The translations under genes and the position numbers were made by a program. A stretch of DNA of 64,000 nucleotides from the NCBI GenBank assembly GCA_965203055.1, contig OZ241863.1, positions 73,313 to 137,312 of the forward strand, written 5' to 3'. Below the pieces are notes generated by a model. The model worked only from the letters and a program-made list of their open reading frames with translations. It was not told the DNA's origin and ran no database searches. Positions 1 through 64,000 of this stretch are shown one piece after another (the stretch's first letter is position 1; the number at the start of each line of letters is the position of its first letter). The DNA is from Spirochaetia bacterium (GTDB lineage Bacteria > Spirochaetota > Spirochaetia > SZUA-6 > Bin103).

Positions 1-637
1 AACGTTCGTGGAGCGCGACCTGCCGCAGTTCGGCGCCAATCTCCCATCCCGCACCGTCACGCGTCTCCTGGTGATGCTGGCCCACTACCACGGCCAGCTC
101 ATGAACGTTGGCGAAATCGCCTCGGCGCTGCAGATCGGTCAGGCGACGGTGCGGCGCTACCTGGACCTGTTCGAGCAGCTCTTCATGATCCGGCAGTTGC
201 GCCCGTGGCACGAGAACCTGGGCAAGCGGCAGGTGAAGCGCCCCAAGCTCTACCTCCGAGACTCCGGCCTCTACCATCACCTGATCGGCGTCGCGACGCA
301 GGACGAGCTCCACACCCATCCGCGCATCGGAGCGTCATGGGAGGGGCTCATGCTCGAGAAGATCCTCTTCGAGGCGGCGCCGGAACAAGCGTACTTCTGG
401 GCAACGCATAACGGCGCCGAACTCGATCTGTTGTTGCTGGCGCGCGGCAAGCGGGTGGGCGTGGAGATCAAGCTGGTCGATGCGCCGCGGCGCACGCGGT
501 CCATGGTTTCGGCGCTAAGCGACTTGTCGCTGGACGCGCTCTTCGTGGTATATCCCGGCCGCACGCGGTACGCGCTCGATGACCGCATCACCGCGCTGCC
601 GGCGCACGAACCGTTCCCGGCGGTCCCGGCACCCTGA
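1..637 (+). CDS. DUF4143-domain ATPase, C-terminal part (5' end outside window)
   Basis: ORF 8..637 carries the C-terminal DUF4143-type region typical of AAA_14/DUF4143 ATPases. The N-terminal P-loop part is missing, so the gene starts upstream of the window. Confidence 0.55.
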   Translation, partial: TFVERDLPQFGANLPSRTVTRLLVMLAHYHGQLMNVGEIASALQIGQATVRRYLDLFEQLFMIRQLRPWHENLGKRQVKRPKLYLRDSGLYHHLIGVATQDELHTHPRIGASWEGLMLEKILFEAAPEQAYFWATHNGAELDLLLLARGKRVGVEIKLVDAPRRTRSMVSALSDLSLDALFVVYPGRTRYALDDRITALPAHEPFPAVPAP

Positions 638-685
638 CGTAGACGGCAGCGAAGCGGAGGGATACGGTGAAGAACGTGAGGGCAA

Positions 686-1069
686 ATGGCTGTCGATAGC
701 GCCGCCGCGGCTCGTTGGGTCGCCGCCCGGCAGGCCCGGCGGCGCGCTGCGCTACGCCGCCGGCTGCAGTCGGCGCAACGGGACGCGGCCCGCATCATCG
801 CCATGATCGCCGCGCACTACCGGCCGCGGCGCATCTACCAGTGGGGATCGCTGGTCCATACCGAGCGGTTCGCCGAGATCTCGGACATCGACATAGCGGT
901 CGAAGGGATGAACTGCGACGAGCGCCTCCTCGCGGCGATCCGGTCGCGGGCGGAAGAGATGACCGACCTGCACGTCGATCTGGTCGTGATGGAGCGTCTC
1001 GACCCGGGGCGGGCAGACCTCATTCGCCGCTTCGGCGCGGTCGCATGGCCGGCCGGCGAGCATGCCTGA
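686..1069 (+). CDS. Minimal nucleotidyltransferase (MntA-like antitoxin)
   Basis: 127 aa with GS...DIDIAV (G[SG]x9-13 DxD Pol-beta NTase motif). Overlaps the next gene by 8 nt. Confidence 0.65.
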   Translation: MAVDSAAAARWVAARQARRRAALRRRLQSAQRDAARIIAMIAAHYRPRRIYQWGSLVHTERFAEISDIDIAVEGMNCDERLLAAIRSRAEEMTDLHVDLVVMERLDPGRADLIRRFGAVAWPAGEHA

Positions 1070-1553
1070 ACGCGGCCTCGATGAGCTGATCGCCGAGCTC
1101 GCGCAGGCCCGGCAGCGCCTGCAGGCGGTCTACGCCAAGCTCGGCAACGCGCGGGAGACCGCGCTGCCGCGCCTCGGGCGCACCGATGACAGCGCGCTGA
1201 TCGTGGCCGGCTACCTGGAAACCTACTACACCGTCCTGGAGACCTTCTTCGTCCGCGTATCCGGTTACTTCGAAAACAATCTGCCGCCGGCGCGTTGGCA
1301 CACCGCTCTGTTGGAGAACATGACCCTCGAAATCGAAGGGCTGCGCGCCCGCGTCGTCGGCGATCTCAATCTGGTTCGCCTGCGCGAGCTGCTCCGATTT
1401 CGCCACTTCCGCCGCTACTACGTGGAGATGGAATACGACTGGGCGCGCATCGACTTCCTGCTCGCGACTCTGGACGCCGCCCACCCGACCGTGCTGCGCG
1501 AGCTCGACGCGTTCGACGCGTTTCTCCGTGAGGTCCGCGGCCGCACCGCTTAG
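1062..1553 (+). CDS. HEPN-domain protein (HepT-like toxin partner)
   Basis: 163 aa with an Rx4-6H motif (LRELLRFRHF), directly downstream of and overlapping the NTase gene. This is the classic MNT-HEPN arrangement. Confidence 0.6.
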   Translation: MPERGLDELIAELAQARQRLQAVYAKLGNARETALPRLGRTDDSALIVAGYLETYYTVLETFFVRVSGYFENNLPPARWHTALLENMTLEIEGLRARVVGDLNLVRLRELLRFRHFRRYYVEMEYDWARIDFLLATLDAAHPTVLRELDAFDAFLREVRGRTA

Positions 1554-1611
1554 TTGGTTTGTTTGCGCCTTCGTTTGACACGCGGCCGATGCGCGGCGAC
1601 ACTGCTGCGCC

Positions 1612-3693
1612 ATGACGCCGCTGGGGCAGCGCGTCGAACGCGCCGGCGGCGGGCTGATCCACACCCGCGAGCCGTGGAACGTCAGCGCCTTCGCCGCGCC
1701 GCAGGTCGAACTCCTCTCCATCGTGCCGTGGGGACCGGACGCCTTGCGGGTCCGGGTGACCGTCGGGCCGCGCATCCTCGACACCGCCTGGGCGCTGACC
1801 GAGCCGGTAGCCGGCAACGCGGCCGCGGTCACGGTCGGCGCCGCCGAAGCGACCGTGCGCAACGGCCGGATCTCGGCGCGGCTGACCGACCGGGCTGCCG
1901 GGCGCGCGGACGCGCGCCTGGAGTTCTTCCGCCATCCCGGCGGCGGCGCCGAGGCCGTTCCGATTCTGGCCGAGCATGACTACGTGGTCGGGTGCCACGA
2001 TCCGGGCAGCCGCATCTTCCAGCCGCGCAGCGCCGCGGGCGAAGCGGGGCTGTACTACGCCGAGCATCACTTCGCGGCGCGCGCCGGGGAGCGGCTGTAC
2101 GGCATGGGGCTCAACGCTACCGGCGGGGTCGACCTGAAGGGGTGCGTCATCGACCTGTACCAGCGCCACTGCAAGCACGTCGTGCCGTTCGTGGTATCGA
2201 GCGAGGGCTACGGCCTGCTGTGGAACAACCCGTCGCTGGGGCGGGTCGAGTTCGGCAACAACATGACCCGCTGGGTGTCGCGCGGCTGCCGCCAGCTCGA
2301 CTACTACGTCACCGCCGGTGACAGCTACGCCGACATCCTGGGCAACTACGCCGGGGTGACCGGCCACGCGCCGCTGCTCCCGGAGTGGGCGGCCGGCTTC
2401 TGGCAATGCAAGCTGCGCTATCGGACCCAGGAGGAGTTCCTCGCCGCGGCGCGGGAATTCAAGCGCCGCGGCCTGCCGGTAGCGGTGCTGGTGATCGACT
2501 TCCGGCACTGGCGCCACTGGGGCGACTGGAAGCTCGACCCGGAGTTCTGGCCCGACCCGGCGGCCATGGTGCGCGAGCTCGACGACCTGGGCGCGCGAAT
2601 CATGATCTCCCCCTGGGTGATGATGGAAGAAAACAGCGAAAACTTCGCCGAGTTCCACCGCCGGGGCATCTACGTGCGCGGGCCTGACGGTGCGGAAACG
2701 TGGTGGCCGGGCGATCCGCCGGGAACGACGGCGACACATCCGGCCGACCGGCCGCGCGCGCGCACGCTGCAGTACGATCCGACGCACCCCGACGCCGGAC
2801 CCTTTCTGTGGGAGCGTTGGAAGCGCAACTACGTGGACCTGGGCATCAAGACGTTCTGGCTGGACCCGTGCGACGACGTCAGCCGGATGGCCGACTACGA
2901 CAAGGTGCGCTATCATGTCGGCCCCGGCATCGAGGCCAACTGCTTCTATCCGGTGGCGCATCAGAAGAACGTGTACGACGGCCTGCGCGCGGCCGGCGAG
3001 CACGAGGTGGTCACCATCTGCCGCAGCTCCTGGGCCGGTTCGCAGCGTTACGGCGCCGCGCCGGCGGCGCATGACATCCAGTCATCGTTCGCCCATCTGC
3101 GCGAGTACCTGATGGCGGGGCTGAACCTGGCCATGGCGGGGATTCCGTGGGGCGCGGCGGAAATCGGCGGCTTCGTGACGCCGCAGGCGCAGGACGACGA
3201 ATTCCGCGAGCTGGTGGTGCGCTGGTACCAGTACGGCGTGTTCACGCCGATCTTCCGCACCCACGGCCACCGCGCCAACAACGAGCCGTGGAGCATCGGC
3301 GGCGGCACCTACCGCCACATCCGCGCCGCCATCATGCTGCGCGAACGGCTCCGCCCCTACGTCATGGCGCAAATGAAGGTCGCCGCCGAGCGCGGCATCC
3401 CGCCGATGCGGCCGCTGTTCTTCGACTTCCAGGACGACGCCCGCGCCGCGCGCGTCGAGGATCAATTCCTGTTCGGGCCGGACCTGCTGGTGGCGCCGAT
3501 CGTCGAGTACCGGGCGCGGCAACGCCGGGTCTACCTGCCGGCGGGAGCCGAGTGGATCGACGCCGCCGGCGGCGGACGGTACGAAGGCGGCGTCACCATC
3601 GACGCGCCGGCGCCGCTCGAGCGCATCCCGGTCTTCGTGCGCGCGCCGAACCGGGAACTCGCCGACCAGTTTCAGGGCCTGAACGACCTATGA
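1612..3693 (+). CDS. Glycoside hydrolase family 31 (alpha-glucosidase/alpha-xylosidase-like)
   Basis: 693 aa. GH31-type catalytic-region motifs KTFWLDPCD and RSSWAGSQRYGAAP. The long ORF is uninterrupted. Confidence 0.6.
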   Translation: MTPLGQRVERAGGGLIHTREPWNVSAFAAPQVELLSIVPWGPDALRVRVTVGPRILDTAWALTEPVAGNAAAVTVGAAEATVRNGRISARLTDRAAGRADARLEFFRHPGGGAEAVPILAEHDYVVGCHDPGSRIFQPRSAAGEAGLYYAEHHFAARAGERLYGMGLNATGGVDLKGCVIDLYQRHCKHVVPFVVSSEGYGLLWNNPSLGRVEFGNNMTRWVSRGCRQLDYYVTAGDSYADILGNYAGVTGHAPLLPEWAAGFWQCKLRYRTQEEFLAAAREFKRRGLPVAVLVIDFRHWRHWGDWKLDPEFWPDPAAMVRELDDLGARIMISPWVMMEENSENFAEFHRRGIYVRGPDGAETWWPGDPPGTTATHPADRPRARTLQYDPTHPDAGPFLWERWKRNYVDLGIKTFWLDPCDDVSRMADYDKVRYHVGPGIEANCFYPVAHQKNVYDGLRAAGEHEVVTICRSSWAGSQRYGAAPAAHDIQSSFAHLREYLMAGLNLAMAGIPWGAAEIGGFVTPQAQDDEFRELVVRWYQYGVFTPIFRTHGHRANNEPWSIGGGTYRHIRAAIMLRERLRPYVMAQMKVAAERGIPPMRPLFFDFQDDARAARVEDQFLFGPDLLVAPIVEYRARQRRVYLPAGAEWIDAAGGGRYEGGVTIDAPAPLERIPVFVRAPNRELADQFQGLNDL

Positions 3694-3908
3694 CGCGCGC
3701 TGAGCCGGCTCTGTGGGCGGAATTCGATGCCGCGGCGCGCCGCCCGCTTGCCGTACGGTGGCGTTACTCCTTCATCCGAACCTACAAGCCGATGTTGGAC
3801 GATGAGAACTACCGCTCCTTCGATTCCATGGAGGAATATCGCCAGTGGTGCGAGCGAGAGCTGCCCGACTGGCTAGGCTATGGCCGCGTTCGAGTACCGG
3901 CAAGCTGA
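3690..3908 (+). CDS. Small hypothetical protein (72 aa), possible partner of the downstream NTase
   Basis: ATGA overlap with the GH31 stop. Translates to MTRAEPALWAEFDAAARRPLAVRWRYSFIRTYKPMLDDENYRSFDSMEEYRQWCERELPDWLGYGRVRVPAS. Overlaps the next gene by 29 nt. Confidence 0.35.
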   Translation: MTRAEPALWAEFDAAARRPLAVRWRYSFIRTYKPMLDDENYRSFDSMEEYRQWCERELPDWLGYGRVRVPAS

Positions 3909-4356
3909 GGAGATACGGGACGCCCTGGAACGCCATGGCGTCCGCTACCTCTTCATAGGCAAGTCGGGCGCAATCCTTCTCGGATACCCCGACACGACTC
4001 AAGATGCCGATCTGTTCGTCGAGAAGGCCGCCGCCAACAGCCAGGCCCTGGTAACGGCTCTGCGAGAACTCGGGTTCGCGTTGACCGGCCGCCAAGCCGC
4101 GGAGATCGTCCGCGGTAAGGACTTCGTCCAACTCAAGAACGGTCCGTTCGATTTGGATCTCGTGTTCGCGCCCGACGGCATCGAGAGCTTCCAGGATGCG
4201 TTCCGGCGGCGCGTCGACGTCGAGGGGTTTCCGGTCTGCTCGCTGGACGACATCATCGCCAGCAAGGAAGCATCGAACCGGGCAAAGGATCGCGAGACGC
4301 TGCCGCGCCTTCGATCATTCCGCGACTACCGGAGTGCCCGCTCGCGCGGAGGATAG
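3880..4356 (+). CDS. Putative minimal nucleotidyltransferase (Pol-beta superfamily)
   Basis: 158 aa with FIGKSGAILLGYPDTTQDADLFV, fitting the GS-x(n)-DxD NTase signature. Confidence 0.4.
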   Translation: MAAFEYRQAEEIRDALERHGVRYLFIGKSGAILLGYPDTTQDADLFVEKAAANSQALVTALRELGFALTGRQAAEIVRGKDFVQLKNGPFDLDLVFAPDGIESFQDAFRRRVDVEGFPVCSLDDIIASKEASNRAKDRETLPRLRSFRDYRSARSRGG

Positions 4357-4376
4357 TTGCGCCGGCTTGACCGCGG

Positions 4377-5130
4377 TCAGGCCCAGCCGCGCAGGCGGTA
4401 GACCAGGAGACCGAGATATTCGCGGCACACCCGCGAGCTGCGCTGGAGGGCGGTCGCGAGGGGGAGCAGACTGGGGAGCCTGGTAGTGGCCCGCAGCCGG
4501 GCATAGTCGGCCGGAGCGGGGACGACCTCGAATCCGACCCGCCTGAAGGCGGCCTCGGCGCGCGCCATGTGCCAGGCCGAAGTGACCAGCAGCACCTGCT
4601 CGATGCCGTTCGCGGCGGCGATGGGCGCGGTGTAGGCGGCGTTTTCGCGCGTGCTGCGGCTGTTCGCTTCGAGGATGACGTCCGCGTCCGGCACGCCGAG
4701 GGCGGCGAGCAGGAGGCGGGTGGCGGACGCGGGCGATTGCCCGTGCGGAGCGCCCCGCGTGCTGCCGGCCGAAACGACGATAAACGGCGCCTTGCCGGCG
4801 TGATACAACCGCGCCGCGTGCCACACCCGATCGGCGGCGTCGTTCAACTCGGGATAGCCCCATGCCTCCGCCGCCGGGTCGAAGGAGCCGCCGAGCAGGA
4901 CGATCGCGTCCGCCGCCGGAAACAATTCCACGGGCCGCGGCCGGTACGCCGCGGACACCTGGTCGAGGAGCGCGTCGGAGGTGATCGGCATCGACCAGCC
5001 CCACAGCCACGCGACGCTGAACGCCATGAGGCAGGCGGCGCGGCCGCGCCAGCCGAGCGCGAGCGCCAACAGGGCAAGCAATCCGCATGCCACCGCCACC
5101 CCGAGCGGACTGGCCGCCTGGCCGAGAATC

Positions 5131-5147
<17 letters not shown>
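4377..5147 (-). CDS. YdcF/DUF218 (ElyC/SanA-like) family protein
   Basis: 256 aa. N-terminal transmembrane segment followed by DUF218-type core (IVLLGG..., VTSAWHMARA). Confidence 0.6.
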
Positions 5148-5936
<789 letters not shown>

Positions 5937-5943
<7 letters not shown>

Positions 5944-6971
5944 CCGGGGCGGGCGCTCGCCTTGACGCCGGGCAGAACGCAGCGGTGAAGGAGGGGAGCA
6001 GGGCCGGGAGGGGCGGCGCCGCGCTCCTGCGCCAGCGGCGGCACCGCTTGCGTGCAGCGCGCTTCCGCCTGCGCGCAGCGCGGCGCAAACGGGCAGCCCG
6101 GCTCCGGGCGCAGCGGATCCGGCACCGCGCCCGGAATCGCGCGCAGCGGCTGCTCGGTATAGTGCGCGCCCAACTCCAGGTGGGCGTCCAGCAGCGCCCG
6201 CAGGTAAGGGTGGCGCGGTTCCGCCAACAGCGCCGCGGCCGGGCCCTGCTCCATCACCAGGCCGCCGTACATCACCACGATGCGGTCCGCGAGCTGACCG
6301 ATCAGGGCAAGATCGTGGCTGATGAACAGAATCGCCAACCGGCGCGCGGCCCGCAGCCGCCGCAGCAGCTCCACCACCTGCGCCTGCACCGTAACGTCCA
6401 GCGCGGTGGTGGGCTCATCGGCGATCAGCACCTCCGGATCTCCCGCCAGCGCATGGGCGATCAGCACCCGCTGCAGCATGCCGCCGGAGAACTGGTGGGG
6501 AAAGCTGGCCAGGCGCCGCGCCGCCTCCGGGATGCCCACCTCTTCCAGCAGCGCCACGCAGCGCGCGCGCCGCGCCGCGCGCTCCAGCTCGGGGTGATGC
6601 GCGCGCAAGGTCTCGTTCAGCGAGCGCTCGATGGAGTAGATCGGATCGAAGGAGAGCGCCGGCTCCTGGAACACGATCCCCACCTGGCCGCCGCGCAGGC
6701 GCCGCAACGCCGCGCTGCGCATGGTCACCAAGTCCTCGCCGCGAAAGCGCAGCCGCCGCGCCGTGATCCGGGCATGCGGCGGCAGCAGCCGCAGCAGCGC
6801 CAGCGCGGTGACGCTCTTGCCCGAGCCGCTCTCGCCGACCAGTCCCACCACCTCCCCGGCGTGGAGCTCCAGATCGACGCCGCGCACCGCCTGCAGCAGC
6901 CCGCGGTCGGTGGCGAAGCTCACCGTCAGTTGCGCCGCCTGGTACAGCGGCCGGGCGCCGCGCTCAGCCAC
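5937..6971 (-). CDS. Oligopeptide/dipeptide ABC transporter ATP-binding protein (OppD/DppD-like)
   Basis: GESGSGKS, FSGGMLQRV, LIADEPTTALD, ILFISHDLAL. C-terminal Cys-containing tail typical of OppD. Confidence 0.85.
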
Positions 6972-8109
6972 GCACCGGCTCCCGGCGATGCGGGTCGAGC
7001 ACGTCGCGCAGCAGGTCCCCGAGGAAGCTGAACGCCAACGTCACCAGCAGCAGCGCCAGGCCGGGATAGAGGAACCACGGAAAGCTGCGCAGATTGCTCA
7101 GCGAGATCACGTCCCGCCGCAGCATCGAGCCCCAGCTCACCGCCGGGTCCGCGATTCCCAGGCCGAGGAAGGAAAGCGCGGTCTCCGCCAGGATGAAGCC
7201 CGGAATGCCCAGCGCGGCGTTGACGATCAGGATCGAGGCCATCTGCGGCACGATCTGGGTGAAGATGATCACCAGCGGCGGGATCCCCTGCAGTTGCGCG
7301 GCGGCGACGAAGTCCTCGGTCTTGATGCTGTGCACCATCCCCCGGATCAGCCGCGCGGTCCCGGGCCAGCCCACGACCGACAGAATGACGGTGATGAGGA
7401 AGAACGACCGGGCGGGGTCCCACTCGTAGGACAGGATGGAACGCAGGAACAGGATCATGTAGAGGCTGGGAATGAGGATGAAGAACTCGGCGACGCGCAT
7501 GATGGTCCAGTCGACGGCGCCGCCGTAGTAGCCGGCCAAGCCGCCCAGGATGATCGCCAGGGTCAGCGAGATCGCTATGGCAATGAAGCCGATCGTCAGC
7601 GAGATGCGCGAGCCGTACAGGATGCGCGACAGGATGTCGCGTCCCAGGTGGTCGGACCCCAACAGGAACACCGGGTAGGCTTGGCCGCCGCCGCGCCACG
7701 GGTCCGCGTCCGCCGCGGTCGCCGCGCCGGCGGCAGCGCCCTCCTCCGCGGCGCGGTACGGCGCCTCGGTCCCGAACAGATGCGCCCGCATCGGCACCAG
7801 CCCCCACAGCCGGTACTCCGGCCCCGGCGCCAGCAACCGCACCCGATAGTGCTGGCCGCGGATGCGCGCGTAGCGCCGCGTCACCTCGTCCACCAGCACC
7901 CGGCGCTGCACCTGCGGTCCGAATCCCAACTCGGCCGAGTAGAAGCTCAGGGAGGGTGGTTGGTGGGTATGGAAGCGGAACGCGGTGGTCGGGAGGTAGG
8001 GCGCCAGGAACTCCGCCAGCAGCATCGCGCCGTAGAGCAGCGCCAGCACCAGCGCCGAGGCGGCCGCCACCGGCCGCTGGCGCAGCCGGCGCCACAACGC
8101 GGCCCTCAC
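6964..8109 (-). CDS. ABC transporter permease (OppC/DppC-like)
   Basis: 381 aa multi-TM protein with the EAA-like region ALSFLGLG. Sits in the operon between the ATPases and the second permease. Confidence 0.8.
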   Translation of the reverse strand: MRAALWRRLRQRPVAAASALVLALLYGAMLLAEFLAPYLPTTAFRFHTHQPPSLSFYSAELGFGPQVQRRVLVDEVTRRYARIRGQHYRVRLLAPGPEYRLWGLVPMRAHLFGTEAPYRAAEEGAAAGAATAADADPWRGGGQAYPVFLLGSDHLGRDILSRILYGSRISLTIGFIAIAISLTLAIILGGLAGYYGGAVDWTIMRVAEFFILIPSLYMILFLRSILSYEWDPARSFFLITVILSVVGWPGTARLIRGMVHSIKTEDFVAAAQLQGIPPLVIIFTQIVPQMASILIVNAALGIPGFILAETALSFLGLGIADPAVSWGSMLRRDVISLSNLRSFPWFLYPGLALLLVTLAFSFLGDLLRDVLDPHRREPVRG

Positions 8110-8139
8110 CGGCGTCCGGCGGGCGGCTCTGCCTTGCTA

Positions 8140-9249
8140 TCAGTCATTGCCGCGCCGGGAATAGCGGATGCGGGGATCGACTACCGCCAGCAGCACGTCG
8201 GCAGCGATCATACCCAACAGGATCAGGACGCTGATGAACATGATGTTGGCCAGCACCAGGTTGATGTCCTCCTCCCGCACCGCCTCGTACATCAGCCGCC
8301 CGATGCCGGGATAGGCGAAGATGATCTCCATGATCAACGAGCCCGAAAACAGCCCCGCGAACAGATCGGCGCTGCTGGTGATATAGGGGTTGAGGGTGTT
8401 GCGGAAGGCGTGCACCACGTGCACGCGCCGCTCGTCGATGCCGCGCGCGCGCAGCGCGGTCACGTAGGGTTGGCCAAGCTGATCCAGCATGGTGGCGCGG
8501 ATGTAGCGCATGGTGGCGCCGACCCCGCCCAGGAACGCGCCGAGCAGCGGCAGCGCGACGTGGTGCAGGTAGCTGAAGGAGAAGCGCAGCGGCGCCTCCC
8601 GATACGGGAAGTCGGGATAGGCGGTGATCGGAAACCAGCCGCTGGCGGCGGCGAACAACTGCAGCAGGATCAGCAGCAGGATGCCGGGGAAGGCGTGCAG
8701 CAGCAGCGCAATGAAGGTCGCCTCCAGGTCTACCCGGGTACCCACCTTGGAGGAGAAGTAGAGGCCGGCGGCGAACGCCAACAGGGTCAGAAACAGCAGC
8801 GAGATCAGGTTCAGCACCAGCGAGTTGACCATCCGCGAGCGGATCAGGAACAGGATCGGCGCGCGAGAGATCAGCGACCGGCCCAGGTCGCGCTCCACCA
8901 CCACCTGGTAGAGCCAACGCCCGTACTGGGCGTAGAACGGCAGGTCGAGGCCGAGGCGCGCCTTGGCCGCGGCGATCTGTTCTTCGCTGTAGACGTTGTC
9001 CGCCTGGCGGTCGCCGGAAATCAGCATCTGGCTCTTGACGTAGTTGTCGACCATGTCGCTCGGCGCCAGCTTCATCAGGCCGAACACCGCCAGCCCAAGC
9101 ACCAGCAGCATGGCAACCAGCGACGCCAGCCGGGCCGCCAGAAAGTGCAGCAGCGGGAAGCGGCGGCCGCCCGCGCCGCGCCCTGCGCGCTCCGGCTCGT
9201 CGCGTCCCGGCGCGGCGGCGCCGTCACGTTGCCGCGCGGCCATCCTCAC
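8140..9249 (-). CDS. ABC transporter permease (OppB/DppB-like)
   Basis: 369 aa multi-TM protein in operon context. Confidence 0.8.
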   Translation of the reverse strand: MRMAARQRDGAAAPGRDEPERAGRGAGGRRFPLLHFLAARLASLVAMLLVLGLAVFGLMKLAPSDMVDNYVKSQMLISGDRQADNVYSEEQIAAAKARLGLDLPFYAQYGRWLYQVVVERDLGRSLISRAPILFLIRSRMVNSLVLNLISLLFLTLLAFAAGLYFSSKVGTRVDLEATFIALLLHAFPGILLLILLQLFAAASGWFPITAYPDFPYREAPLRFSFSYLHHVALPLLGAFLGGVGATMRYIRATMLDQLGQPYVTALRARGIDERRVHVVHAFRNTLNPYITSSADLFAGLFSGSLIMEIIFAYPGIGRLMYEAVREEDINLVLANIMFISVLILLGMIAADVLLAVVDPRIRYSRRGND

Positions 9250-9276
9250 CGGCGCCGCGCCGCGGCGGCGCCGGCG

Positions 9277-11172
9277 TCACTCGGCGGCGCGCAGGTAGAG
9301 GTAGTCGGAGTCGAGTCCGCCAAGGGTGTCATAGAACACGTTGCCCCACTTGTCGCGCACCGCCAGGAACGCCAGCGGGTGGACCAGGTAGGTCAATGGC
9401 GCCTGGTCGAGGAGCAGGCGCTGGTACTCGTCGTAGATCGCCTTCGCGCGCTCCCGGTCGATGGTGAAGCGCCCCTCATTGTAGAGATGGTCGACGCGCG
9501 CCTCCCACTCGGTGGCCGGTTCTTCCTGTAGCGGATGCCACAGGTGGAAGTTGCCCTTCGACTGCCACACGTTGCTGCCCCCCTCCGGCCAGTAGTTGGC
9601 GCCCAGGGAGGCGGTCGCCACGTGCCAGTCGTAGGTGCTGGTCAGCATTTCCACCAGCTTCTGGAAATCTATCGGGCGCACGTTGCCGGTGATACCGGCC
9701 GCCTTCAGCTCATCGGCGAAGATGGTCATCACGTCGATGCCGACGTTGTTCTCGGCGCCGACGTGGATGTTGAACTCGACGTGGTTGCCGGCGGCGTCCT
9801 CCATCAGACCCTCCGCGTTGGGGCGGATGCCGATCTCCGCCAGCAGCGCGCGCGCCCGCTCCGGGTCATAGGAGAACTCCTGCCGAATCGACTCGTCGAA
9901 GTAGGGATTGGCGCGGGCGAAGAAGTGCAGCGCCGGCTCGGCCAGGCCGCGGTACACCTGGCTGGCGATGCGGTCGCGGTCCAGCAGCGAGCTCATCGCC
10001 TGGCGGAACCTGGTCTGGCTGAACCAGCTATGGACCAGCTCGTCCATGGTGTCGGGGTTCTGGTTGAAGGCGACGAAGGCGGCCCCCAGGGAGGCGCCGC
10101 CCTGGTATACCGTGAAGTCGGGATCCTCGACGTTCAGCAGATCATCCAGGTCTTCGGGCCGCAGCGAGTAGGCGTCCTTGTTGCCCTCCTTGAACTTCAG
10201 CAGCTCGGTGTTCCGGTCGGGCACGATCTGGTAGATGACGCGCTCCAGGTAGGGCAGCGTGACGCCGGCGGCGTCCTTCTTCCAGTAGTCGGGGTTGCGT
10301 ACCACGACCACGCGCACGCCCGGCTCGTACTCGGCGATGTGGTAGGGGCCGACGGAGGGGATGGTCGCCGGGTCGGTGTCGATGCTGAACAGGTTGAGCA
10401 CCGCTTCGGCGCCGCCCTCCCGCTTGGCCGGCTCGTAGAGGTGGCGCGGGCCGAAGTCCATGTTGGTGGAGAGGATCGGATTGGCGACGATGCGCGGGAA
10501 GTGGAACGCCACCGTGCGCTCGTCGATCCTGGTCGCCTCGACGCGCGCCTCCGAGCCGTCCGGCAGCTCGATGAACTGGCCGGCGTAGCCCGGCTGCTGC
10601 AGCTCCTGGTCGCCCTCGATCTCCTCGTACCAGAAGATGACGTCGTCCGCGGTCACCGGGACGCGGGCGGCGGGATCGGCAAGGGTGGTCCAGTAGAGGT
10701 CATCGCGCAGGGTGTAGATCACCGTCAGGGAGTCGGCCTCCTCGTCGACCTCCACCTCGAAGCTGGCCAGATTGGGAACGAACTCGCGCCGGTAGGGATC
10801 GTAGTCGGCCAGATAGTCGAACAACACGTCCACCACGGCGCGGGTGTCTGCGTCGCGCGCGGTCATGGTGTTGAAGGTCTTGGGGTCATTGTTGATCGAG
10901 CTGAGCCAGGTACCGCCAACGGCGCCGAGCTCCCACTCCTGACCGCCGGGGCGGGACACGGTCTTGGCGAGGATCTCGGCGCGCGCCTGCTCGCGCTGCG
11001 ACGTCGCCTCGCCTTCCGACAGCTCCTCGTCCGCGACTCCCGCGGCGGCGGCGACGGCCGGCAGCAGGGCGCCGGCGGCGGCGGCGAACAGCGCCGCCCG
11101 GCAGGTCCGCAAGAAGGTCGCGGCGCGCCGGCCCTGGCGGCGGCAGCGTGGAAGAAGCATCATCATGCCCAC
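9277..11172 (-). CDS. ABC transporter substrate-binding protein, family 5 (peptide/nickel)
   Basis: 631 aa. N-terminal signal peptide with Ala-rich hydrophobic core. First gene of the minus-strand opp-like operon. Confidence 0.8.
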   Translation of the reverse strand: MGMMMLLPRCRRQGRRAATFLRTCRAALFAAAAGALLPAVAAAAGVADEELSEGEATSQREQARAEILAKTVSRPGGQEWELGAVGGTWLSSINNDPKTFNTMTARDADTRAVVDVLFDYLADYDPYRREFVPNLASFEVEVDEEADSLTVIYTLRDDLYWTTLADPAARVPVTADDVIFWYEEIEGDQELQQPGYAGQFIELPDGSEARVEATRIDERTVAFHFPRIVANPILSTNMDFGPRHLYEPAKREGGAEAVLNLFSIDTDPATIPSVGPYHIAEYEPGVRVVVVRNPDYWKKDAAGVTLPYLERVIYQIVPDRNTELLKFKEGNKDAYSLRPEDLDDLLNVEDPDFTVYQGGASLGAAFVAFNQNPDTMDELVHSWFSQTRFRQAMSSLLDRDRIASQVYRGLAEPALHFFARANPYFDESIRQEFSYDPERARALLAEIGIRPNAEGLMEDAAGNHVEFNIHVGAENNVGIDVMTIFADELKAAGITGNVRPIDFQKLVEMLTSTYDWHVATASLGANYWPEGGSNVWQSKGNFHLWHPLQEEPATEWEARVDHLYNEGRFTIDRERAKAIYDEYQRLLLDQAPLTYLVHPLAFLAVRDKWGNVFYDTLGGLDSDYLYLRAAE

Positions 11173-11197
11173 AGTGTACCGCAGATGGCGCTCGTAT

Positions 11198-12334
11198 TTA
11201 CCTCCGCGGTACGCCCAGGCGGGCGTAGCCCAACTGGTCCAGGATGCGGTACACGCTGGCGGCGATCAGATCCACCTGCAGGTCGCGGAGCTGATCGAGC
11301 AGCGGGCCGAAGAACACGTTGGCGTCGGCGCGCCCGGCGGCGTCGGGGTAGCGCGGCTCGCCGGCTTCGGTGAAGCCGATGGGGTAGCCGCGTTGCGGGT
11401 CGCGGGCGGCGTGCAGCGCCGCGGCTTCCTGCAGCAGCCGCCGGCCGATCTCCTGCGGGATGTAGCTGAAGGCGTTCATCGCCACCACGCCCAGCTCGCC
11501 CAGGCGCCGCTGCTCGGCCGGCGCCAGCTTGCGCACCGAGCTGAAGCCGTGCACCACCAGGCGCTGCCCCACGCCGCGCGCGGCCAGCTCCTCCAGCACC
11601 GGCCACTGCACGCCCACCTGGCGGTTGGTGACCGACTCGGTGCCGATGTTGGGCACCACCAGCTCGAAGCCGGTGCGCGCCAGGTACTCCTCGATCTGGC
11701 CGGGATCGGAGCTGGAGCTGGCGCCGGCGGCCAGCCCCTGGCCGCCGGCGGCCACCTCCTCCAGACAGCCTTCCATCACCTTCTTGCGGCCCGAGGCTTC
11801 GACGAAGCGGCGATACTCGATGGAGTTGGCGACGTTGGCGGCGAACGGCGAGTGGGTATCGTCGAACATCACGCTGGAGAACAGGTCGAGGAACTCCGGG
11901 TCGCGCAGCAACTCGTTCTGCGAGCGCACCCCGCCGGGCAGCGTGTGATGGCCGTGATCGTAGTGGTGGATCACGTGGACGGCGCCGTAATCGGAGTCGC
12001 CGGCGCGGGTGAGGGTGGCCAGGAAGCCGGTTGCCAGCCGCGCGTTGCGGTGCAGACGGCGGCGGTAGGCCGCCGGGTCGCCGCCGGCCGCCGGCAGCGC
12101 GTGGCCGGCATGCAGGTAGCGCGGCAGCATCTGCAGGACGTAATGGCCGACGGTGCTGAAGATGCCCAGCGGCAGCTCGGCGACGGCATGGTCGCGGGCG
12201 AAGCGCGCGGCCCCTTCCACGATGCCGAGCAGGTGGTGCTGGTCGCTGTAGCCGATCCGCGCCATGGTGAGCCGCGCCTCGCCGCAACGCCGGTAGAGGG
12301 CGGCGGTCGGCTCATAGTCGAGGATCAGCGGCAT
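11198..12334 (-). CDS. Class II aldolase family protein (tagatose/fructose-bisphosphate aldolase GatZ/KbaZ-like)
   Basis: 378 aa with weak similarity to the GatZ/KbaZ-type fold (…VPNIGTES…, LVVHGFSS). The assignment is tentative. Confidence 0.35.
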   Translation of the reverse strand: MPLILDYEPTAALYRRCGEARLTMARIGYSDQHHLLGIVEGAARFARDHAVAELPLGIFSTVGHYVLQMLPRYLHAGHALPAAGGDPAAYRRRLHRNARLATGFLATLTRAGDSDYGAVHVIHHYDHGHHTLPGGVRSQNELLRDPEFLDLFSSVMFDDTHSPFAANVANSIEYRRFVEASGRKKVMEGCLEEVAAGGQGLAAGASSSSDPGQIEEYLARTGFELVVPNIGTESVTNRQVGVQWPVLEELAARGVGQRLVVHGFSSVRKLAPAEQRRLGELGVVAMNAFSYIPQEIGRRLLQEAAALHAARDPQRGYPIGFTEAGEPRYPDAAGRADANVFFGPLLDQLRDLQVDLIAASVYRILDQLGYARLGVPRR

Positions 12335-12340
12335 GGCGGG

Positions 12341-12877
12341 TCAGGCCGCCGCGGGCAGCAGCTTGCGCAGGTAGCCGGCCTGGCCGGCGTGCCACGCGAC
12401 GTCGAGCAGGAAGTGGTCGAGAAACCACCACCCGGAACACTCCCGGTCGGACCAATTGAAATAGCGCTGCGCCGACCACTCGGCGTAGTGGTCGGTGAGG
12501 AACCGGCGCAGCGTCTGCCAGGCGCGGTCCAGGTAGGCGGCGTGGTCGGCGCCGGTCGGACCGGGCCCGGCCGCGTCACGGTCGAAGTCGAAGCTGAGCA
12601 CGCCCCAGCGCGCGGGGCGGCCGGCGGCGGTGCGAAACCCCGCCGCCGGCACCGGGAACCCGGACTGGTTCAGGTTGGCCGGGACGCGCGCCCCGGAGAG
12701 CTGGCCGTAGCAGAACCAGAACTCATCGGCGCAGTGGCGCACCAGCCAGCCGATGCCGTTGCTGATGCCCGGAGGGGTCCACTGCAGTTGCGCGGCGTCC
12801 AGATCGGCCGCAAACCTGTTCAGCCGCTTCCGGTACGACTCCGCTTCCTGCAGGTACCGGGTGACACGCTCATCCAT
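12341..12877 (-). CDS. DinB/DinB_2-like metal-dependent hydrolase family protein
   Basis: Start at MDERV. Four-helix-bundle DinB-like pattern with conserved His residues (LVRHCADEF, DHF). Confidence 0.45.
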   Translation of the reverse strand: MDERVTRYLQEAESYRKRLNRFAADLDAAQLQWTPPGISNGIGWLVRHCADEFWFCYGQLSGARVPANLNQSGFPVPAAGFRTAAGRPARWGVLSFDFDRDAAGPGPTGADHAAYLDRAWQTLRRFLTDHYAEWSAQRYFNWSDRECSGWWFLDHFLLDVAWHAGQAGYLRKLLPAAA

Positions 12878-13038
12878 GGCGCCACAGTAGCGCGCCCCGG
12901 CGGCCGGCGTCACCCCGTAGCGCGGCGCCGTGCGCCGCCGGCCGCCCGCCTCCCGCCGCCGGCGGCATAACCTTGCTTTGTTGCGTCCGTGACCGCGGCG
13001 CCGGCCTGTGGCATGCTGGGCGGCGAAACAGGCAAACC

Positions 13039-13977
13039 ATGCAACGCTTTCTGATCACCGGCGCCGGCGGCAACCTGGCGCGCCACCTCGTGGCCGAGCT
13101 GCGCGCCCTGGGCAAGGAAACGCTCGGCATCGACCTGACGCCGCCGCCGCCGGCGCAGCGCGCGGGCGCGTGGCGGCAGGCCGACGTCACCGACCGCTCC
13201 GGCATGGCGCGGCTGCTGGCGGAGTTTCGCCCGCAGTGCATCCTGCACATGGCATCGCTGCTGTCGATCTCCTCGGCGGCCGATCCGCGGCGCGCCTGGC
13301 AGGTCAACGCCGGTGCCGCCGTCGAACTGCTGGAGCTCGCCGCGGAGCACGGGGTGCAGCGCTTCTTCTTTCCCAGCACCTCGGCAACCTACGGCGGGCG
13401 GCTGCCCGACCCGCTGCCGGAGGACCACCCCCAGTGGCCGGACAACATCTACGGCGCCACCAAGGTGGCGGTGGAGCGCGTCGGCGCCTGCTTCGCCCTG
13501 AGCCGCGGCCTGGACTTCCGCTCGGTGCGCCTGCCGATCGTGGTATCGCCGTACGCGCCGCCGGCCGCGGTGAGCGCCTACGCCTCCCACCTCTTCACCG
13601 CCGCGGCGCGCGGCGAATCGTTCACCGTTCCGGTGGCGCCCGAGGTGGCGGTGGCGGCGATCTACGTCCGCGACGTGACCCGCGGCATTCTGCGCCTTGT
13701 GGCCGCGGCCGAGGAACGGCTGACGCGGCGCGTCTACAACCTGCACGGGTTTGCCGCCAGCGCCGGGGCCTTGGCGCAGGCCGCGGCGCGCCGGGCGCCG
13801 GGGTTCGCGTATCGCTTCGCGCCGGAGGAACTGGCCACCCGCATCCTCGGCGGGCAGCCATCCGTCTACGTTGACGCCAGCGCCCGCCGCGACTGGGGCT
13901 GGGAACCGCAGTTCGACCTCGCCGCCACCGCCGACGACATGCTCGCCTCCCTCAGCGCCGGCGGCAACGAACTCTGA
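13039..13977 (+). CDS. NAD-dependent epimerase/dehydratase (SDR family)
   Basis: MQRFLITGAGGNLARHLV Rossmann motif (GxxGxxG) and a YGATK catalytic motif (YxxxK). Confidence 0.8.
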   Translation: MQRFLITGAGGNLARHLVAELRALGKETLGIDLTPPPPAQRAGAWRQADVTDRSGMARLLAEFRPQCILHMASLLSISSAADPRRAWQVNAGAAVELLELAAEHGVQRFFFPSTSATYGGRLPDPLPEDHPQWPDNIYGATKVAVERVGACFALSRGLDFRSVRLPIVVSPYAPPAAVSAYASHLFTAAARGESFTVPVAPEVAVAAIYVRDVTRGILRLVAAAEERLTRRVYNLHGFAASAGALAQAAARRAPGFAYRFAPEELATRILGGQPSVYVDASARRDWGWEPQFDLAATADDMLASLSAGGNEL

Positions 13978-13983
13978 CCTTCT

Positions 13984-14982
13984 TCAACTTGACTCGCTGC
14001 CCGGCGCTGCCGGCGCTTCGCGCAGCCCCGGCACGCCTGCCGCGGTCGCGGCGCGCCGCACCGCGTTCCGTATCGCGCCGCCGACGCACTCCACCGCCAG
14101 CCCCGCCACCAGCTCGAACGGCGCCGCGCGGACCCCGGCCGCCAGCGCGTAGGCGGTGTCTCCGTCGTGCGTGGTGTGCGCCGGCAGCACCGCGCGGGCA
14201 ATGCCGTCATGGGCGCGCTGCGCCAGGCGCCCCGCCTCGGGCTTGCTCATGACGGCGTCGGTGAGCACCGCTGCCAGCGTAGTGTTGGTGCCGGAGCCGG
14301 CGAACTGCGCCGCGCCCGGCAGCCAGCGCTCCGGGACGCGGCGCGCCAGCCAGCCGCCGGCCGCAGCGCGCGCGCCGGCCAGCACCTCGCCGTGCTCATC
14401 CAGCACGTCGCCGACCGCGTTCACCACCGCCAGCGCCGCCACCACGGTGCCGCCGGCGCAGCGCTCGGCGTAGCCGACGCCGCCCTTCATCTTCGCCTCA
14501 GGCCCGCCCCACTTGCCGACGCTGGCGCCCGCGCCCGCTCCGGCGTTGCCCTGAGCGGCCGCGGGGAGCGGCAGCGGCCGCGCCGCCAGGCAGGCGGCGT
14601 AGCCCAGCTCCGCGTCCGGGTACGCGCGGCCCGCGCTCAGCGACAGATCGTAGATCACGCTGGCGGCTACCAATGGAATCGGCTTGACCGGCGTGGGATA
14701 ACCGGCCCCGCGCTCCGCCAGGTAGCGCATCACGCCATCGGCGGCGGCCAGTCCGAAGGCGCTGCCGCCGGTAAGCAGCAGGGCGTCCAGCCGCGCGATC
14801 GGCTTGTCCGCGGCGAGCAGCGCGGTTTCGCGCGAGCCGGGCGCCGGACCGCGCGCGTCCACCCCGGCAACGGTCCCTTCGGGACAGAGGATCACGGTGC
14901 AGCCGGTAAGGTGCCGGGAATGTACGGCGTGGCCGACCCGGAAGCCGGCGCGCGCCCTCTCCGTTGACCTTGAGTCTGTCAC
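13984..14982 (-). CDS. P1 family peptidase (DmpA/L-aminopeptidase, S58)
   Basis: 332 aa. Core GCTVIL…GV…G…E motifs typical of DmpA/ArgJ-fold aminopeptidases. Confidence 0.65.
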   Translation of the reverse strand: MTDSRSTERARAGFRVGHAVHSRHLTGCTVILCPEGTVAGVDARGPAPGSRETALLAADKPIARLDALLLTGGSAFGLAAADGVMRYLAERGAGYPTPVKPIPLVAASVIYDLSLSAGRAYPDAELGYAACLAARPLPLPAAAQGNAGAGAGASVGKWGGPEAKMKGGVGYAERCAGGTVVAALAVVNAVGDVLDEHGEVLAGARAAAGGWLARRVPERWLPGAAQFAGSGTNTTLAAVLTDAVMSKPEAGRLAQRAHDGIARAVLPAHTTHDGDTAYALAAGVRAAPFELVAGLAVECVGGAIRNAVRRAATAAGVPGLREAPAAPGSESS

Positions 14983-15000
14983 GCCGTCAACCGCCGCGGA

Positions 15001-16749
15001 CTACTCCACGGCGTCGCAGAACACCAGTTCCCAGCCGTGGAACACCAAGGTCAGGCCGGTGAAGCGCACGCCGGGATACTGCCGCGCCAGCCGCTGGTCC
15101 GCCAGATAGCGCCGGAGCTGCGCCGCTGCCTCCGCGGCCGCCGCCGCCACGCCGGCCGCGGCCGCCGACTCGCCGCGCTTGAGGTACTTGAGCTCGATCA
15201 GGTAGCCGTAGCGGAGGTGCGGAAAGGCGGCTACCAGCGGCTCCAGCGCGATGTCCGCGTGCCCCTTGCCCAGCTCCGCCTCCGAGCGGAACTCGTAGAA
15301 GTCGGTCACGCTCAGGTAGGCTGCCAGAAATCCCTGGATCACCTTCTCCCCGGCGATGTAGTCCCGAATCCCCGTCTGCCGCGCAATCGCCTCGCTCAGA
15401 AACTCGAACACCGGCCGCCACTCTCCCTCGTTCGCCATCCGCATCAACAACTGCTCGAAGCGAAACAGGTTCACTGAAAAGACCTTCACGTCGCGGTAGC
15501 CGTCGCGCAGGAAGCCGTACATCAGCCGCTTTACGGTCTGGTTGGGGATCGCCAGCCGAGGCAGGCCGCCAGGCGCACCGCGGATGCTCAACAAGCCGAA
15601 GAAGTGCAGCAGCGAGAGGAAGTTTTCCGGTTCGGCAAGCCGTTCCAGCGGGAAGCCGGGCTGGATGCGGGCGGCTGCCTGCTCCTCGCCAATGACGTCC
15701 CGCAGCAGATCGAAGTTGCCGTTCAACTGCCGGCCGACCACCAGCAGGTGGCGCAGCTTGCCGTAGTCGATGCGCACGTTGGTGTCGATCAGGTACTTGG
15801 GTACCCGGCGGTTGGGGATGGAGTACTTGAGATAATAGAGCACCATGTCGGAGTTGTAGAGGTCGGTCGATGCCTCTTCGGAGAAGCGGTAGCCATTGTA
15901 CCACTCGCCCATGATGCCCAGCGCGGTGTCGGCGTCCTGGTTGAAGACGCCCAGGTCGCGGTACGTCTCGACCAGGCGCCGCACCTCCGCCGCGGTGAAG
16001 CCGACCATCTCGTTGAAGTCCGGTTCCAGGCTGATGTTGGCGCCGATGTTGAAGCCGCTGGTGACGTCGTCCATGGTGACCGGCGACACGCCGGTGATGA
16101 ACAGGCGCTCCAGGCCTCCCCCGATGCGGTCGGCGCCGCCCTTGAGGGCGGCGAAGAAGTTGCGGTAGAAGCCGCCGCCGTGGGTGAAGGAATGGTACGC
16201 CTCGGCGCCGTGCCAGGCCAGCACGGTGTTGGCGAAGTTGTCGTACTCGTCGATCAGCACGTACAGCGGGATGTCGTGGTCGCCCGCGTACCGGAACAGC
16301 GCGGAAAGCCTGGTGGCGATGGACGGCCGGGCGAGGATGTCGCGTACCGCCTCTGCGGGAAACAGGTCAGGGTGCCTCCGCAGCGTCCCCTGGAGTTCGA
16401 CGTCGCAGTAACTTTCGAACTCCCGCTCCAAGGTTTCGAGCTTGTCGTTGACCATAGAGAAGTTGAAGCGCAGGGTGACGTAGCGGCTGCGTTCCTCGGT
16501 CGGGCTGCGCCCGATGTCGGTGCCGGCGTACGTGGCGTCGAAGCGGTCGGCCCAGAAGCGGTCGTAGTAGCTCTCCAGCAGCGCCACCCACAGTGACTTG
16601 CCGAAGCGCCGCGGGCGAATCAGGAAGGCGTAGCGCTCCTGTTCCAGGCGGCGCAGGAAGCGGGTCTTGTCGACGTACAGCCACCGGTTCAGGCGGATGC
16701 GGCTGAATGACGCCTCACCGTAGGGAATGCGCGGATAAGCAGGTACCAT
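15001..16749 (-). CDS. AAA-ATPase (DUF1703-type) with C-terminal PD-(D/E)xK nuclease-like domain
   Basis: 582 aa. Walker A RRFGKSL. C-terminal …GHADIALEP…YLIELKY… has the PD-(D/E)xK pattern. GC is lower than the flanks. Confidence 0.6.
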   Translation of the reverse strand: MVPAYPRIPYGEASFSRIRLNRWLYVDKTRFLRRLEQERYAFLIRPRRFGKSLWVALLESYYDRFWADRFDATYAGTDIGRSPTEERSRYVTLRFNFSMVNDKLETLEREFESYCDVELQGTLRRHPDLFPAEAVRDILARPSIATRLSALFRYAGDHDIPLYVLIDEYDNFANTVLAWHGAEAYHSFTHGGGFYRNFFAALKGGADRIGGGLERLFITGVSPVTMDDVTSGFNIGANISLEPDFNEMVGFTAAEVRRLVETYRDLGVFNQDADTALGIMGEWYNGYRFSEEASTDLYNSDMVLYYLKYSIPNRRVPKYLIDTNVRIDYGKLRHLLVVGRQLNGNFDLLRDVIGEEQAAARIQPGFPLERLAEPENFLSLLHFFGLLSIRGAPGGLPRLAIPNQTVKRLMYGFLRDGYRDVKVFSVNLFRFEQLLMRMANEGEWRPVFEFLSEAIARQTGIRDYIAGEKVIQGFLAAYLSVTDFYEFRSEAELGKGHADIALEPLVAAFPHLRYGYLIELKYLKRGESAAAAGVAAAAAEAAAQLRRYLADQRLARQYPGVRFTGLTLVFHGWELVFCDAVE

Positions 16750-16757
16750 GACTGCGG

Positions 16758-18377
16758 TCAGACCGACGGGGCGACGATCCGGGCGATGGCGGCGCGCATC
16801 CAGCCGGTAGCGGCCAGATCGGCCGGCCGCAGATCGAAGCCGGTCAAGTAGCTGGGCCGATGGGACTTCATGCTCAGAAACTGGTAGAACCGCTCGAAGT
16901 CATCGGCAGCGGTCGCCACCGTAATCTCCTCGATAGCCCGCGCCTTTAGCTCTTTGGAGAACGTCTTGATGATCTCGTAGCTGTTGCGATTCTTCTCCAG
17001 GCTGACCAGCAGGCGGTCCCGCACCGTGCGCATGGTCATGGCGATCGCGCTCAGATAGCGCGACCGGTCGAAACCGGCCGGAGCGAGCTCCGCTACGTTG
17101 TCAGGATGATAGAGATAGTTCTCGATACAATAGTGGCGCAGCACCAGCAAACGCGGACGGTTGCGGCGTATCTCGTCGAGCTCCTCGGTGCCCAGAAAGT
17201 CACGGTCGATCAGGCCGTGAAACCCGTCCGTTCCTGCCGTCTGGATAGAGATCGAATTCTTGTCCTGTGCGGAAATGAACAATGTGTCCTGCAGGCCGAT
17301 CGCATTGTAGAGCAAGGCGTCCTTATTCTCGCACAGGATCAGACGCTTGTTTGGAAACACCTTGAGCGCCGAGCTGCGCGGTACGGCGATATCGAATACG
17401 CGCTCGGTCTTCGGGGCAGGCCGCAGCACCTGCGGCCGATCGAAGTCCAAATCGTCGAAGTCGACGATCGCGGTGTCGCTGCTGGAGCTTCCGTAGTCGA
17501 TGAACCCGAGCGAGTGGCTGGCCGTCCACAGTTGCGAGTGTTCGGGAATCCAGCGCTCCACGATCTCCTGCAGCAGAGCGTACTGCAGCCGGGTATGCAG
17601 GTGCACGTCCAGCTCGTCGATGAAGTAGATGGCATTGGCGAAGTGCTCGCGTCGCACGAACAGGTTGAGCAGGATATTGAAGACCTCCTTCTCGCCGCTG
17701 CTGAGCAGGTCGTAGTGGACCTCGGAATGCCCTTTGCTGAATCGAATGTCCGGCGGCTTTCGATCCAGCGCCGGAATCATACCGGTCAGGCGCAGAGTGG
17801 TGGCGTCACCATTGCCGAATACCCTGGCCATCGCGTCGTTGATCGGCTCGAGGAAGCGCGCCTTCATCTGCTCGGAGTCGAATCGCTCTCCCCACACCTC
17901 GCGCAGGATGCGCGCGGTGACGTGCGAGATGTCGGCCTCGAAGCGAGTGTCCCACTCTATCGACCGCTGCGGGCGGTCGTCGTCCGCCGGCAGGTCGACG
18001 GTGCGGCCATTTCGGTGCCGGAGCTCCGGGACCGTTCGGAGCGAACTTCTGCCGTAGAACGCGTCCTTGAGATTCAGGTTGGGAGGTGTAGGGGCGACCG
18101 ATCCGTTCGTCCTGCGGAGGGATGCTCCACCACCGAACGAGCAGGAGACCGCTACCTCCTCGTCCCAGTCCTTCTTGAAGTAGCTCAAGTAATCGTTACG
18201 ACCGACTCCCTTGGAGGGACCGGAAAGAAACTCGAACGCATCGAATACGGATGACTTTCCGCTCCCGTTCGCGCCGATCAGCAGCACCAGCTTTGGCGCC
18301 GAGGCGCACGCTGACAGATCAATCTCAAGATCGGTAAACCGCTTGAAGTTCGTGAGATGGAGGTTGCTGATGTTCAT
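16758..18377 (-). CDS. Fused ABC-type ATPase (AAA_15/21) plus DUF4435/Toprim-like domain protein (PARIS AriA-AriB-like single polypeptide; OLD-family-like)
   Basis: 539 aa. Walker A GANGSGKSS, ABC signature LSSGEKE, Walker B IYFIDELDVHLH. C-terminal LILCENKDA…GLIDRDF resembles the Toprim/DUF4435 acidic motifs. About 60% GC versus about 70% in the flanks. Confidence 0.55.
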   Translation of the reverse strand: MNISNLHLTNFKRFTDLEIDLSACASAPKLVLLIGANGSGKSSVFDAFEFLSGPSKGVGRNDYLSYFKKDWDEEVAVSCSFGGGASLRRTNGSVAPTPPNLNLKDAFYGRSSLRTVPELRHRNGRTVDLPADDDRPQRSIEWDTRFEADISHVTARILREVWGERFDSEQMKARFLEPINDAMARVFGNGDATTLRLTGMIPALDRKPPDIRFSKGHSEVHYDLLSSGEKEVFNILLNLFVRREHFANAIYFIDELDVHLHTRLQYALLQEIVERWIPEHSQLWTASHSLGFIDYGSSSSDTAIVDFDDLDFDRPQVLRPAPKTERVFDIAVPRSSALKVFPNKRLILCENKDALLYNAIGLQDTLFISAQDKNSISIQTAGTDGFHGLIDRDFLGTEELDEIRRNRPRLLVLRHYCIENYLYHPDNVAELAPAGFDRSRYLSAIAMTMRTVRDRLLVSLEKNRNSYEIIKTFSKELKARAIEEITVATAADDFERFYQFLSMKSHRPSYLTGFDLRPADLAATGWMRAAIARIVAPSV

Positions 18378-18557
18378 CTTTTACGCCGCGCATCATACGC
18401 GAACGATCGTGATTCGGCAAACAGGCGCAGGATCGGCACGGATCGGCACTGTGGGAAGCAACTGCCGGGGCCGACGGCGACTCCGCCTTGCGCCGGTGTG
18501 GCGCAAGCGGCGGGTGACGACCGAACGCCTCGACCGGGCACGTGATACGATGTCGGG

Positions 18558-19289
18558 GTGATGATCGATGCCATCTTCTTCGATTGGGACGGTACGCTGA
18601 TGGACGACGACGCGAGTTGGCGTCGATGCGTGTCGGCCGCGGCCGGCGCGGTCGCGCACCGCTGCCACGTCGATCCCGGCGAGCTGACCGCCGCGTACCA
18701 TGCGGCCGCGCAGCGCCTCTGGGAGGAAGTCAAGAACGTCAGCGGGCCGCCGTGGGGGAACACGGACGACCGCTGCCTCGTACGGCGGACGTGGAACGCG
18801 GCCCTGCGCCGGCCGCACGCCTCCGGCGAGGCCGAGGCCGCGGCTGCGCAGGCGGTCGAAATCTACCTCCGGCTCAGATCGAAGGAGACGCCGATCTACG
18901 ATGACGTCGTCGATTGCCTGAGCGCCCTGCGCGGCCGCTATCGGCTTGGCGTGATTACCAACGGCTCGAACGCGACCCATCTTCCGAAGGTCGAAGCCTC
19001 CGGCCTGGGCCGCTACTTCGGTTCCGTGACCACCACCGACGTCGGTTCCGGCAAGCCGTTCCGGCCGATCTTCGCTCATGCGCTGGCCTCCCTGGATGCC
19101 GTACCGGCGCGCGCGCTCTACGTCGGCGACTGGCCGTTCGCGGACGTCGGCGGCGCCAATGGCGCCGGGATGTTTTCCGTGTGGATCAACCGGACCGGCG
19201 CCGCGCTCCGTCCCGACGACCCGGTCCCGGACGCGCAGATCACCTCCCTGCGCGACCTGCCGCGCGTACTCGCCCGCCTGCAGGCATAG
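18558..19289 (+). CDS. HAD-superfamily hydrolase
   Basis: Motif I FFDWDGTL, motif III GKP, motif IV VGDW…D. Confidence 0.75.
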   Translation: MMIDAIFFDWDGTLMDDDASWRRCVSAAAGAVAHRCHVDPGELTAAYHAAAQRLWEEVKNVSGPPWGNTDDRCLVRRTWNAALRRPHASGEAEAAAAQAVEIYLRLRSKETPIYDDVVDCLSALRGRYRLGVITNGSNATHLPKVEASGLGRYFGSVTTTDVGSGKPFRPIFAHALASLDAVPARALYVGDWPFADVGGANGAGMFSVWINRTGAALRPDDPVPDAQITSLRDLPRVLARLQA

Positions 19290-19311
19290 CCGCCGCGGCG
19301 GCATTCTTCGG

Positions 19312-20673
19312 TCAGTCCACCGCCGGCAGCTCCGCCAACGCCTCGGCGATGCGCTCCTGCGGATACTCGTAGTTGACGAGCTGGCCGTCGAGGAACGAGC
19401 GGTACGCCTGCATGTCGAAGTGCCCGTGGCCGCACAGGTTGAAGGCGATCACCCGCGACTCGCCGGCCTCCTTGCAGCGCAGCGCTTCCTCGATGGCGAC
19501 GTGAACGGCGTGCGCGGGCTCCGGCGCGGGCACGATCCCCTCGGTGCGCGCGAACAGCCGGGCCGCCTCGAACACCGGCACCTGCGGCACGGCGCGCGCT
19601 TCGATCACGCCCAGGTCGTGCAGATGGCAGACCAGCGGCGCCATCCCGTGGTAGCGCAGGCCGCCGGCGTGAATCGGGGCCGGCACGAAGGAATGGCCCA
19701 GCGTGTACATCTTGAGCAGCGGCGTGGTGGCCGCCGCGTCGCCGAAGTCGTAGCGGTACTGTCCGCCGGTCAGGCTGGGCGCCGCCTGCGGCTCGACCGC
19801 CACGAAGCGCGTGGCGCGCGCGCCGCTCAGATTGGCGGGCACGAACGGGAAGATGAACCCGCCGAACGAGGAGCCGCCGCCGGTGCAGCCGACCATGACG
19901 TCGGGGTAGACGCCGGCGCGCTCGAACTGCGCCTGCGCCTCCAGGCCGATCACGGTCTGATGCAACAGCACGTGATTGAGCACCGATCCCAGGCAGTACT
20001 TCTTGCTGCCGCCGCTGGCGGCCGCCGCTTCCACCGCCTCCGAGATGGCGATGCCGAGCGATCCCGGCGAATCGGGCTGCCGCTCCAGCACCTGCCGGCC
20101 GGCGTTGGTGGCGGGCGACGGACTGGCGGTGACGCCGGCGCCGTAGGCCTCCATCATCGAACGGCGGTACGGCTTGCCGTCGTAGGAGACGCGCACCATG
20201 TACACCTCGCAGTCGACGCCCAGGAACGCGCCGGCCATCGCCAGCGCGCTGCCCCACTGTCCGGCGCCGGTCTCGGTGGTGAGCTGCGTCACCCCTTCCT
20301 CGCGGTTGTAGAACGCCTGCGCCACCGCCGTGTTGGGCTTGTGCGAGCCGACCGGCGAGACGCCCTCGTACTTGTAGTAGAGGCGCGCGGGGGTATCGAG
20401 CTCCCGTTCCAGGCGCCGCGCCCGGAACAGCGGCGTCGGGCGCCACAGCCGGTAGATCTCGCGGATCGGCTCCGGAATCGGTATCTCCCGCTCCCGGCTG
20501 ACCTCCTGCTCGATCAGCGCCAGTGCGAACAGCGGCGCCAGGTCATCGGGACCGATCGGGTCCATCCGGCCCGGATGGATCACCGGCGGCAACGGTTCCG
20601 GCAGGTCGGCCTGGATGTTGTACCAGGAGGCGGGAATCTCGGACTGCGGCAGATCGAAGCGAATCGTCTCCAT
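19312..20673 (-). CDS. trpB2: Tryptophan synthase beta-like protein, TrpB2 type
   Basis: 453 aa. PLP lysine context GSHKPN, GGGS loop, and the TrpB2-characteristic long N-terminus. Confidence 0.8.
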
Positions 20674-20689
20674 CGTTTCTCCTCATCGT

Positions 20690-20730
20690 ATTATCATAGC
20701 GCTGCTGCGGGCCATGATACCGCAAGCGAC
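20690..20730 (-). promoter_or_regulatory. Putative promoter plus RBS for trpB2
   Basis: On the minus strand: TATGATAAT (-10-like), then GAGGAG, then ATG within about 20 nt. Confidence 0.25.
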
Positions 20731-20860
20731 CGGAAAGGGAGCGACAGGCACACGTGACGCGCAAGAAGCCGGCCAAGCGCCCGGACAACTACCGGCACCC
20801 GGAAGCCGGGGCGCTGCTGCGCCCGGACATCGGCACCCAGCCGCGCGCGGTATCTGACCC

Positions 20861-21796
20861 GTGATCCGGTCGGTTCGCATCCGCGGCTTCAAGCGGTTCG
20901 GCGAGGTCGAGTTCCGGCTGCCGGGGCACGTCGTGCTGGCCGGGCCCAACGACACCGGCAAGACCACGCTGCTGCAGGCGGTCGCGGCATGGGCGCTCGC
21001 CCTGCGGCGCTGGCGGGAGCTCAACGACTTCAATCGCCGCAACGGCTACCGGCGGGCGCCGCTTGCCCGCCAGGCGTTCGCGGCGGTGCCGGTGCGCAAC
21101 TTCGACCTGCTGTGGACCGACTGCCGCTACCGCGGGCAGATCGAGATCGAGCTGCGTCACGACGCCGGCTGGGCGGTGACGATGGAGTTGATCCCCGACA
21201 GCAGCGAACAGATCTACGTGCGACCGGCGAGTTCCTCGTCCGGCGACCTGCGCCGGATCGATCCGCAGGTGGTGTTCGTGCCGCCGATGACCGGCCTCGG
21301 CACCGACGAACCGGTGCTGCAAGCCCCCAAGATCGAACAGCTTCTCGGCATCGGGCGGCCGGGTGAGGTGCTCCGCAACCTGCTGGCCGAGGCGAACCGC
21401 GACGCGGCGGCATGGGACGCGCTGCAGGCAACGATCGGCAAGCTGTTCGGCTATCGGCTGCTGCCGCCCGACGCCAGCGGCGCGCACATCCGCGCGGAAT
21501 ACACCGTGACCGATCAGGGGCCGCCGTTCGACGTGGCCAGCGCCGGCAGCGGATTCCAACAGGTCCTGATGCTGCTGGCGTTTCTCACCACCCGTCGCCG
21601 CGCCGTCCTGCTGCTGGACGAACCCGACGCCCATCTGCACGTGATCCTGCAAGACGCGATCTACCATGAGTTGCGCAGCGCCGCCGCCCGCCGCGGCTCG
21701 CAGCTCATCGTGGCCACCCATTCGGAAGTGGTCATCAACGCCGTCGAGCCGCGCGAACTCATTCGAGTCGACGCCCCTGGCACTAAGTATCACTAA
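20861..21796 (+). CDS. AAA_21/ABC-like ATPase (defence-associated family), possibly C-terminally truncated
   Basis: Walker A GPNDTGKTT, Walker B LLLDEPDAHLH, H-loop VATHS. The gene has native-like GC, but its last about 8 codons fall in the low-GC DNA that begins near 21780. Confidence 0.55.
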   Translation: MIRSVRIRGFKRFGEVEFRLPGHVVLAGPNDTGKTTLLQAVAAWALALRRWRELNDFNRRNGYRRAPLARQAFAAVPVRNFDLLWTDCRYRGQIEIELRHDAGWAVTMELIPDSSEQIYVRPASSSSGDLRRIDPQVVFVPPMTGLGTDEPVLQAPKIEQLLGIGRPGEVLRNLLAEANRDAAAWDALQATIGKLFGYRLLPPDASGAHIRAEYTVTDQGPPFDVASAGSGFQQVLMLLAFLTTRRRAVLLLDEPDAHLHVILQDAIYHELRSAAARRGSQLIVATHSEVVINAVEPRELIRVDAPGTKYH

Positions 21797-21847
21797 GATT
21801 GTCGGGTATGTAAGTTTGGTCACCCATTATGGGATACATAGAAGCCG

Positions 21848-22732
21848 ATGGACTCACCGAAGACACCGATTGACTTGTTCGGGCGCCCGGCGTACGTCCG
21901 GCCAAACGGGTCGCTGCTCAAGTGGATCGGCAACAAGTATAAGGTCGCAGAGGAGATTACCTCCTATTTCCCGGCCGAGATGCGGGCCTTCTACGACGTG
22001 TTTGTCGGCGGCGGTTCAATCCTGGCCACGGTAGCGCCGGCTCGCGGCGTGGGGTCGGACTCATTCGCGCCCTTGATCGAAATATGGAGCATGATTCGGT
22101 CCGATCCCGCTGTGGTCAAAGGGTGGTACGAGCAGCGCTGGCGGTATGCCATGTCGGGGGACCGCCGGGAGCGGTATGAAGAGATCAAGGCTTCATACAA
22201 CGCCCGGTCGAATGGAGCCGACTTCCTGTATCTCACCCGCGCTTGCTACGGCGGCGTCATCAGGTTCAGGAAGCATGACGGTTATATGTCCACGCCGGTG
22301 GGCATTCATCGGCCCATCGAGCCCCGCAACTTCGCCAAGCGGGTGGACGAATGGCACGTGAGAGTACAAGGCACCGAGTTTATTCGTGCCGATTATGCCG
22401 ACGTAATGGAACGCTGTGAGGCCGGAGATATGGTCTATTGCGACCCTCCGTATACCCACAGTCAAGCTATTTTGTATGGCGCCCAGGACTTCAGCATCGT
22501 TCAGTTGTTCGAGTCGATCGAACGCTGCAAGACGCGAGGTGTTCGCGTCGCCCTGAGCATCGATGGTACCAAGAAGTCCGGGAGTGAGAACTGCCATGTT
22601 CCCATACCGGAAGGGTTGTTCGAGCGGCAGATCCTGGTCAAGACCGGGAGATCGATGCTGCGGCGCTTTCAGATGGATGGCCAGACCCTGGAGTCGGAGG
22701 TCGTGGCGGATCGCCTATTGCTGACGTACTAA
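21848..22732 (+). CDS. Dam-class (D12, alpha-group) DNA N6-adenine methyltransferase
   Basis: KWIGNKY N-terminal motif, FVGGGS (motif I), VYCDPPY (motif IV). About 57% GC. Confidence 0.8.
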   Translation: MDSPKTPIDLFGRPAYVRPNGSLLKWIGNKYKVAEEITSYFPAEMRAFYDVFVGGGSILATVAPARGVGSDSFAPLIEIWSMIRSDPAVVKGWYEQRWRYAMSGDRRERYEEIKASYNARSNGADFLYLTRACYGGVIRFRKHDGYMSTPVGIHRPIEPRNFAKRVDEWHVRVQGTEFIRADYADVMERCEAGDMVYCDPPYTHSQAILYGAQDFSIVQLFESIERCKTRGVRVALSIDGTKKSGSENCHVPIPEGLFERQILVKTGRSMLRRFQMDGQTLESEVVADRLLLTY

Positions 22733-22750
22733 GCTCCTGATGGCGATCAG

Positions 22751-25102
22751 TCAGATGGAGGAAGCTTCAAGGGCATCCCAAAATCGCCGTATCTGTGGCG
22801 GCACGTCGCTTGCTTTGTTTGCTCCTGACATGATCTTTTCCGGCGGAAACTGTCTGCGCAAGAACTCCTTGGCTGGCCCTGAAGCTGATTTTCGATCGAT
22901 CGTCACTATACCGTGCTCAAGGAGAAGCCTGCGTAACCTGCGCCAGCGCCAGGAATCATGAAACAGACGACCCCCATCATCAACGTCGTAGATCGGATTC
23001 GCTCGCTCGTATGCGCGCATCAGCCATTCGAGCAATTCCATTGATCGATCCGACACGTTCCGCCTATCTTGATCTGAATCAGTATCTACCGATGTTCCAC
23101 AATCGGACAGCACACGCATGATCTTATCGGGAATACGTATTGTCTCCTTTCCCTTATCGATCAGACTCTGAACTCCAGCGACATCACGTGGAACCCGGAG
23201 TCCATTCAGTTCCAGCCGGGTGCTCCCGACCTCCACCATTGGCTCCTCGAGCAAGATGTTGTGTGCGTAACACTCTACAAACTTCGTGGCTCCCAAATTC
23301 GTCCGTCGTACTGTAACGCCGTCCAGCGTACAATTTCGCAAAGTGACGCCGGAAAGATCACCGCCGGGAAAGATTACGTTACTTATCTTGAGCCCTGCTA
23401 TGTCAGCCTCGTTGTTCGACCCGAATGCCTTCAACAAGGCCAAGACGATCAGTCCGGCATTTTCCCGAACCTGAGACGCTCGTCGCCATTCGTCACGTCC
23501 CGCCATCGCCAGACGGTTCAGCATTACTTGAAGATCATCAAGAGTTGACAAGGTGTCGTTTGTCATCACCTCTGCTGCAAATCGTTCAGCGACCAACTCG
23601 GGCAACGCAGCGCGACTCAGGATCGCACGCAGGTCTGAATTCGAACCGTACTGCTCGGCAATAACACGGGCAAGGAAGTAGAAGAAATAGACCTCATGCT
23701 CGAACCCGATCGTCTCATGCTTCTCACTGTGGGTGAGAAATGCAAGTGTCGGCATCCGTTCAATGATGATCTGTCTCTCAGACTCGTCAATTTCATCGTG
23801 AAGAAAAAACTCTGCGACTTCCCTTACGGATACACCATCGAGCTCGCGGGTCTCCTGGTTCCACATCTCTTCGGCAAGTTCTCGTACGATCATTTCAAGC
23901 TGATCTTCGGACAACAGCGGTCGCTGTTGGCGATCGAGGATCTTCTCCGCCTGTTCCCGCTTCAGGAAGCTATGGATCAAGGTGTCAAGCAAGTTGCCAT
24001 CTTCAGAAAATTCGCTACCCGTTAGTACCAAATCGACAGTCTTGGCAAAGAACAGCGGCTTATCCATGAGATGACTATCTTGTTGGAACGCCGCGCGGAC
24101 TTTTTTTCGTAACTCATTCTTCCTTTCCGTCGGCAGCGAGTATTGACGCGCGATCTCATTCAGGTAGTCTGACCGGTGGGCGTCGTCCCACGGCGCTATC
24201 TCCACGGGTATGTGCGACCATCGCTGTTTCCCCGTCGCAGCGGCTCGGTCGGCGCGCCGGAGGAACTCTTCCTCGTAATAAGTTGATCTAGCTGAGGTAA
24301 TTATTCTACCGTAGCCATCCAGTTGTTCCAGAAAAGTCGCCAGAGTACTGAAGGCGTCATCATACCCACTGACCCCTAGAAGCTCGTCGAATCCGTCTAT
24401 CACGGGCACCAACAGTCCTACGCGGACCAGGGTTGCAACGGAATGGTAAGTCAGGTTGACCCTCAGATCCTGCAGTTCCGTAGCAAGCGCTTCGTGCAGC
24501 CGCGCCAGGGCGCGGCCTTGCGCATTCACATATAGCAGCAACTTTCCCGTACTGCCGCGCAGGTACCGGTCGGCCTGTTGCCAGACCAGCTCCTGTAGCA
24601 CCCGCGTCTTGCCGGCGCCGGCGCCGCCGGTGGCCATGATGACCTCGGTCACATCAGGCTCGTCATCTTCCATGAGTTCAGTGAGCAACTCCGTGGCGGG
24701 TTGGGGTCCTTTCAGCACCCCGCCCCCATCCGGGCAGCGAGCTCCGGTAGGAACGAATATTTTGTCTTGTCTGGACCGATAGATCATGCGAGCGACATGC
24801 TTCAGATCTGCCATCCGTGTATCCGCAAGAAAAACGGTATACGGCAGGGTCGTACCGTTGGCGCTTGCGGTAACCTCGTGGTCTCGCGAAACCGTAAAAT
24901 TAGCTTCCCGAGGTTCGCCGCGCATTTGCCACTCGGCCTGGAGTCTCCTCCCCGTTGCAGAGATCACGTGGATACCACCCGGGTCTGCAAATGACGTCAG
25001 GTCGCTTTCGATGCGCTCGAGGTCTGCGTCGTATGTCTCGCGCACTTGATCAGCTCCCCAGTTGATGGACGGTAAGCCCCTCGCTGACCAGCGCAGCGTC
25101 AT
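22751..25102 (-). CDS. NACHT/STAND-class NTPase with unknown N-terminal domain and C-terminal pentapeptide repeats
   Basis: 783 aa. Walker A MATGGAGAGKT, Walker B VPVIDGFDEL (NACHT-style hhhhDGxDE), a long helical region, and a C-terminal run of A(D/N)LxG-type pentapeptide repeats (…NVIFPGGDLSGVTLRNCTLDGVTVRRTNLGATKFVEC…). About 52% GC. Confidence 0.7.
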   Translation of the reverse strand: MTLRWSARGLPSINWGADQVRETYDADLERIESDLTSFADPGGIHVISATGRRLQAEWQMRGEPREANFTVSRDHEVTASANGTTLPYTVFLADTRMADLKHVARMIYRSRQDKIFVPTGARCPDGGGVLKGPQPATELLTELMEDDEPDVTEVIMATGGAGAGKTRVLQELVWQQADRYLRGSTGKLLLYVNAQGRALARLHEALATELQDLRVNLTYHSVATLVRVGLLVPVIDGFDELLGVSGYDDAFSTLATFLEQLDGYGRIITSARSTYYEEEFLRRADRAAATGKQRWSHIPVEIAPWDDAHRSDYLNEIARQYSLPTERKNELRKKVRAAFQQDSHLMDKPLFFAKTVDLVLTGSEFSEDGNLLDTLIHSFLKREQAEKILDRQQRPLLSEDQLEMIVRELAEEMWNQETRELDGVSVREVAEFFLHDEIDESERQIIIERMPTLAFLTHSEKHETIGFEHEVYFFYFLARVIAEQYGSNSDLRAILSRAALPELVAERFAAEVMTNDTLSTLDDLQVMLNRLAMAGRDEWRRASQVRENAGLIVLALLKAFGSNNEADIAGLKISNVIFPGGDLSGVTLRNCTLDGVTVRRTNLGATKFVECYAHNILLEEPMVEVGSTRLELNGLRVPRDVAGVQSLIDKGKETIRIPDKIMRVLSDCGTSVDTDSDQDRRNVSDRSMELLEWLMRAYERANPIYDVDDGGRLFHDSWRWRRLRRLLLEHGIVTIDRKSASGPAKEFLRRQFPPEKIMSGANKASDVPPQIRRFWDALEASSI

Positions 25103-25649
25103 TCATCGCTGAACCGACCTCTCTGGTACGCATCCATACGACCGCATCGGGGTGGCCTGCGTGCGCTGAGAGCGCGCCCGGGAGAAGATCGTCATCGTCT
25201 GTCACAATGCCAACACAGGTCCGCGCCTGCGCCGCGGCATATAGCGCATCGCAGGCCAGCATGCCGTCTACCATTTTCTGTACGTAGCGGCGGTCGGTGC
25301 CGCTCCCGGTGGGAGGCCGCATCCGGCGCCGCACCGTGCCTCGCGGGTGAAACATCGGGAATTGGATCATCGAGGTGGCAAGCGCCGGACGGACGATCAG
25401 GCCATTGCGCCGGCCGCGCAGCACCGGCAGCAACTCATGCAGCCATGACGCATGGCGGCTCGGCCATCCCTGCTCAGTGATCCATCCTCCGTACAGCCGG
25501 AGATCGAGCTCGCGCGCGTCCGGGAACAGGGTTGCGAACGCGCGAGACACCTGCTCCACGATGGTCAGAGTAACGAGTTCCAGATCAGCTTTCGAGTTCT
25601 GGTCACGGCGGCGAAAATTGTACCAGTCGACAAGAGCCAGCCCTTGCAT
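25050..25649 (-). CDS. NYN/YacP-like (PIN-fold) nuclease domain protein
   Basis: 199 aa. N-terminal LALVDWYNF (the VDGYN-type motif of NYN/YacP) and a distal acidic cluster VGIVTDDDDLLPG. Overlaps the start of the STAND gene by 53 nt, giving the operon order NYN then STAND. Confidence 0.45.
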   Translation of the reverse strand: MQGLALVDWYNFRRRDQNSKADLELVTLTIVEQVSRAFATLFPDARELDLRLYGGWITEQGWPSRHASWLHELLPVLRGRRNGLIVRPALATSMIQFPMFHPRGTVRRRMRPPTGSGTDRRYVQKMVDGMLACDALYAAAQARTCVGIVTDDDDLLPGALSAHAGHPDAVVWMRTREVGSAMNDAALVSEGLTVHQLGS

Positions 25650-25793
25650 GAGTTACTACCCAACCCAATATACGACCTGGAGCGGGGGGTCAGCTTTGGG
25701 AAGCGGCCGGCCCGCCCGGTAGTGGTACGCGACGGGCCGGCTGCCGGTAATGGTGACGGAGGCGCTCCGGTTGCCGTTAGCCCACCCGCCTGA

Positions 25794-25877
25794 TGCCCGG
25801 AAGAGGACTCGAACCTCCACAGCCGTACGGCCACCAGACCCTGAACCTGGCGTGTCTACCAATTTCACCATCCGGGC
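25794..25877 (-). tRNA. tRNA-Leu (anticodon CAG)
   Basis: The reverse complement gives GCCCGGATGGTGAAATTGGTAGACACGCCAGGTTCAGGGTCTGGTGGCCGTACGGCTGTGGAGGTTCGAGTCCTCTTCCGGGCA: a long-arm class II tRNA with anticodon loop CTCAGGG. Its 3' end faces the low-GC islet. Confidence 0.85.
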
Positions 25878-25971
25878 AGGATGACGGTAACAACCTACCC
25901 CTGCCCGGCACTCCTGTCAAGACCTTGAGACGAGACGAGACGAGATCTGCGCCGCGCGGCGGGAGCGCCGG

Positions 25972-27639
25972 TCAGGCGGGGGCGGCGGCCCCCTGGCCGA
26001 CGGTATCGGTCGGGCCGGTGAAGCCGGGACCGCCGGCCGCCACGTAGCCGCGGCTGGCGCCGGAGCGGTCCGGGCTCACCCAGAAGGAGTACAGCGCCGC
26101 GTCGCGCAGGTGGAAGCGCAGCCGCACCGGCCGGCCCGCGAGTTCCGCCAGGCCGCCGGCATTGCCCCAGGTGACCGCCTGCCGGGTGGCATCGCCGGTC
26201 ACCGGCGCGCAGCGCTCGCGTGAGCAATGGCCGAGCGGGTTGCCGGCGGCGTCCAGCGCCTCCACCCGCAGCTCGCCGCCCGCCGCGGCGGCGTTGACGA
26301 ACAGGTGGCGGCCGCTGAAGCGCAGCGGGCGGGTGGTCAACGTGCCGCCGTCGGCGCCGGCCGCATGGGACACGAAGCCGTCGCGGCGCAGGGTCGCCAG
26401 GCCGGTGCTGCCGCCGGCGTACATGTGCGCGCCGAGCTTCGGCGAGACGCCGGAGAAGGCGCCGAAGTAGAGGTAGAGCCGGTCGCCGACGATCAGACAG
26501 CACCCGCCGCAGGAGTGGATGTAGTCGCGGTTCCAGTCGCCCGGCTGGTGGGTGCCGGCCACGATCGGCAGGCGGTCGCGGCGGTCGAAGTGGAACCCGT
26601 CCCGGCTGTAGCCCACCAGCAGCTCGGTGATCTTGGGAAACCCGCCGGCCTCGCAGATCTCGTTGGGCGGCCCGCGGTGGATCATGAAGAAACCCAGCAT
26701 GAGACTCTCGTAGCCCACGGCATCGATGTTGTAGAGCTGGGTCGGGTAACCGTGTTCCGGGGCCGGCGGGTCCAGATCGTCGGCGCCGGCCCAGTGGGCG
26801 ACTTGCTCCGGTTCCCAGGCGGCGCCGGCGAACAGGTCCGGGTGCTCGTGGTAGCCGCGCAGGCGCCCGACCGCCGGAGCGCTGGTGCGGATGCTGTATA
26901 CCCAGCGCTTGCGGAACGGGTTGTAGAAGATGGTGGTATTGTCGCCGCCGCGGCCGGTGGCGGCGCGTTCGCGCCAGTGGATGCCGTCCGCCGAGGAATA
27001 GACGTGGCCGCCCACCCACTCGTTGGCGGTGCCGGGGCCGCCCAGCTCGCCGTAGCGGAAGCCGGCGCCGCGCCGGCGGTGGTAGGCGAACATCTTGAAG
27101 CGTTCCGCGGCGCGCGCGGCCTCCTGATCGAGCCATACTCCGACGCCGTCCCGCTGATAGCTGGGCCGTAGCGGCAGCACCCGGTTGGTACCCGGCTCCA
27201 CGTCCAACTCCGGGCGCTCCCAATGCACGCCGTCGCGGCTGGTGGCCAACGCCACTCCGTCGAACCAGCCGGCGTGGTACCACAGCTTGAACAGCCCGTC
27301 CGCCGGATCGTAGAAGGCGCCGTCCTTGAATGGGCAGGCCGTGGGACACAGCCCGAAGTTCATTTCCAACGGGGTCTCCGGCACCAGCACCGGGCTTGCC
27401 TCGTGCAGCACCGGGGTATGGAACTCGCGCCGCAGGGAACTCTCGGCGATCAGAAACTCATCCACCAGGAGTTGCCGCCCCACGTCGATGGGGATCACCG
27501 CCGGCGGCCGCTCCAGGTAGGGGACCGGCCCCGGCTCCCGCGCCTCGCGCGCCAGCCCGCGCGGCGGCCACTCCGCAGGTTGCTCGATCCCGTTGTAGCT
27601 CACCGCGCCTGTTTCTCCCGTGCCTTCGCCGTTGCCCAT
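25972..27639 (-). CDS. Beta-propeller glycoside hydrolase-like protein (GH43/GH32/GH130-clan-like)
   Basis: 555 aa with repeated W/Y…D…G blades (WYHAGWF, YSSADGIHW, VGYSRDGFHF). The assignment is tentative. Confidence 0.3.
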   Translation of the reverse strand: MGNGEGTGETGAVSYNGIEQPAEWPPRGLAREAREPGPVPYLERPPAVIPIDVGRQLLVDEFLIAESSLRREFHTPVLHEASPVLVPETPLEMNFGLCPTACPFKDGAFYDPADGLFKLWYHAGWFDGVALATSRDGVHWERPELDVEPGTNRVLPLRPSYQRDGVGVWLDQEAARAAERFKMFAYHRRRGAGFRYGELGGPGTANEWVGGHVYSSADGIHWRERAATGRGGDNTTIFYNPFRKRWVYSIRTSAPAVGRLRGYHEHPDLFAGAAWEPEQVAHWAGADDLDPPAPEHGYPTQLYNIDAVGYESLMLGFFMIHRGPPNEICEAGGFPKITELLVGYSRDGFHFDRRDRLPIVAGTHQPGDWNRDYIHSCGGCCLIVGDRLYLYFGAFSGVSPKLGAHMYAGGSTGLATLRRDGFVSHAAGADGGTLTTRPLRFSGRHLFVNAAAAGGELRVEALDAAGNPLGHCSRERCAPVTGDATRQAVTWGNAGGLAELAGRPVRLRFHLRDAALYSFWVSPDRSGASRGYVAAGGPGFTGPTDTVGQGAAAPA

Positions 27640-28004
27640 ATCCGCTTCGCTTCCTCCTCGGTGACTTCGGTGCCGTCGAACACGAACGGCTTGCGCCGCT
27701 GCATCTTGGCCACCACCTGATCCAGCACTTCATGCGCCGCGAAGTAGCCGCTACGTTCCGCCAACAGCGCGCAGACTACGACGTCCCACAGCAGATCGCC
27801 AAGTTCCTCGCGGAGATTCTCGTGGTCGCGGTTGGCGACCGCGAGCAGTACCTCGTCGGCTTCGGCGCGCAGCTCCGCCGCGTACTGCTCCACGGTGCGC
27901 GTCGTGGTCCACGGGCAGCGGGCCAGCACCTTGCGCGCCGCGGCCGCCAGTTCCACAAAGCTCTCCGTCACGAGTCGTTCGCTCATCTGGAATCTCATCA
28001 TCAT
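27600..28004 (-). CDS. MazG-like nucleotide pyrophosphohydrolase domain protein
   Basis: Start at MMMRFQ. EELGDLLWDVV and ExxE motifs typical of MazG/NTP-PPase all-alpha proteins. Confidence 0.65.
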   Translation of the reverse strand: MMMRFQMSERLVTESFVELAAAARKVLARCPWTTTRTVEQYAAELRAEADEVLLAVANRDHENLREELGDLLWDVVVCALLAERSGYFAAHEVLDQVVAKMQRRKPFVFDGTEVTEEEAKRIWATAKAREKQAR

Positions 28005-28059
28005 TATATGCTGCGGCTGCCGGCTCCGCATCGGAGCCGCTGCCCGCCGCCGGCGGTGA

Positions 28060-28581
28060 ATGAATGGACCCGGTCGATTCGGCCGTGGTATGACCCACGG
28101 CGTGGAGCAGCTCCCAATGATCTCCCTGCGCGTCAACGGCGCGGCGCGCCGCGTGCCGGCGCCGCCCGACACCCCGTTGCTGCTGGTGCTGCGCAACGAC
28201 CTGCAGCTCGGCAGCCCCAAGTACGGCTGCGGCGCGGAGCAGTGCGGGGCCTGCATGGTGCTGATCGACGGCAACGCGGCGCCCACCTGCCGGCTGCCGG
28301 TGAGCGCCGCCGCGGGGCGCGAGATCGTCACCGTCGAAGGGCTGGCGCCGGGCAGCGCCCTGCACCCGGTTCAGCAGGCGTTCATCGACGGCAACGCAGT
28401 GCAGTGCGGCTACTGCGCGAGCGGCGTAATGATTGCGGGCGCGGCGCTGCTGGCGCGCAACCCGACGCCCACGCGGGCCGAGATCCAGGCGGCCCTGGAC
28501 CGCAACATCTGCCGGTGCGGGGCGCACAACCGCATGATCGCCGCGCTCCGGCGGGCCGCGGCCGCCGCGGCCGCGGACTGA
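28060..28581 (+). CDS. (2Fe-2S)-binding small subunit of a molybdopterin-dependent oxidoreductase (CoxS/IorA-like)
   Basis: CGxGxCGACxV and CGYC cysteine clusters. A possible true start is at MISLRVNG (about 28117). Confidence 0.8.
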   Translation: MNGPGRFGRGMTHGVEQLPMISLRVNGAARRVPAPPDTPLLLVLRNDLQLGSPKYGCGAEQCGACMVLIDGNAAPTCRLPVSAAAGREIVTVEGLAPGSALHPVQQAFIDGNAVQCGYCASGVMIAGAALLARNPTPTRAEIQAALDRNICRCGAHNRMIAALRRAAAAAAAD

Positions 28582-28589
28582 CCCGGCGC

Positions 28590-30692
28590 ATGACCGCCGA
28601 GGTCAGCGCCCGCCTGCGCTTCGCGCCCGACGGCACGCTCACCGTGCTCAGCGGCAAGGTAGAGCTGGGCCAGGGCCTGCGCGACGCCCTGACCCTGATC
28701 TGCAGCACCGAACTGTCGCTCGACGCGCGCCGCATCCGCGTGCGCTGCGGCGACACCGGGCTGACCCCGGACGACGGCCTTACCGCGGGCAGCAACTCGA
28801 TGGAGCAGACCGGCGCCGCGGTGCGCGCCGCGGCCGTTGCGGCCCGCGACGAGTTGCTGCGCCGGGCGGCGGCGCGCTGGCAGGCGCCGCCCGGCGAGCT
28901 CGTAGCGCGCGCCGGCCGCGTCCGGCGGCGGGACGGGGAGGGCGCCGCGCTCGACTACTGGGAGCTCCTCGACGCCGGCGAGATGGAGGATCTGCCTCCC
29001 GCGCCGCGGGAAGAGCGCGCGCCGGCGGGGCGGGTGGCGGCGCTGGTGAGTGGGTGCGACACCTTCGTGCATGATCTGCGGCTGCCCGGCATGGCGCATG
29101 GCCGCGTGCTGCGGCCGCCGGGCTACGGCCGGCGGCTGACGCGCCTCGATGACCGCGCCGCCGGCGCCATGCGCGGCGTCCTGGCGGTGGTGGTCGACGG
29201 CAGCTTCGCCGGCGTGGTGGCGGAGCGCGAGGAGCAGGCGATCGCCGCCCGCGACGTGCTGGCCGGCGGCGCTCGCTGGCAGGCGCCCGCCGATGCCGCG
29301 CTGCCGGCCTCCGGCCGCGCCGCCCTGGCCGAGGCCGCGGCCCACGCTACGCCGATCCTCGACCGCGGGACGGCGCCGGCGCAGGCCGTGGCGGCAACGC
29401 TCAGCGCCACCTACTCGCGGCCGTTTCTGCTGCACGCGGCGTTGGGCCCCTCGGCCGCGGCGGCGCGCCTGGACGCCGCGGGGCGGCTCACCGTCTGGTC
29501 GCACACCCAGGGGCCGTTTCAACTGCGCGCCGCGCTGGCCGACGCGCTGGCGCGGGAGCCGGCCGGCATCCGGGTAATCCACGTCGACGGGGCCGGCTGC
29601 TACGGCCACAACGGCGCCGACGACGCGGCGTTGGACGCGGCGCTGCTGGCCCTGGCGGTGCCCGGGCGGCCGGTGCTGGTCAAGTGGACGCGAACCGACG
29701 AGAACCGGTGGGAGCCGTTCGGCAGCGCGATGATCGTCACCTGCGCCGCCGACCTGGACGCCGCCGGCAGCGTGCTGCATTGGCGCCATGAGGTGCGCAG
29801 CTACCCCCACGGCGCCCGCCCGCGCGCCGCGCCGGGACACTCGGCGCTGCTGGCCGCCTGGCACCGGCGCCGCGCGCTGGCGCCGCCGCCGGTGCGCAAC
29901 AGCCGCGGCCTGACCGCCGGTCCGCAGCGCAACGCCGAGCCGCCGTACCGGTTCCCGCGGGTAAGCGTGGTTACCCACTTCGTACCCGAGGCCCCGGTGC
30001 GAGTCTCCGCCCTGCGCAGCCTCGGCGCCTACGCCAACGTGTTCGCCGCCGAGTCGTTCATGGATGAGCTGGCAGCCTGCGCCGGCGCCGATCCGGTGTC
30101 CTATCGGCTGCGCCACTTGCGCGACCACCGCGCGCGTGACGTGCTGGCCGCGGCGGTCGCCGCGGCGCCGGCCGCCGGAGGCGGGAGGTATCGCGGGCGC
30201 GGCGTCGGGCTGGCGCGCTACAAGAACCTGCAGAGCTACGTCGCCGTGGTGTGCGACGCGGCGGTGGATCCCGGCAGCGGGCGCATCCGCCTCGAACACG
30301 CCGCCATTGCCGCCGACGCCGGCCGCATCATCGATCGCGACGGTCTTGCCAACCAGCTCGAAGGGGGCTTCCTGCAGGCCGCGAGCTGGACGCTGAAGGA
30401 AGCGGTACGCTGGGACCACGCGGGAATGACCGGTACCGACTGGGATTCCTATCCGGTGCTGCGCTTCAGCGAGGTGCCGCCGGTTGCGCTGCGCCTGCTC
30501 GACCGGCCGGAACTGCCCAGCCTGGGCGCCGGCGAAGCCGCCCACGGTCCGGCCGCGGCGGCCATCGCCAACGCCGCGGCGGCCGCGGCCGGAGTGCGCC
30601 TGCGGCACACCCCGTTCACGCCGGCGCGGGTAATGGCGGCCCTCACTGCCGGCCCGGACGCGCGCACACCTCGGCCAGCGCCGCCACGGTAG
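28590..30692 (+). CDS. Molybdopterin-binding large subunit of an aldehyde oxidase/xanthine dehydrogenase-family oxidoreductase (IorB-like)
   Basis: Starts at MTAEV, 9 nt after the 2Fe-2S gene stop. About 700 aa of xanthine dehydrogenase-family a/b-hammerhead plus MoCo-binding region. The upstream part of the 1120-aa ORF in the track is antisense read-through. Confidence 0.7.
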   Translation: MTAEVSARLRFAPDGTLTVLSGKVELGQGLRDALTLICSTELSLDARRIRVRCGDTGLTPDDGLTAGSNSMEQTGAAVRAAAVAARDELLRRAAARWQAPPGELVARAGRVRRRDGEGAALDYWELLDAGEMEDLPPAPREERAPAGRVAALVSGCDTFVHDLRLPGMAHGRVLRPPGYGRRLTRLDDRAAGAMRGVLAVVVDGSFAGVVAEREEQAIAARDVLAGGARWQAPADAALPASGRAALAEAAAHATPILDRGTAPAQAVAATLSATYSRPFLLHAALGPSAAAARLDAAGRLTVWSHTQGPFQLRAALADALAREPAGIRVIHVDGAGCYGHNGADDAALDAALLALAVPGRPVLVKWTRTDENRWEPFGSAMIVTCAADLDAAGSVLHWRHEVRSYPHGARPRAAPGHSALLAAWHRRRALAPPPVRNSRGLTAGPQRNAEPPYRFPRVSVVTHFVPEAPVRVSALRSLGAYANVFAAESFMDELAACAGADPVSYRLRHLRDHRARDVLAAAVAAAPAAGGGRYRGRGVGLARYKNLQSYVAVVCDAAVDPGSGRIRLEHAAIAADAGRIIDRDGLANQLEGGFLQAASWTLKEAVRWDHAGMTGTDWDSYPVLRFSEVPPVALRLLDRPELPSLGAGEAAHGPAAAAIANAAAAAAGVRLRHTPFTPARVMAALTAGPDARTPRPAPPR

Positions 30693-31563
30693 TCTCCAGG
30701 CTGCGCGAGGTGTCCACCGCCTCCTCCGGTTCCGCCGCAAAGGGAGTGGCGCTGAGCAGCTCGTAGAGCGCCGCGGCGCCGTGGAGGAACTGGCCGGGGA
30801 CTCCCACCGACTCGAAGGTCGCCGCGATCTGGCGCATCTCCTCGATCCAGCGCGGCGCCTTGGCGGGCAGCGCCGGCAACGCGCGGCGCCGCGCCGCCCA
30901 GGCCGCGCCCTGGCTCTCCGCCAGCTCCGCGGCAAGCGCCTGGTCCACCCCCAACCGGCTGGCGGCGGCGAGTTGGGCCAACTGCAGCGCCGCGCTGCCC
31001 TTGGTGACCGCCGCATAGCACATCTTGAGGGCGGACGCGCGCCCGACCGCGCCGCCGAGGTCGCGCACCACCAGGCCGCCGCCTTGCAGCGGCGCCAGCA
31101 GGTGGGCGGCCGGTCCCGAGGCGTAGAAGCGCGGCCCGGAGCCGTTGGCGGGCGGCCCGCCGATGATGCCGGCGTCGACGTAGGCCGCGCCGGCGCCGCG
31201 GATCATGTCGGCGATGCGGGCCGTGGTAGCGGGCGCAATTGCGTTGCAGTCGGCGTAGGGCGGGATGGCTCCGGTTGCGATCATGGCATTTGCGGCCGCC
31301 CGCGCGGCCGCGACCGCAGCCGCCGGCGGGAGAATCGACAACACCAGATCGGCGGCCCCGACCACGGTCTTGATCCCGCCCAGGTTGCGGATCCCGGCCT
31401 GCGTCGCCAGCCTGCGGGTACGCGGCGAACGGCCCGCCAAGGCGGTAACGACGGTGAAGCCGCGGCTGCCGAGCAGCCGGCCTACGGCATGCCCCATGTT
31501 GCCGGGGCTGATGATGGCGATGATCTTCAAACGTTGACCTCCTCTCTTCGAAAACGTCTTCAT
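30643..31563 (-). CDS. NAD(P)-binding domain protein (6-phosphogluconate dehydrogenase-like, DUF1932-type)
   Basis: Rossmann motif IISPGNMGHAVG. Confidence 0.5.
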   Translation of the reverse strand: MKTFSKRGGQRLKIIAIISPGNMGHAVGRLLGSRGFTVVTALAGRSPRTRRLATQAGIRNLGGIKTVVGAADLVLSILPPAAAVAAARAAANAMIATGAIPPYADCNAIAPATTARIADMIRGAGAAYVDAGIIGGPPANGSGPRFYASGPAAHLLAPLQGGGLVVRDLGGAVGRASALKMCYAAVTKGSAALQLAQLAAASRLGVDQALAAELAESQGAAWAARRRALPALPAKAPRWIEEMRQIAATFESVGVPGQFLHGAAALYELLSATPFAAEPEEAVDTSRSLETTVAALAEVCARPGRQ

Positions 31564-31991
31564 TCTTCGGCCGCGGGCTCGGTCCGCTGGCGCTTGACCG
31601 CCGCGCGGCGCGTCTTGTCCTGCAGGCGCCGCTCGCGGGCGGCGCGGGAGGGCCGCGTCGCCCGCCGCGGCCGCGGCGTCTCGAGGGCGCGCGCAATGGC
31701 GGCCGCCAGCCGCGCCCGCGCGTCACGGCGATTGGCCTCCCGGGTACGAAAGCGGCGCGCGGTGATGATCAAGGCCCCGCCGGCGGTGACGCGCGCGCCA
31801 AGGCTGCTCAGCAACCGCTCCCGCACCTCGGGCGGCAGGGCCGGCGAGCCGGCCACGTCGAAGCGGAGCTGCACCGCGGTGGCGACCTTGTTCACGTTCT
31901 GTCCGCCCGGCCCGCGGCTGAGGATGAAGCGCTCGGCGAGCTCATCCTCCGGAATGGCCAGACCGGATGTGACCTGCACCATGGCGGTCAT
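31560..31991 (-). CDS. arfB: Alternative ribosome-rescue factor ArfB (peptidyl-tRNA hydrolase, YaeJ)
   Basis: GGQ motif (SRGPGGQNVNKV) and a basic C-terminal tail. Confidence 0.85.
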   Translation of the reverse strand: MTAMVQVTSGLAIPEDELAERFILSRGPGGQNVNKVATAVQLRFDVAGSPALPPEVRERLLSSLGARVTAGGALIITARRFRTREANRRDARARLAAAIARALETPRPRRATRPSRAARERRLQDKTRRAAVKRQRTEPAAEE

Positions 31992-33071
31992 TTGACCGCG
32001 ATACCGCCGGCTGCTGCAAGCGAACGTTCGTTCCGCCCGCAGAGGCAGTATATTCAGCGGGTGAAGTCCACGAATTCGGCGCCGGCTCGCGCGCGGGGCG
32101 CCCCGCCGCCTCCCGTCGAAGCTGCCGGCCTGGTGAAGCGGTACGGGCAGGTGACCGCGCTGGACGGTCTCGACCTGAGCGTGTCCGAGGGAACCGTGCT
32201 CGGCCTGCTTGGTCCGAACGGCGCGGGCAAGACCACCGCGGTGTCGATTCTGGCCACGCTGATCACGCCGGACGCCGGCAGCGCGCGGATCACCGGCGTC
32301 GACGTGGTGGCGAAGCCGCGCTCGGTGCGGCGCCGCATTGGTCTGTCAGGACAGTTCGCCGCGGTGGACGAGCACCTCACCGGGTTCGAAAACCTCGACA
32401 TGATCGGGCGCCTCTACCATCTGGGCCGCGCGCGCGCCCGGGCCCGCGCCGCCGAGCTGCTCGACCTGTTCGATCTGACAGCCGCCGGCGGGCGCCCGGT
32501 AAAGACCTACTCGGGCGGGATGCGGCGGCGCCTCGACCTGGCCGGCGCCCTGGTGGCGGCGCCGCCGGTGCTGTTTCTGGACGAGCCCACTACCGGCCTC
32601 GACCCGCACAGCCGACGCCAACTCTGGGAGGTGATCCGGCGCATGGTCGGCGGCGGCACCACGGTGCTGCTCACTACCCAGTACCTGGAGGAGGCGGACC
32701 AGCTCGCCGACCGCATCCTGGTGATCGACCACGGCAAGGCGATTGCCGAGGGCACCCCCGACGAGTTGAAGAGTCTGGTGGGCGCGGAGCGGATCGAGGT
32801 CACGGTGACCGCCGGCGAGGACGGAACCGGCGGCGGCGCGCTGCAGCGCGCGCAACGGTTGCTGGCCCGCTTCGCGGTTGGCGAGCAGCAGGTGGACCGG
32901 CGCGCGCGGTCGCTGATCATGCCGGTCGAAGGAGGGCCGGGAGTGCTTGCCCAGGCGCTGCGCGAGCTGGACCGGGCGCAGATTGCGGTGCAGGACGTCG
33001 GGCTGCGCCGCCCGACGCTGGATGACGTGTTCCTGACCCTGACCGGACATGCCACCGAGGAGGAGCAATGA
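31992..33071 (+). CDS. ABC transporter ATP-binding protein (DrrA-like)
   Basis: GPNGAGKTT, YSGGMRRRL, LFLDEPTTGLD. The true start is likely at an internal GTG (about 32063), because the ORF abuts the divergent arfB start with no spacer. Confidence 0.8.
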   Translation: MTAIPPAAASERSFRPQRQYIQRVKSTNSAPARARGAPPPPVEAAGLVKRYGQVTALDGLDLSVSEGTVLGLLGPNGAGKTTAVSILATLITPDAGSARITGVDVVAKPRSVRRRIGLSGQFAAVDEHLTGFENLDMIGRLYHLGRARARARAAELLDLFDLTAAGGRPVKTYSGGMRRRLDLAGALVAAPPVLFLDEPTTGLDPHSRRQLWEVIRRMVGGGTTVLLTTQYLEEADQLADRILVIDHGKAIAEGTPDELKSLVGAERIEVTVTAGEDGTGGGALQRAQRLLARFAVGEQQVDRRARSLIMPVEGGPGVLAQALRELDRAQIAVQDVGLRRPTLDDVFLTLTGHATEEEQ

Positions 33072-33874
33072 CGGCGCTGCTGCACGCTCTCGCTGACGCC
33101 GCGGTCATCGCCAAGCGCAACGTGATCAAGATCAAGCGGGTGCCGGAGGTGCTGGTCTTCGTGCTGCTGTCGCCGATCATGTTCGTGCTGCTGTTCGCGT
33201 TCGTGTTCGGCGGTTCCATCAACATCCCCGGCGGCTCCTACCGGGAGTTCCTGATCGCCGGGATCTTCGCCCAGACCGTGGTGTTCGGCGCGACGTTCAC
33301 CGGCGCGGGCCTGGCGGAGGACATCCAGAAGGGAATCATCAACCGCTTCCGCGCGCTGCCGATGTCGCGCAGCGCGCTGCTGGTGGGGCGTACGGTGAGC
33401 GACGTGGTGTACAACGCCCTGTCCCTCATGATCATGGCCCTGACCGGCCTGGTCGTGGGGTGGGGAATCAGCACCAGCGTGCCGGAAGCCGCGGCCGGAT
33501 TCGGCCTGCTGCTGGCGTTCGCCTACGCGTTCTCCTGGGTGATGGCCTACGTGGGCCTGCTGGTACCCAGCGTGGAGGTGATCAACAACGCCTCGTTCAT
33601 GGTGACCATGCCGCTCACCTTCGTCGCCAACACCTTCGTGCCGGCCGAGAACCTGCCGCCGGCGTTGCGCGTCTTTGCCCTGTGGAATCCGATTTCGGCC
33701 GTCACCCAGGCGACCCGCGAGCTGTTCGGCAACATTCCCCCCGGCACGCCGCCGCCTGCCGCCTGGCCGCTGCAGCACCCGGTGCTCTACACGCTGCTCT
33801 GGGCGGTGGTCATCATCGCCGTGTTCGCGCCGCTGGCCGTGCACCGCTACCGCACCATCGGACAGCGCTCCTGA
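33068..33874 (+). CDS. ABC-2 type transporter permease (DrrB-like)
   Basis: 268 aa, six predicted TM segments, ATGA overlap with the ATPase gene. Confidence 0.75.
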   Translation: MTALLHALADAAVIAKRNVIKIKRVPEVLVFVLLSPIMFVLLFAFVFGGSINIPGGSYREFLIAGIFAQTVVFGATFTGAGLAEDIQKGIINRFRALPMSRSALLVGRTVSDVVYNALSLMIMALTGLVVGWGISTSVPEAAAGFGLLLAFAYAFSWVMAYVGLLVPSVEVINNASFMVTMPLTFVANTFVPAENLPPALRVFALWNPISAVTQATRELFGNIPPGTPPPAAWPLQHPVLYTLLWAVVIIAVFAPLAVHRYRTIGQRS

Positions 33875-33880
33875 AGGCGC

Positions 33881-35098
33881 CTACAGCGCACTGAGAGCGG
33901 GGCCGGCCGCCGCTCCGATCAGTACCACCAGCCAGGGCGGCAGCTTCCACCACGCCAGCAGGCCGAACGCCGCCAGCGCCAGCGCCAAGTCGCCCGGCGC
34001 ATGGATCGCCGTGACCCACACCGGATCGTACAGCGCCGCCAGCAGCAGGCCCACCACCGCGGCGTTGACCCCCGCGACGGCGGCGCGGAAGCGGCCGGCC
34101 GAGCGCAGCCGGTCCCAGAGCGGCAGGATGCCGATCAGCAGCAGAAACGAGGGCAGATAGATGGCGCCGAGGGCCACCGCTCCGCCGCGCCAGCCGCCCG
34201 CCGGTCCCGCCATCACCGTCCCCAGATAGGCGGAGAAGGTGAACAGCGGCCCCGGAACCGCCTGCGCCGCCCCGTAGCCGGCGATGAACTGGTCGCCGGT
34301 CACCCAGCCGGCCGGCTCCACCTCGGCCTGCAGCAGCGGCAGCACCACGTGCCCGCCGCCGAATACCAGTGCGCCCGAACGGTAGAACCCGTCGATCAGC
34401 GCCAGCCAGGCGTGGTCCGTAAACTGCCGGGCAACCGGCAGCCCGGCCAGCAGGATCAGAAACAGGGCCAGGCAGATGACCGTCCGGTGGACGGCGGTTC
34501 CCGCACCGGCGCGCACCGGCGCCCGCGGAGACGCGGCCTCGTCTCGCAGCAGCAGCCACCCGGCCGCCCCGGCAAGGGCAATGACCAGCACCTGGGCCAG
34601 CGGCGTCCGCCAGAACAGCATGCCGACGGCGGCCAGCGCGGCGATGGTAGCGCGGCGGCGGTCGGGCGCCAAGTTGTGCGCCATACCGTAGAGCGCGTAT
34701 GCGACCACCGCCGCCGCCACTGCCTTGAGGCCCCGCAGCCAGCCCGCGGCGATCAGTTGCTCGAAGGTCGCCACCCCGTAGCCGAACAGGATCAGCGCCG
34801 CCGCGGAGGGCAGCGTGAAGCCGAGCCACGCCGCCACCCCGCCGCCGATTCCGGCGCGCGTCATGCCCACCGCGATGCCGACCTGACTGCTGGCGGGACC
34901 GGGCAGCAACTGGCACAGGGCCACCAGATCGGCATAGGAGCGGTCGTCCAGCCACCGGCGCCGGGTAACGTACTCGGCGCGGAAGTAGCCGAGGTGGGCG
35001 ACCGGCCCGCCAAATGAGGTGACGCCCAGCTTCAGCGCCGCGAGCAGCACTTCGAGAATCCGAGACCGCACGACCTGCCGTTGCCCGCCGTCCGTCAC
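33881..35098 (-). CDS. chrA: Chromate transporter ChrA (CHR family)
   Basis: 405 aa. Duplicated CHR halves with the GGPxAHLGY… and LPGP motifs. Confidence 0.8.
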   Translation of the reverse strand: MTDGGQRQVVRSRILEVLLAALKLGVTSFGGPVAHLGYFRAEYVTRRRWLDDRSYADLVALCQLLPGPASSQVGIAVGMTRAGIGGGVAAWLGFTLPSAAALILFGYGVATFEQLIAAGWLRGLKAVAAAVVAYALYGMAHNLAPDRRRATIAALAAVGMLFWRTPLAQVLVIALAGAAGWLLLRDEAASPRAPVRAGAGTAVHRTVICLALFLILLAGLPVARQFTDHAWLALIDGFYRSGALVFGGGHVVLPLLQAEVEPAGWVTGDQFIAGYGAAQAVPGPLFTFSAYLGTVMAGPAGGWRGGAVALGAIYLPSFLLLIGILPLWDRLRSAGRFRAAVAGVNAAVVGLLLAALYDPVWVTAIHAPGDLALALAAFGLLAWWKLPPWLVVLIGAAAGPALSAL

Positions 35099-35101
35099 AC
35101 G

Positions 35102-35428
35102 TCACCAACGGGCGGCGTCGAGGCCGGGCACGCGGGAGAACTCGCCCAGGTTGCGGGTCGCCAACCTGATGGAATGCGCCAAGGCGATGGCGGCGATCAT
35201 CAGATCGTTCGCCCCGAGCGGACGGCCCTCACGCCGTAGCTGGGCTCTGATCATTCCGTAGCGCATGGCTGCCTCGTCGTCGAAGGGCAGCGACGGAAAC
35301 GCTTGGCAGAAGGTCTCCACCCGCTGCAGGTTCTCGGCTACCCGCGCCGAGTTATACGCGGTATGCAGACGCTGGTGTCCAGCAGCCAGATCAGCGGATC
35401 GCCTCGACGTCCTCCGGCGGAGGATCAT
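35102..35428 (-). CDS. VapC-like PIN-domain protein lacking the N-terminal catalytic segment
   Basis: The C-terminal two-thirds is typical VapC (FDDEAAMRYGMIRAQLRREGRPLGANDLMIAAIALAH…LATRNLGEF). No N-terminal LDTNV-type segment is found in frame upstream. Confidence 0.5.
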   Translation of the reverse strand: MILRRRTSRRSADLAAGHQRLHTAYNSARVAENLQRVETFCQAFPSLPFDDEAAMRYGMIRAQLRREGRPLGANDLMIAAIALAHSIRLATRNLGEFSRVPGLDAARW

Positions 35429-35612
35429 CCGGTTCGACCAGATCGCCGCGCCCGTGACGGAGCAGGTCGACCAGGCTCCGCGGCCACTCGGTGAGGCTCT
35501 CCCGCCGGATCAACGCGCTGATCCACGCCGACAGGCTGCGGTGCTGCTGCCCGGCCTGCTTGCGCGCCGCTTCCAGCACCTCCGCAGGCAGATACACGGT
35601 AACTTGCGCCAT
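35391..35612 (-). CDS. Putative antitoxin (VapB/RHH-like) of the VapC gene
   Basis: Start at MAQVTVYLPAEVLEAARK (73 aa). Overlaps the VapC ORF by about 38 nt. Confidence 0.45.
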   Translation of the reverse strand: MAQVTVYLPAEVLEAARKQAGQQHRSLSAWISALIRRESLTEWPRSLVDLLRHGRGDLVEPDDPPPEDVEAIR

Positions 35613-35766
35613 GTCCGCCGCACTATACGCGCCCAAGTATACGACCCGCAAGCTCCTTGTCAGGGCCGCGCGCGGCGCGCGGCCGGCGTGCATTCGCCGC
35701 ACTCAACTGGCTCGCGTTGCTTGCGGAGTCGCATTGGGAGAGGCGGCTCTGCTATGGTGGCATGGA

Positions 35767-36783
35767 ATGCGCATCCTGTTCATTGGCGAAGTCGTCGGGG
35801 GAGCCGGCGTGTACTGCGTCAAGACGCTGCTGCCCGGTCTCAAGCGCGAGTTCGACATCGACCTCACCATCGCCGCCGCGGAGGGTGCTACCGGCGGCTT
35901 CGGCCTGGGCAAGGGACACTCCGTATACCTGCACAAGCTGGGAGTCGACGTCATCACTACCGGCGACTTCGCGTACTTCAAGCGCGACATGGTGGGCCAC
36001 ATCGCCCAGGCGCGCTACCTCCTGCGCCCGGCGAACTATCCCTACGGCAACCCCGGACGAGGGTGGCTGGTAGCGCGCCCGGCTCCCGGCGCGCGCCGGA
36101 AACCGCGGCGCGGCGAACCGCAACCGGACGCCGCCGGCGCCGCTCCGGGCGCCGCCCCGGCGGAATCAGGCGCCGCCAGCTCCCCGGCGCCGGAAGCCGC
36201 CGCGGCGCCGGAAGCCGCCGCGGCGCCGGCAACCGCCATTCGGCCTCCCGCTCCGGGCGCAGGGGTGATCTCGCTGCTGGGCCAGGCCGGATTCAGCCGC
36301 GTGCACCTGCGCAATCCGTTCGAAGTCGCCGGCGGGTTGATCGACCGCGTGCGGCAGCAGACCCCCATCGTGCTGGTGGACTTCCACGCCACCACCACGG
36401 CCGAGAAGGTGGCCATGAGCCTGTTCCTCGACGGCAAGGTGAGCGCGGTGCTCGGCACCCACGTGCGGACCCTGGCGGCGGACGCGCGCCTGCTCCCGGG
36501 CGGCACCGCGGCCATCACCCACAGCGGCCGTACCGGCAGCCTGAACTCGGTAGGCGGCCTCGATCCCGCGGTCGAGACGCGCAAGTTCCTCACCCAGGTG
36601 CACGAGCAGTCGCGCGATGCCTGGGGCCTGCTGGAGCTGCAAGGCGTGGTGCTGGAAATAGCCTCCGACGGCCGCGCGCAAAGCATCACCGCGTTGCGCC
36701 GCCAGACCACGGCGCCGGAAGGCGCCCAGGCAACGCCGGCGGCGCAGCAGCAGCGCGGCCGCCGCGCGGGCAGACGCCGCTGA
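35767..36783 (+). CDS. YmdB-like metallophosphoesterase (TIGR00282 family) with an internal Pro/Ala-rich insertion
   Basis: MRILFIGEVVGGAG matches the YmdB N-terminus (GDxxG), but with Glu in place of the metal-binding Asp. About 70 aa of P/A/E-rich insertion lies between the conserved halves. Confidence 0.55.
   Translation: MRILFIGEVVGGAGVYCVKTLLPGLKREFDIDLTIAAAEGATGGFGLGKGHSVYLHKLGVDVITTGDFAYFKRDMVGHIAQARYLLRPANYPYGNPGRGWLVARPAPGARRKPRRGEPQPDAAGAAPGAAPAESGAASSPAPEAAAAPEAAAAPATAIRPPAPGAGVISLLGQAGFSRVHLRNPFEVAGGLIDRVRQQTPIVLVDFHATTTAEKVAMSLFLDGKVSAVLGTHVRTLAADARLLPGGTAAITHSGRTGSLNSVGGLDPAVETRKFLTQVHEQSRDAWGLLELQGVVLEIASDGRAQSITALRRQTTAPEGAQATPAAQQQRGRRAGRRR
36187..36229 (+). repeat. 18-nt tandem repeat (about 2.4 copies) inside the YmdB-like CDS
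   Basis: gcgccggaagccgccgcg x2 plus a partial copy. Encodes PEAAAA PEAAAA. Confidence 0.8.
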
Positions 36784-36876
36784 CGCCGCTGACGCCGGCC
36801 CGGCCGCGCTCCGGCGCCCCCGGCGTCCGATTCTCGTTGACAAACGGGGTCCCCTCGCCCACCATGCGGCCACGCC

Positions 36877-38259
36877 ATGTTGTCGCAACAGCCCGTTCTG
36901 CGCCAGGAGCAGCGTCTCAAGATGACCCCGCAGCTCTACCAGGCGATTCGCATCATGGCGCTGCCCCTGCACGATCTGCAGTCCACCATCCAGCAAGAGC
37001 TGGAGCGCAATCCGGCGCTCGAGGTGGTCGAGGACAACACCACTACCTCGTTGGACGAAGCCGGCGCGGCGCGTAACGAGGAGGAGAGCGTATTCGCCGA
37101 GTCGTCCGACCCCGGCTACCTGAACGGCAGCCGCGGCACCGACGAAGACGCCAAGCGCCGGTTCCTGGAGGGAGCTCTGGCGCGGCCGGAAACGCTGCAG
37201 GAACATCTGTCGTGGCAACTTCGCCTGCAGCCCCTCACCGCGCAGGAGTACCGCCTCGGCGAGCTGCTGATTCGCAACCTGGACCACAACGGGTTTACGC
37301 TGGAGGAGCCCGAGACTCTGGACCGGGACGCTCCGCCGGAGCGGCTGGGCAAGCTGATCGAGATGATCCAGGGATTCGACCCGCCCGGCTGCTGTACCAG
37401 CGACTTCACCGCTTCGCTGCTGGCCCAGATCCGCGTGCACCCACATTCCGAACCGGGCAGCGCGGAGCTGGTGCGCAACTACATGGGACTGGCCGAGCGC
37501 GGCAAGATCGCGGAGATCGCGCGCCGCATGGCGGTTTCGGAGGAGGAGGTGCGCGCCATCCTCGACTTCGTGCGCGAGCTGGATCCGATTCCCGGGCGCA
37601 ACTACAGCGCCGAGCAGGTGCGTTACGTGAGCCCCGACGTTATCGTCAAGCAGCTCGACGGCGAGCTTGGCCTGCTGCTCAATGACGAACAGCTGCCGGT
37701 GTTGGGAGTCAATCGGTTCTTCGAGCAACTGAGCCGCGACGACTCTGACCGCGAGCTGCGCAAGTTCGTCAATCACAATCTGCAGGATGCGCGCTGGTTC
37801 ATGCGCAGCCTCGCCGAACGCAACCGTTCCCTGCGCAAGGTCACCGAGGCGGTAGTGAACGCGCAACGCGAATTCTTTCGCCGCGGGCCCAAGTACCTGG
37901 TACCCCTCACCCTCAAGGACGTCGCCGCCGAGGTCGGGGTCAGCGAGGCGACCGTATCGCGGCTGGCCAACGGCAAGTACGTGCAGACCGAGTTCGGTAT
38001 CTTCGAGTTGCGCTACTTCTTTACCAACTCGATCTCCGGGGCGGGTTCCAAAGGTTCCCGCTTTTCGAAAGCCGGCGTCAAGGAGATGATCCGCGAGATC
38101 GTCACCGGCGCGGGCCCGACGGACGGGGCGGCCGGCAAGCCACTGTCCGACAGCCGTATCGCCGAGATACTCGCCGGTCGAGGAGCGAAGATCGCCCGGC
38201 GTACGGTGGCAAAGTATCGCAAGGAGCTGGATATCGACAGCTCCTATCGACGTACCTGA
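36877..38259 (+). CDS. rpoN: RNA polymerase sigma-54 factor
   Basis: N-terminal MLSQQPVLRQEQRLKMTPQLYQAIRIMALP and C-terminal RpoN box ARRTVAKYR. Confidence 0.9.
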   Translation: MLSQQPVLRQEQRLKMTPQLYQAIRIMALPLHDLQSTIQQELERNPALEVVEDNTTTSLDEAGAARNEEESVFAESSDPGYLNGSRGTDEDAKRRFLEGALARPETLQEHLSWQLRLQPLTAQEYRLGELLIRNLDHNGFTLEEPETLDRDAPPERLGKLIEMIQGFDPPGCCTSDFTASLLAQIRVHPHSEPGSAELVRNYMGLAERGKIAEIARRMAVSEEEVRAILDFVRELDPIPGRNYSAEQVRYVSPDVIVKQLDGELGLLLNDEQLPVLGVNRFFEQLSRDDSDRELRKFVNHNLQDARWFMRSLAERNRSLRKVTEAVVNAQREFFRRGPKYLVPLTLKDVAAEVGVSEATVSRLANGKYVQTEFGIFELRYFFTNSISGAGSKGSRFSKAGVKEMIREIVTGAGPTDGAAGKPLSDSRIAEILAGRGAKIARRTVAKYRKELDIDSSYRRT

Positions 38260-38285
38260 AATTCGACGACCAGGAGCAACGAACG

Positions 38286-38606
38286 ATGCAGCTTCAGGTA
38301 AAAGCGGTTCACTTCGAGCTGGCAGAGCGGCAACGACAACACGTCCACCGCCGGGTGCAGCGGTTCACCTTTGCGCACGAGTACCTGGTGGACCTGGCAG
38401 TGACCCTCACCCGGGAACGCAACCTGTTCCACGCCGAGGCCTCGCTGCACTTCCGGTGGGGCGCGATCACCCACCTCAAGGTGAGTGGCTATGATCTGAT
38501 CGAGGCAGTCGACAGGCTGTTCGACAAGGTGCAGGCCAAAGTAACCAAGGAAAAGAGCCGGATCACTTCGCACGGCGACCCGCACCGCGCCGCGCCGCGC
38601 GGCTGA
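38286..38606 (+). CDS. hpf: Ribosome hibernation promoting factor (HPF/RaiA, short form)
   Basis: 106 aa with the sigma-54 modulation protein fold pattern. Conserved position downstream of rpoN. Confidence 0.75.
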   Translation: MQLQVKAVHFELAERQRQHVHRRVQRFTFAHEYLVDLAVTLTRERNLFHAEASLHFRWGAITHLKVSGYDLIEAVDRLFDKVQAKVTKEKSRITSHGDPHRAAPRG

Positions 38607-38628
38607 CGCCGGCGCCGGCCGCCATCGG

Positions 38629-39585
38629 ATGACTGTTCTCGACCTGCTGCAGCTCGACCCGAAGGAGCACGAGCCGCTGGACCTGCGCTGCGTCGGCGGG
38701 CGCCGCGGGCTGACGGCGCAGCTCCACGGACCGGAGCTGAACCGGCCCGGCCTCGCCCTGGGCGGCTTCTTCGACAGCTTCGCCTGGCAGCGCATCCAGG
38801 TGTTCGGCCGGGGCGAGAGCGCCTACTTGCAGAAGCTGGCCGCGGAAGGGGTCACCGCGCCGCTGCGTGAGATGGTCTCGTATGAGCTTCCCTGCAGTGT
38901 ATTTACCCACGGCATCGATCCCACCGAAGACTTTTTGCGCCTGGCGGAGGAGGCCGGACGGGCGGTGCTGCAAACGCCGCTGTCCACCGCCGACTTCACG
39001 TCGCGCGTGGTCCGCATTCTGGCCCTCATGTTCGCGCCGTCCACGCAGGTGCACGGCGTGATGCTGGAGGTGTTCGGGATGGGGGTGCTGCTTCAGGGGC
39101 CCAGCGGCGTCGGCAAGAGCGAAGCTGCGCTGGCACTGGTGGAGCGCGGCCACCGGCTGGTGGCCGACGACAAGGTCGATCTGCGCCTGGTCGGCAACGT
39201 GCTGCACGGCAGCGGGCCCCACGCCAGTCATCACATGGAGATCCGCGGCTTGGGCATCATCAACATCTCATACCTGTTCGGCGTGGGCGCGGTCCTCGAT
39301 TCCAAGAGCGTGCAGCTCGTGGTGCGGCTGGAGGATTGGGAGCCGGGCAAAAGCTACGACCGGGTGGGACTCGATAAGAGTACCGTCGAGTTTCTCGACG
39401 TCGGCGTCCGTGAGGTGCTGATTCCGGTGCGCCCCGGGCGTCCCATCTGGATCCTCATCGAGACGGCGGCGATGAACGAACGTCTCAAACACATGGGCTA
39501 CTACTCGGCGGCAGAGTTCAACCGCAACGTCCCGCACTGGATGGACGGCAGTCGCCCGCGGACCGTCACGATCGAGGAGTGGTGA
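38629..39585 (+). CDS. hprK: HPr kinase/phosphorylase
   Basis: Walker A GPSGVGKSE. 318 aa, immediately upstream of ptsH. Confidence 0.85.
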   Translation: MTVLDLLQLDPKEHEPLDLRCVGGRRGLTAQLHGPELNRPGLALGGFFDSFAWQRIQVFGRGESAYLQKLAAEGVTAPLREMVSYELPCSVFTHGIDPTEDFLRLAEEAGRAVLQTPLSTADFTSRVVRILALMFAPSTQVHGVMLEVFGMGVLLQGPSGVGKSEAALALVERGHRLVADDKVDLRLVGNVLHGSGPHASHHMEIRGLGIINISYLFGVGAVLDSKSVQLVVRLEDWEPGKSYDRVGLDKSTVEFLDVGVREVLIPVRPGRPIWILIETAAMNERLKHMGYYSAAEFNRNVPHWMDGSRPRTVTIEEW

Positions 39586-39588
39586 GCG

Positions 39589-39861
39589 TTGATCGAACGT
39601 GAAGTTCTCATCATCAACCGGGCGGGCATCCATGCCCGCCCGGCCGCCAAGCTGGTGCAGACCGCCAGCGCGTTCTCGTGCGACATCTTTCTCGAGAGCG
39701 GGGGCGAACGGGTCAACGGAAAGTCCATCATGGGCATCATAACGTTGGGGGCCACCTATCAGACCAGGGTCAGAATCATTGCCGACGGCGCCGATGAACA
39801 GGCCGCGGTGGCCGCTCTGGCCGAGCTGTTCGCGCGCCGCTTCGAAGATCCGGAGTCGTGA
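39589..39861 (+). CDS. ptsH: Phosphocarrier protein HPr
   Basis: 90 aa, GIHARPA (His15 region), TTG start. Confidence 0.85.
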   Translation: MIEREVLIINRAGIHARPAAKLVQTASAFSCDIFLESGGERVNGKSIMGIITLGATYQTRVRIIADGADEQAAVAALAELFARRFEDPES

Positions 39862-39931
39862 TCGGAGCCGGGGCGCCGGCCGGCGCCCTTGGCGCGGCGC
39901 GGCGCAATCTTCATAATGCCGGAGAGCGGCG

Positions 39932-40543
39932 ATGAAGGGGTTGACGATCCGCCAGCGCGAGGTGTATGAGTTCATCGAAGGGTTCATCCGGCACAAGTAC
40001 CCGCCGACGGTGCGCGAGCTCGCCGGCCACTTCGCCATTTCCGTCAGAGCGGCGCACGATCATCTCAAGGCACTGAAGAAGAAGGGCTTCATCCGCTGGG
40101 ACGAGGGCCGGTCGCGGTCCATCGAGTTGCTTGACGCCGTCAGTCCCGCGCCGCCCCCGGAGCTGATAACGCGCGTTCCCTTGCTGGGCATCGTGGCGGC
40201 CGGGGTTCCGGTATTTGCCGACGAGAACTTCGAGGGCAGCGTGGTAATAGCCAGCGAGCTGCTCGGTTCCGGCGATCACTTCGCGTTGCGCGTGCAGGGG
40301 GACAGCATGAACGACGCCGGCATCCTCGACGGCGACATCGCCGTCATCCACCGCCAGCAGCATGCCGACAACGGCGACATCGTGGGAGTGATGATCGATC
40401 AGAAGGCGACCCTGAAGCGGTTCTTCCTGGAAGCCAACCGGGCCCGCCTGGAGCCGGCGAGTCGCAACCGCAGCCACCGGACGATATTCACCCGCGAACT
40501 CAGAATCCTCGGCAAGCTCCGGGTGGTGCAGCGGGTCTATTGA
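39932..40543 (+). CDS. lexA: LexA repressor
   Basis: N-terminal wHTH, Ser-Lys dyad context (VQGDSMNDAGI … KRF). Confidence 0.85.
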   Translation: MKGLTIRQREVYEFIEGFIRHKYPPTVRELAGHFAISVRAAHDHLKALKKKGFIRWDEGRSRSIELLDAVSPAPPPELITRVPLLGIVAAGVPVFADENFEGSVVIASELLGSGDHFALRVQGDSMNDAGILDGDIAVIHRQQHADNGDIVGVMIDQKATLKRFFLEANRARLEPASRNRSHRTIFTRELRILGKLRVVQRVY

Positions 40544-41616
40544 TGCCGTCCGGGACGAAGCGTACGCGGCGCGGCGCCAGCTCGCGCCGCGCCGCGCCGG
40601 CGCGCCGGGACGGCAGCCTGAGCGGCGGCGTACATCTCCTGCTCGGCCCGGAGGCGGGCCGCAAACGCGCCTTCGTGGAGCAGATCGCGGCGGCCGCCCA
40701 AGCGCGCCACGGCAACGTCGAGGTGCGGCGCGCCTTCCCCTACGACAACGACCTGATCGATCTGGTCGCCACCCTGCGCACGCCGGGATTGTTCGCCGCC
40801 CATCAAGTCGTAGTGCTGCAGGAGGCGCAGGATCTGCGCGCCGGCAACCAGCTTGCCGCGCTGGCGGCGTACTGCCAGGAGCCGGCCGCGGCCAGCACGC
40901 TGGTCATGACGGCCAACGGCATGGCGCGCGACCTGCCGGCCGCCCTGACCCGCGCCGTGGGCAAGGAACGCACCAGAGTCTTCTGGGAAATGTTCGACAA
41001 CGAGAAGCAGGGCTGGCTGCTGCACTTCTTCCGCAGCCGGGACATTCGCATCGACGCCGCCGCCTGCGCCCTGATCCTGGAACTGGTGCCGGCCGACGTT
41101 GCCTCGCTCGACGCGCTGTGCGGCAACCTGGCCAGCTTCTTCGGCGCCGGCGCCGCCATCTCGGCGCCGGACATCGAACAGTTCCTCTACCACAGCAAGG
41201 AAGAGACCGTGTTCTCGCTGTTCGACCGGGTAGCGGAACGCGACCTGCAGGGCTGCCTGGAGACGGTGACGACGCTGCTCCTGTCGCGCCGCGGCGATGC
41301 GGTGCAGATCATCGGCGTGCTGCTGAGTCAGTTCCAGCGTCTGACCCAGCTCAAGGAGCTGCTGGCGGAGCGTACTTCCGAGGCGGCCGCGCTGCAGAAG
41401 TTGCGCATCACCGGCAAGCGCCTGCAACACACCTACCAGGAGGCTCATCGCCGCTACCCGGACGCGGCGATGGAGCCGATCTACCGCCTGCTGGTCGAGT
41501 TCGACACGCGCGCCCGCCTCCTCAGCCAGGAGTTGTCCGAGCCGCTGCTGCAGCTCCTGCTGTATCATGTTGTCGCGCGAGGCGGGCAAGGAGTGTGGCG
41601 GCCGTTTCGCGTGTAA
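40540..41616 (+). CDS. holA: DNA polymerase III subunit delta
   Basis: 358 aa with the delta-subunit pattern (LLLGPE…, AAA-lid-like helices). ATGA overlap with lexA. Confidence 0.7.
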   Translation: MMPSGTKRTRRGASSRRAAPARRDGSLSGGVHLLLGPEAGRKRAFVEQIAAAAQARHGNVEVRRAFPYDNDLIDLVATLRTPGLFAAHQVVVLQEAQDLRAGNQLAALAAYCQEPAAASTLVMTANGMARDLPAALTRAVGKERTRVFWEMFDNEKQGWLLHFFRSRDIRIDAAACALILELVPADVASLDALCGNLASFFGAGAAISAPDIEQFLYHSKEETVFSLFDRVAERDLQGCLETVTTLLLSRRGDAVQIIGVLLSQFQRLTQLKELLAERTSEAAALQKLRITGKRLQHTYQEAHRRYPDAAMEPIYRLLVEFDTRARLLSQELSEPLLQLLLYHVVARGGQGVWRPFRV

Positions 41617-43426
41617 TCCCGGCGCGGGAGGCGATCGTCTCCGGCGACTCGGCCAGGAGCGCCTCCACCGAGCCGAACACCTCCAGCAGGCGGCGGCTGC
41701 GGGCGCGGCCGATGCCGTGCACCGATTCCAGCAGCGACAGACCGACGCGCTTGCTGCGCAAGCGGCGGTTGAAGCCGGTGGCGAAGCGGTGGGACTCGTC
41801 CCGGGCGCTCTGCAGCACGCGCAACGCCGGCGAAGTGGCGGGCAGGAGCACCGGATGGGAGCGGCCCGGCAGGAAGATCTCTTCGTTGCGCTTGGCCAGT
41901 CCGGCGACCGGCAGGTGGTCCAGTTCGAGGGCGCGCAGGATGCGCACCGCGGCGCTTACCTGCCCCTTGCCGCCGTCTACCAGCACCAGGTCGGGCAATG
42001 GGCGGTTGTCGTTGACCAGGCGGGTGTAGCGCCGCGCCACTACCTCGCGCATGGCCGCGAAGTCGTCCACCTGGTCGCCCAGGGTGCGCAGTTTGAAATG
42101 CCGGTAGGACTGCTTTTCCGGGCTGCCGTCCACGAACACCACCAGCGAGGCCACCGTGTCGCGACCCTGCAGGTGGGAGATGTCGAACGCCTCGATGCGG
42201 CGCGGCGTGGCATCCAGTTGCAGCGCGTCACGCAACGCTTCGAGGGCGCTGAGCTTCGCGTCGCGGTCGGCGCGCTGCTGTTCACCGGTCTCCCAATCCA
42301 CGCGCGCGTTGTGCTCCGCAAGGCGCAGGAAGCGGGCGTGCTTGCCGCGTTGCGGCACCTTCACGTGCAGCCGCGCCGGCCGCCGCCCGGCGGCAGGAGC
42401 GGCCGCATCGCCGCGGTCCGCGCCGCCGCCGGGCGCAGGGCCAAGCACGGTACGGTCGAGAGCGCGCTGCAACAGCTCCGCGGCCGCCGCCGGCAGGCGC
42501 AGGAACACGCTGCGCGGGCGGGTCTGGATGCCGGCGTAGTACTGGAGCAGAAAGCTAGGCAGCACCTCCTCAGGCGGCGCCGTATCCAGCAGCCGGAAGC
42601 GCTCCTTGCCGAGTAGCTGGCCGTGGCGGACCGGCAACAGGGTGACGGTGTAGTGGGCGCCGTCCTGGTGGCAGCCCACGTAGTCGCGCGCCTCCCGCGA
42701 GAAGTCGACCACGTCCTGTTCGCTGTCGACCACCTCGCCGATCGCGCGGATCCGGTCGCGCAGCTCGGCGGCGCGCTCGAAGCGCAGCGCCGCGGCTTCC
42801 TGCTGCATCAGGGCGCGCAGCTCGCGGATCAGCTCGGCGCTGTTGCCGGTAAGCAACTTGCGCACCGCGGCCACCCGCCGCTGGTACGCCGGGGCGTCGA
42901 TGTGGCCGACGCAGGGCGCCGCGCAACGCCCGATATGGTAGTTCAGACAAGGCTGGTCGCGGCGCTTGAACACCTCGCCGCGCTTGCGCAGGGGAAACAG
43001 CTTGTCGATCAAGGTAAGGTAGACGTCGATCCGGTTGACCTTGGGAAAGGGACCGAAGTACTCGGAGCCGTCGAGCACGATGGTGCGGGTGCGGAACACC
43101 TTCGGGTATTCCTCATTGGTCAAGCGGATGACGGGGTAGGACTTGCCGTCCTTGAGATTGATGTTGTAGCGCGGGGCGCGGTCCTTGATGAGCGAGTTCT
43201 CCAACAGCAGCGCCTCGAACTCGCTGTGGGTGACGATCACCTCGAAGTCCGCCACCCGGCTGACCAGCACGAGGGTCTTGAGATCGCGCGCCGCGCCCGC
43301 CCCCCCGGCATTGAAGTAGGTCCCGACCCGAGCCCGCAGGTTCTTGGACTTGCCCACGTACAGCACCTGACCGCGGCGGTCCTTGAGCAGGTAGACGCCG
43401 GGCGCGCGCGGCAGCTCCCGCGCCAT
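41522..43426 (-). CDS. uvrC: Excinuclease ABC subunit C
   Basis: GIY-YIG N-terminus (GVYLLKDRRGQVLYVGKSKNLRARV), UvrBC and RNase H-like/HhH C-terminus. Start chosen at MARELP. Confidence 0.9.
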   Translation of the reverse strand: MARELPRAPGVYLLKDRRGQVLYVGKSKNLRARVGTYFNAGGAGAARDLKTLVLVSRVADFEVIVTHSEFEALLLENSLIKDRAPRYNINLKDGKSYPVIRLTNEEYPKVFRTRTIVLDGSEYFGPFPKVNRIDVYLTLIDKLFPLRKRGEVFKRRDQPCLNYHIGRCAAPCVGHIDAPAYQRRVAAVRKLLTGNSAELIRELRALMQQEAAALRFERAAELRDRIRAIGEVVDSEQDVVDFSREARDYVGCHQDGAHYTVTLLPVRHGQLLGKERFRLLDTAPPEEVLPSFLLQYYAGIQTRPRSVFLRLPAAAAELLQRALDRTVLGPAPGGGADRGDAAAPAAGRRPARLHVKVPQRGKHARFLRLAEHNARVDWETGEQQRADRDAKLSALEALRDALQLDATPRRIEAFDISHLQGRDTVASLVVFVDGSPEKQSYRHFKLRTLGDQVDDFAAMREVVARRYTRLVNDNRPLPDLVLVDGGKGQVSAAVRILRALELDHLPVAGLAKRNEEIFLPGRSHPVLLPATSPALRVLQSARDESHRFATGFNRRLRSKRVGLSLLESVHGIGRARSRRLLEVFGSVEALLAESPETIASRAGITRETAATLLARLARQHDTAGAAAAARTTPG

Positions 43427-43556
43427 CCGCGGCAGATCGGCCGTTGCCGTGTCGCCAACACCCATTGGGTAGTAGTATAGTATGGCGGGTGCGCGCGATC
43501 TGTGGCATACTGGTTTGACGGGACGTGGCGGCGGCTTGGCGCGCGGTCCCGGCCGC

Positions 43557-43629
43557 GGGGGATTAGCTCAGGTGGTAGAGCGATTGGTTCGCAATCAATA
43601 GGTCAGGGGTTCGAGTCCCCTATCCTCCA
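43557..43629 (+). tRNA. tRNA-Ala (anticodon CGC)
   Basis: GGGGGATTAGCTCAGGTGGTAGAGCGATTGGTTCGCAATCAATAGGTCAGGGGTTCGAGTCCCCTATCCTCCA. Cloverleaf with anticodon loop TTCGCAA and a G3-U70 pair typical of tRNA-Ala. Confidence 0.85.
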
Positions 43630-43644
43630 AGGAGGCCCCACGCC

Positions 43645-44196
43645 GTGATCGTCTCCCAGGAGACGTTGCGGGAGCTCATGGCCAGCGGCGCGGTAGTCGT
43701 CGCGCCGCTGGCGCCGGATCAGTTGCAGCCCGCCTCCATCGACCTCACCTTGGGCGACCACTTCCTCAAGGTAGACGAGAACGCCGTCGACCGCATCACC
43801 CTGGACGCAGAGTTGCGCTACGTCCCGCTGCACACCGAGGAGATCGTGATTCCCCCGCTCTCGTTCCTGCTCGCCGTCACCCGCGAGCGGATCAAGCTGC
43901 CGCACGACATTACGGCGTTCGTCGAGGGCCGCAGCTCCATCGGGCGGCTGGGACTGTTCATTCAGAATGCCGGCTGGGTGGATCCCGGCTTCGACGGCAC
44001 CCTTACCCTGGAGCTGTTCAACGCCAACCGGCTCCCCATTCGACTGCGCGCCGGCCGGCGCATCTGCCAGATCGTATTCGCCCAACTGGACCGCAGCACC
44101 GGTCATCCCTACCGCGGCAAGTACCAGCATCAATCGAGCGCCGTCGGCAGCCGCATCCACCTCGACCGGCAAGCGCCGGCGCCGGCCGACGCCTGA
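43645..44196 (+). CDS. dcd: dCTP deaminase
   Basis: 183 aa with the dUTPase-like fold. GTG start. Confidence 0.8.
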   Translation: MIVSQETLRELMASGAVVVAPLAPDQLQPASIDLTLGDHFLKVDENAVDRITLDAELRYVPLHTEEIVIPPLSFLLAVTRERIKLPHDITAFVEGRSSIGRLGLFIQNAGWVDPGFDGTLTLELFNANRLPIRLRAGRRICQIVFAQLDRSTGHPYRGKYQHQSSAVGSRIHLDRQAPAPADA

Positions 44197-44226
44197 CGCG
44201 GCCGCCGGCCACTCCCGCCGCGGCCG

Positions 44227-45522
<1,296 letters not shown>

Positions 45523-45610
45523 TGATGATATGGCCTGCTACAAAGTATAGGGTACCCGGAAACCGCGCCGCAACGGCGCTGCCGGAGGGCGGGCGGGCAG
45601 GCGCTTGCTG

Positions 45611-47029
45611 CTACGAGGCCGGCAGGCGCAGGGTGAAGGTGCTGCCGCGGCCTGGGCTGCTGCGGACGTTCACCTCGCCGGCGTGCGCCTGGGCGATGTG
45701 CTTGACGATGGCGAGGCCGAGGCCGGTGCCGCCGTAGGCGCTGCTGCGGGCGCGGTCTACGCGGTAGAAGCGCTCGAAGATGCGCTCCTGGTGCTCGGGC
45801 GCGATGCCGCTGCCGGCGTCGGTCACGTCTATCAGCACGCTGCCGGCGGCGCGCCGGGCGCGGACCTCGACCGGCGCGCCGCGGCGGCTGTAATTGATGG
45901 CGTTGTCGAGCAGGTTGGTGACCGCCTGCTCCACGAGCTGCGCGTTCATGCGGCAGGTAAGGTCGGGATCGCAGCTTGACTGCAATGCCACGCCGCGCGC
46001 CGCGGCGGCCTGCCCGCACGACACCATGGCGGAGGAAATGACCGGGGCGAGCGCCGTGTCGGTGAACCTGATGCTGCTGCGCTCCTCACCCAACTCGATG
46101 TCGGCCAGACTCAGCAGATCGTCGATGATCGCGCCCAGGCGTAGCGCCTGCCGGTGAGTGATCCGCAGAAAGCGACGCGCCTCCGGGCCGGCGCACATCT
46201 CGTTGTCCAGCAGGGTCTCTACGAAGCCGCTGATGGAGGTGACGGGGGTGCGCAGTTCGTGGGAAACGTTGGCCACGAAGTCGCGCCGCACCTGCTCCAG
46301 ATGGCGCAGGCGGGTCACGTCGCGCACCACCACCAAGGCGCCGCGTTCGCCGCCGGCGCCGGCGAACGGCTGGCTCTGCGCCTGCAGCCAACGCGGTTCG
46401 CGGCCGGGAATGCGAACGTCGGCGTCGGCGCACTCGTCGTGATACAAGGCCGGCTCCGCCACCTCGGCCACGCCGTGCTCCTGCAGCAGGCCGCGCGCCG
46501 CGCTGAGCCGCGCGCCGGCGCCAGCCGCGGGCTCCGCGCCACCGGCGCCCAACATGTCCGCCCCGGTGGGATTGATCTCCAGGAGCGTGCCGTCGCGGCC
46601 GAACACCAGCACCCCGTGCGGCAGGCCGTCGATCACCGCGCTCAGGCGCCGGTGGGCCTGCTCCAGGTCACGCATCCGTTCCTGCGCCGCGGCCGCGAGC
46701 GACTCCAGCGGCGCGTCCGGCCCGGCGCCATCCCCGCGCGCGGCGGCCAGCATCCGGCCGCTGCGCGCGGCCGGGCGCGCGTAGCAACGCCACACCGCCA
46801 GCAGCGCCGCGCCAACCGCGACCGCCAGCAGCGCCGCGCCAACCGCGGCCGCCGGCGCGCGCCCGGGCAGGCCGGCGGCCAGACCGGTCGCCACTCCCAA
46901 TGCGGCTACGGCCGCCAGGCTGCCGCCAACGGCCGCCAACCGCCGCCAACCGCCGGTGCCGCCGCGGCGCGGCGTCCCGAGTGGTGAGCCGCGCGCCTGG
47001 TCCGGTTGCGGCGTCGGCGGGTCGTTCAC
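45611..47029 (-). CDS. Sensor histidine kinase (PhoR-like)
   Basis: Two N-terminal TM segments, HisKA H-box (VSHELRTP), and HATPase N, G1 and G2 boxes (DNAINY, DTGSGI, GGTGLGL). Confidence 0.8.
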   Translation of the reverse strand: MNDPPTPQPDQARGSPLGTPRRGGTGGWRRLAAVGGSLAAVAALGVATGLAAGLPGRAPAAAVGAALLAVAVGAALLAVWRCYARPAARSGRMLAAARGDGAGPDAPLESLAAAAQERMRDLEQAHRRLSAVIDGLPHGVLVFGRDGTLLEINPTGADMLGAGGAEPAAGAGARLSAARGLLQEHGVAEVAEPALYHDECADADVRIPGREPRWLQAQSQPFAGAGGERGALVVVRDVTRLRHLEQVRRDFVANVSHELRTPVTSISGFVETLLDNEMCAGPEARRFLRITHRQALRLGAIIDDLLSLADIELGEERSSIRFTDTALAPVISSAMVSCGQAAAARGVALQSSCDPDLTCRMNAQLVEQAVTNLLDNAINYSRRGAPVEVRARRAAGSVLIDVTDAGSGIAPEHQERIFERFYRVDRARSSAYGGTGLGLAIVKHIAQAHAGEVNVRSSPGRGSTFTLRLPAS

Positions 47030-47031
47030 GC

Positions 47032-47736
47032 CTAGGGCGCCGGGTCGGAGAAGCGGTAGCCGACGCCGCGCACGGTCTCGATGAGCCGATTGTTGGCGCC
47101 CAGCTTCTTGCGCACCCCGGCGATGAGCACGTCGATGGAGCGGTCGGTTACCGGGTAATCGGGCCCATGGACCGCGGCCACGAGCTGGTTGCGGGTAAAC
47201 ACCCAGCCGGGGCGGGCGGCGAGGAACTGCAGCACCGCGAACTCGGTGGCAGTCAGCGGCACCGCCCGCCCGCCGTACTTTACGTCGCGCTTGCCGGGGT
47301 GAATGGTCAGCTCGCCGATGGTCAGGGGCGCCTGCTCGTCATGCACCTCAGCGCCATGCCGGCGCAGCACCGCCTTGAGCCGCGCGACCAGTACCCGCGG
47401 CCTGAACGGCTTGGTGACGTAGTCCTCGGCGCCCTGTTCCAGGCCGGCCACGATGTCGGCCTCGTCGCCCCTGGCGGAGATCATGATGATCGGCACCCCG
47501 CGGGTCATGACGTTGGACTTCAGCGCCCGGCACAGCGCCAGACCGTCCATACCCGGCAGCATGATGTCTACCAGGATCAGCCCCAGGGAGACCTGCTCCA
47601 CGATCCGCAGGGCCTTCTCGGCGGTGGCCGCGGCCAAGGTGACGAAGCCCTCCTTCTCGCAGTTGAAGCGGATCAGCTCCGTGATGTCGGCCTCATCCTC
47701 GACCACCAGGATGCGGTTGCTTGCGGAAGCCGCCAT
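47032..47736 (-). CDS. OmpR/PhoB-family response regulator
   Basis: Receiver domain (ILVVEDE, D in LILVDIMLP, K in YVTKPF) plus winged-helix (trans_reg_C) C-terminus. Confidence 0.85.
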   Translation of the reverse strand: MAASASNRILVVEDEADITELIRFNCEKEGFVTLAAATAEKALRIVEQVSLGLILVDIMLPGMDGLALCRALKSNVMTRGVPIIMISARGDEADIVAGLEQGAEDYVTKPFRPRVLVARLKAVLRRHGAEVHDEQAPLTIGELTIHPGKRDVKYGGRAVPLTATEFAVLQFLAARPGWVFTRNQLVAAVHGPDYPVTDRSIDVLIAGVRKKLGANNRLIETVRGVGYRFSDPAP

Positions 47737-47741
47737 CCCGC

Positions 47742-49025
47742 CTACCCTGCGCCGGGGTCCGCGTTCGGCGTTATCGCGGCGCGCGTGGCCGCCAGCCGCG
47801 CTCCCTTCCATTCGGTGCGCACGCCGGCGATGGCCAACACCGTGATGTAGGCGTAGAAGCCCATGAAGAACAACGTATAGGGCACCACCCGCGCCAGGGC
47901 GCGCCCGCGGCGCCGCCGGTACAGCACCGCTTCCAGGGTGGCCAGCGTGCCGATGCTGAGCAGCGAGGTGAGCGGCAGCGCCGCCAGCCACGGCGCCAGC
48001 AGCGTCCCCGGCGCGGCCGCCACGCTGGCAATCAGAAACAGCGTCACGTAGCGGTACCCCCAGGCCGCGGCGCGGTCGCCGCTGAAGAACGCGCCGCCGT
48101 TCCAGCGTACGTGCTGGTTGATGAAGCGGCGCCAGCTCGGTTGCGGCTCGGTGGTGACCTGGGTGGCCGGCAAGGTAGCGGGCCGCACCCTCCAGCCGCA
48201 CCGGCTCGCCGCCCCGATCAGCGCCGCATCTTCCGTCAGGGTGTAACCCAGCGAGCGAAATCCGCCGATCCGGGCCAGCACCGGCGCGCGTAGCGCCAAG
48301 TTGTTGCCGAAGCATCCCGTGGGTCTGCCCAGGCCGGCGCTGCCGGTGGAATACTGATGCACCAGCGGCTGCTCGAACGCTTGGTAGCGGTCCAGAAAGC
48401 GGGGCCGCCGGCGGGCCCCCCTGGAACGCACTGCCAACTGCCCGAAGACCACGCCGACCGCGCCGCCGGGGTCGCCGGTGAAGTAGGCCGCCAGACCCGC
48501 CACCCAGGTGGGAGGCACGATGCAGTCGGCGTCGGTGAAGAACAGCAATTCGCCGCCGGCCGCCGCCACCCCCAGGTCCAGCGCCTGCTGCTTGCCGGTG
48601 CAGTCCACCGGCGGGCGCCGGTTGCGTACCACCCGCACCGGATAGGGCGCCGCGGCCCGATGCCGCTCCATGATCGCTGCGGTGGCGTCGCTCGAACGGT
48701 CATCCACCAGTACCAACTCGAAGGCGGTCGTGGTCTGAGCGGCCAGGGAAGCCAACAGATGCGGCAATGCGTCCTGCTCGTCCATCGCCGCGACCACCAC
48801 CGACACCGCGGGCGGCGCGGGGGCGGGGCGCCCGCCGCGCGCGGCTCCGGCCCGGGCCGGATGCGCCGGAGCCCGCGCCGGGCGCGCCAGAGCCCGCGCC
48901 GGCAGAACGGAGCGACGGTCGTGGCCGCGGGCGCGCAGGATACCGGTCGCGAGCCCGCCGTGGGTGAGCAGCATCGACGCGCAGAGCGCCAACACTGCCC
49001 ACTGCAGCGCGCCGCCGGCGGTCAT
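47742..49025 (-). CDS. Family 2 glycosyltransferase
   Basis: DxD (TDAD), GT-A fold (VSVVVAAMDE…), C-terminal TM segments. The N-terminal about 70 aa is Ala/Pro/Arg-rich, so the true start may be internal. Confidence 0.65.
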   Translation of the reverse strand: MTAGGALQWAVLALCASMLLTHGGLATGILRARGHDRRSVLPARALARPARAPAHPARAGAARGGRPAPAPPAVSVVVAAMDEQDALPHLLASLAAQTTTAFELVLVDDRSSDATAAIMERHRAAAPYPVRVVRNRRPPVDCTGKQQALDLGVAAAGGELLFFTDADCIVPPTWVAGLAAYFTGDPGGAVGVVFGQLAVRSRGARRRPRFLDRYQAFEQPLVHQYSTGSAGLGRPTGCFGNNLALRAPVLARIGGFRSLGYTLTEDAALIGAASRCGWRVRPATLPATQVTTEPQPSWRRFINQHVRWNGGAFFSGDRAAAWGYRYVTLFLIASVAAAPGTLLAPWLAALPLTSLLSIGTLATLEAVLYRRRRGRALARVVPYTLFFMGFYAYITVLAIAGVRTEWKGARLAATRAAITPNADPGAG

Positions 49026-50899
49026 GACAGCGCGCGCTCCAATGACCGGTTGAGGCGACCGGCGAAGGCGACCGGATCAGCGAGCTGCGCGCCCTCGATG
49101 AGCAACGCCTGCTCCAGCAGCAGGCGGCTGGCGTCCTCCAGCAGCCCCGCCTCCGCGCCGGCCGCCAGCAGCGCTTCCAGCCTAGTTACGATGGCGTGGT
49201 CGGGATTGATCTCCAGCACCGGCTGGAGGCGATCCGCCTCCTGACCCAGCGCCCGCAGCACGCTCTGCATCGACAGCGTCGGATCGTTCTCGTCGGCCAC
49301 GATGCAGCTCGGCGAATCGCTCAGCCGGGCGCTCGCCTTCACCTCTTTCACCTCGTCTCCGAGGACTTCCTTGATGCGCTTGAGCAACGGTTCGACCTTC
49401 CTGGCGCGTTCCTTGGAAACGTCGTCGGTCTTGAGGTCGTCGGCGGTGTCGCTGCGATTGACCGACTTGAGTTCATGCTCCCGGTACTTGCCAATGGTGG
49501 GGATCACGAAGGCATCGATCTCGTCGTCCATCAGCAGCACTTCGAGGTTCTGCTCCCGGTACACCTCCAACAGAGGCGACCGGCGCAGGTTGGCGCCGCG
49601 CTCCCCGGTGAGGTAGTAGATCGCCTTCTGCTCCGGCTGCATGCGGCCGGCGTAATCGTTCAGGCTGGTCAGCTCGTCGTGGGCGGTGGTGCGAAAGCGG
49701 ACCAGCTCCAGCAGCGTCTCGCGGTTGGCGTAATCCTGGTACAACCCTTCCTTGAGGGGGCGCCCGAACTCGGTCACGAACTTGGTATACCGCTCGGGGT
49801 TGCCGGTCAGGGACTGGAACTCGCTCAGCAGCTTCTTGACCGAAGCGTTGCGGATGCCGGTCAACACGCGATTCTGCTGCAGCAGCTCACGGCTCACGTT
49901 GAGCGGCAGGTCTTCGGAGTCGATCACGCCGCGCACGAAGCGCAGCCAGGCGGGCAGCAACTCCTTGTCGTCGTCGGTAATGAACACCCGCTTCACGTAC
50001 AGCTTCACCCCGGGCCGATAGTCGGCGTAATACAGGTCGGCAGGCGCCTTGTTCGGCACGAAGAACAGCGTGGTGTACTCCTGGGTGCCCTCGGCGTGGG
50101 TGTGGACGTAGTGCAGCGGGTCCTCGTCGTCATGCGTCAGGGAGCGGTAGAACTCGAAGTAGTCGCTGTCCGCCAACTCCGACTTGGGGCGCTTCCAGAG
50201 CGCGGACGCGGCGTTGATCTGCTCGCTGCGCGGCTCCGTCTTCTTGTCCTCCGTCTCCGTGTAGTGCAGATGGATCGGATAGGGGATGTGGTTGGAATAC
50301 TTCTTGACCAGGGAGTCGATCTGCCAGCGCGCGGCGAACTCGGCGCCGCCGTCGTTGAGCTGCAGGGTGACCGTGGTGCCGGCGCCGGTGCGCTCCGCCG
50401 GAGTGATCTCGTAGGAGCCGCGCCCGTCGCTGACCCAGCGGTGGGCCTGGCTGTCGCCGGCGCGCAGGCTGAGCACCTCGACCCGGTCGGCCACCATGAA
50501 GCTGGAGTAGAACCCCACCCCGAACTGCCCGATCAGGTTGCTGTCGCCGGGCGCGCCCTCCTTGGCCTCCTGCTGCATCGCGTCGAGGAACCGTTTGGTC
50601 CCGGAGCGCGCAATGGTGCCCAGGTTGTCACGCAGCTCGTCGGCGCTCATGCCGATGCCGCGGTCCGCGACCGTCAGGGTCCGCGGCTTGGCTTCGGCGT
50701 CGAAGGAGATGTCGATGCGCGGCGTGAACGGCGCCCCCTTGAAGTCGGCGTCGGTGAGCGTCAGGTAGCGCAGCTTGTCCAGGGCGTCGGAGGCGTTGGA
50801 GACCAGCTCGCGCAGAAAGATCTCCTTGTGCGAGTACAGCGAGTGGATGATGAGGTCCAGCAGTTGGCTGACCTCGGTCTTGAAACGGTGTTTGGCCAT
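49022..50899 (-). CDS. htpG: Molecular chaperone HtpG (Hsp90)
   Basis: [12 protein letters not shown] (Bergerat ATP-binding motif), 625 aa. Confidence 0.9.
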
Positions 50900-50965
50900 C
50901 GTCTGCTTGCGGTTCCGTCCTTGTTCAGCGTAACTGGGTCGGCCCGGGCGGCCGGGCGTGGGCGC

Positions 50966-52051
<1,086 letters not shown>

Positions 52052-52171
52052 GACGCACCCTCAGAGTAACGATGCGGCGCCGCCGCGGTCAAACCCCGCC
52101 AGCCTCCCCCATCCCCACCGCCGCCGGTTCACCCCGCGCTTTGTGGGCACGAGCTGTACTCCCCGGATCCC

Positions 52172-52200
52172 TTGACCAAGTTGGCTCTATTTCCTATCGT
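52172..52200 (+). promoter_or_regulatory. Putative sigma-70-type promoter of the higB-higA operon
   Basis: TTGACC, 17 nt spacer, TATCGT, about 37 nt upstream of the higB ATG in an AT-richer spacer. Confidence 0.35.
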
Positions 52201-52236
52201 GCTACTTGAGTTGATTTCGGGAGCGAAGTATATTGA

Positions 52237-52530
52237 ATGAGAATTATCGCCAAGAGGACGTTGCGGGAGTTCTGGGAGCGTCACCGGGACTCGGAACCTC
52301 CGTTGCGCGCTTGGTATCAGGAAGTCGCGCGAGGGGATTGGGATACGCCGGCCAAGTTGAAGACGCGGTATCCGAGCGCCAGCATCGTCGCCGGCAACCG
52401 CGTGGTGTTCAACATCAAGGGCAATACCTACCGGCTGGTAACGAAGATCAACTATCGATACCGCGCCGTCTACGTGCGGTTCCTGGGAACCCACGCCGAG
52501 TATGACGCCGTGAACGTGGAGGAGGTGTGA
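52237..52530 (+). CDS. higB: HigB-type toxin (E. coli K-12 HigB-like, RelE/ParE superfamily)
   Basis: 97 aa. …VVFNIKGNTYRLVTKINYRYRAVYVRFLGTHAEYD closely parallels E. coli HigB (…YVFNVGGNELRVV…YIREVMTHKEYD). The toxin-first gene order matches higBA. Confidence 0.7.
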   Translation: MRIIAKRTLREFWERHRDSEPPLRAWYQEVARGDWDTPAKLKTRYPSASIVAGNRVVFNIKGNTYRLVTKINYRYRAVYVRFLGTHAEYDAVNVEEV

Positions 52531-52531
52531 G

Positions 52532-53746
52532 ATGGCCGAGGTCAAGCCGATCCGGACCGAGGCGGGCTATACGGCCGCGCTCGCCCGGGTCGACGAGCTG
52601 ATGGACGCCGAGCCAGGGACCCCGGAAGGCGAGGAACTCGATGTGCTGGTTGACTTGGTGGAGTTGTACGAGAGCAAGCACGTGCCGATGGAGTATCCGA
52701 GCCCCATCGCCGCGCTCGAGTTCCGCATGGAGCAGGCGGGGTTGGCACCGCGCGATCTGGTCCCTTACCTCGGCAGCCGCGCCAAAGTGGCGGAAGTGCT
52801 CTCCGGCAAGCGCGCAATCACCATGCCGATGGCGCGCGCCCTCCATCGGCATCTGGGAATACCGGCCGAGGTGCTGCTGCGCGAGCCAACTGCAATCGCC
52901 GAGCAACCGTTGGCGAACATCGAATGGAGCCGCTTTCCTCTCAGGGAGATGGCCAAGCGGCAGTGGATTCCGGATCTCCCTGACCTCGCGCAGCGGGCGG
53001 AAGCGCTGGTCGGCGATTTGATCAAGCGCTCCGGCACCCGGCAGGTGGCTCCTGTCGGTCTGTACCGCAAGAACGACCGCCTCCGTACCAACGCCAAGAC
53101 CGATTGGTATGCGCTCCAGGCGTGGTGCTGGCAGGTGTTGGCGTCGGCGAATCGGAATCCGCCGACGACGAAGTACGCGCCGGGCACGGTCACCTTGGAG
53201 TTCCTCGGACAGGTCGCACGGCTGAGTCGTGAGGAGGAGGGCCCGCGTCTTGCCCACGAGTTCCTGGCAACCCACGGCATCCCGCTGGTCGTCGAACGGC
53301 ATCTGCCGCGCACCTATCTCGACGGAGCGGCGCTCCGTCTCGGCGGCCGGCCGGTGGTCGCTCTGACCCTGCGCTACGACCGCATCGACGGCTTCTGGTT
53401 CTGTCTGCTGCACGAGCTGGCGCACGTTGGCCGCCACCTGGACCACGATGTCGGCGCCGCCTTCGTCGACGACCTGTCACTGCGCAAGCCGGATGGGACA
53501 GCCGAAGACCGGCGCGAGGCGGAGGCGGACGAATGGGCCGCGGAGGCGCTCATCCCGGGCTCGGTCTGGGAAGCGAGCGCGGTGAGGAATGAGCCGACAC
53601 CGCTGGCGGTCATGGGCTTGGCCCAACGCCTGCAGATTCATCCGGCCACGATTGCCGGCAGGGTCCGGTACGAGCGCCGGAACTATCGGCTGCTGTCCCA
53701 ATTCGTCGGCACCGGTAAGGTCCGCCGACAATTCGGCATTACATAA
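52532..53746 (+). CDS. higA: HigA-type HTH antitoxin fused to an ImmA/IrrE (DUF955, HEXXH) metallopeptidase domain
   Basis: The N-terminal about 120 aa aligns by eye with E. coli HigA (…LGSRAKVAEVLSGKRAITMPMARALHRHLGIP versus IGSKSMVSRVLSGKRKLTLEHAKKLATRFGISP). The C-terminal about 280 aa carries LLHELAHV…E…EADEWAAEALIP, the ImmA/IrrE zinc-peptidase signature. Confidence 0.65.
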   Translation: MAEVKPIRTEAGYTAALARVDELMDAEPGTPEGEELDVLVDLVELYESKHVPMEYPSPIAALEFRMEQAGLAPRDLVPYLGSRAKVAEVLSGKRAITMPMARALHRHLGIPAEVLLREPTAIAEQPLANIEWSRFPLREMAKRQWIPDLPDLAQRAEALVGDLIKRSGTRQVAPVGLYRKNDRLRTNAKTDWYALQAWCWQVLASANRNPPTTKYAPGTVTLEFLGQVARLSREEEGPRLAHEFLATHGIPLVVERHLPRTYLDGAALRLGGRPVVALTLRYDRIDGFWFCLLHELAHVGRHLDHDVGAAFVDDLSLRKPDGTAEDRREAEADEWAAEALIPGSVWEASAVRNEPTPLAVMGLAQRLQIHPATIAGRVRYERRNYRLLSQFVGTGKVRRQFGIT

Positions 53747-54348
53747 ACGGTCTGAGGGCGGGCAGGCGCCGGTGGCCTGCAGTTGGCGTCGAGGGTAGTC
53801 GCTAGAGCTCAGCTCGCTGGGGGTGCGCCCGACTGCGGGCATGACGGCGCGGCGGAGGGCGGGGAGCAGCGCCTGCAGGTAGCGGGCCACCGTGCGGTGG
53901 TCGGCCAGCACCCGGCCCACGCCGTCGTCGATGAGGGCGCGCACGGGGAGCGGCGCCGCGGCCGGTACTTCGTGCCGGTCGAGCACGCGCGGCGCGCCGT
54001 GCGGGGTGACCAGCACGTCCACCCACAGGTCGCGCCAGGCGAAGCGGCCGGCGGCCAGCGTCACTTGGTCGCAGATGTTGAAGTAGAGCGCGCGCGGAGC
54101 GGTCAAACCGGGCGCCATCCAGGCGTACAGGTTGTAGGGGCGGTCCTCCCAGAACAGGCCGAAGGTTACCGTGCCGCGCGGCAGATGGATGCCGCCCGGA
54201 TCGTAGGCGCGGTCGCTGACGAAGTGCAGAACGCCGTGGCCCGGGCGCAGCAGCAGCAGGCGGGCGCGGAACCGGTTGCGGCGCCCGTCGGGGTAGCGCT
54301 TCTCCTCGTAGCACCAGCGCGGGTAGCCGCGGCCGGTCACGGGCGCCA
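53477..54348 (-). CDS. DUF402 (FomD-like nucleoside-phosphatase-fold) domain protein; 3' end uncertain
   Basis: …YFNICDQVTLAAGRFAWRDLWVDVLVTPHGAPRVLDRHE matches the DUF402 motif (Y.N…DL.LDV.V.PDG…LDEDE). Start at MAPVTG overlaps the atl stop. The frame stays open to 53477, which would place about 270 nt antisense over higA. Confidence 0.4.
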
Positions 54349-54693
54349 TTGGCTGGCGGCCAGATCGAGGCGCCCCGCGCCGTCGACCGCAACCCCTTCG
54401 GCCAGCAGCAACGCGCGTTGCCGTTCCAGCCCGTTGCCCGGCGGCAGGCGAATGACGCCGCCGGCGCCGATCACGCGATGCCAGGGCAGCGCGCGGCCGG
54501 CGTAGACCCGCAACGCCCAGGCCACTTGGCGCGCCGCCCGCGGATTCCCGGCCTGCGCCGCTACCTGACCGTAGGTGGCAACCCGCCCGCACGGGATCGC
54601 CGCCACCACCCCGGCGATGCGCTGCAGCAGACCTTCCGCCGCCGCAGGCGCGGAGCGGCTCGGCGCGCCGGCGCCGGCAACGTGCGCCGCCAC
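54337..54693 (-). CDS. atl: Alkyltransferase-like protein (Atl; MGMT-fold DNA-binding domain with Trp replacing the active-site Cys)
   Basis: 118 aa. PWHRVIGAGG in place of the MGMT PCHRV, as in E. coli Atl/YbaZ. Confidence 0.7.
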   Translation of the reverse strand: MAAHVAGAGAPSRSAPAAAEGLLQRIAGVVAAIPCGRVATYGQVAAQAGNPRAARQVAWALRVYAGRALPWHRVIGAGGVIRLPPGNGLERQRALLLAEGVAVDGAGRLDLAASQWRP

Positions 54694-54696
54694 GGG

Positions 54697-55509
54697 TCAG
54701 CGGTCGACCGGATCCTTGAGGCGAACCATGATGCGTTGCCGGAGGCGGTCCCGCTTCACCTCGAAGGCGTCGTTGCGCGCGGCGATGATCTTGACCAGCT
54801 TGGAGGAGCCGTAGGTGCGCGGGTCGAACGCCGGGTCCAGCTTCTTGAGGTTGTTGGCGATCTTGCGCAGGTCGACCCACGCCGACTCCTGATCCACCAT
54901 CTCATGGGCCTCGGTGACGATGGAGATCAGGTCGGCGTCGACGCTGGCATCCTCGATCCCCATACTGCCGTTCGGACCCGGATCGCCGGCCGCCGGCTCG
55001 GGAGTCGCGCCGGCCGGGTTGTCGCGCCGCCGCGGCCGCCGGCGCCGGTCGCCCTCGTAGCTCTTCATGATGTTCTCGACGTAGCGAAACTCGTTGCAGG
55101 CGTTGACGAACGGCTTCGGGGTATGGTGCTTGCCGATCCCGACCACCTCCATTCCCGCCTCCCGCAGACGAATCGCCAGCTTGGTATAGTCGCTGTCGCT
55201 GGAGACGATCACGAATCCGCCGACGTGATCGCTGTAGAGGATATCCATGGCGTCGATGATCATCGCCGAGTCGGTGGCGTTCTTGCCGACCGTGTTGCGG
55301 AACTGCTGGATCGGCTGAATGGCGTGTACCGGGAGCTTCTTCTTCCACGAGTCGAGCTGCGGCGTGGTCCAGTCGCCGTAGATCCGGCGAATGGTGACCA
55401 CACCGAACTTCACGACTTCCTTCATGACGTGTTCGATTTGCGAAGCCTGCGCGTTGTCGCCGTCGATCAGGACGGCCAGACGGCGCTCGGCGCTAATGGT
55501 TGGACTCAT
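54697..55509 (-). CDS. NYN-domain nuclease with C-terminal OST-HTH/LOTUS domain
   Basis: N-terminal LAVLIDGDNA … VIVSSDSDYTKL (NYN motifs). C-terminal about 70 aa (…LISIVTEAHEMVDQESAWVDLRKIANNLKKL…) resembles an OST-HTH winged helix. Confidence 0.6.
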   Translation of the reverse strand: MSPTISAERRLAVLIDGDNAQASQIEHVMKEVVKFGVVTIRRIYGDWTTPQLDSWKKKLPVHAIQPIQQFRNTVGKNATDSAMIIDAMDILYSDHVGGFVIVSSDSDYTKLAIRLREAGMEVVGIGKHHTPKPFVNACNEFRYVENIMKSYEGDRRRRPRRRDNPAGATPEPAAGDPGPNGSMGIEDASVDADLISIVTEAHEMVDQESAWVDLRKIANNLKKLDPAFDPRTYGSSKLVKIIAARNDAFEVKRDRLRQRIMVRLKDPVDR

Positions 55510-56140
55510 ATGAGGTTCCTCGAGGTGTTGGTATTGGTATGTGGTGACCGGCGGCCGGGCGCGCAGCCGCGGTCAGCTCGGCGAAGCGGAAGCAGTCGAT
55601 CAGGTGGTCGTTGACCACTCCCACCGCCTGCAGATGGGAGTACACGATGATGGGTCCCACGAAGCGAAAGCCGCGCGCTCGCAGGTCTCGGCTCACCCGC
55701 CGCGACAGTTCGGTTGCGGCCGGAACGTCGCCGGCGGCGCGCCACCCGCCCACCACGGGTTGGCCGTCGACGAAGCGCCACAGATAGGAGCAGAAGCTGC
55801 CGAACTGCTCCTGCACGGCGAGAAAGGCGCGCGCGTTGTCGATCGACGCCGCCACTTTCAGCCGGTTGCGCACGATGGCCGGGTTGGCGAGCAGCGCCGC
55901 CTGCTCGGCCGCGCCGTAACGCGCCACCCTGGCTACCTCGAAATCCTGGTAGGCGCGCCGATATCCGGCGCGCTTATGCAGGATGGTGCGCCAACTCAAC
56001 CCCGCCTGCGCCCCTTCCAGCACCAGAAACTCGAACTGCAGGCGGTCGTCCTCCCACACCGGCGTACCCCATTCGGCGTCGTGGTAGGCGCGCATCGACT
56101 CGTCTCCGGCGCACCAGTCGCAACGGCGGCGCCCGCCCAT
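55493..56140 (-). CDS. tag: DNA-3-methyladenine glycosylase I
   Basis: 215 aa with the zinc-binding C…C…H…C pattern, YHD.EWG and …WRF… typical of Tag. Confidence 0.8.
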   Translation of the reverse strand: MGGRRRCDWCAGDESMRAYHDAEWGTPVWEDDRLQFEFLVLEGAQAGLSWRTILHKRAGYRRAYQDFEVARVARYGAAEQAALLANPAIVRNRLKVAASIDNARAFLAVQEQFGSFCSYLWRFVDGQPVVGGWRAAGDVPAATELSRRVSRDLRARGFRFVGPIIVYSHLQAVGVVNDHLIDCFRFAELTAAARPAAGHHIPIPTPRGTSYESNH

Positions 56141-56913
56141 CAGCCGGCGCCCCCCTCACGGTCGCCGGCCGCGGCATGGCGGTTGATCAGCTCCGTGTTC
56201 ACCGTACCCGCGGCGCGATCGATGAACGCCGCCAGCGCGGCCACGCGGTGGTCGCGATCGAGCAGGTCCCACAGTTCCCGCACCGCCTGCCGCGGGGTGG
56301 CGCCGAGCGGCAGGAGAAACGGCTCGCCGGCGAACGGCGGCAGCGGCGCGCCGTCGCCCTCGTAGGTAGTGATGCAGTGCCCCCAACCGGGACGCGGGCT
56401 GCGGTAGGTGAAGTGCTGGAAGCTCACCTGCCGCGGGTCGCCGGCGACGGTCTTGATGATGGCCAGTTGATAGCCCCCGCGGCCGCCGGCGGCAACCACG
56501 CCCGCAATGCGCGGCGTGTAGTGGGGCGGGTCCGGCTCCACGTCCCGGCGCGCGAAGGCGGCGGCGAAGGAGTCGCCGGCCGTCATCCCGGCGGCGATGG
56601 TCTCCGTATGGTCGCCGTTGCCGACCACGTGCGCGGCGCGGCCGGCCTGCGCGGTACGGGCGACCGCAGTCGCCCGATACAGAATGAGGCTGTCGCCGCC
56701 GTCCTGCGGCGCCGCGCCGGCCGCCGCCACGACCCGCACCGCGCCGCCGCGGTCCCGGACGAAGCGCCGGTTCCGGCTGCGGTCGCTGCGCCCCATGATC
56801 CAATATAGCTGCACGCCGGCGGCCCCGTCCGCGCTGCAGCCGACCACGAGGCCGCGCCCGGGATAGGCGGTCCGCGCCAGCCAGGCGCGGTCTTTGCCTA
56901 CCCCGGCTAGCAT
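56140..56913 (-). CDS. IMP cyclohydrolase PurO-like family protein
   Basis: Start at MLAGVGKD. …GRGLVVG…LYWIMGRSDRSRNRRF resembles the archaeal-type PurO signature. Overlaps the tag start. Confidence 0.45.
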   Translation of the reverse strand: MLAGVGKDRAWLARTAYPGRGLVVGCSADGAAGVQLYWIMGRSDRSRNRRFVRDRGGAVRVVAAAGAAPQDGGDSLILYRATAVARTAQAGRAAHVVGNGDHTETIAAGMTAGDSFAAAFARRDVEPDPPHYTPRIAGVVAAGGRGGYQLAIIKTVAGDPRQVSFQHFTYRSPRPGWGHCITTYEGDGAPLPPFAGEPFLLPLGATPRQAVRELWDLLDRDHRVAALAAFIDRAAGTVNTELINRHAAAGDREGGAG

Positions 56914-56957
56914 GGCGCACTCGCCCGCGGGCGCGGGCGCCAGCGGCCCGCCTTTAC

Positions 56958-58364
56958 ATGGGATTGGGGAGCGGTTACCGTCGCGCCGTGAGCGAGCACG
57001 GCGCCTTCGAGGCGGCCGCCGAACGCCTGCTGAGCCTGACCGACCTGCGCCGCGGCAGCGCTCAGGGCGACCGCCGGCGCTACCGCGCGCCGCGCATGCG
57101 CGCCTTGCTGGAACGGTTGGGGAACCCTCACCTGGCGGTTCCCACCATCCACGTCGCCGGCACCAACGGCAAGGGCACCACCGCGGCAATGCTCGCCTCG
57201 ATTCTGAGCAGCGCGGGCCTGCGCGCCGGCCTGTTCACCTCGCCCCATCTTCACTCCCTGGTGGAACGCATCCGGGTAGGCATGAGTCCCATCAGCCGCG
57301 CGCAGTTCGCCGCCCGGTTCGCCCAGGTCTGGCCCGCGGCGCAAGCGGTCGCCCGCTACTCCGGGTTGCCCGGCCCGGCGGCCCAGGTCACTACGCTCGA
57401 ACTGTTGACGGCGATGGGGTTGCATCACTTCCGTGAGGTAGGGGCGGCGTACCAAGTCATCGAGGCGTTCGTCGGCGGCCGCGACGACACTACCAATATA
57501 GTGCAGCCGGTACTGTCCGTAATCACCAACATCAGCCGCGATCACGTCCCGGCGCTCGGCCGCACGCTGGTCGATATCGCCCGCGCCAAGGCCGGCATCA
57601 TCAAACCGGGGGCGGCGGTCGTGGCGGCGCCGCAACTTCCCTCCGTGCAGGCCGAGCTGGAACGCGCGGCGCACCGCCGGGGGGCGGCGCTGGAGGCGGT
57701 TGCGAGCGTGCCGGCGCCGCCCGCCGCCAACCCGTTGGCGCAGTCGCAGCAGCACCTGCGCTGGCGGGGGCGCCATGGCGAGTACCGCGTGGCGCTGCCG
57801 TTGCGCGGTGCGGTACAGCGCGAAAACGCTGCCGTAGCCATTACCGCCGCGGAACGGTTGATCGATCTCGGCGCGCCACTGACCAGTGCGGACATCCGGC
57901 GCGGGCTGGAACGGGTCACCTGGCCGGCACGGTTCGAACTGCTGCAGCGGCAGCCGGTGCCGGTAGTGGCCGACGGCGCCCACTGCCCGCACGCCATGGC
58001 GCGGCTGGTGGCCGAGCTGCGGCTGGTGCGGCCGCGGCCGCGGCTGCACGCGCTGGTCGGCGGCCAGCAGGGTCACGACGCCGGCGCAACGCTGCGCCTC
58101 CTGCACCCGCTCGCGGACTCGGTCACCGCGGTCCGCTCGCGCCACCCGCGCGCCCTGCCGGCCGCCGAGCTGGCGGCCGCGCTGCAGGCGGCAGGCATCG
58201 CCGCGCGGGCCAGCGAACTCCCGGTAGCGGACACCCTGCGGGAGTTGCTGGCCGCGGCCGCCGGCACCGACCTGGTGCTTGCCACCGGCTCACTGGCGGT
58301 CGCCGCGGAAGCGCGTGAGGCGCTCTTCCCGGCGATCGCCGCCGATCGCTATCCCGCGGCCTGA
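56958..58364 (+). CDS. folC: Bifunctional folylpolyglutamate synthase/dihydrofolate synthase
   Basis: P-loop HVAGTNGKGTT, Mur-ligase-type domains. The true start may be an internal GTG. Confidence 0.8.
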   Translation: MGLGSGYRRAVSEHGAFEAAAERLLSLTDLRRGSAQGDRRRYRAPRMRALLERLGNPHLAVPTIHVAGTNGKGTTAAMLASILSSAGLRAGLFTSPHLHSLVERIRVGMSPISRAQFAARFAQVWPAAQAVARYSGLPGPAAQVTTLELLTAMGLHHFREVGAAYQVIEAFVGGRDDTTNIVQPVLSVITNISRDHVPALGRTLVDIARAKAGIIKPGAAVVAAPQLPSVQAELERAAHRRGAALEAVASVPAPPAANPLAQSQQHLRWRGRHGEYRVALPLRGAVQRENAAVAITAAERLIDLGAPLTSADIRRGLERVTWPARFELLQRQPVPVVADGAHCPHAMARLVAELRLVRPRPRLHALVGGQQGHDAGATLRLLHPLADSVTAVRSRHPRALPAAELAAALQAAGIAARASELPVADTLRELLAAAAGTDLVLATGSLAVAAEAREALFPAIAADRYPAA

Positions 58365-58390
58365 AGGAACCTGGCGCCCGGCAGTCCGGC

Positions 58391-58570
58391 TCAGATTATG
58401 TCGGTGTCACGCACCGTCTTGCGCTTCGCCTTGCGGGCGTTCTCCACGGCCTCGTCACACACCTTGCGTACTTTCTCCGACAGCGCCTCGGCCACCGAGG
58501 CCGCCGTGTTCATTCCCGCGTCTTTGATGTAGCTCTTGACCTTGGAAGTAACTATCAAGATTTCTGCCAT
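58391..58570 (-). CDS. DUF1931-family small histone-fold-like protein
   Basis: 59 aa, MAEILIVTSKVKSYIKDAGMNTAASVAEALSEKVRKVCDEAVENARKAKRKTVRDTDII. Lower GC than the surroundings. Confidence 0.4.
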   Translation of the reverse strand: MAEILIVTSKVKSYIKDAGMNTAASVAEALSEKVRKVCDEAVENARKAKRKTVRDTDII

Positions 58571-58700
58571 GCTGTGAGCTCCTTGTGCTGGATGGATAGT
58601 GTCAGGAACCGACGCGCGAACCATACCCGAAAGGCAAGGCGCGCGTCACCGGTCCTGCTGCGCTTGTTGCGCTTTGCGCGGGCGTGCTTGCCAAGCCAAC

Positions 58701-59528
58701 TCACGCTCCCGGCACGCGGCCCAAGCGCGCCCCGCAGCGCCGGCAGAAGGCGGCATCCAGCTCGTGGCCCCGGCGGCCGCAGGCCGGACAGCGCCGGCGG
58801 TTGCGGGCATGGATGGTCTCGGACACCACCTCGGCGGTGACCAGTCCGGTGGGTACGGCGATGATACCGTAGCCCATGATCATGATCACCGCGGCGATGC
58901 TCTGGCCCAGCCCGGTGCGCGGCGTGACATTCCCGTAGCCCACCGTAGTGAGGGTCACGATGGTCCAATACATGCTTTGCGGGATGCTGGTAAAGCCGTT
59001 CTCCTCGCCCTCGACCACGTAGATCAGCGAGCCCAGGATCACCGCAATGATCAACACGCTGAACAGGAACACCGTGATCTTGCGCCGACTGGCGCGCAGC
59101 GCGCCCAGGATCACCGCGGCTTCCGCCATGTAGGGAACCAGCTTCAGAACCCGAAACACGCGCAGCACGCGCAGGAGCCGCAACACTGCCAGGTAATGGG
59201 TTCCGGGCAGCACCAGTGCGAGGAACGCCGGCAGCACCGCCAGCAGGTCGATGATCCCGAAGAAGCTCGCCGCATAGCGCTGCGGCTGGCGAACCGCGGT
59301 CAGACGCAGCAGATATTCGACCAGGAACACGCCGGTGAACACCCACTCGGCCGCTCGCAAAGCCGAAATCCAGTTCGCGGTTGCGGCGGAACTCTCGGCC
59401 AGCACCACCGCGACGCTGGCGATGATGACGGCAATCAGGACCACGTCGAAGGTGCGGCCGGCGCGGGTATCGGACAGGAAGATGATGGTATGCAGCCGTT
59501 CGCGCCAGTCGGGGAACGATTGCTTCAT
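58701..59528 (-). CDS. Voltage-gated-type potassium channel (6TM, Kv-like) with C-terminal zinc-ribbon
   Basis: S4 helix with Arg every third residue (LRLLRVLRVFRVLKLV), selectivity filter TVGYG, C-terminal CPACG…CRRCG. Confidence 0.8.
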   Translation of the reverse strand: MKQSFPDWRERLHTIIFLSDTRAGRTFDVVLIAVIIASVAVVLAESSAATANWISALRAAEWVFTGVFLVEYLLRLTAVRQPQRYAASFFGIIDLLAVLPAFLALVLPGTHYLAVLRLLRVLRVFRVLKLVPYMAEAAVILGALRASRRKITVFLFSVLIIAVILGSLIYVVEGEENGFTSIPQSMYWTIVTLTTVGYGNVTPRTGLGQSIAAVIMIMGYGIIAVPTGLVTAEVVSETIHARNRRRCPACGRRGHELDAAFCRRCGARLGRVPGA

Positions 59529-59626
59529 CGCGCTGCCGCCGCGTGCCGATTCGCCGCCGCGCGCCGGCGGAGGCGCGCGAGGACGACGGTTGTGTGGCAG
59601 TCAGGGTCGAGGGTGCGCAGGAGGCG

Positions 59627-61084
59627 TCAGGCCGTGGCGCGCTGCGCCGCCGGCAGCTCGAGGAAGCCATCCTCGATCTGACCTCCCAGGCTGCGGAGCT
59701 TGGTCAATACCGCCTGGTAGCCGCGTTCGATGTTGCCGACTTCGGTAAGCGTGCTCTCCCCGTCCGCCACCAGCGCGGCCAGCAGATAGGCGAAGCCGGC
59801 GCGCAGATCGGGCACTTCCAGCTCGCACGCCTGCAGCGAGGTCGGGCCTGAAATCAGCGCGCTGTGCTCGCAGCCGCGGTTGTGGAAGCGGCACCGCCGG
59901 GGGCCGAGGCACGCGGTGTGCAGCTCGATCGCGGCACCCATCTCGCCAAGTGCGGCGACGTAGCCGAGGCGGTGTTCGTAGACGGTCTCATGGACGGTGG
60001 AGACGCCGTCCGCCTGGGTCAGCAGGACCACCAGCGGCGGTTGCCAGTCGGTCATGAACCCAGGATGCGGGGCGGTCTCCATCAGCACCGGGCGCGGCGT
60101 GCGCGGACCGCGGAAGCGGATGCCGCCGGGCTCCACGTCGCAGCAGCCGCCGGCGGCGCGCAGCGTGGTCAGGAAGGCGCTCAGGTGCGCGGGCTCCGCG
60201 CCGTGCACGAATACGTCGCCGCGCGTGGCGACCGCCGCGGCGGCGTAGGAGGCGGCCTCCAGCCGGTCGCCGATGACCCGGTGACGGGCGCCGTGGAAGC
60301 GCGCTACCCCATCGATCACCCAGGTACGCCCGCGCCGGCGCCGGATGCGCGCGCCCAGCGCCCGCAAGAAGCCGACCAGGTTGCAGATCTCCGGCTCGAT
60401 GGCCGCGTTGCGGATTATCGTTTGCCCGTCGGCGCCGGCTGCCGCCAACAGGAGCTGCTCGGTGGCGCCGACGCTCGGGTAGTCCAGGCGGATGGCGGCG
60501 CCGCGCAGCGCGCTGCAGCGCACGCGGGTAATGCCGTCGTCCCGTTCGATCTCGGCACCCAGGCTGCGCAGCCCCGCGAGGTGGTAGTCGATCGGCCGGC
60601 GGCCGATGGCGTCGCCGCCGATCGACGCGATCTGGGCGCGCCCGAGACGCCGCAACAGCACTGCCAGGAAGATCACGCAGCAGCGATGCTCCGGGCTCAC
60701 GTCCGCAGGAATGCGCCAATCGGTGATCGTGGACGGGTCTATCTCCAGGGTGGCTTCGCCAAGCCAGCGCCAGCGCACGCCGAGGGCGGAACAGATGCGC
60801 AGCGTCAACTCCACCTCGCCGATACGCGGCACGTTGTCCAGCACGCTCGGCTCCTCCGCCAGCAATGCGGCAATGATCAGCTTGGGGGCCGCGTTCTTCG
60901 CGCCGGCGACGTGGATCTCGCCGCGCAGCGGACGCCCGCCGCTGACGCTGTAGAAGCGCTCCCCCCGCGCCGGCGGCGCGGGCACGGCGCGCCCGGCAAT
61001 GGCGACGTGGCGGCGCTCGGGCAACGCCGGCCCAGCCACCGCGGCAACGGGTTCGCCCGGATCAGAGTAACGGTATGCGCGCAC
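59627..61084 (-). CDS. murA: UDP-N-acetylglucosamine 1-carboxyvinyltransferase
   Basis: …RGEIHVAGAKNAAPKLIIAALLA… . The true start is probably about 25-35 codons downstream of the first ATG, at a non-ATG codon. Confidence 0.85.
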   Translation of the reverse strand: MRAYRYSDPGEPVAAVAGPALPERRHVAIAGRAVPAPPARGERFYSVSGGRPLRGEIHVAGAKNAAPKLIIAALLAEEPSVLDNVPRIGEVELTLRICSALGVRWRWLGEATLEIDPSTITDWRIPADVSPEHRCCVIFLAVLLRRLGRAQIASIGGDAIGRRPIDYHLAGLRSLGAEIERDDGITRVRCSALRGAAIRLDYPSVGATEQLLLAAAGADGQTIIRNAAIEPEICNLVGFLRALGARIRRRRGRTWVIDGVARFHGARHRVIGDRLEAASYAAAAVATRGDVFVHGAEPAHLSAFLTTLRAAGGCCDVEPGGIRFRGPRTPRPVLMETAPHPGFMTDWQPPLVVLLTQADGVSTVHETVYEHRLGYVAALGEMGAAIELHTACLGPRRCRFHNRGCEHSALISGPTSLQACELEVPDLRAGFAYLLAALVADGESTLTEVGNIERGYQAVLTKLRSLGGQIEDGFLELPAAQRATA

Positions 61085-61173
61085 GGCCCCTCCCCAGCGC
61101 TAAAGCTCTCTAGCCGCTTTCTCTAATGTTCGGCTGAGGAGGGTGGCGGGCTAAGCGAAATGGCGGGGACGGG

Positions 61174-61425
61174 TCAGGATTGCCGGATGCCGTAGCGGCG
61201 GCGGAACTTCTCGATCCGGCCGGCGCTGTCCACCAGGGTCTGCTTGCCGGTGTAGAACGGGTGCGAGGCGCTCGATATTTCGATGTTGATCAACGGGTAC
61301 TCGTTGCCGTCCTGCCACGTGATCCGTTCTCTCGAGGAACAGGTGGACCGGCTCAGGAAGGCAAAATCGGAGGAGGTGTCCTTGAACACCACGAACCCGT
61401 ACTTCGGATGGATCTCATTCTGCAT
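61174..61425 (-). CDS. rpmE2: 50S ribosomal protein L31, type B (zinc-ribbon-less)
   Basis: MQNEIHPKY…HPFYTGKQ…[11 protein letters not shown], without the CxxC pairs. Confidence 0.8.
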
Positions 61426-61461
61426 GGGCGAAGCCTCTCTCAGGGTGCGCCGGAGGCCGCG

Positions 61462-61923
61462 CTAACCGCTCTCCGGCTGCCGCATAGTATACCAAACGCC
61501 GCGCCCGAGGGACAGCTTCTTGGTATTCGGGATCTCGGGGGTGGTGCCCTTGCGGTACCCCCAGAACCGCTCGATCACTTCTTCCGAGAAGTCGATCTGA
61601 GTCATCTGCTGCAGCTCTTCGATCTGTTCCCACGACGCCTTCCTGGACTTCTGCTGCGCAGGAGTCATCTCGCGGATTTCTTCCTCGTACTGCTCGATCA
61701 GGGAATCGATCATCTCCGCCAGCTCCTCCTTGCCGACGCGCGGCGCCTCGGGAGCCACCGCGGCGGTCGCGGCCGGGCTCCCCGCCGGCTCCGGGGCGTC
61801 GGCCGCCGCCTCCTCCGGGGCCGGCTCCGGGGCGGCCTCCGGCGGCGGGTCCGGCTTGCGGCGGAAGGTGCGGTAGAGGACGTAGACGGCGACTACGACG
61901 CCGGCCAGGAGCGCCCAGGTCAC
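61462..61923 (-). CDS. Hypothetical membrane-anchored protein with Pro/Ala/Glu-rich linker
   Basis: 153 aa. N-terminal TM helix, low-complexity PEAAPEPAPEEAAADAPEP segment, then a helical C-terminal domain. No recognisable family. Confidence 0.35.
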   Translation of the reverse strand: MTWALLAGVVVAVYVLYRTFRRKPDPPPEAAPEPAPEEAAADAPEPAGSPAATAAVAPEAPRVGKEELAEMIDSLIEQYEEEIREMTPAQQKSRKASWEQIEELQQMTQIDFSEEVIERFWGYRKGTTPEIPNTKKLSLGRGVWYTMRQPESG

Positions 61924-62104
61924 CGGCGGGCGCCCCGCGCGGCGGCGGCTTGCGGGGGCGGGCGCCGTCCGGCCCCCGCGTCAACCTCGTGATTCGTACG
62001 TGCAGGCATGTTCGGCCTCAGCATAGGAGGTTGTGGCACTGCCGACAACCTCCCGGCAGTGAGCGGCGTCGACGCGGCCGGGAGAATAGCGGTACTGTGG
62101 CCTC

Positions 62105-63398
62105 GATGGCGGTCTCGAAGCCGCTCCACGGAGTCACGGTGCTGGACCTGACGCGCGTCCTCGCCGGGCCCTTCTGCACCATGGTGCTGCGCGACCTGGG
62201 CGCCGACGTGATCAAGGTGGAGCCGCCGGAAGGCGATGAGGCGCGCGGCTTCGGACCGTTCCTGCCGGGCGAGGAAGCCGGCAAGCGCGGCGCTTCGGCC
62301 TACTTTACCAGCCTCAACTGCGGCAAGCGCTCGGTGGTGCTGGACCTGAAGCGCGGCGGCGGGCGGACCGCGCTGGCCGAGCTGATCCGCCGCGCCGACG
62401 TCCTGGTGGAAAACTTCCGGCCCGGCACCCTGGCGCGACTCGGCTTCCCGCCGGAGCGCCTGCAGCAGCTCAACCCGCGGCTGGTGTACGCCGCGGTCAG
62501 CGGTTTCGGCGCCACCGGCCCCGCGGCCCAGCGCCCGGCCTACGACCTGATCATCCAGGCACTGTCGGGCCTGATGTCGATCACCGGCACCGCGCCGGAC
62601 GAGGCGGCGGCGGACCCGGCGCAGGGCGGCGCGGCGCAGCGCGGGCGGCGGGTGCGCGTCGGCACCTCGATCGCCGACATCGTCAGCGGCCTGTACGCCG
62701 CCATCGGCATCGCCGCGGCCCTGGTCCGGCGCGCGCAGAGCGGACCGGGGGCGCAGCTCGACCTGGGAATGCTGGATGCCACCGTCTCGGTACTGGAAAA
62801 CGCGATCGCCCGCTATCAGGTCACCGGCTCGGCGCCGGAACCGCTGGGCACGCGCCATCCCTCCATTACCCCGTTCGAGACCTATGCCACCGCCGACGAC
62901 GAGATCGTGGTGGCGGCCGGCAACGACCGCCTGTTCGCGGCCCTGTGCGCGGCGCTCGAGCGGCGCGAGCTGGTGAACGACCCGCGCTTCGCCGGCAACG
63001 CCGCCCGCAACGAGCACGCGGCGGCGCTGAAGGGGGAGTTGGAGAGCGTGTTGGCGCGCCGCTCCAGCCGTACCTGGCTGCCGCGGCTGGCCGCGGCCGG
63101 CGTCCCCGCGGCGGCGGTGAACACGGTGGCGGACCTGTTCCACGACCCGCAGCTCGCGGCGCGCGGCATGTTGCTGCCGGTGAGCGGCAGCGGCGGCCTG
63201 CTGGTTCCCGGCAGCCCGCTCAAGTTCGCCGGCAGCGCGCCGGAGCGGGCGCGGCCGCCGGCGCCGGCGCTCGGCGAGCATACCGAGCAGGTGTTGGCCG
63301 AGCTGGCCGCGGCCCGCGCACAGGGCGGGCCGGGCGGGCCGGAAGGCGCACCGCCGCAGCGCGGCGCCTCACCGGCAACGGGCGGCGGCCCAGCGTAG
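62105..63398 (+). CDS. CoA-transferase family III protein (CaiB/BaiF-like)
   Basis: Start at MAVSKPLHGVTVLDLTRVLAGPFCTMVL. Asp in …GDE…, GxxGP pattern. Confidence 0.75.
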
Positions 63399-63779
63399 CG
63401 CGGCGGCTACCCGGTCACCGAGCAGGGCGGCCCCGTCGGCGGCGCTGACCCAACGGTACTCGTGGTGCTCCGGGCGGCCCAGCTCGGGGCTGACCGGCAG
63501 GGTCACCGCCGCCTGGCCGGTACGGCCCAGGTAGTAGCGCGCCACCTTGCCGCCGGCATACGGCGCGGTCTCGTAATAGTCGCCGCCCCACGCCAACTCC
63601 ACCTGCTCGATGCCGGTCTCTTCGCGCAGTTCGCGCACGGCCGCGGCCAGCGGCTCCTCGCCGGGCGCGACCAGTCCCTTGGGAAAATCCCAGTAGCGGT
63701 ACGCGCGCAACAGCAGGAAGCGCGGGCCGGCGGCGGTGGCGCGCACCGGGACGATACCGGCGGAGAGACGCGCCGCCAT
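63369..63779 (-). CDS. NUDIX hydrolase
   Basis: Nudix box GKVARYYLGRTGQAAVTL…REL-REETGIE (REx2EE). Start at MAARLS. Confidence 0.7.
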   Translation of the reverse strand: MAARLSAGIVPVRATAAGPRFLLLRAYRYWDFPKGLVAPGEEPLAAAVRELREETGIEQVELAWGGDYYETAPYAGGKVARYYLGRTGQAAVTLPVSPELGRPEHHEYRWVSAADGAALLGDRVAAALRWAAARCR

Positions 63780-63805
63780 ATTCCGGGATTCCGGGCCGGG
63801 GCGCG

Positions 63806-64000
63806 CTACTCCGGCAGGTGGAACACCGCCATCTTGGTCTCGGTCATCTCCTGCACCGCGTACTTGGGGCCCTCCTTGCCCATGCCGCTCTCCTTCACGC
63901 CGCCGTACGGCATCATGTCGGCGCGCCATTGGGTGCCCCAGTTCACGTGCAGGTTGCCCGACTCGCACTCGCGCACGAATTTCATCGCCCAATCCACGTT
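63806..64000 (-). CDS. Aldehyde dehydrogenase family protein, C-terminal end (N-terminus outside window)
   Basis: …GNLHVNWGTQWRADMMPYGGVKESGMGKEGPKYAVQEMTETK matches the ALDH C-terminus (PFGGxKxSG). Confidence 0.6.
   Translation of the reverse strand, partial: NVDWAMKFVRECESGNLHVNWGTQWRADMMPYGGVKESGMGKEGPKYAVQEMTETKMAVFHLPE

Follow-up and report, generated by a model that had tools for sequence, protein, structure and literature searches.

The five co-directional minus-strand genes that encode PurO-like, Tag, NYN+LOTUS, Atl and DUF402 proteins in the 64-kb window (i.e., the whole stretch of DNA analyzed here) form a real, compact operon, which is probably a lineage-specific, mixed housekeeping operon rather than a dedicated module against alkylation damage. 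The family names given in the first-pass annotation hold for all five genes, each of which has a Pfam profile match. Three of the four junctions, read directly from the sequence, overlap: purO and tag share 1 nt at 56140 (TGATG), tag and the NYN-LOTUS gene share 17 nt (55493–55509), and atl runs into the DUF402 gene, by 13 nt with ATG 54349 as the start codon of the latter or by 4 nt (GTGA) with GTG 54340. The annotation had placed a 1–17-nt overlap at every junction, but NYN and atl are separated by 3 nt (TGA-CCC-GTG; 2 nt in other strains). Across the window’s species and six relatives, which are phylogenetically non-independent loci, 20 of 31 in-cluster junctions were ≤5 nt, compared to 11 of 65 for flanking same-strand genes. 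This packing is in line with the co-translation initially proposed, and the unit is probably co-transcribed and translationally coupled through its start and stop codons. Overlapping junctions also occur between unrelated neighbors, e.g., htpG and a glycosyltransferase gene.

Transcription probably starts in the 44-bp intergenic region between purO and a divergent folC-like Mur-ligase gene (56958–58364, plus strand; PF08245 and PF02875 matches), which keeps this position in all clade relatives whose upstream flank is covered. In the region scanned for promoters, sigma-70-like sites occur solely upstream of a toxin/HTH gene pair located past the other end of the cluster.

All individual genes bear the hallmarks of their families. 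The first, purO-like (56140–56913, 257 aa), encodes a bacterial-type IMP cyclohydrolase-like protein (PF07826 IMP_cyclohyd, 120 bits), for which ATG 56913 is the sole start codon 5′ of the conserved YPGRG motif; a profile of its homologues reaches the archaeal PurO MTH1020 (2NTK, E 1.6e-10). No other pur gene was found in the whole 64-kb window. Next, tag (55493–56140, 215 aa) encodes a DNA-3-methyladenine glycosylase I that covers the full Adenine_glyco profile (PF03352, 242 bits) and aligns to residues 2–180 of Salmonella TAG (2OFI, E 2e-48), with the RCDW, YHD and NDHxxxC motifs conserved. Public gene calls give Tag in a shorter, 200-aa form, yet the longer start at 56140 is backed by the alignment from residue 2, including the N-terminal Cys of RCDW. 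The third gene (54697–55509, 270 aa) is “MARF1-like” and combines a PIN-like NYN nuclease domain (PF01936, 125 bits) with an OST-HTH/LOTUS domain (PF12872, 42 bits). The NYN residues D16, D80, D86, D89, D105 and D107 are invariant across 15 sequences, and the LOTUS part matches the bacterial LOTUS structures 2KPM and 2KZV. Finally, atl (54337–54693, GTG start, 118 aa; PF01035 DNA_binding_1, 76 bits) encodes an alkyltransferase-like protein devoid of the reactive cysteine; its PWHRV motif is shared by the window and all six atl-carrying clade relatives, and among solved structures the protein is best matched by vpAtl (2KIF, E 6e-16) and S. pombe Atl1 (3GVA, E 1e-11). Tag and Atl, described early on as an alkylation-damage pair, are thus both bona fide members of alkylation-repair families, by profile and structure matches as well as intact motifs.

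The DUF402 gene required a correction. Its conserved part spans codons 1–179 (53813–54349; PF04167, 28 bits for a cut-off of 23.9) and is followed by a read-through tail of ~110 non-homologous codons (53477–53812), the final 270 nt of which are antisense inside the convergent gene at 52532–53746. At the DNA level, the window is identical to three strain relatives (L001–L003) through codon 179 and then diverges, and the stop these carry at codon 182 is absent. DUF402 proteins of relatives end at ~170–190 aa and lack the tail, with the exception of one 290-aa homologue (P0141, 90% identity). The left boundary of the cluster at 53477, as first drawn, hence marks the end of an aberrant read-through, the conserved gene stopping near 53813. 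A sequence-only search of the PDB returned no match for DUF402, yet its AlphaFold model (pLDDT 90.6) was matched by Foldseek to RNase W (8RZA), FAU-1 (8WO8), Sa1684/Ntdp (7D8G, TM 0.70) and FomD (5ZDM), with RNase W and Ntdp about equally well matched. The spacing of residues N91, D107 and D111 corresponds to that of N404, D420 and D424, which bind Mg in PfRNase W.

Downstream of DUF402 lies a spot, bounded on its other side by trpS (50966–52051, minus strand; PF00579, 259 bits), whose content differs in every relative: PD-Lambda-2-like A/B genes, Type II methyltransferases or a PIN gene. In the window, it holds a plus-strand pair (52237–53746) made of a HigB-like toxin gene (52237–52530; PF09907 HigB_toxin, 1e-31) and the gene of an HTH/ImmA-IrrE-like protein (52532–53746; weak Peptidase_M78 match), identified by PADLOC as PD-Lambda-2_A (2e-41) and PD-Lambda-2_B (8e-138). 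This defense-like pair is outside the operon. Such a hypervariable spot directly adjacent to the cluster, where a rearrangement clipped the DUF402 stop codon, could suggest that the five genes are themselves cargo of a mobile or defense island, acquired jointly with the toxin/peptidase and methyltransferase genes next to them. We regard this as very improbable: none of the five cluster proteins had a PADLOC defense match, the GC content of the cluster is that of its surroundings, variability starts only past the DUF402 stop, and the position of the cluster between folC and trpS is fixed in every relative across the range of 43% to 70% GC.

Next, we evaluated the distribution of the cluster through gene calls checked by tblastn, which yielded eight clade architectures (two contigs from one sample, L131 and L132, being counted once). 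Instead of being scattered, orthologues keep their order within one uncultured clade, and among the matches listed this order was not found elsewhere, so that the gene mix is indeed as unusual as first remarked. The window and its closest relative (L086) share purO-tag-NYN-atl-DUF402 without purM, while three relatives (L087, L089 and L093) display purO-tag-NYN-purM-atl-DUF402, two (L088 and L131/L132) lack tag, and the 43% GC locus (L134) reads tag-NYN-purM-DUF402-trpS-htpG, without atl. The additional gene, located between NYN-LOTUS and atl in most clade relatives, is a genuine purM (TIGR00878, 270 and 266 bits for a cut-off of 236), and its presence inside the cluster makes purine biosynthesis the simpler role for the PurO-like gene. 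Overall, 8/8 architectures contain NYN-LOTUS and DUF402, which holds for no other gene, purM occurs in 6/8, and purO is found in every clade relative with a covered upstream flank. Since tag and atl come and go while NYN-LOTUS and DUF402 are constant, the conservation of gene order lends no support to a coupling of alkylation repair with the clearance of alkylated RNA or nucleotides. Moreover, the conserved block includes the functionally unrelated folC, trpS, htpG, aroA and rpmE, which are as syntenic within the clade as the cluster itself; trpS follows DUF402 in clade relatives, the 43% GC locus among them.

Outside the clade, and among the matches listed, tag, purO, purM or trpS was found within 10 kb of NYN-LOTUS at 0 of 80 loci, and partner genes near Atl at 0 of 37 loci, many on short contigs. 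Three PurO-like homologues at 40–44% identity stand alone, and a DUF402 gene at 42% identity (L092) has no partner gene, NYN included, within 8 kb. A single locus (L006) carries a DUF402 gene (46% identity) 2.4 kb from a NYN-LOTUS gene, the latter being the closest out-of-clade one listed (56% identity); with a MOSC gene and proS, the latter on the opposite strand, in between, the two are not in one operon. The other 79 NYN-LOTUS loci listed have neither DUF402 nor purM nearby.

These patterns bear on the first-pass proposal that DNA-alkylation repair is coupled to the clearance of alkylated RNA or nucleotides. In its fullest form, Tag and Atl would act on DNA lesions, NYN-LOTUS on alkylated RNA, and DUF402 and PurO-like would sanitize alkylated purine nucleotides. 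Judged by their sequences, Tag and Atl are true family members that seem active, NYN has kept its nuclease residues and DUF402 its metal triad, the genes are tightly packed and probably translationally coupled in an order kept within the clade, and uvrC and lexA lie in the same window, 10–14 kb away. Yet two relatives have no tag and one has no atl in a cluster that otherwise persists, purM sits mid-cluster in most relatives, the PurO-like protein fits the pattern of bacterial PurO in purine synthesis, and Atl and NYN-LOTUS display no out-of-clade linkage to the other members among the matches listed. A domain search of the cluster returned neither a regulator of the Ada type nor AlkB, AlkA or AidB, and unrelated genes (citrate synthase, a two-component system, a glycosyltransferase, htpG and trpS) part it from uvrC and lexA. 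The proposal thus finds no comparative support, and we consider it improbable.

Somewhat less improbable, although still unlikely, is an RNA/purine-nucleotide homeostasis module in which NYN-LOTUS and DUF402, together with purO and purM, would balance RNA turnover and purine supply, with tag and atl as co-expressed passengers. The distribution across the eight architectures and the dual RNase W/Ntdp resemblance of the DUF402 model are consistent with this, RNase activity is proven for archaeal RNase W through its DUF402 domain, and stand-alone bacterial DUF402 proteins may have a role in RNA metabolism (PMC11602121). The constancy of NYN-LOTUS and DUF402, combined with their proximity at L006, makes some functional tie between the two possible. 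However, L006 may just be a sister lineage with residual synteny, the pair is not in one operon there and is not seen at the remaining out-of-clade loci listed, and no gene fusion was detected among 35 DUF402 and 120 PurO-like homologues.

We therefore favor the mixed housekeeping operon, whose products would not be functionally coupled. An older purine/RNA-metabolism backbone of purO-like, NYN-LOTUS, purM and DUF402, set between folC and trpS-htpG, would have hosted tag and atl as individually dispensable, variable passengers, and purM would have been neatly deleted in the window’s lineage. Judging from their families, the products most likely perform their usual jobs independently of one another: PurO-like would serve purine synthesis by turning FAICAR into IMP, Tag would excise 3-methyladenine, Atl would bind O6-alkylguanine and hand it over to nucleotide excision repair, NYN-LOTUS may be an endoribonuclease with a G-rich-RNA-binding domain, and DUF402 a Mg-dependent nucleoside di/triphosphatase or small RNase. 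Against this reading, the genes of the cluster are clearly more tightly packed than those around it, its order survived a 43% to 70% GC shift, a possible mark of selection for co-expression, every clade architecture has both NYN-LOTUS and DUF402, and three products act on purine lesions or nucleotides, a thematic coincidence not easily set aside.

Compared to known systems, the PurO-like protein matches archaeal MTH1020 over the N-terminal half, where most active-site residues are located, but its 37 bits are far short of the 150 bits required for the archaeal PurO equivalog. To our knowledge, enzymatic activity of a bacterial PurO is so far without experimental proof. Like the bacterial PurOs reported, it has Gly/Ser at the Ser24/Ser26 positions, and its adjacency to purM in relatives recalls the many bacterial purO genes that adjoin other pur genes (PMC6486802). 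The DUF402 fold is shared with Ntdp/Sa1684 (7D8G), FomD (5ZDM), SC4828 (3CBT) and the RNase W/FAU-1 catalytic domain (8RZA, 8WO8) at Foldseek probability 1.00 and TM up to 0.70, with sequence identities of just 10–19%. As in S. aureus Ntdp, it is a stand-alone protein of ~180 aa, with the Asn/Asp/Asp spacing of the family’s universally conserved Mg site; unlike named DUF402 systems, the window’s ORF bears the 110-codon non-homologous tail. NYN-LOTUS resembles the bacterial MARF1-like proteins TP0894 and NE0665, i.e., a single NYN nuclease domain followed by a single minimal LOTUS/OST-HTH, except for an Arg-rich, low-complexity linker of variable length. We know of no bacterial NYN-LOTUS protein with a known cellular role. 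MARF1-like genes in other genomes (80 matches listed) are not beside tag, atl, purM or purO, and bacterial LOTUS domains bind G-rich as well as G-quadruplex RNA in vitro (PMC7498356).

Tag shares with its E. coli and Salmonella counterparts (1LMZ, 2OFI) the full-length Adenine_glyco domain, the N-terminal Cys, YHD and the C-terminal NDHxxxC, but has a Pro/Ala-rich C-terminal tail of ~30 aa that overlaps the next gene, and with 188 bits for NCBIfam TIGR00624 it misses the cut-off of 232. Those enzymes are constitutive DNA-3-methyladenine glycosylases I, and we know of no such cluster to which E. coli tag belongs, in contrast to the window’s tag, set among unrelated operon genes. Atl is a single ~110-aa domain like S. 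pombe Atl1 (3GVA), Vibrio vpAtl (2KIF), E. coli YbaZ/eAtl and T. thermophilus TTHA1564, i.e., the C-terminal DNA-binding domain of O6-alkylguanine transferases with, as in Atl1, Trp in place of the Cys of PCHRV. Its 20-aa Ala-rich N-terminal extension sets it apart, as does the probable translational coupling to DUF402, a linkage not found at the 37 other Atl loci listed. The Ada adaptive-response operons of E. coli and relatives (ada-alkB, alkA, aidB) likewise group several alkylation-repair functions under common expression, although co-transcription is here only probable, and the cluster differs from them in having no methyl-accepting cysteine in addition to lacking the Ada regulator, AlkB, AlkA and AidB. 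In contrast to these operons, nothing in the cluster points to inducibility, and Tag and Atl are constitutive, non-suicide players.

The five minus-strand open reading frames between 56913 and 53477 agree in domain content with the labels of the first-pass annotation. From upstream to downstream, these comprise a purO-like gene (IMP_cyclohyd PF07826, 120.1 bits against a cut-off of 28.1), tag (Adenine_glyco PF03352, 241.8 bits against a cut-off of 25, profile positions 1–176 of 177), a NYN-LOTUS gene (NYN PF01936, 125 bits, residues 10–144; OST-HTH PF12872, 42 bits, residues 190–258), atl (PF01035, 75.8 bits, residues 24–101 of 118 aa), and a DUF402 gene with a marginal Pfam match (28.3 against 23.9 bits). 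Spacings along the cluster are −1, −17, +3, and −13 nt in a window of ~69% GC. All junctions had been described as overlapping, which holds for three of the four: the purO stop and tag start share 1 nt (TGATG), tag and NYN-LOTUS overlap by 17 nt, and atl and DUF402 overlap by 13 nt from the ATG at 54349 or by 4 nt from the GTG at 54340. Read from the DNA, however, the NYN-LOTUS stop and the atl start are separated by 3 nt (TGA-CCC-GTG). This spacer is CCC in the window (54694–54699), the only locus where the two genes share a frame, and CC in the sister strain L001 (10811–10815), the clade relative L086 (12225–12229), and other strains; the difference may reflect a true homopolymer polymorphism or a mistake in the assembly. 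Across seven loci with gene calls, 20/31 cluster junctions were ≤5 nt compared to 11/65 same-strand flanking junctions (Fisher p = 6e-6, to be taken as indicative because the seven loci are related). The cluster genuinely forms a tight unit resembling an operon. Overlaps of 4 nt also link unrelated neighbors, e.g., htpG and a glycosyltransferase gene, so that overlap by itself is no sign of shared function.

Next, we read the neighborhoods around PurO-like and DUF402 homologs of decreasing identity. The order purO-tag-NYN-atl-DUF402 was shared by the window and L086 (PurO-like identity 81%), while a purM gene lay between NYN-LOTUS and atl in L087 (71%), L089 (64%), and L093 (66%). The order purO-NYN-purM-atl-DUF402, without tag, was found in L088 (66%) and in L131/L132, two contigs of one sample (62%). 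At the 43%-GC locus L134, whose upstream flank falls outside the stretch covered, a tag fragment precedes NYN-purM-DUF402-trpS-htpG, and atl is missing. Overall, NYN-LOTUS and DUF402 are constant in the clade loci and purO occurs at every locus where the flank is covered, whereas purM, tag, and atl are each absent from some locus. The additional gene was identified as purM from scores of 270 and 266 bits against an equivalog cut-off of 236, and no purM was found anywhere in the window. The TGACCGTG junction precedes purM in L087 (12275–12290) but atl in L086 (12220–12235) and L001, and from this sequence match purM appears to have been precisely excised in the window/L086 lineage. The same loci also keep, in conserved order, the divergent folC, aroA, rpmE, an ion channel gene, a small histone-fold gene, trpS, htpG, and the glycosyltransferase gene. 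Since these neighbors are equally syntenic, conservation extends over the whole chromosomal segment and is not specific to the five genes. The histone-fold gene (58391–58570, minus strand; CBFD_NFYB_HMF, 28.6 bits; 59 aa as called in relatives) lies between folC and the ion channel gene, a position kept across the clade.

The gene order is thus retained inside the clade, but no such linkage was seen in the out-of-clade samples. PurO-like homologs at 40–44% identity had unrelated neighbors, and a locus carrying a DUF402 homolog at 42% identity (L092) had no partner gene within 8 kb. We further sampled at least 80 NYN-LOTUS loci from species-representative genomes (43–56% identity, mostly Chloroflexota, Aminicenantes, and Bacillota). 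Among the matches listed, tag, purO, purM, and trpS were found within 10 kb at 0/80 of these loci, and weak Atl/Ogt-like matches lay 5–10 kb away at two of the 80. At metagenome loci anchored on Atl (38–67% identity, many on short contigs), 0/37 had partner genes among the matches listed. As a less far-reaching alternative, only NYN-LOTUS and DUF402, both orphan enzymes and both invariant, would be functionally tied. They always occur together in the clade; among the matches listed, DUF402 lay near NYN-LOTUS at one of the 80 loci, with a MOSC gene and an opposite-strand proS in between, and we regard such a tie as improbable. The locus is most economically explained as a mixed housekeeping operon specific to this clade, in which purO, NYN-LOTUS, purM, and DUF402, adjoining folC and trpS, would form an older backbone, tag and atl would be dispensable members carried by it, and the window's lineage would have deleted purM, leaving atl directly behind NYN-LOTUS. 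Separately, the nearest named relatives of TrpS (~75% identity) are from Anaerolineales and a "Spirochaetaceae" MAG, from which the clade is probably related to Chloroflexota. The closest out-of-clade NYN-LOTUS locus among the matches listed (L006, CATQHW010000003.1, 71% GC) is labeled "uncultured Spirochaetia"; either the taxonomy of the clade or these labels may need checking.

The downstream boundary of the operon had been placed at 53477, and this had to be revised. In the sister strains L001–L003, which encode an identical NYN-LOTUS protein, DUF402 is 181 aa long with a normal stop. The window's DUF402 matches these exactly through codon 179; past that point the sequences differ, and the window's frame stays open to 53477. 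The ~110 extra codons (53477–53812, minus strand) have no counterpart in the DUF402 of relatives, apart from P0141, a homolog with 90% identity on a 15-kb contig of another assembly that has the same extended 290-aa form, and the last 270 nt of the frame are antisense to the 3′ end of a convergent gene (52532–53746). The operon proper ends near 53813, and what lies beyond is non-homologous read-through. The DUF402–trpS interval differs in every relative, i.e., it is a hypervariable hotspot (52052–53812 in the window; L001, 11706–13793; L087, 14196–20380; L088, 13917–16988; L131, 12334–13304), and we therefore attribute the clipped DUF402 stop to a rearrangement there. Across relatives, the hotspot contains Type II N6/N4 methyltransferases, complete or degraded PD-Lambda-2 A/B copies, a YbjN-like gene, a PIN gene, and unknown ORFs. 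In the window, it encodes a HigB-like toxin and a 404-aa HTH/ImmA-IrrE-like protein (52237–53746, plus strand) matching PADLOC PD-Lambda-2 A (2e-41) and B (8e-138); no third PD-Lambda-2 component was identified in the window. Directly upstream of the HigB-like gene, at 52172–52234, lie the sole sigma-70-like sites of the scanned region. A defense island formed by the five cluster genes themselves was rejected, as 0/5 matched PADLOC.

Other parts of the window also carry defense-like genes. A stretch at ~21800–25900 with lower GC (55–61% vs. ~69%) encodes a D12-class adenine methyltransferase (21848–22732, plus strand), a 783-aa NACHT/AAA-like NTPase (22751–25102, minus strand), and an unknown 199-aa ORF, and abuts a tRNA (25794–25877). 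It is preceded by AAA_15/AAA_21 ATPase genes (16758–18380 and 20858–21796) and an AAA-ATPase/PD-(D/E)XK gene (15001–16899), and looks like a defense or mobile island. At the left end, a DUF4143 protein truncated at the window edge (2–637, plus strand) and a HepT-like toxin-domain protein (990–1553, plus strand) may represent another toxin-antitoxin or defense locus.

We then considered the two repair genes. Public gene calls place the tag start 45 nt further in, but the alignment to Salmonella TAG (2OFI) begins at TAG residue 2 and takes in the N-terminal RCDW cysteine, hence the overlapping start at 56140 is the right one. Provided that this ATG is used, the Zn-ligand positions (Cys4, His17, His175, and Cys179 of E. 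coli TAG) are conserved relative to 2OFI (RCDW, AYHD, NDH..xCF). Tag scored below the NCBIfam cut-offs (TIGR00624, 188.5 vs. 232.5 bits; PRK10353 equivalog, 169.7 vs. 349 bits), and judging from its sequence it is a divergent member of the family rather than a non-member. At 118 aa, Atl is confined to the DNA-binding domain that forms the C-terminal part of AGT; among solved structures, Vibrio Atl (2KIF) and S. pombe Atl1 (3GVA) match it best. Members of this family bind O6-alkylguanine and hand the lesion over to nucleotide excision repair. The motif PWHRV, with Trp for the reactive Cys of PCHRV, is present in the window and in 6/6 relatives with the gene. In L131 (10925–11797), Atl is called as 290 aa, with a ~120-residue Gly/Ser/Thr/Ala-rich insertion after PWHRV that splits the domain and may be real or an artifact of assembly or calling.

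Among the remaining proteins, NYN-LOTUS displays six acidic residues (D16, D80, D86, D89, D105, and D107), candidates for the PIN-like active site, that are invariant across 15 sequences of 48–95% identity, and its LOTUS part matches the bacterial LOTUS structures 2KPM and 2KZV; bacterial LOTUS domains bind G-rich and G4 RNA in vitro (PMC7498356). DUF402 had no match in NCBIfam, and single-sequence PDB searches with either DUF402 or the PurO-like protein returned no match, so that profiles and a model were required. The DUF402 model (pLDDT 90.6) matched RNase W/FAU-1 (8RZA, 8WO8), FomD (5ZDM), and SC4828 (3CBT) with a Foldseek probability of 1.00, as it did S. aureus Ntdp (7D8G; TM 0.70). The modeled fold fits the nucleotide-phosphatase and RNase subgroups about equally, in a family that includes nucleotide phosphatases plus, in archaea, an RNase (PMC11602121). 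N91, D107, and D111, each ≥90% conserved, have the 16/4 spacing of N404, D420, and D424 in PfRNase W and may correspond to its universally conserved Asn/Asp/Asp Mg site (PMC11602121). For the PurO-like protein, a homolog profile matched archaeal PurO (2NTK) with an E-value of 1.6e-10, while scores were below the NCBIfam PurO equivalog cut-offs (37.1 vs. 150 and 28 vs. 158 bits). It is remotely related to archaeal PurO and belongs to a divergent bacterial branch, which fits the bacterial PurO group of PMC6486802, where purV/purO pairing has purO go with genomes lacking the PurH IMPCH domain. No further pur genes were found within the 64-kb window. In view of the purM found in most relatives' operons, the adjoining folC, and published work on bacterial purO, an enzyme of purine biosynthesis is the best reading of the protein.

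Scans for regulatory signals were uninformative. A sigma-70 consensus, which is not calibrated for this phylum, had no match within the cluster or the 44-bp folC–purO spacer, and a similarly uncalibrated terminator scan of the cluster yielded two weak terminator-like matches, i.e., chance level. Across the whole window, Rfam detected no leader or riboswitch ahead of the operon and only two tRNAs elsewhere, and the four matches to the Gram-positive-type LexA box (GAACN4GTTC) were near neither the cluster nor lexA. Among seven clade members, the aligned upstream regions shared only the folC start region TGTAAAGG, and no clear regulatory motif was seen. Other repair and nucleotide-hygiene genes of the window lie away from the cluster: lexA (39917–40543, plus strand), uvrC (41522–43567, minus strand), a dCTP deaminase-like gene (43645–44196, plus strand), and a MazG pyrophosphohydrolase gene (27600–28370, minus strand).

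Taken together, the coupling of DNA alkylation repair to clearance of alkylated RNA or nucleotides proposed in the first-pass annotation is improbable; it has no comparative support, and the genes it treated as central are the variable ones. A broader version, which we consider very unlikely, would be a coordinated "purine-lesion" module in this clade, combining clean-up of DNA, RNA, and nucleotides with co-expressed purine synthesis. Alkylated purines in DNA would be handled by Tag and Atl, alkylated G-rich RNA would be removed by the invariant NYN-LOTUS RNase, alkylated purine nucleotides or RNA fragments would be hydrolyzed by DUF402, and de novo synthesis through co-expressed purO, purM, and folC would refill the pool. 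If the housekeeping-operon reading is right, it serves chiefly as a warning: neither start/stop overlaps nor synteny within a clade shows, on its own, that genes share a function. The comparative data reverse the first impression, with the repair genes as add-ons and the "odd" genes as the backbone. They also provide a further case of a bacterial PurO homolog in a pur-gene context, and two orphan enzymes, a stand-alone DUF402 and a bacterial NYN-LOTUS protein, that are kept together in one clade and are tractable for biochemistry.

A literature search on tag/atl operons matched only P. putida AlkA and AlkB. Compared to an Ada-type operon, the five-gene cluster lacks the Ada regulator, the methyl-accepting Cys, and the AlkB, AlkA, and AidB partners alike; at the position of that Cys, the cluster's Atl instead carries a Trp.
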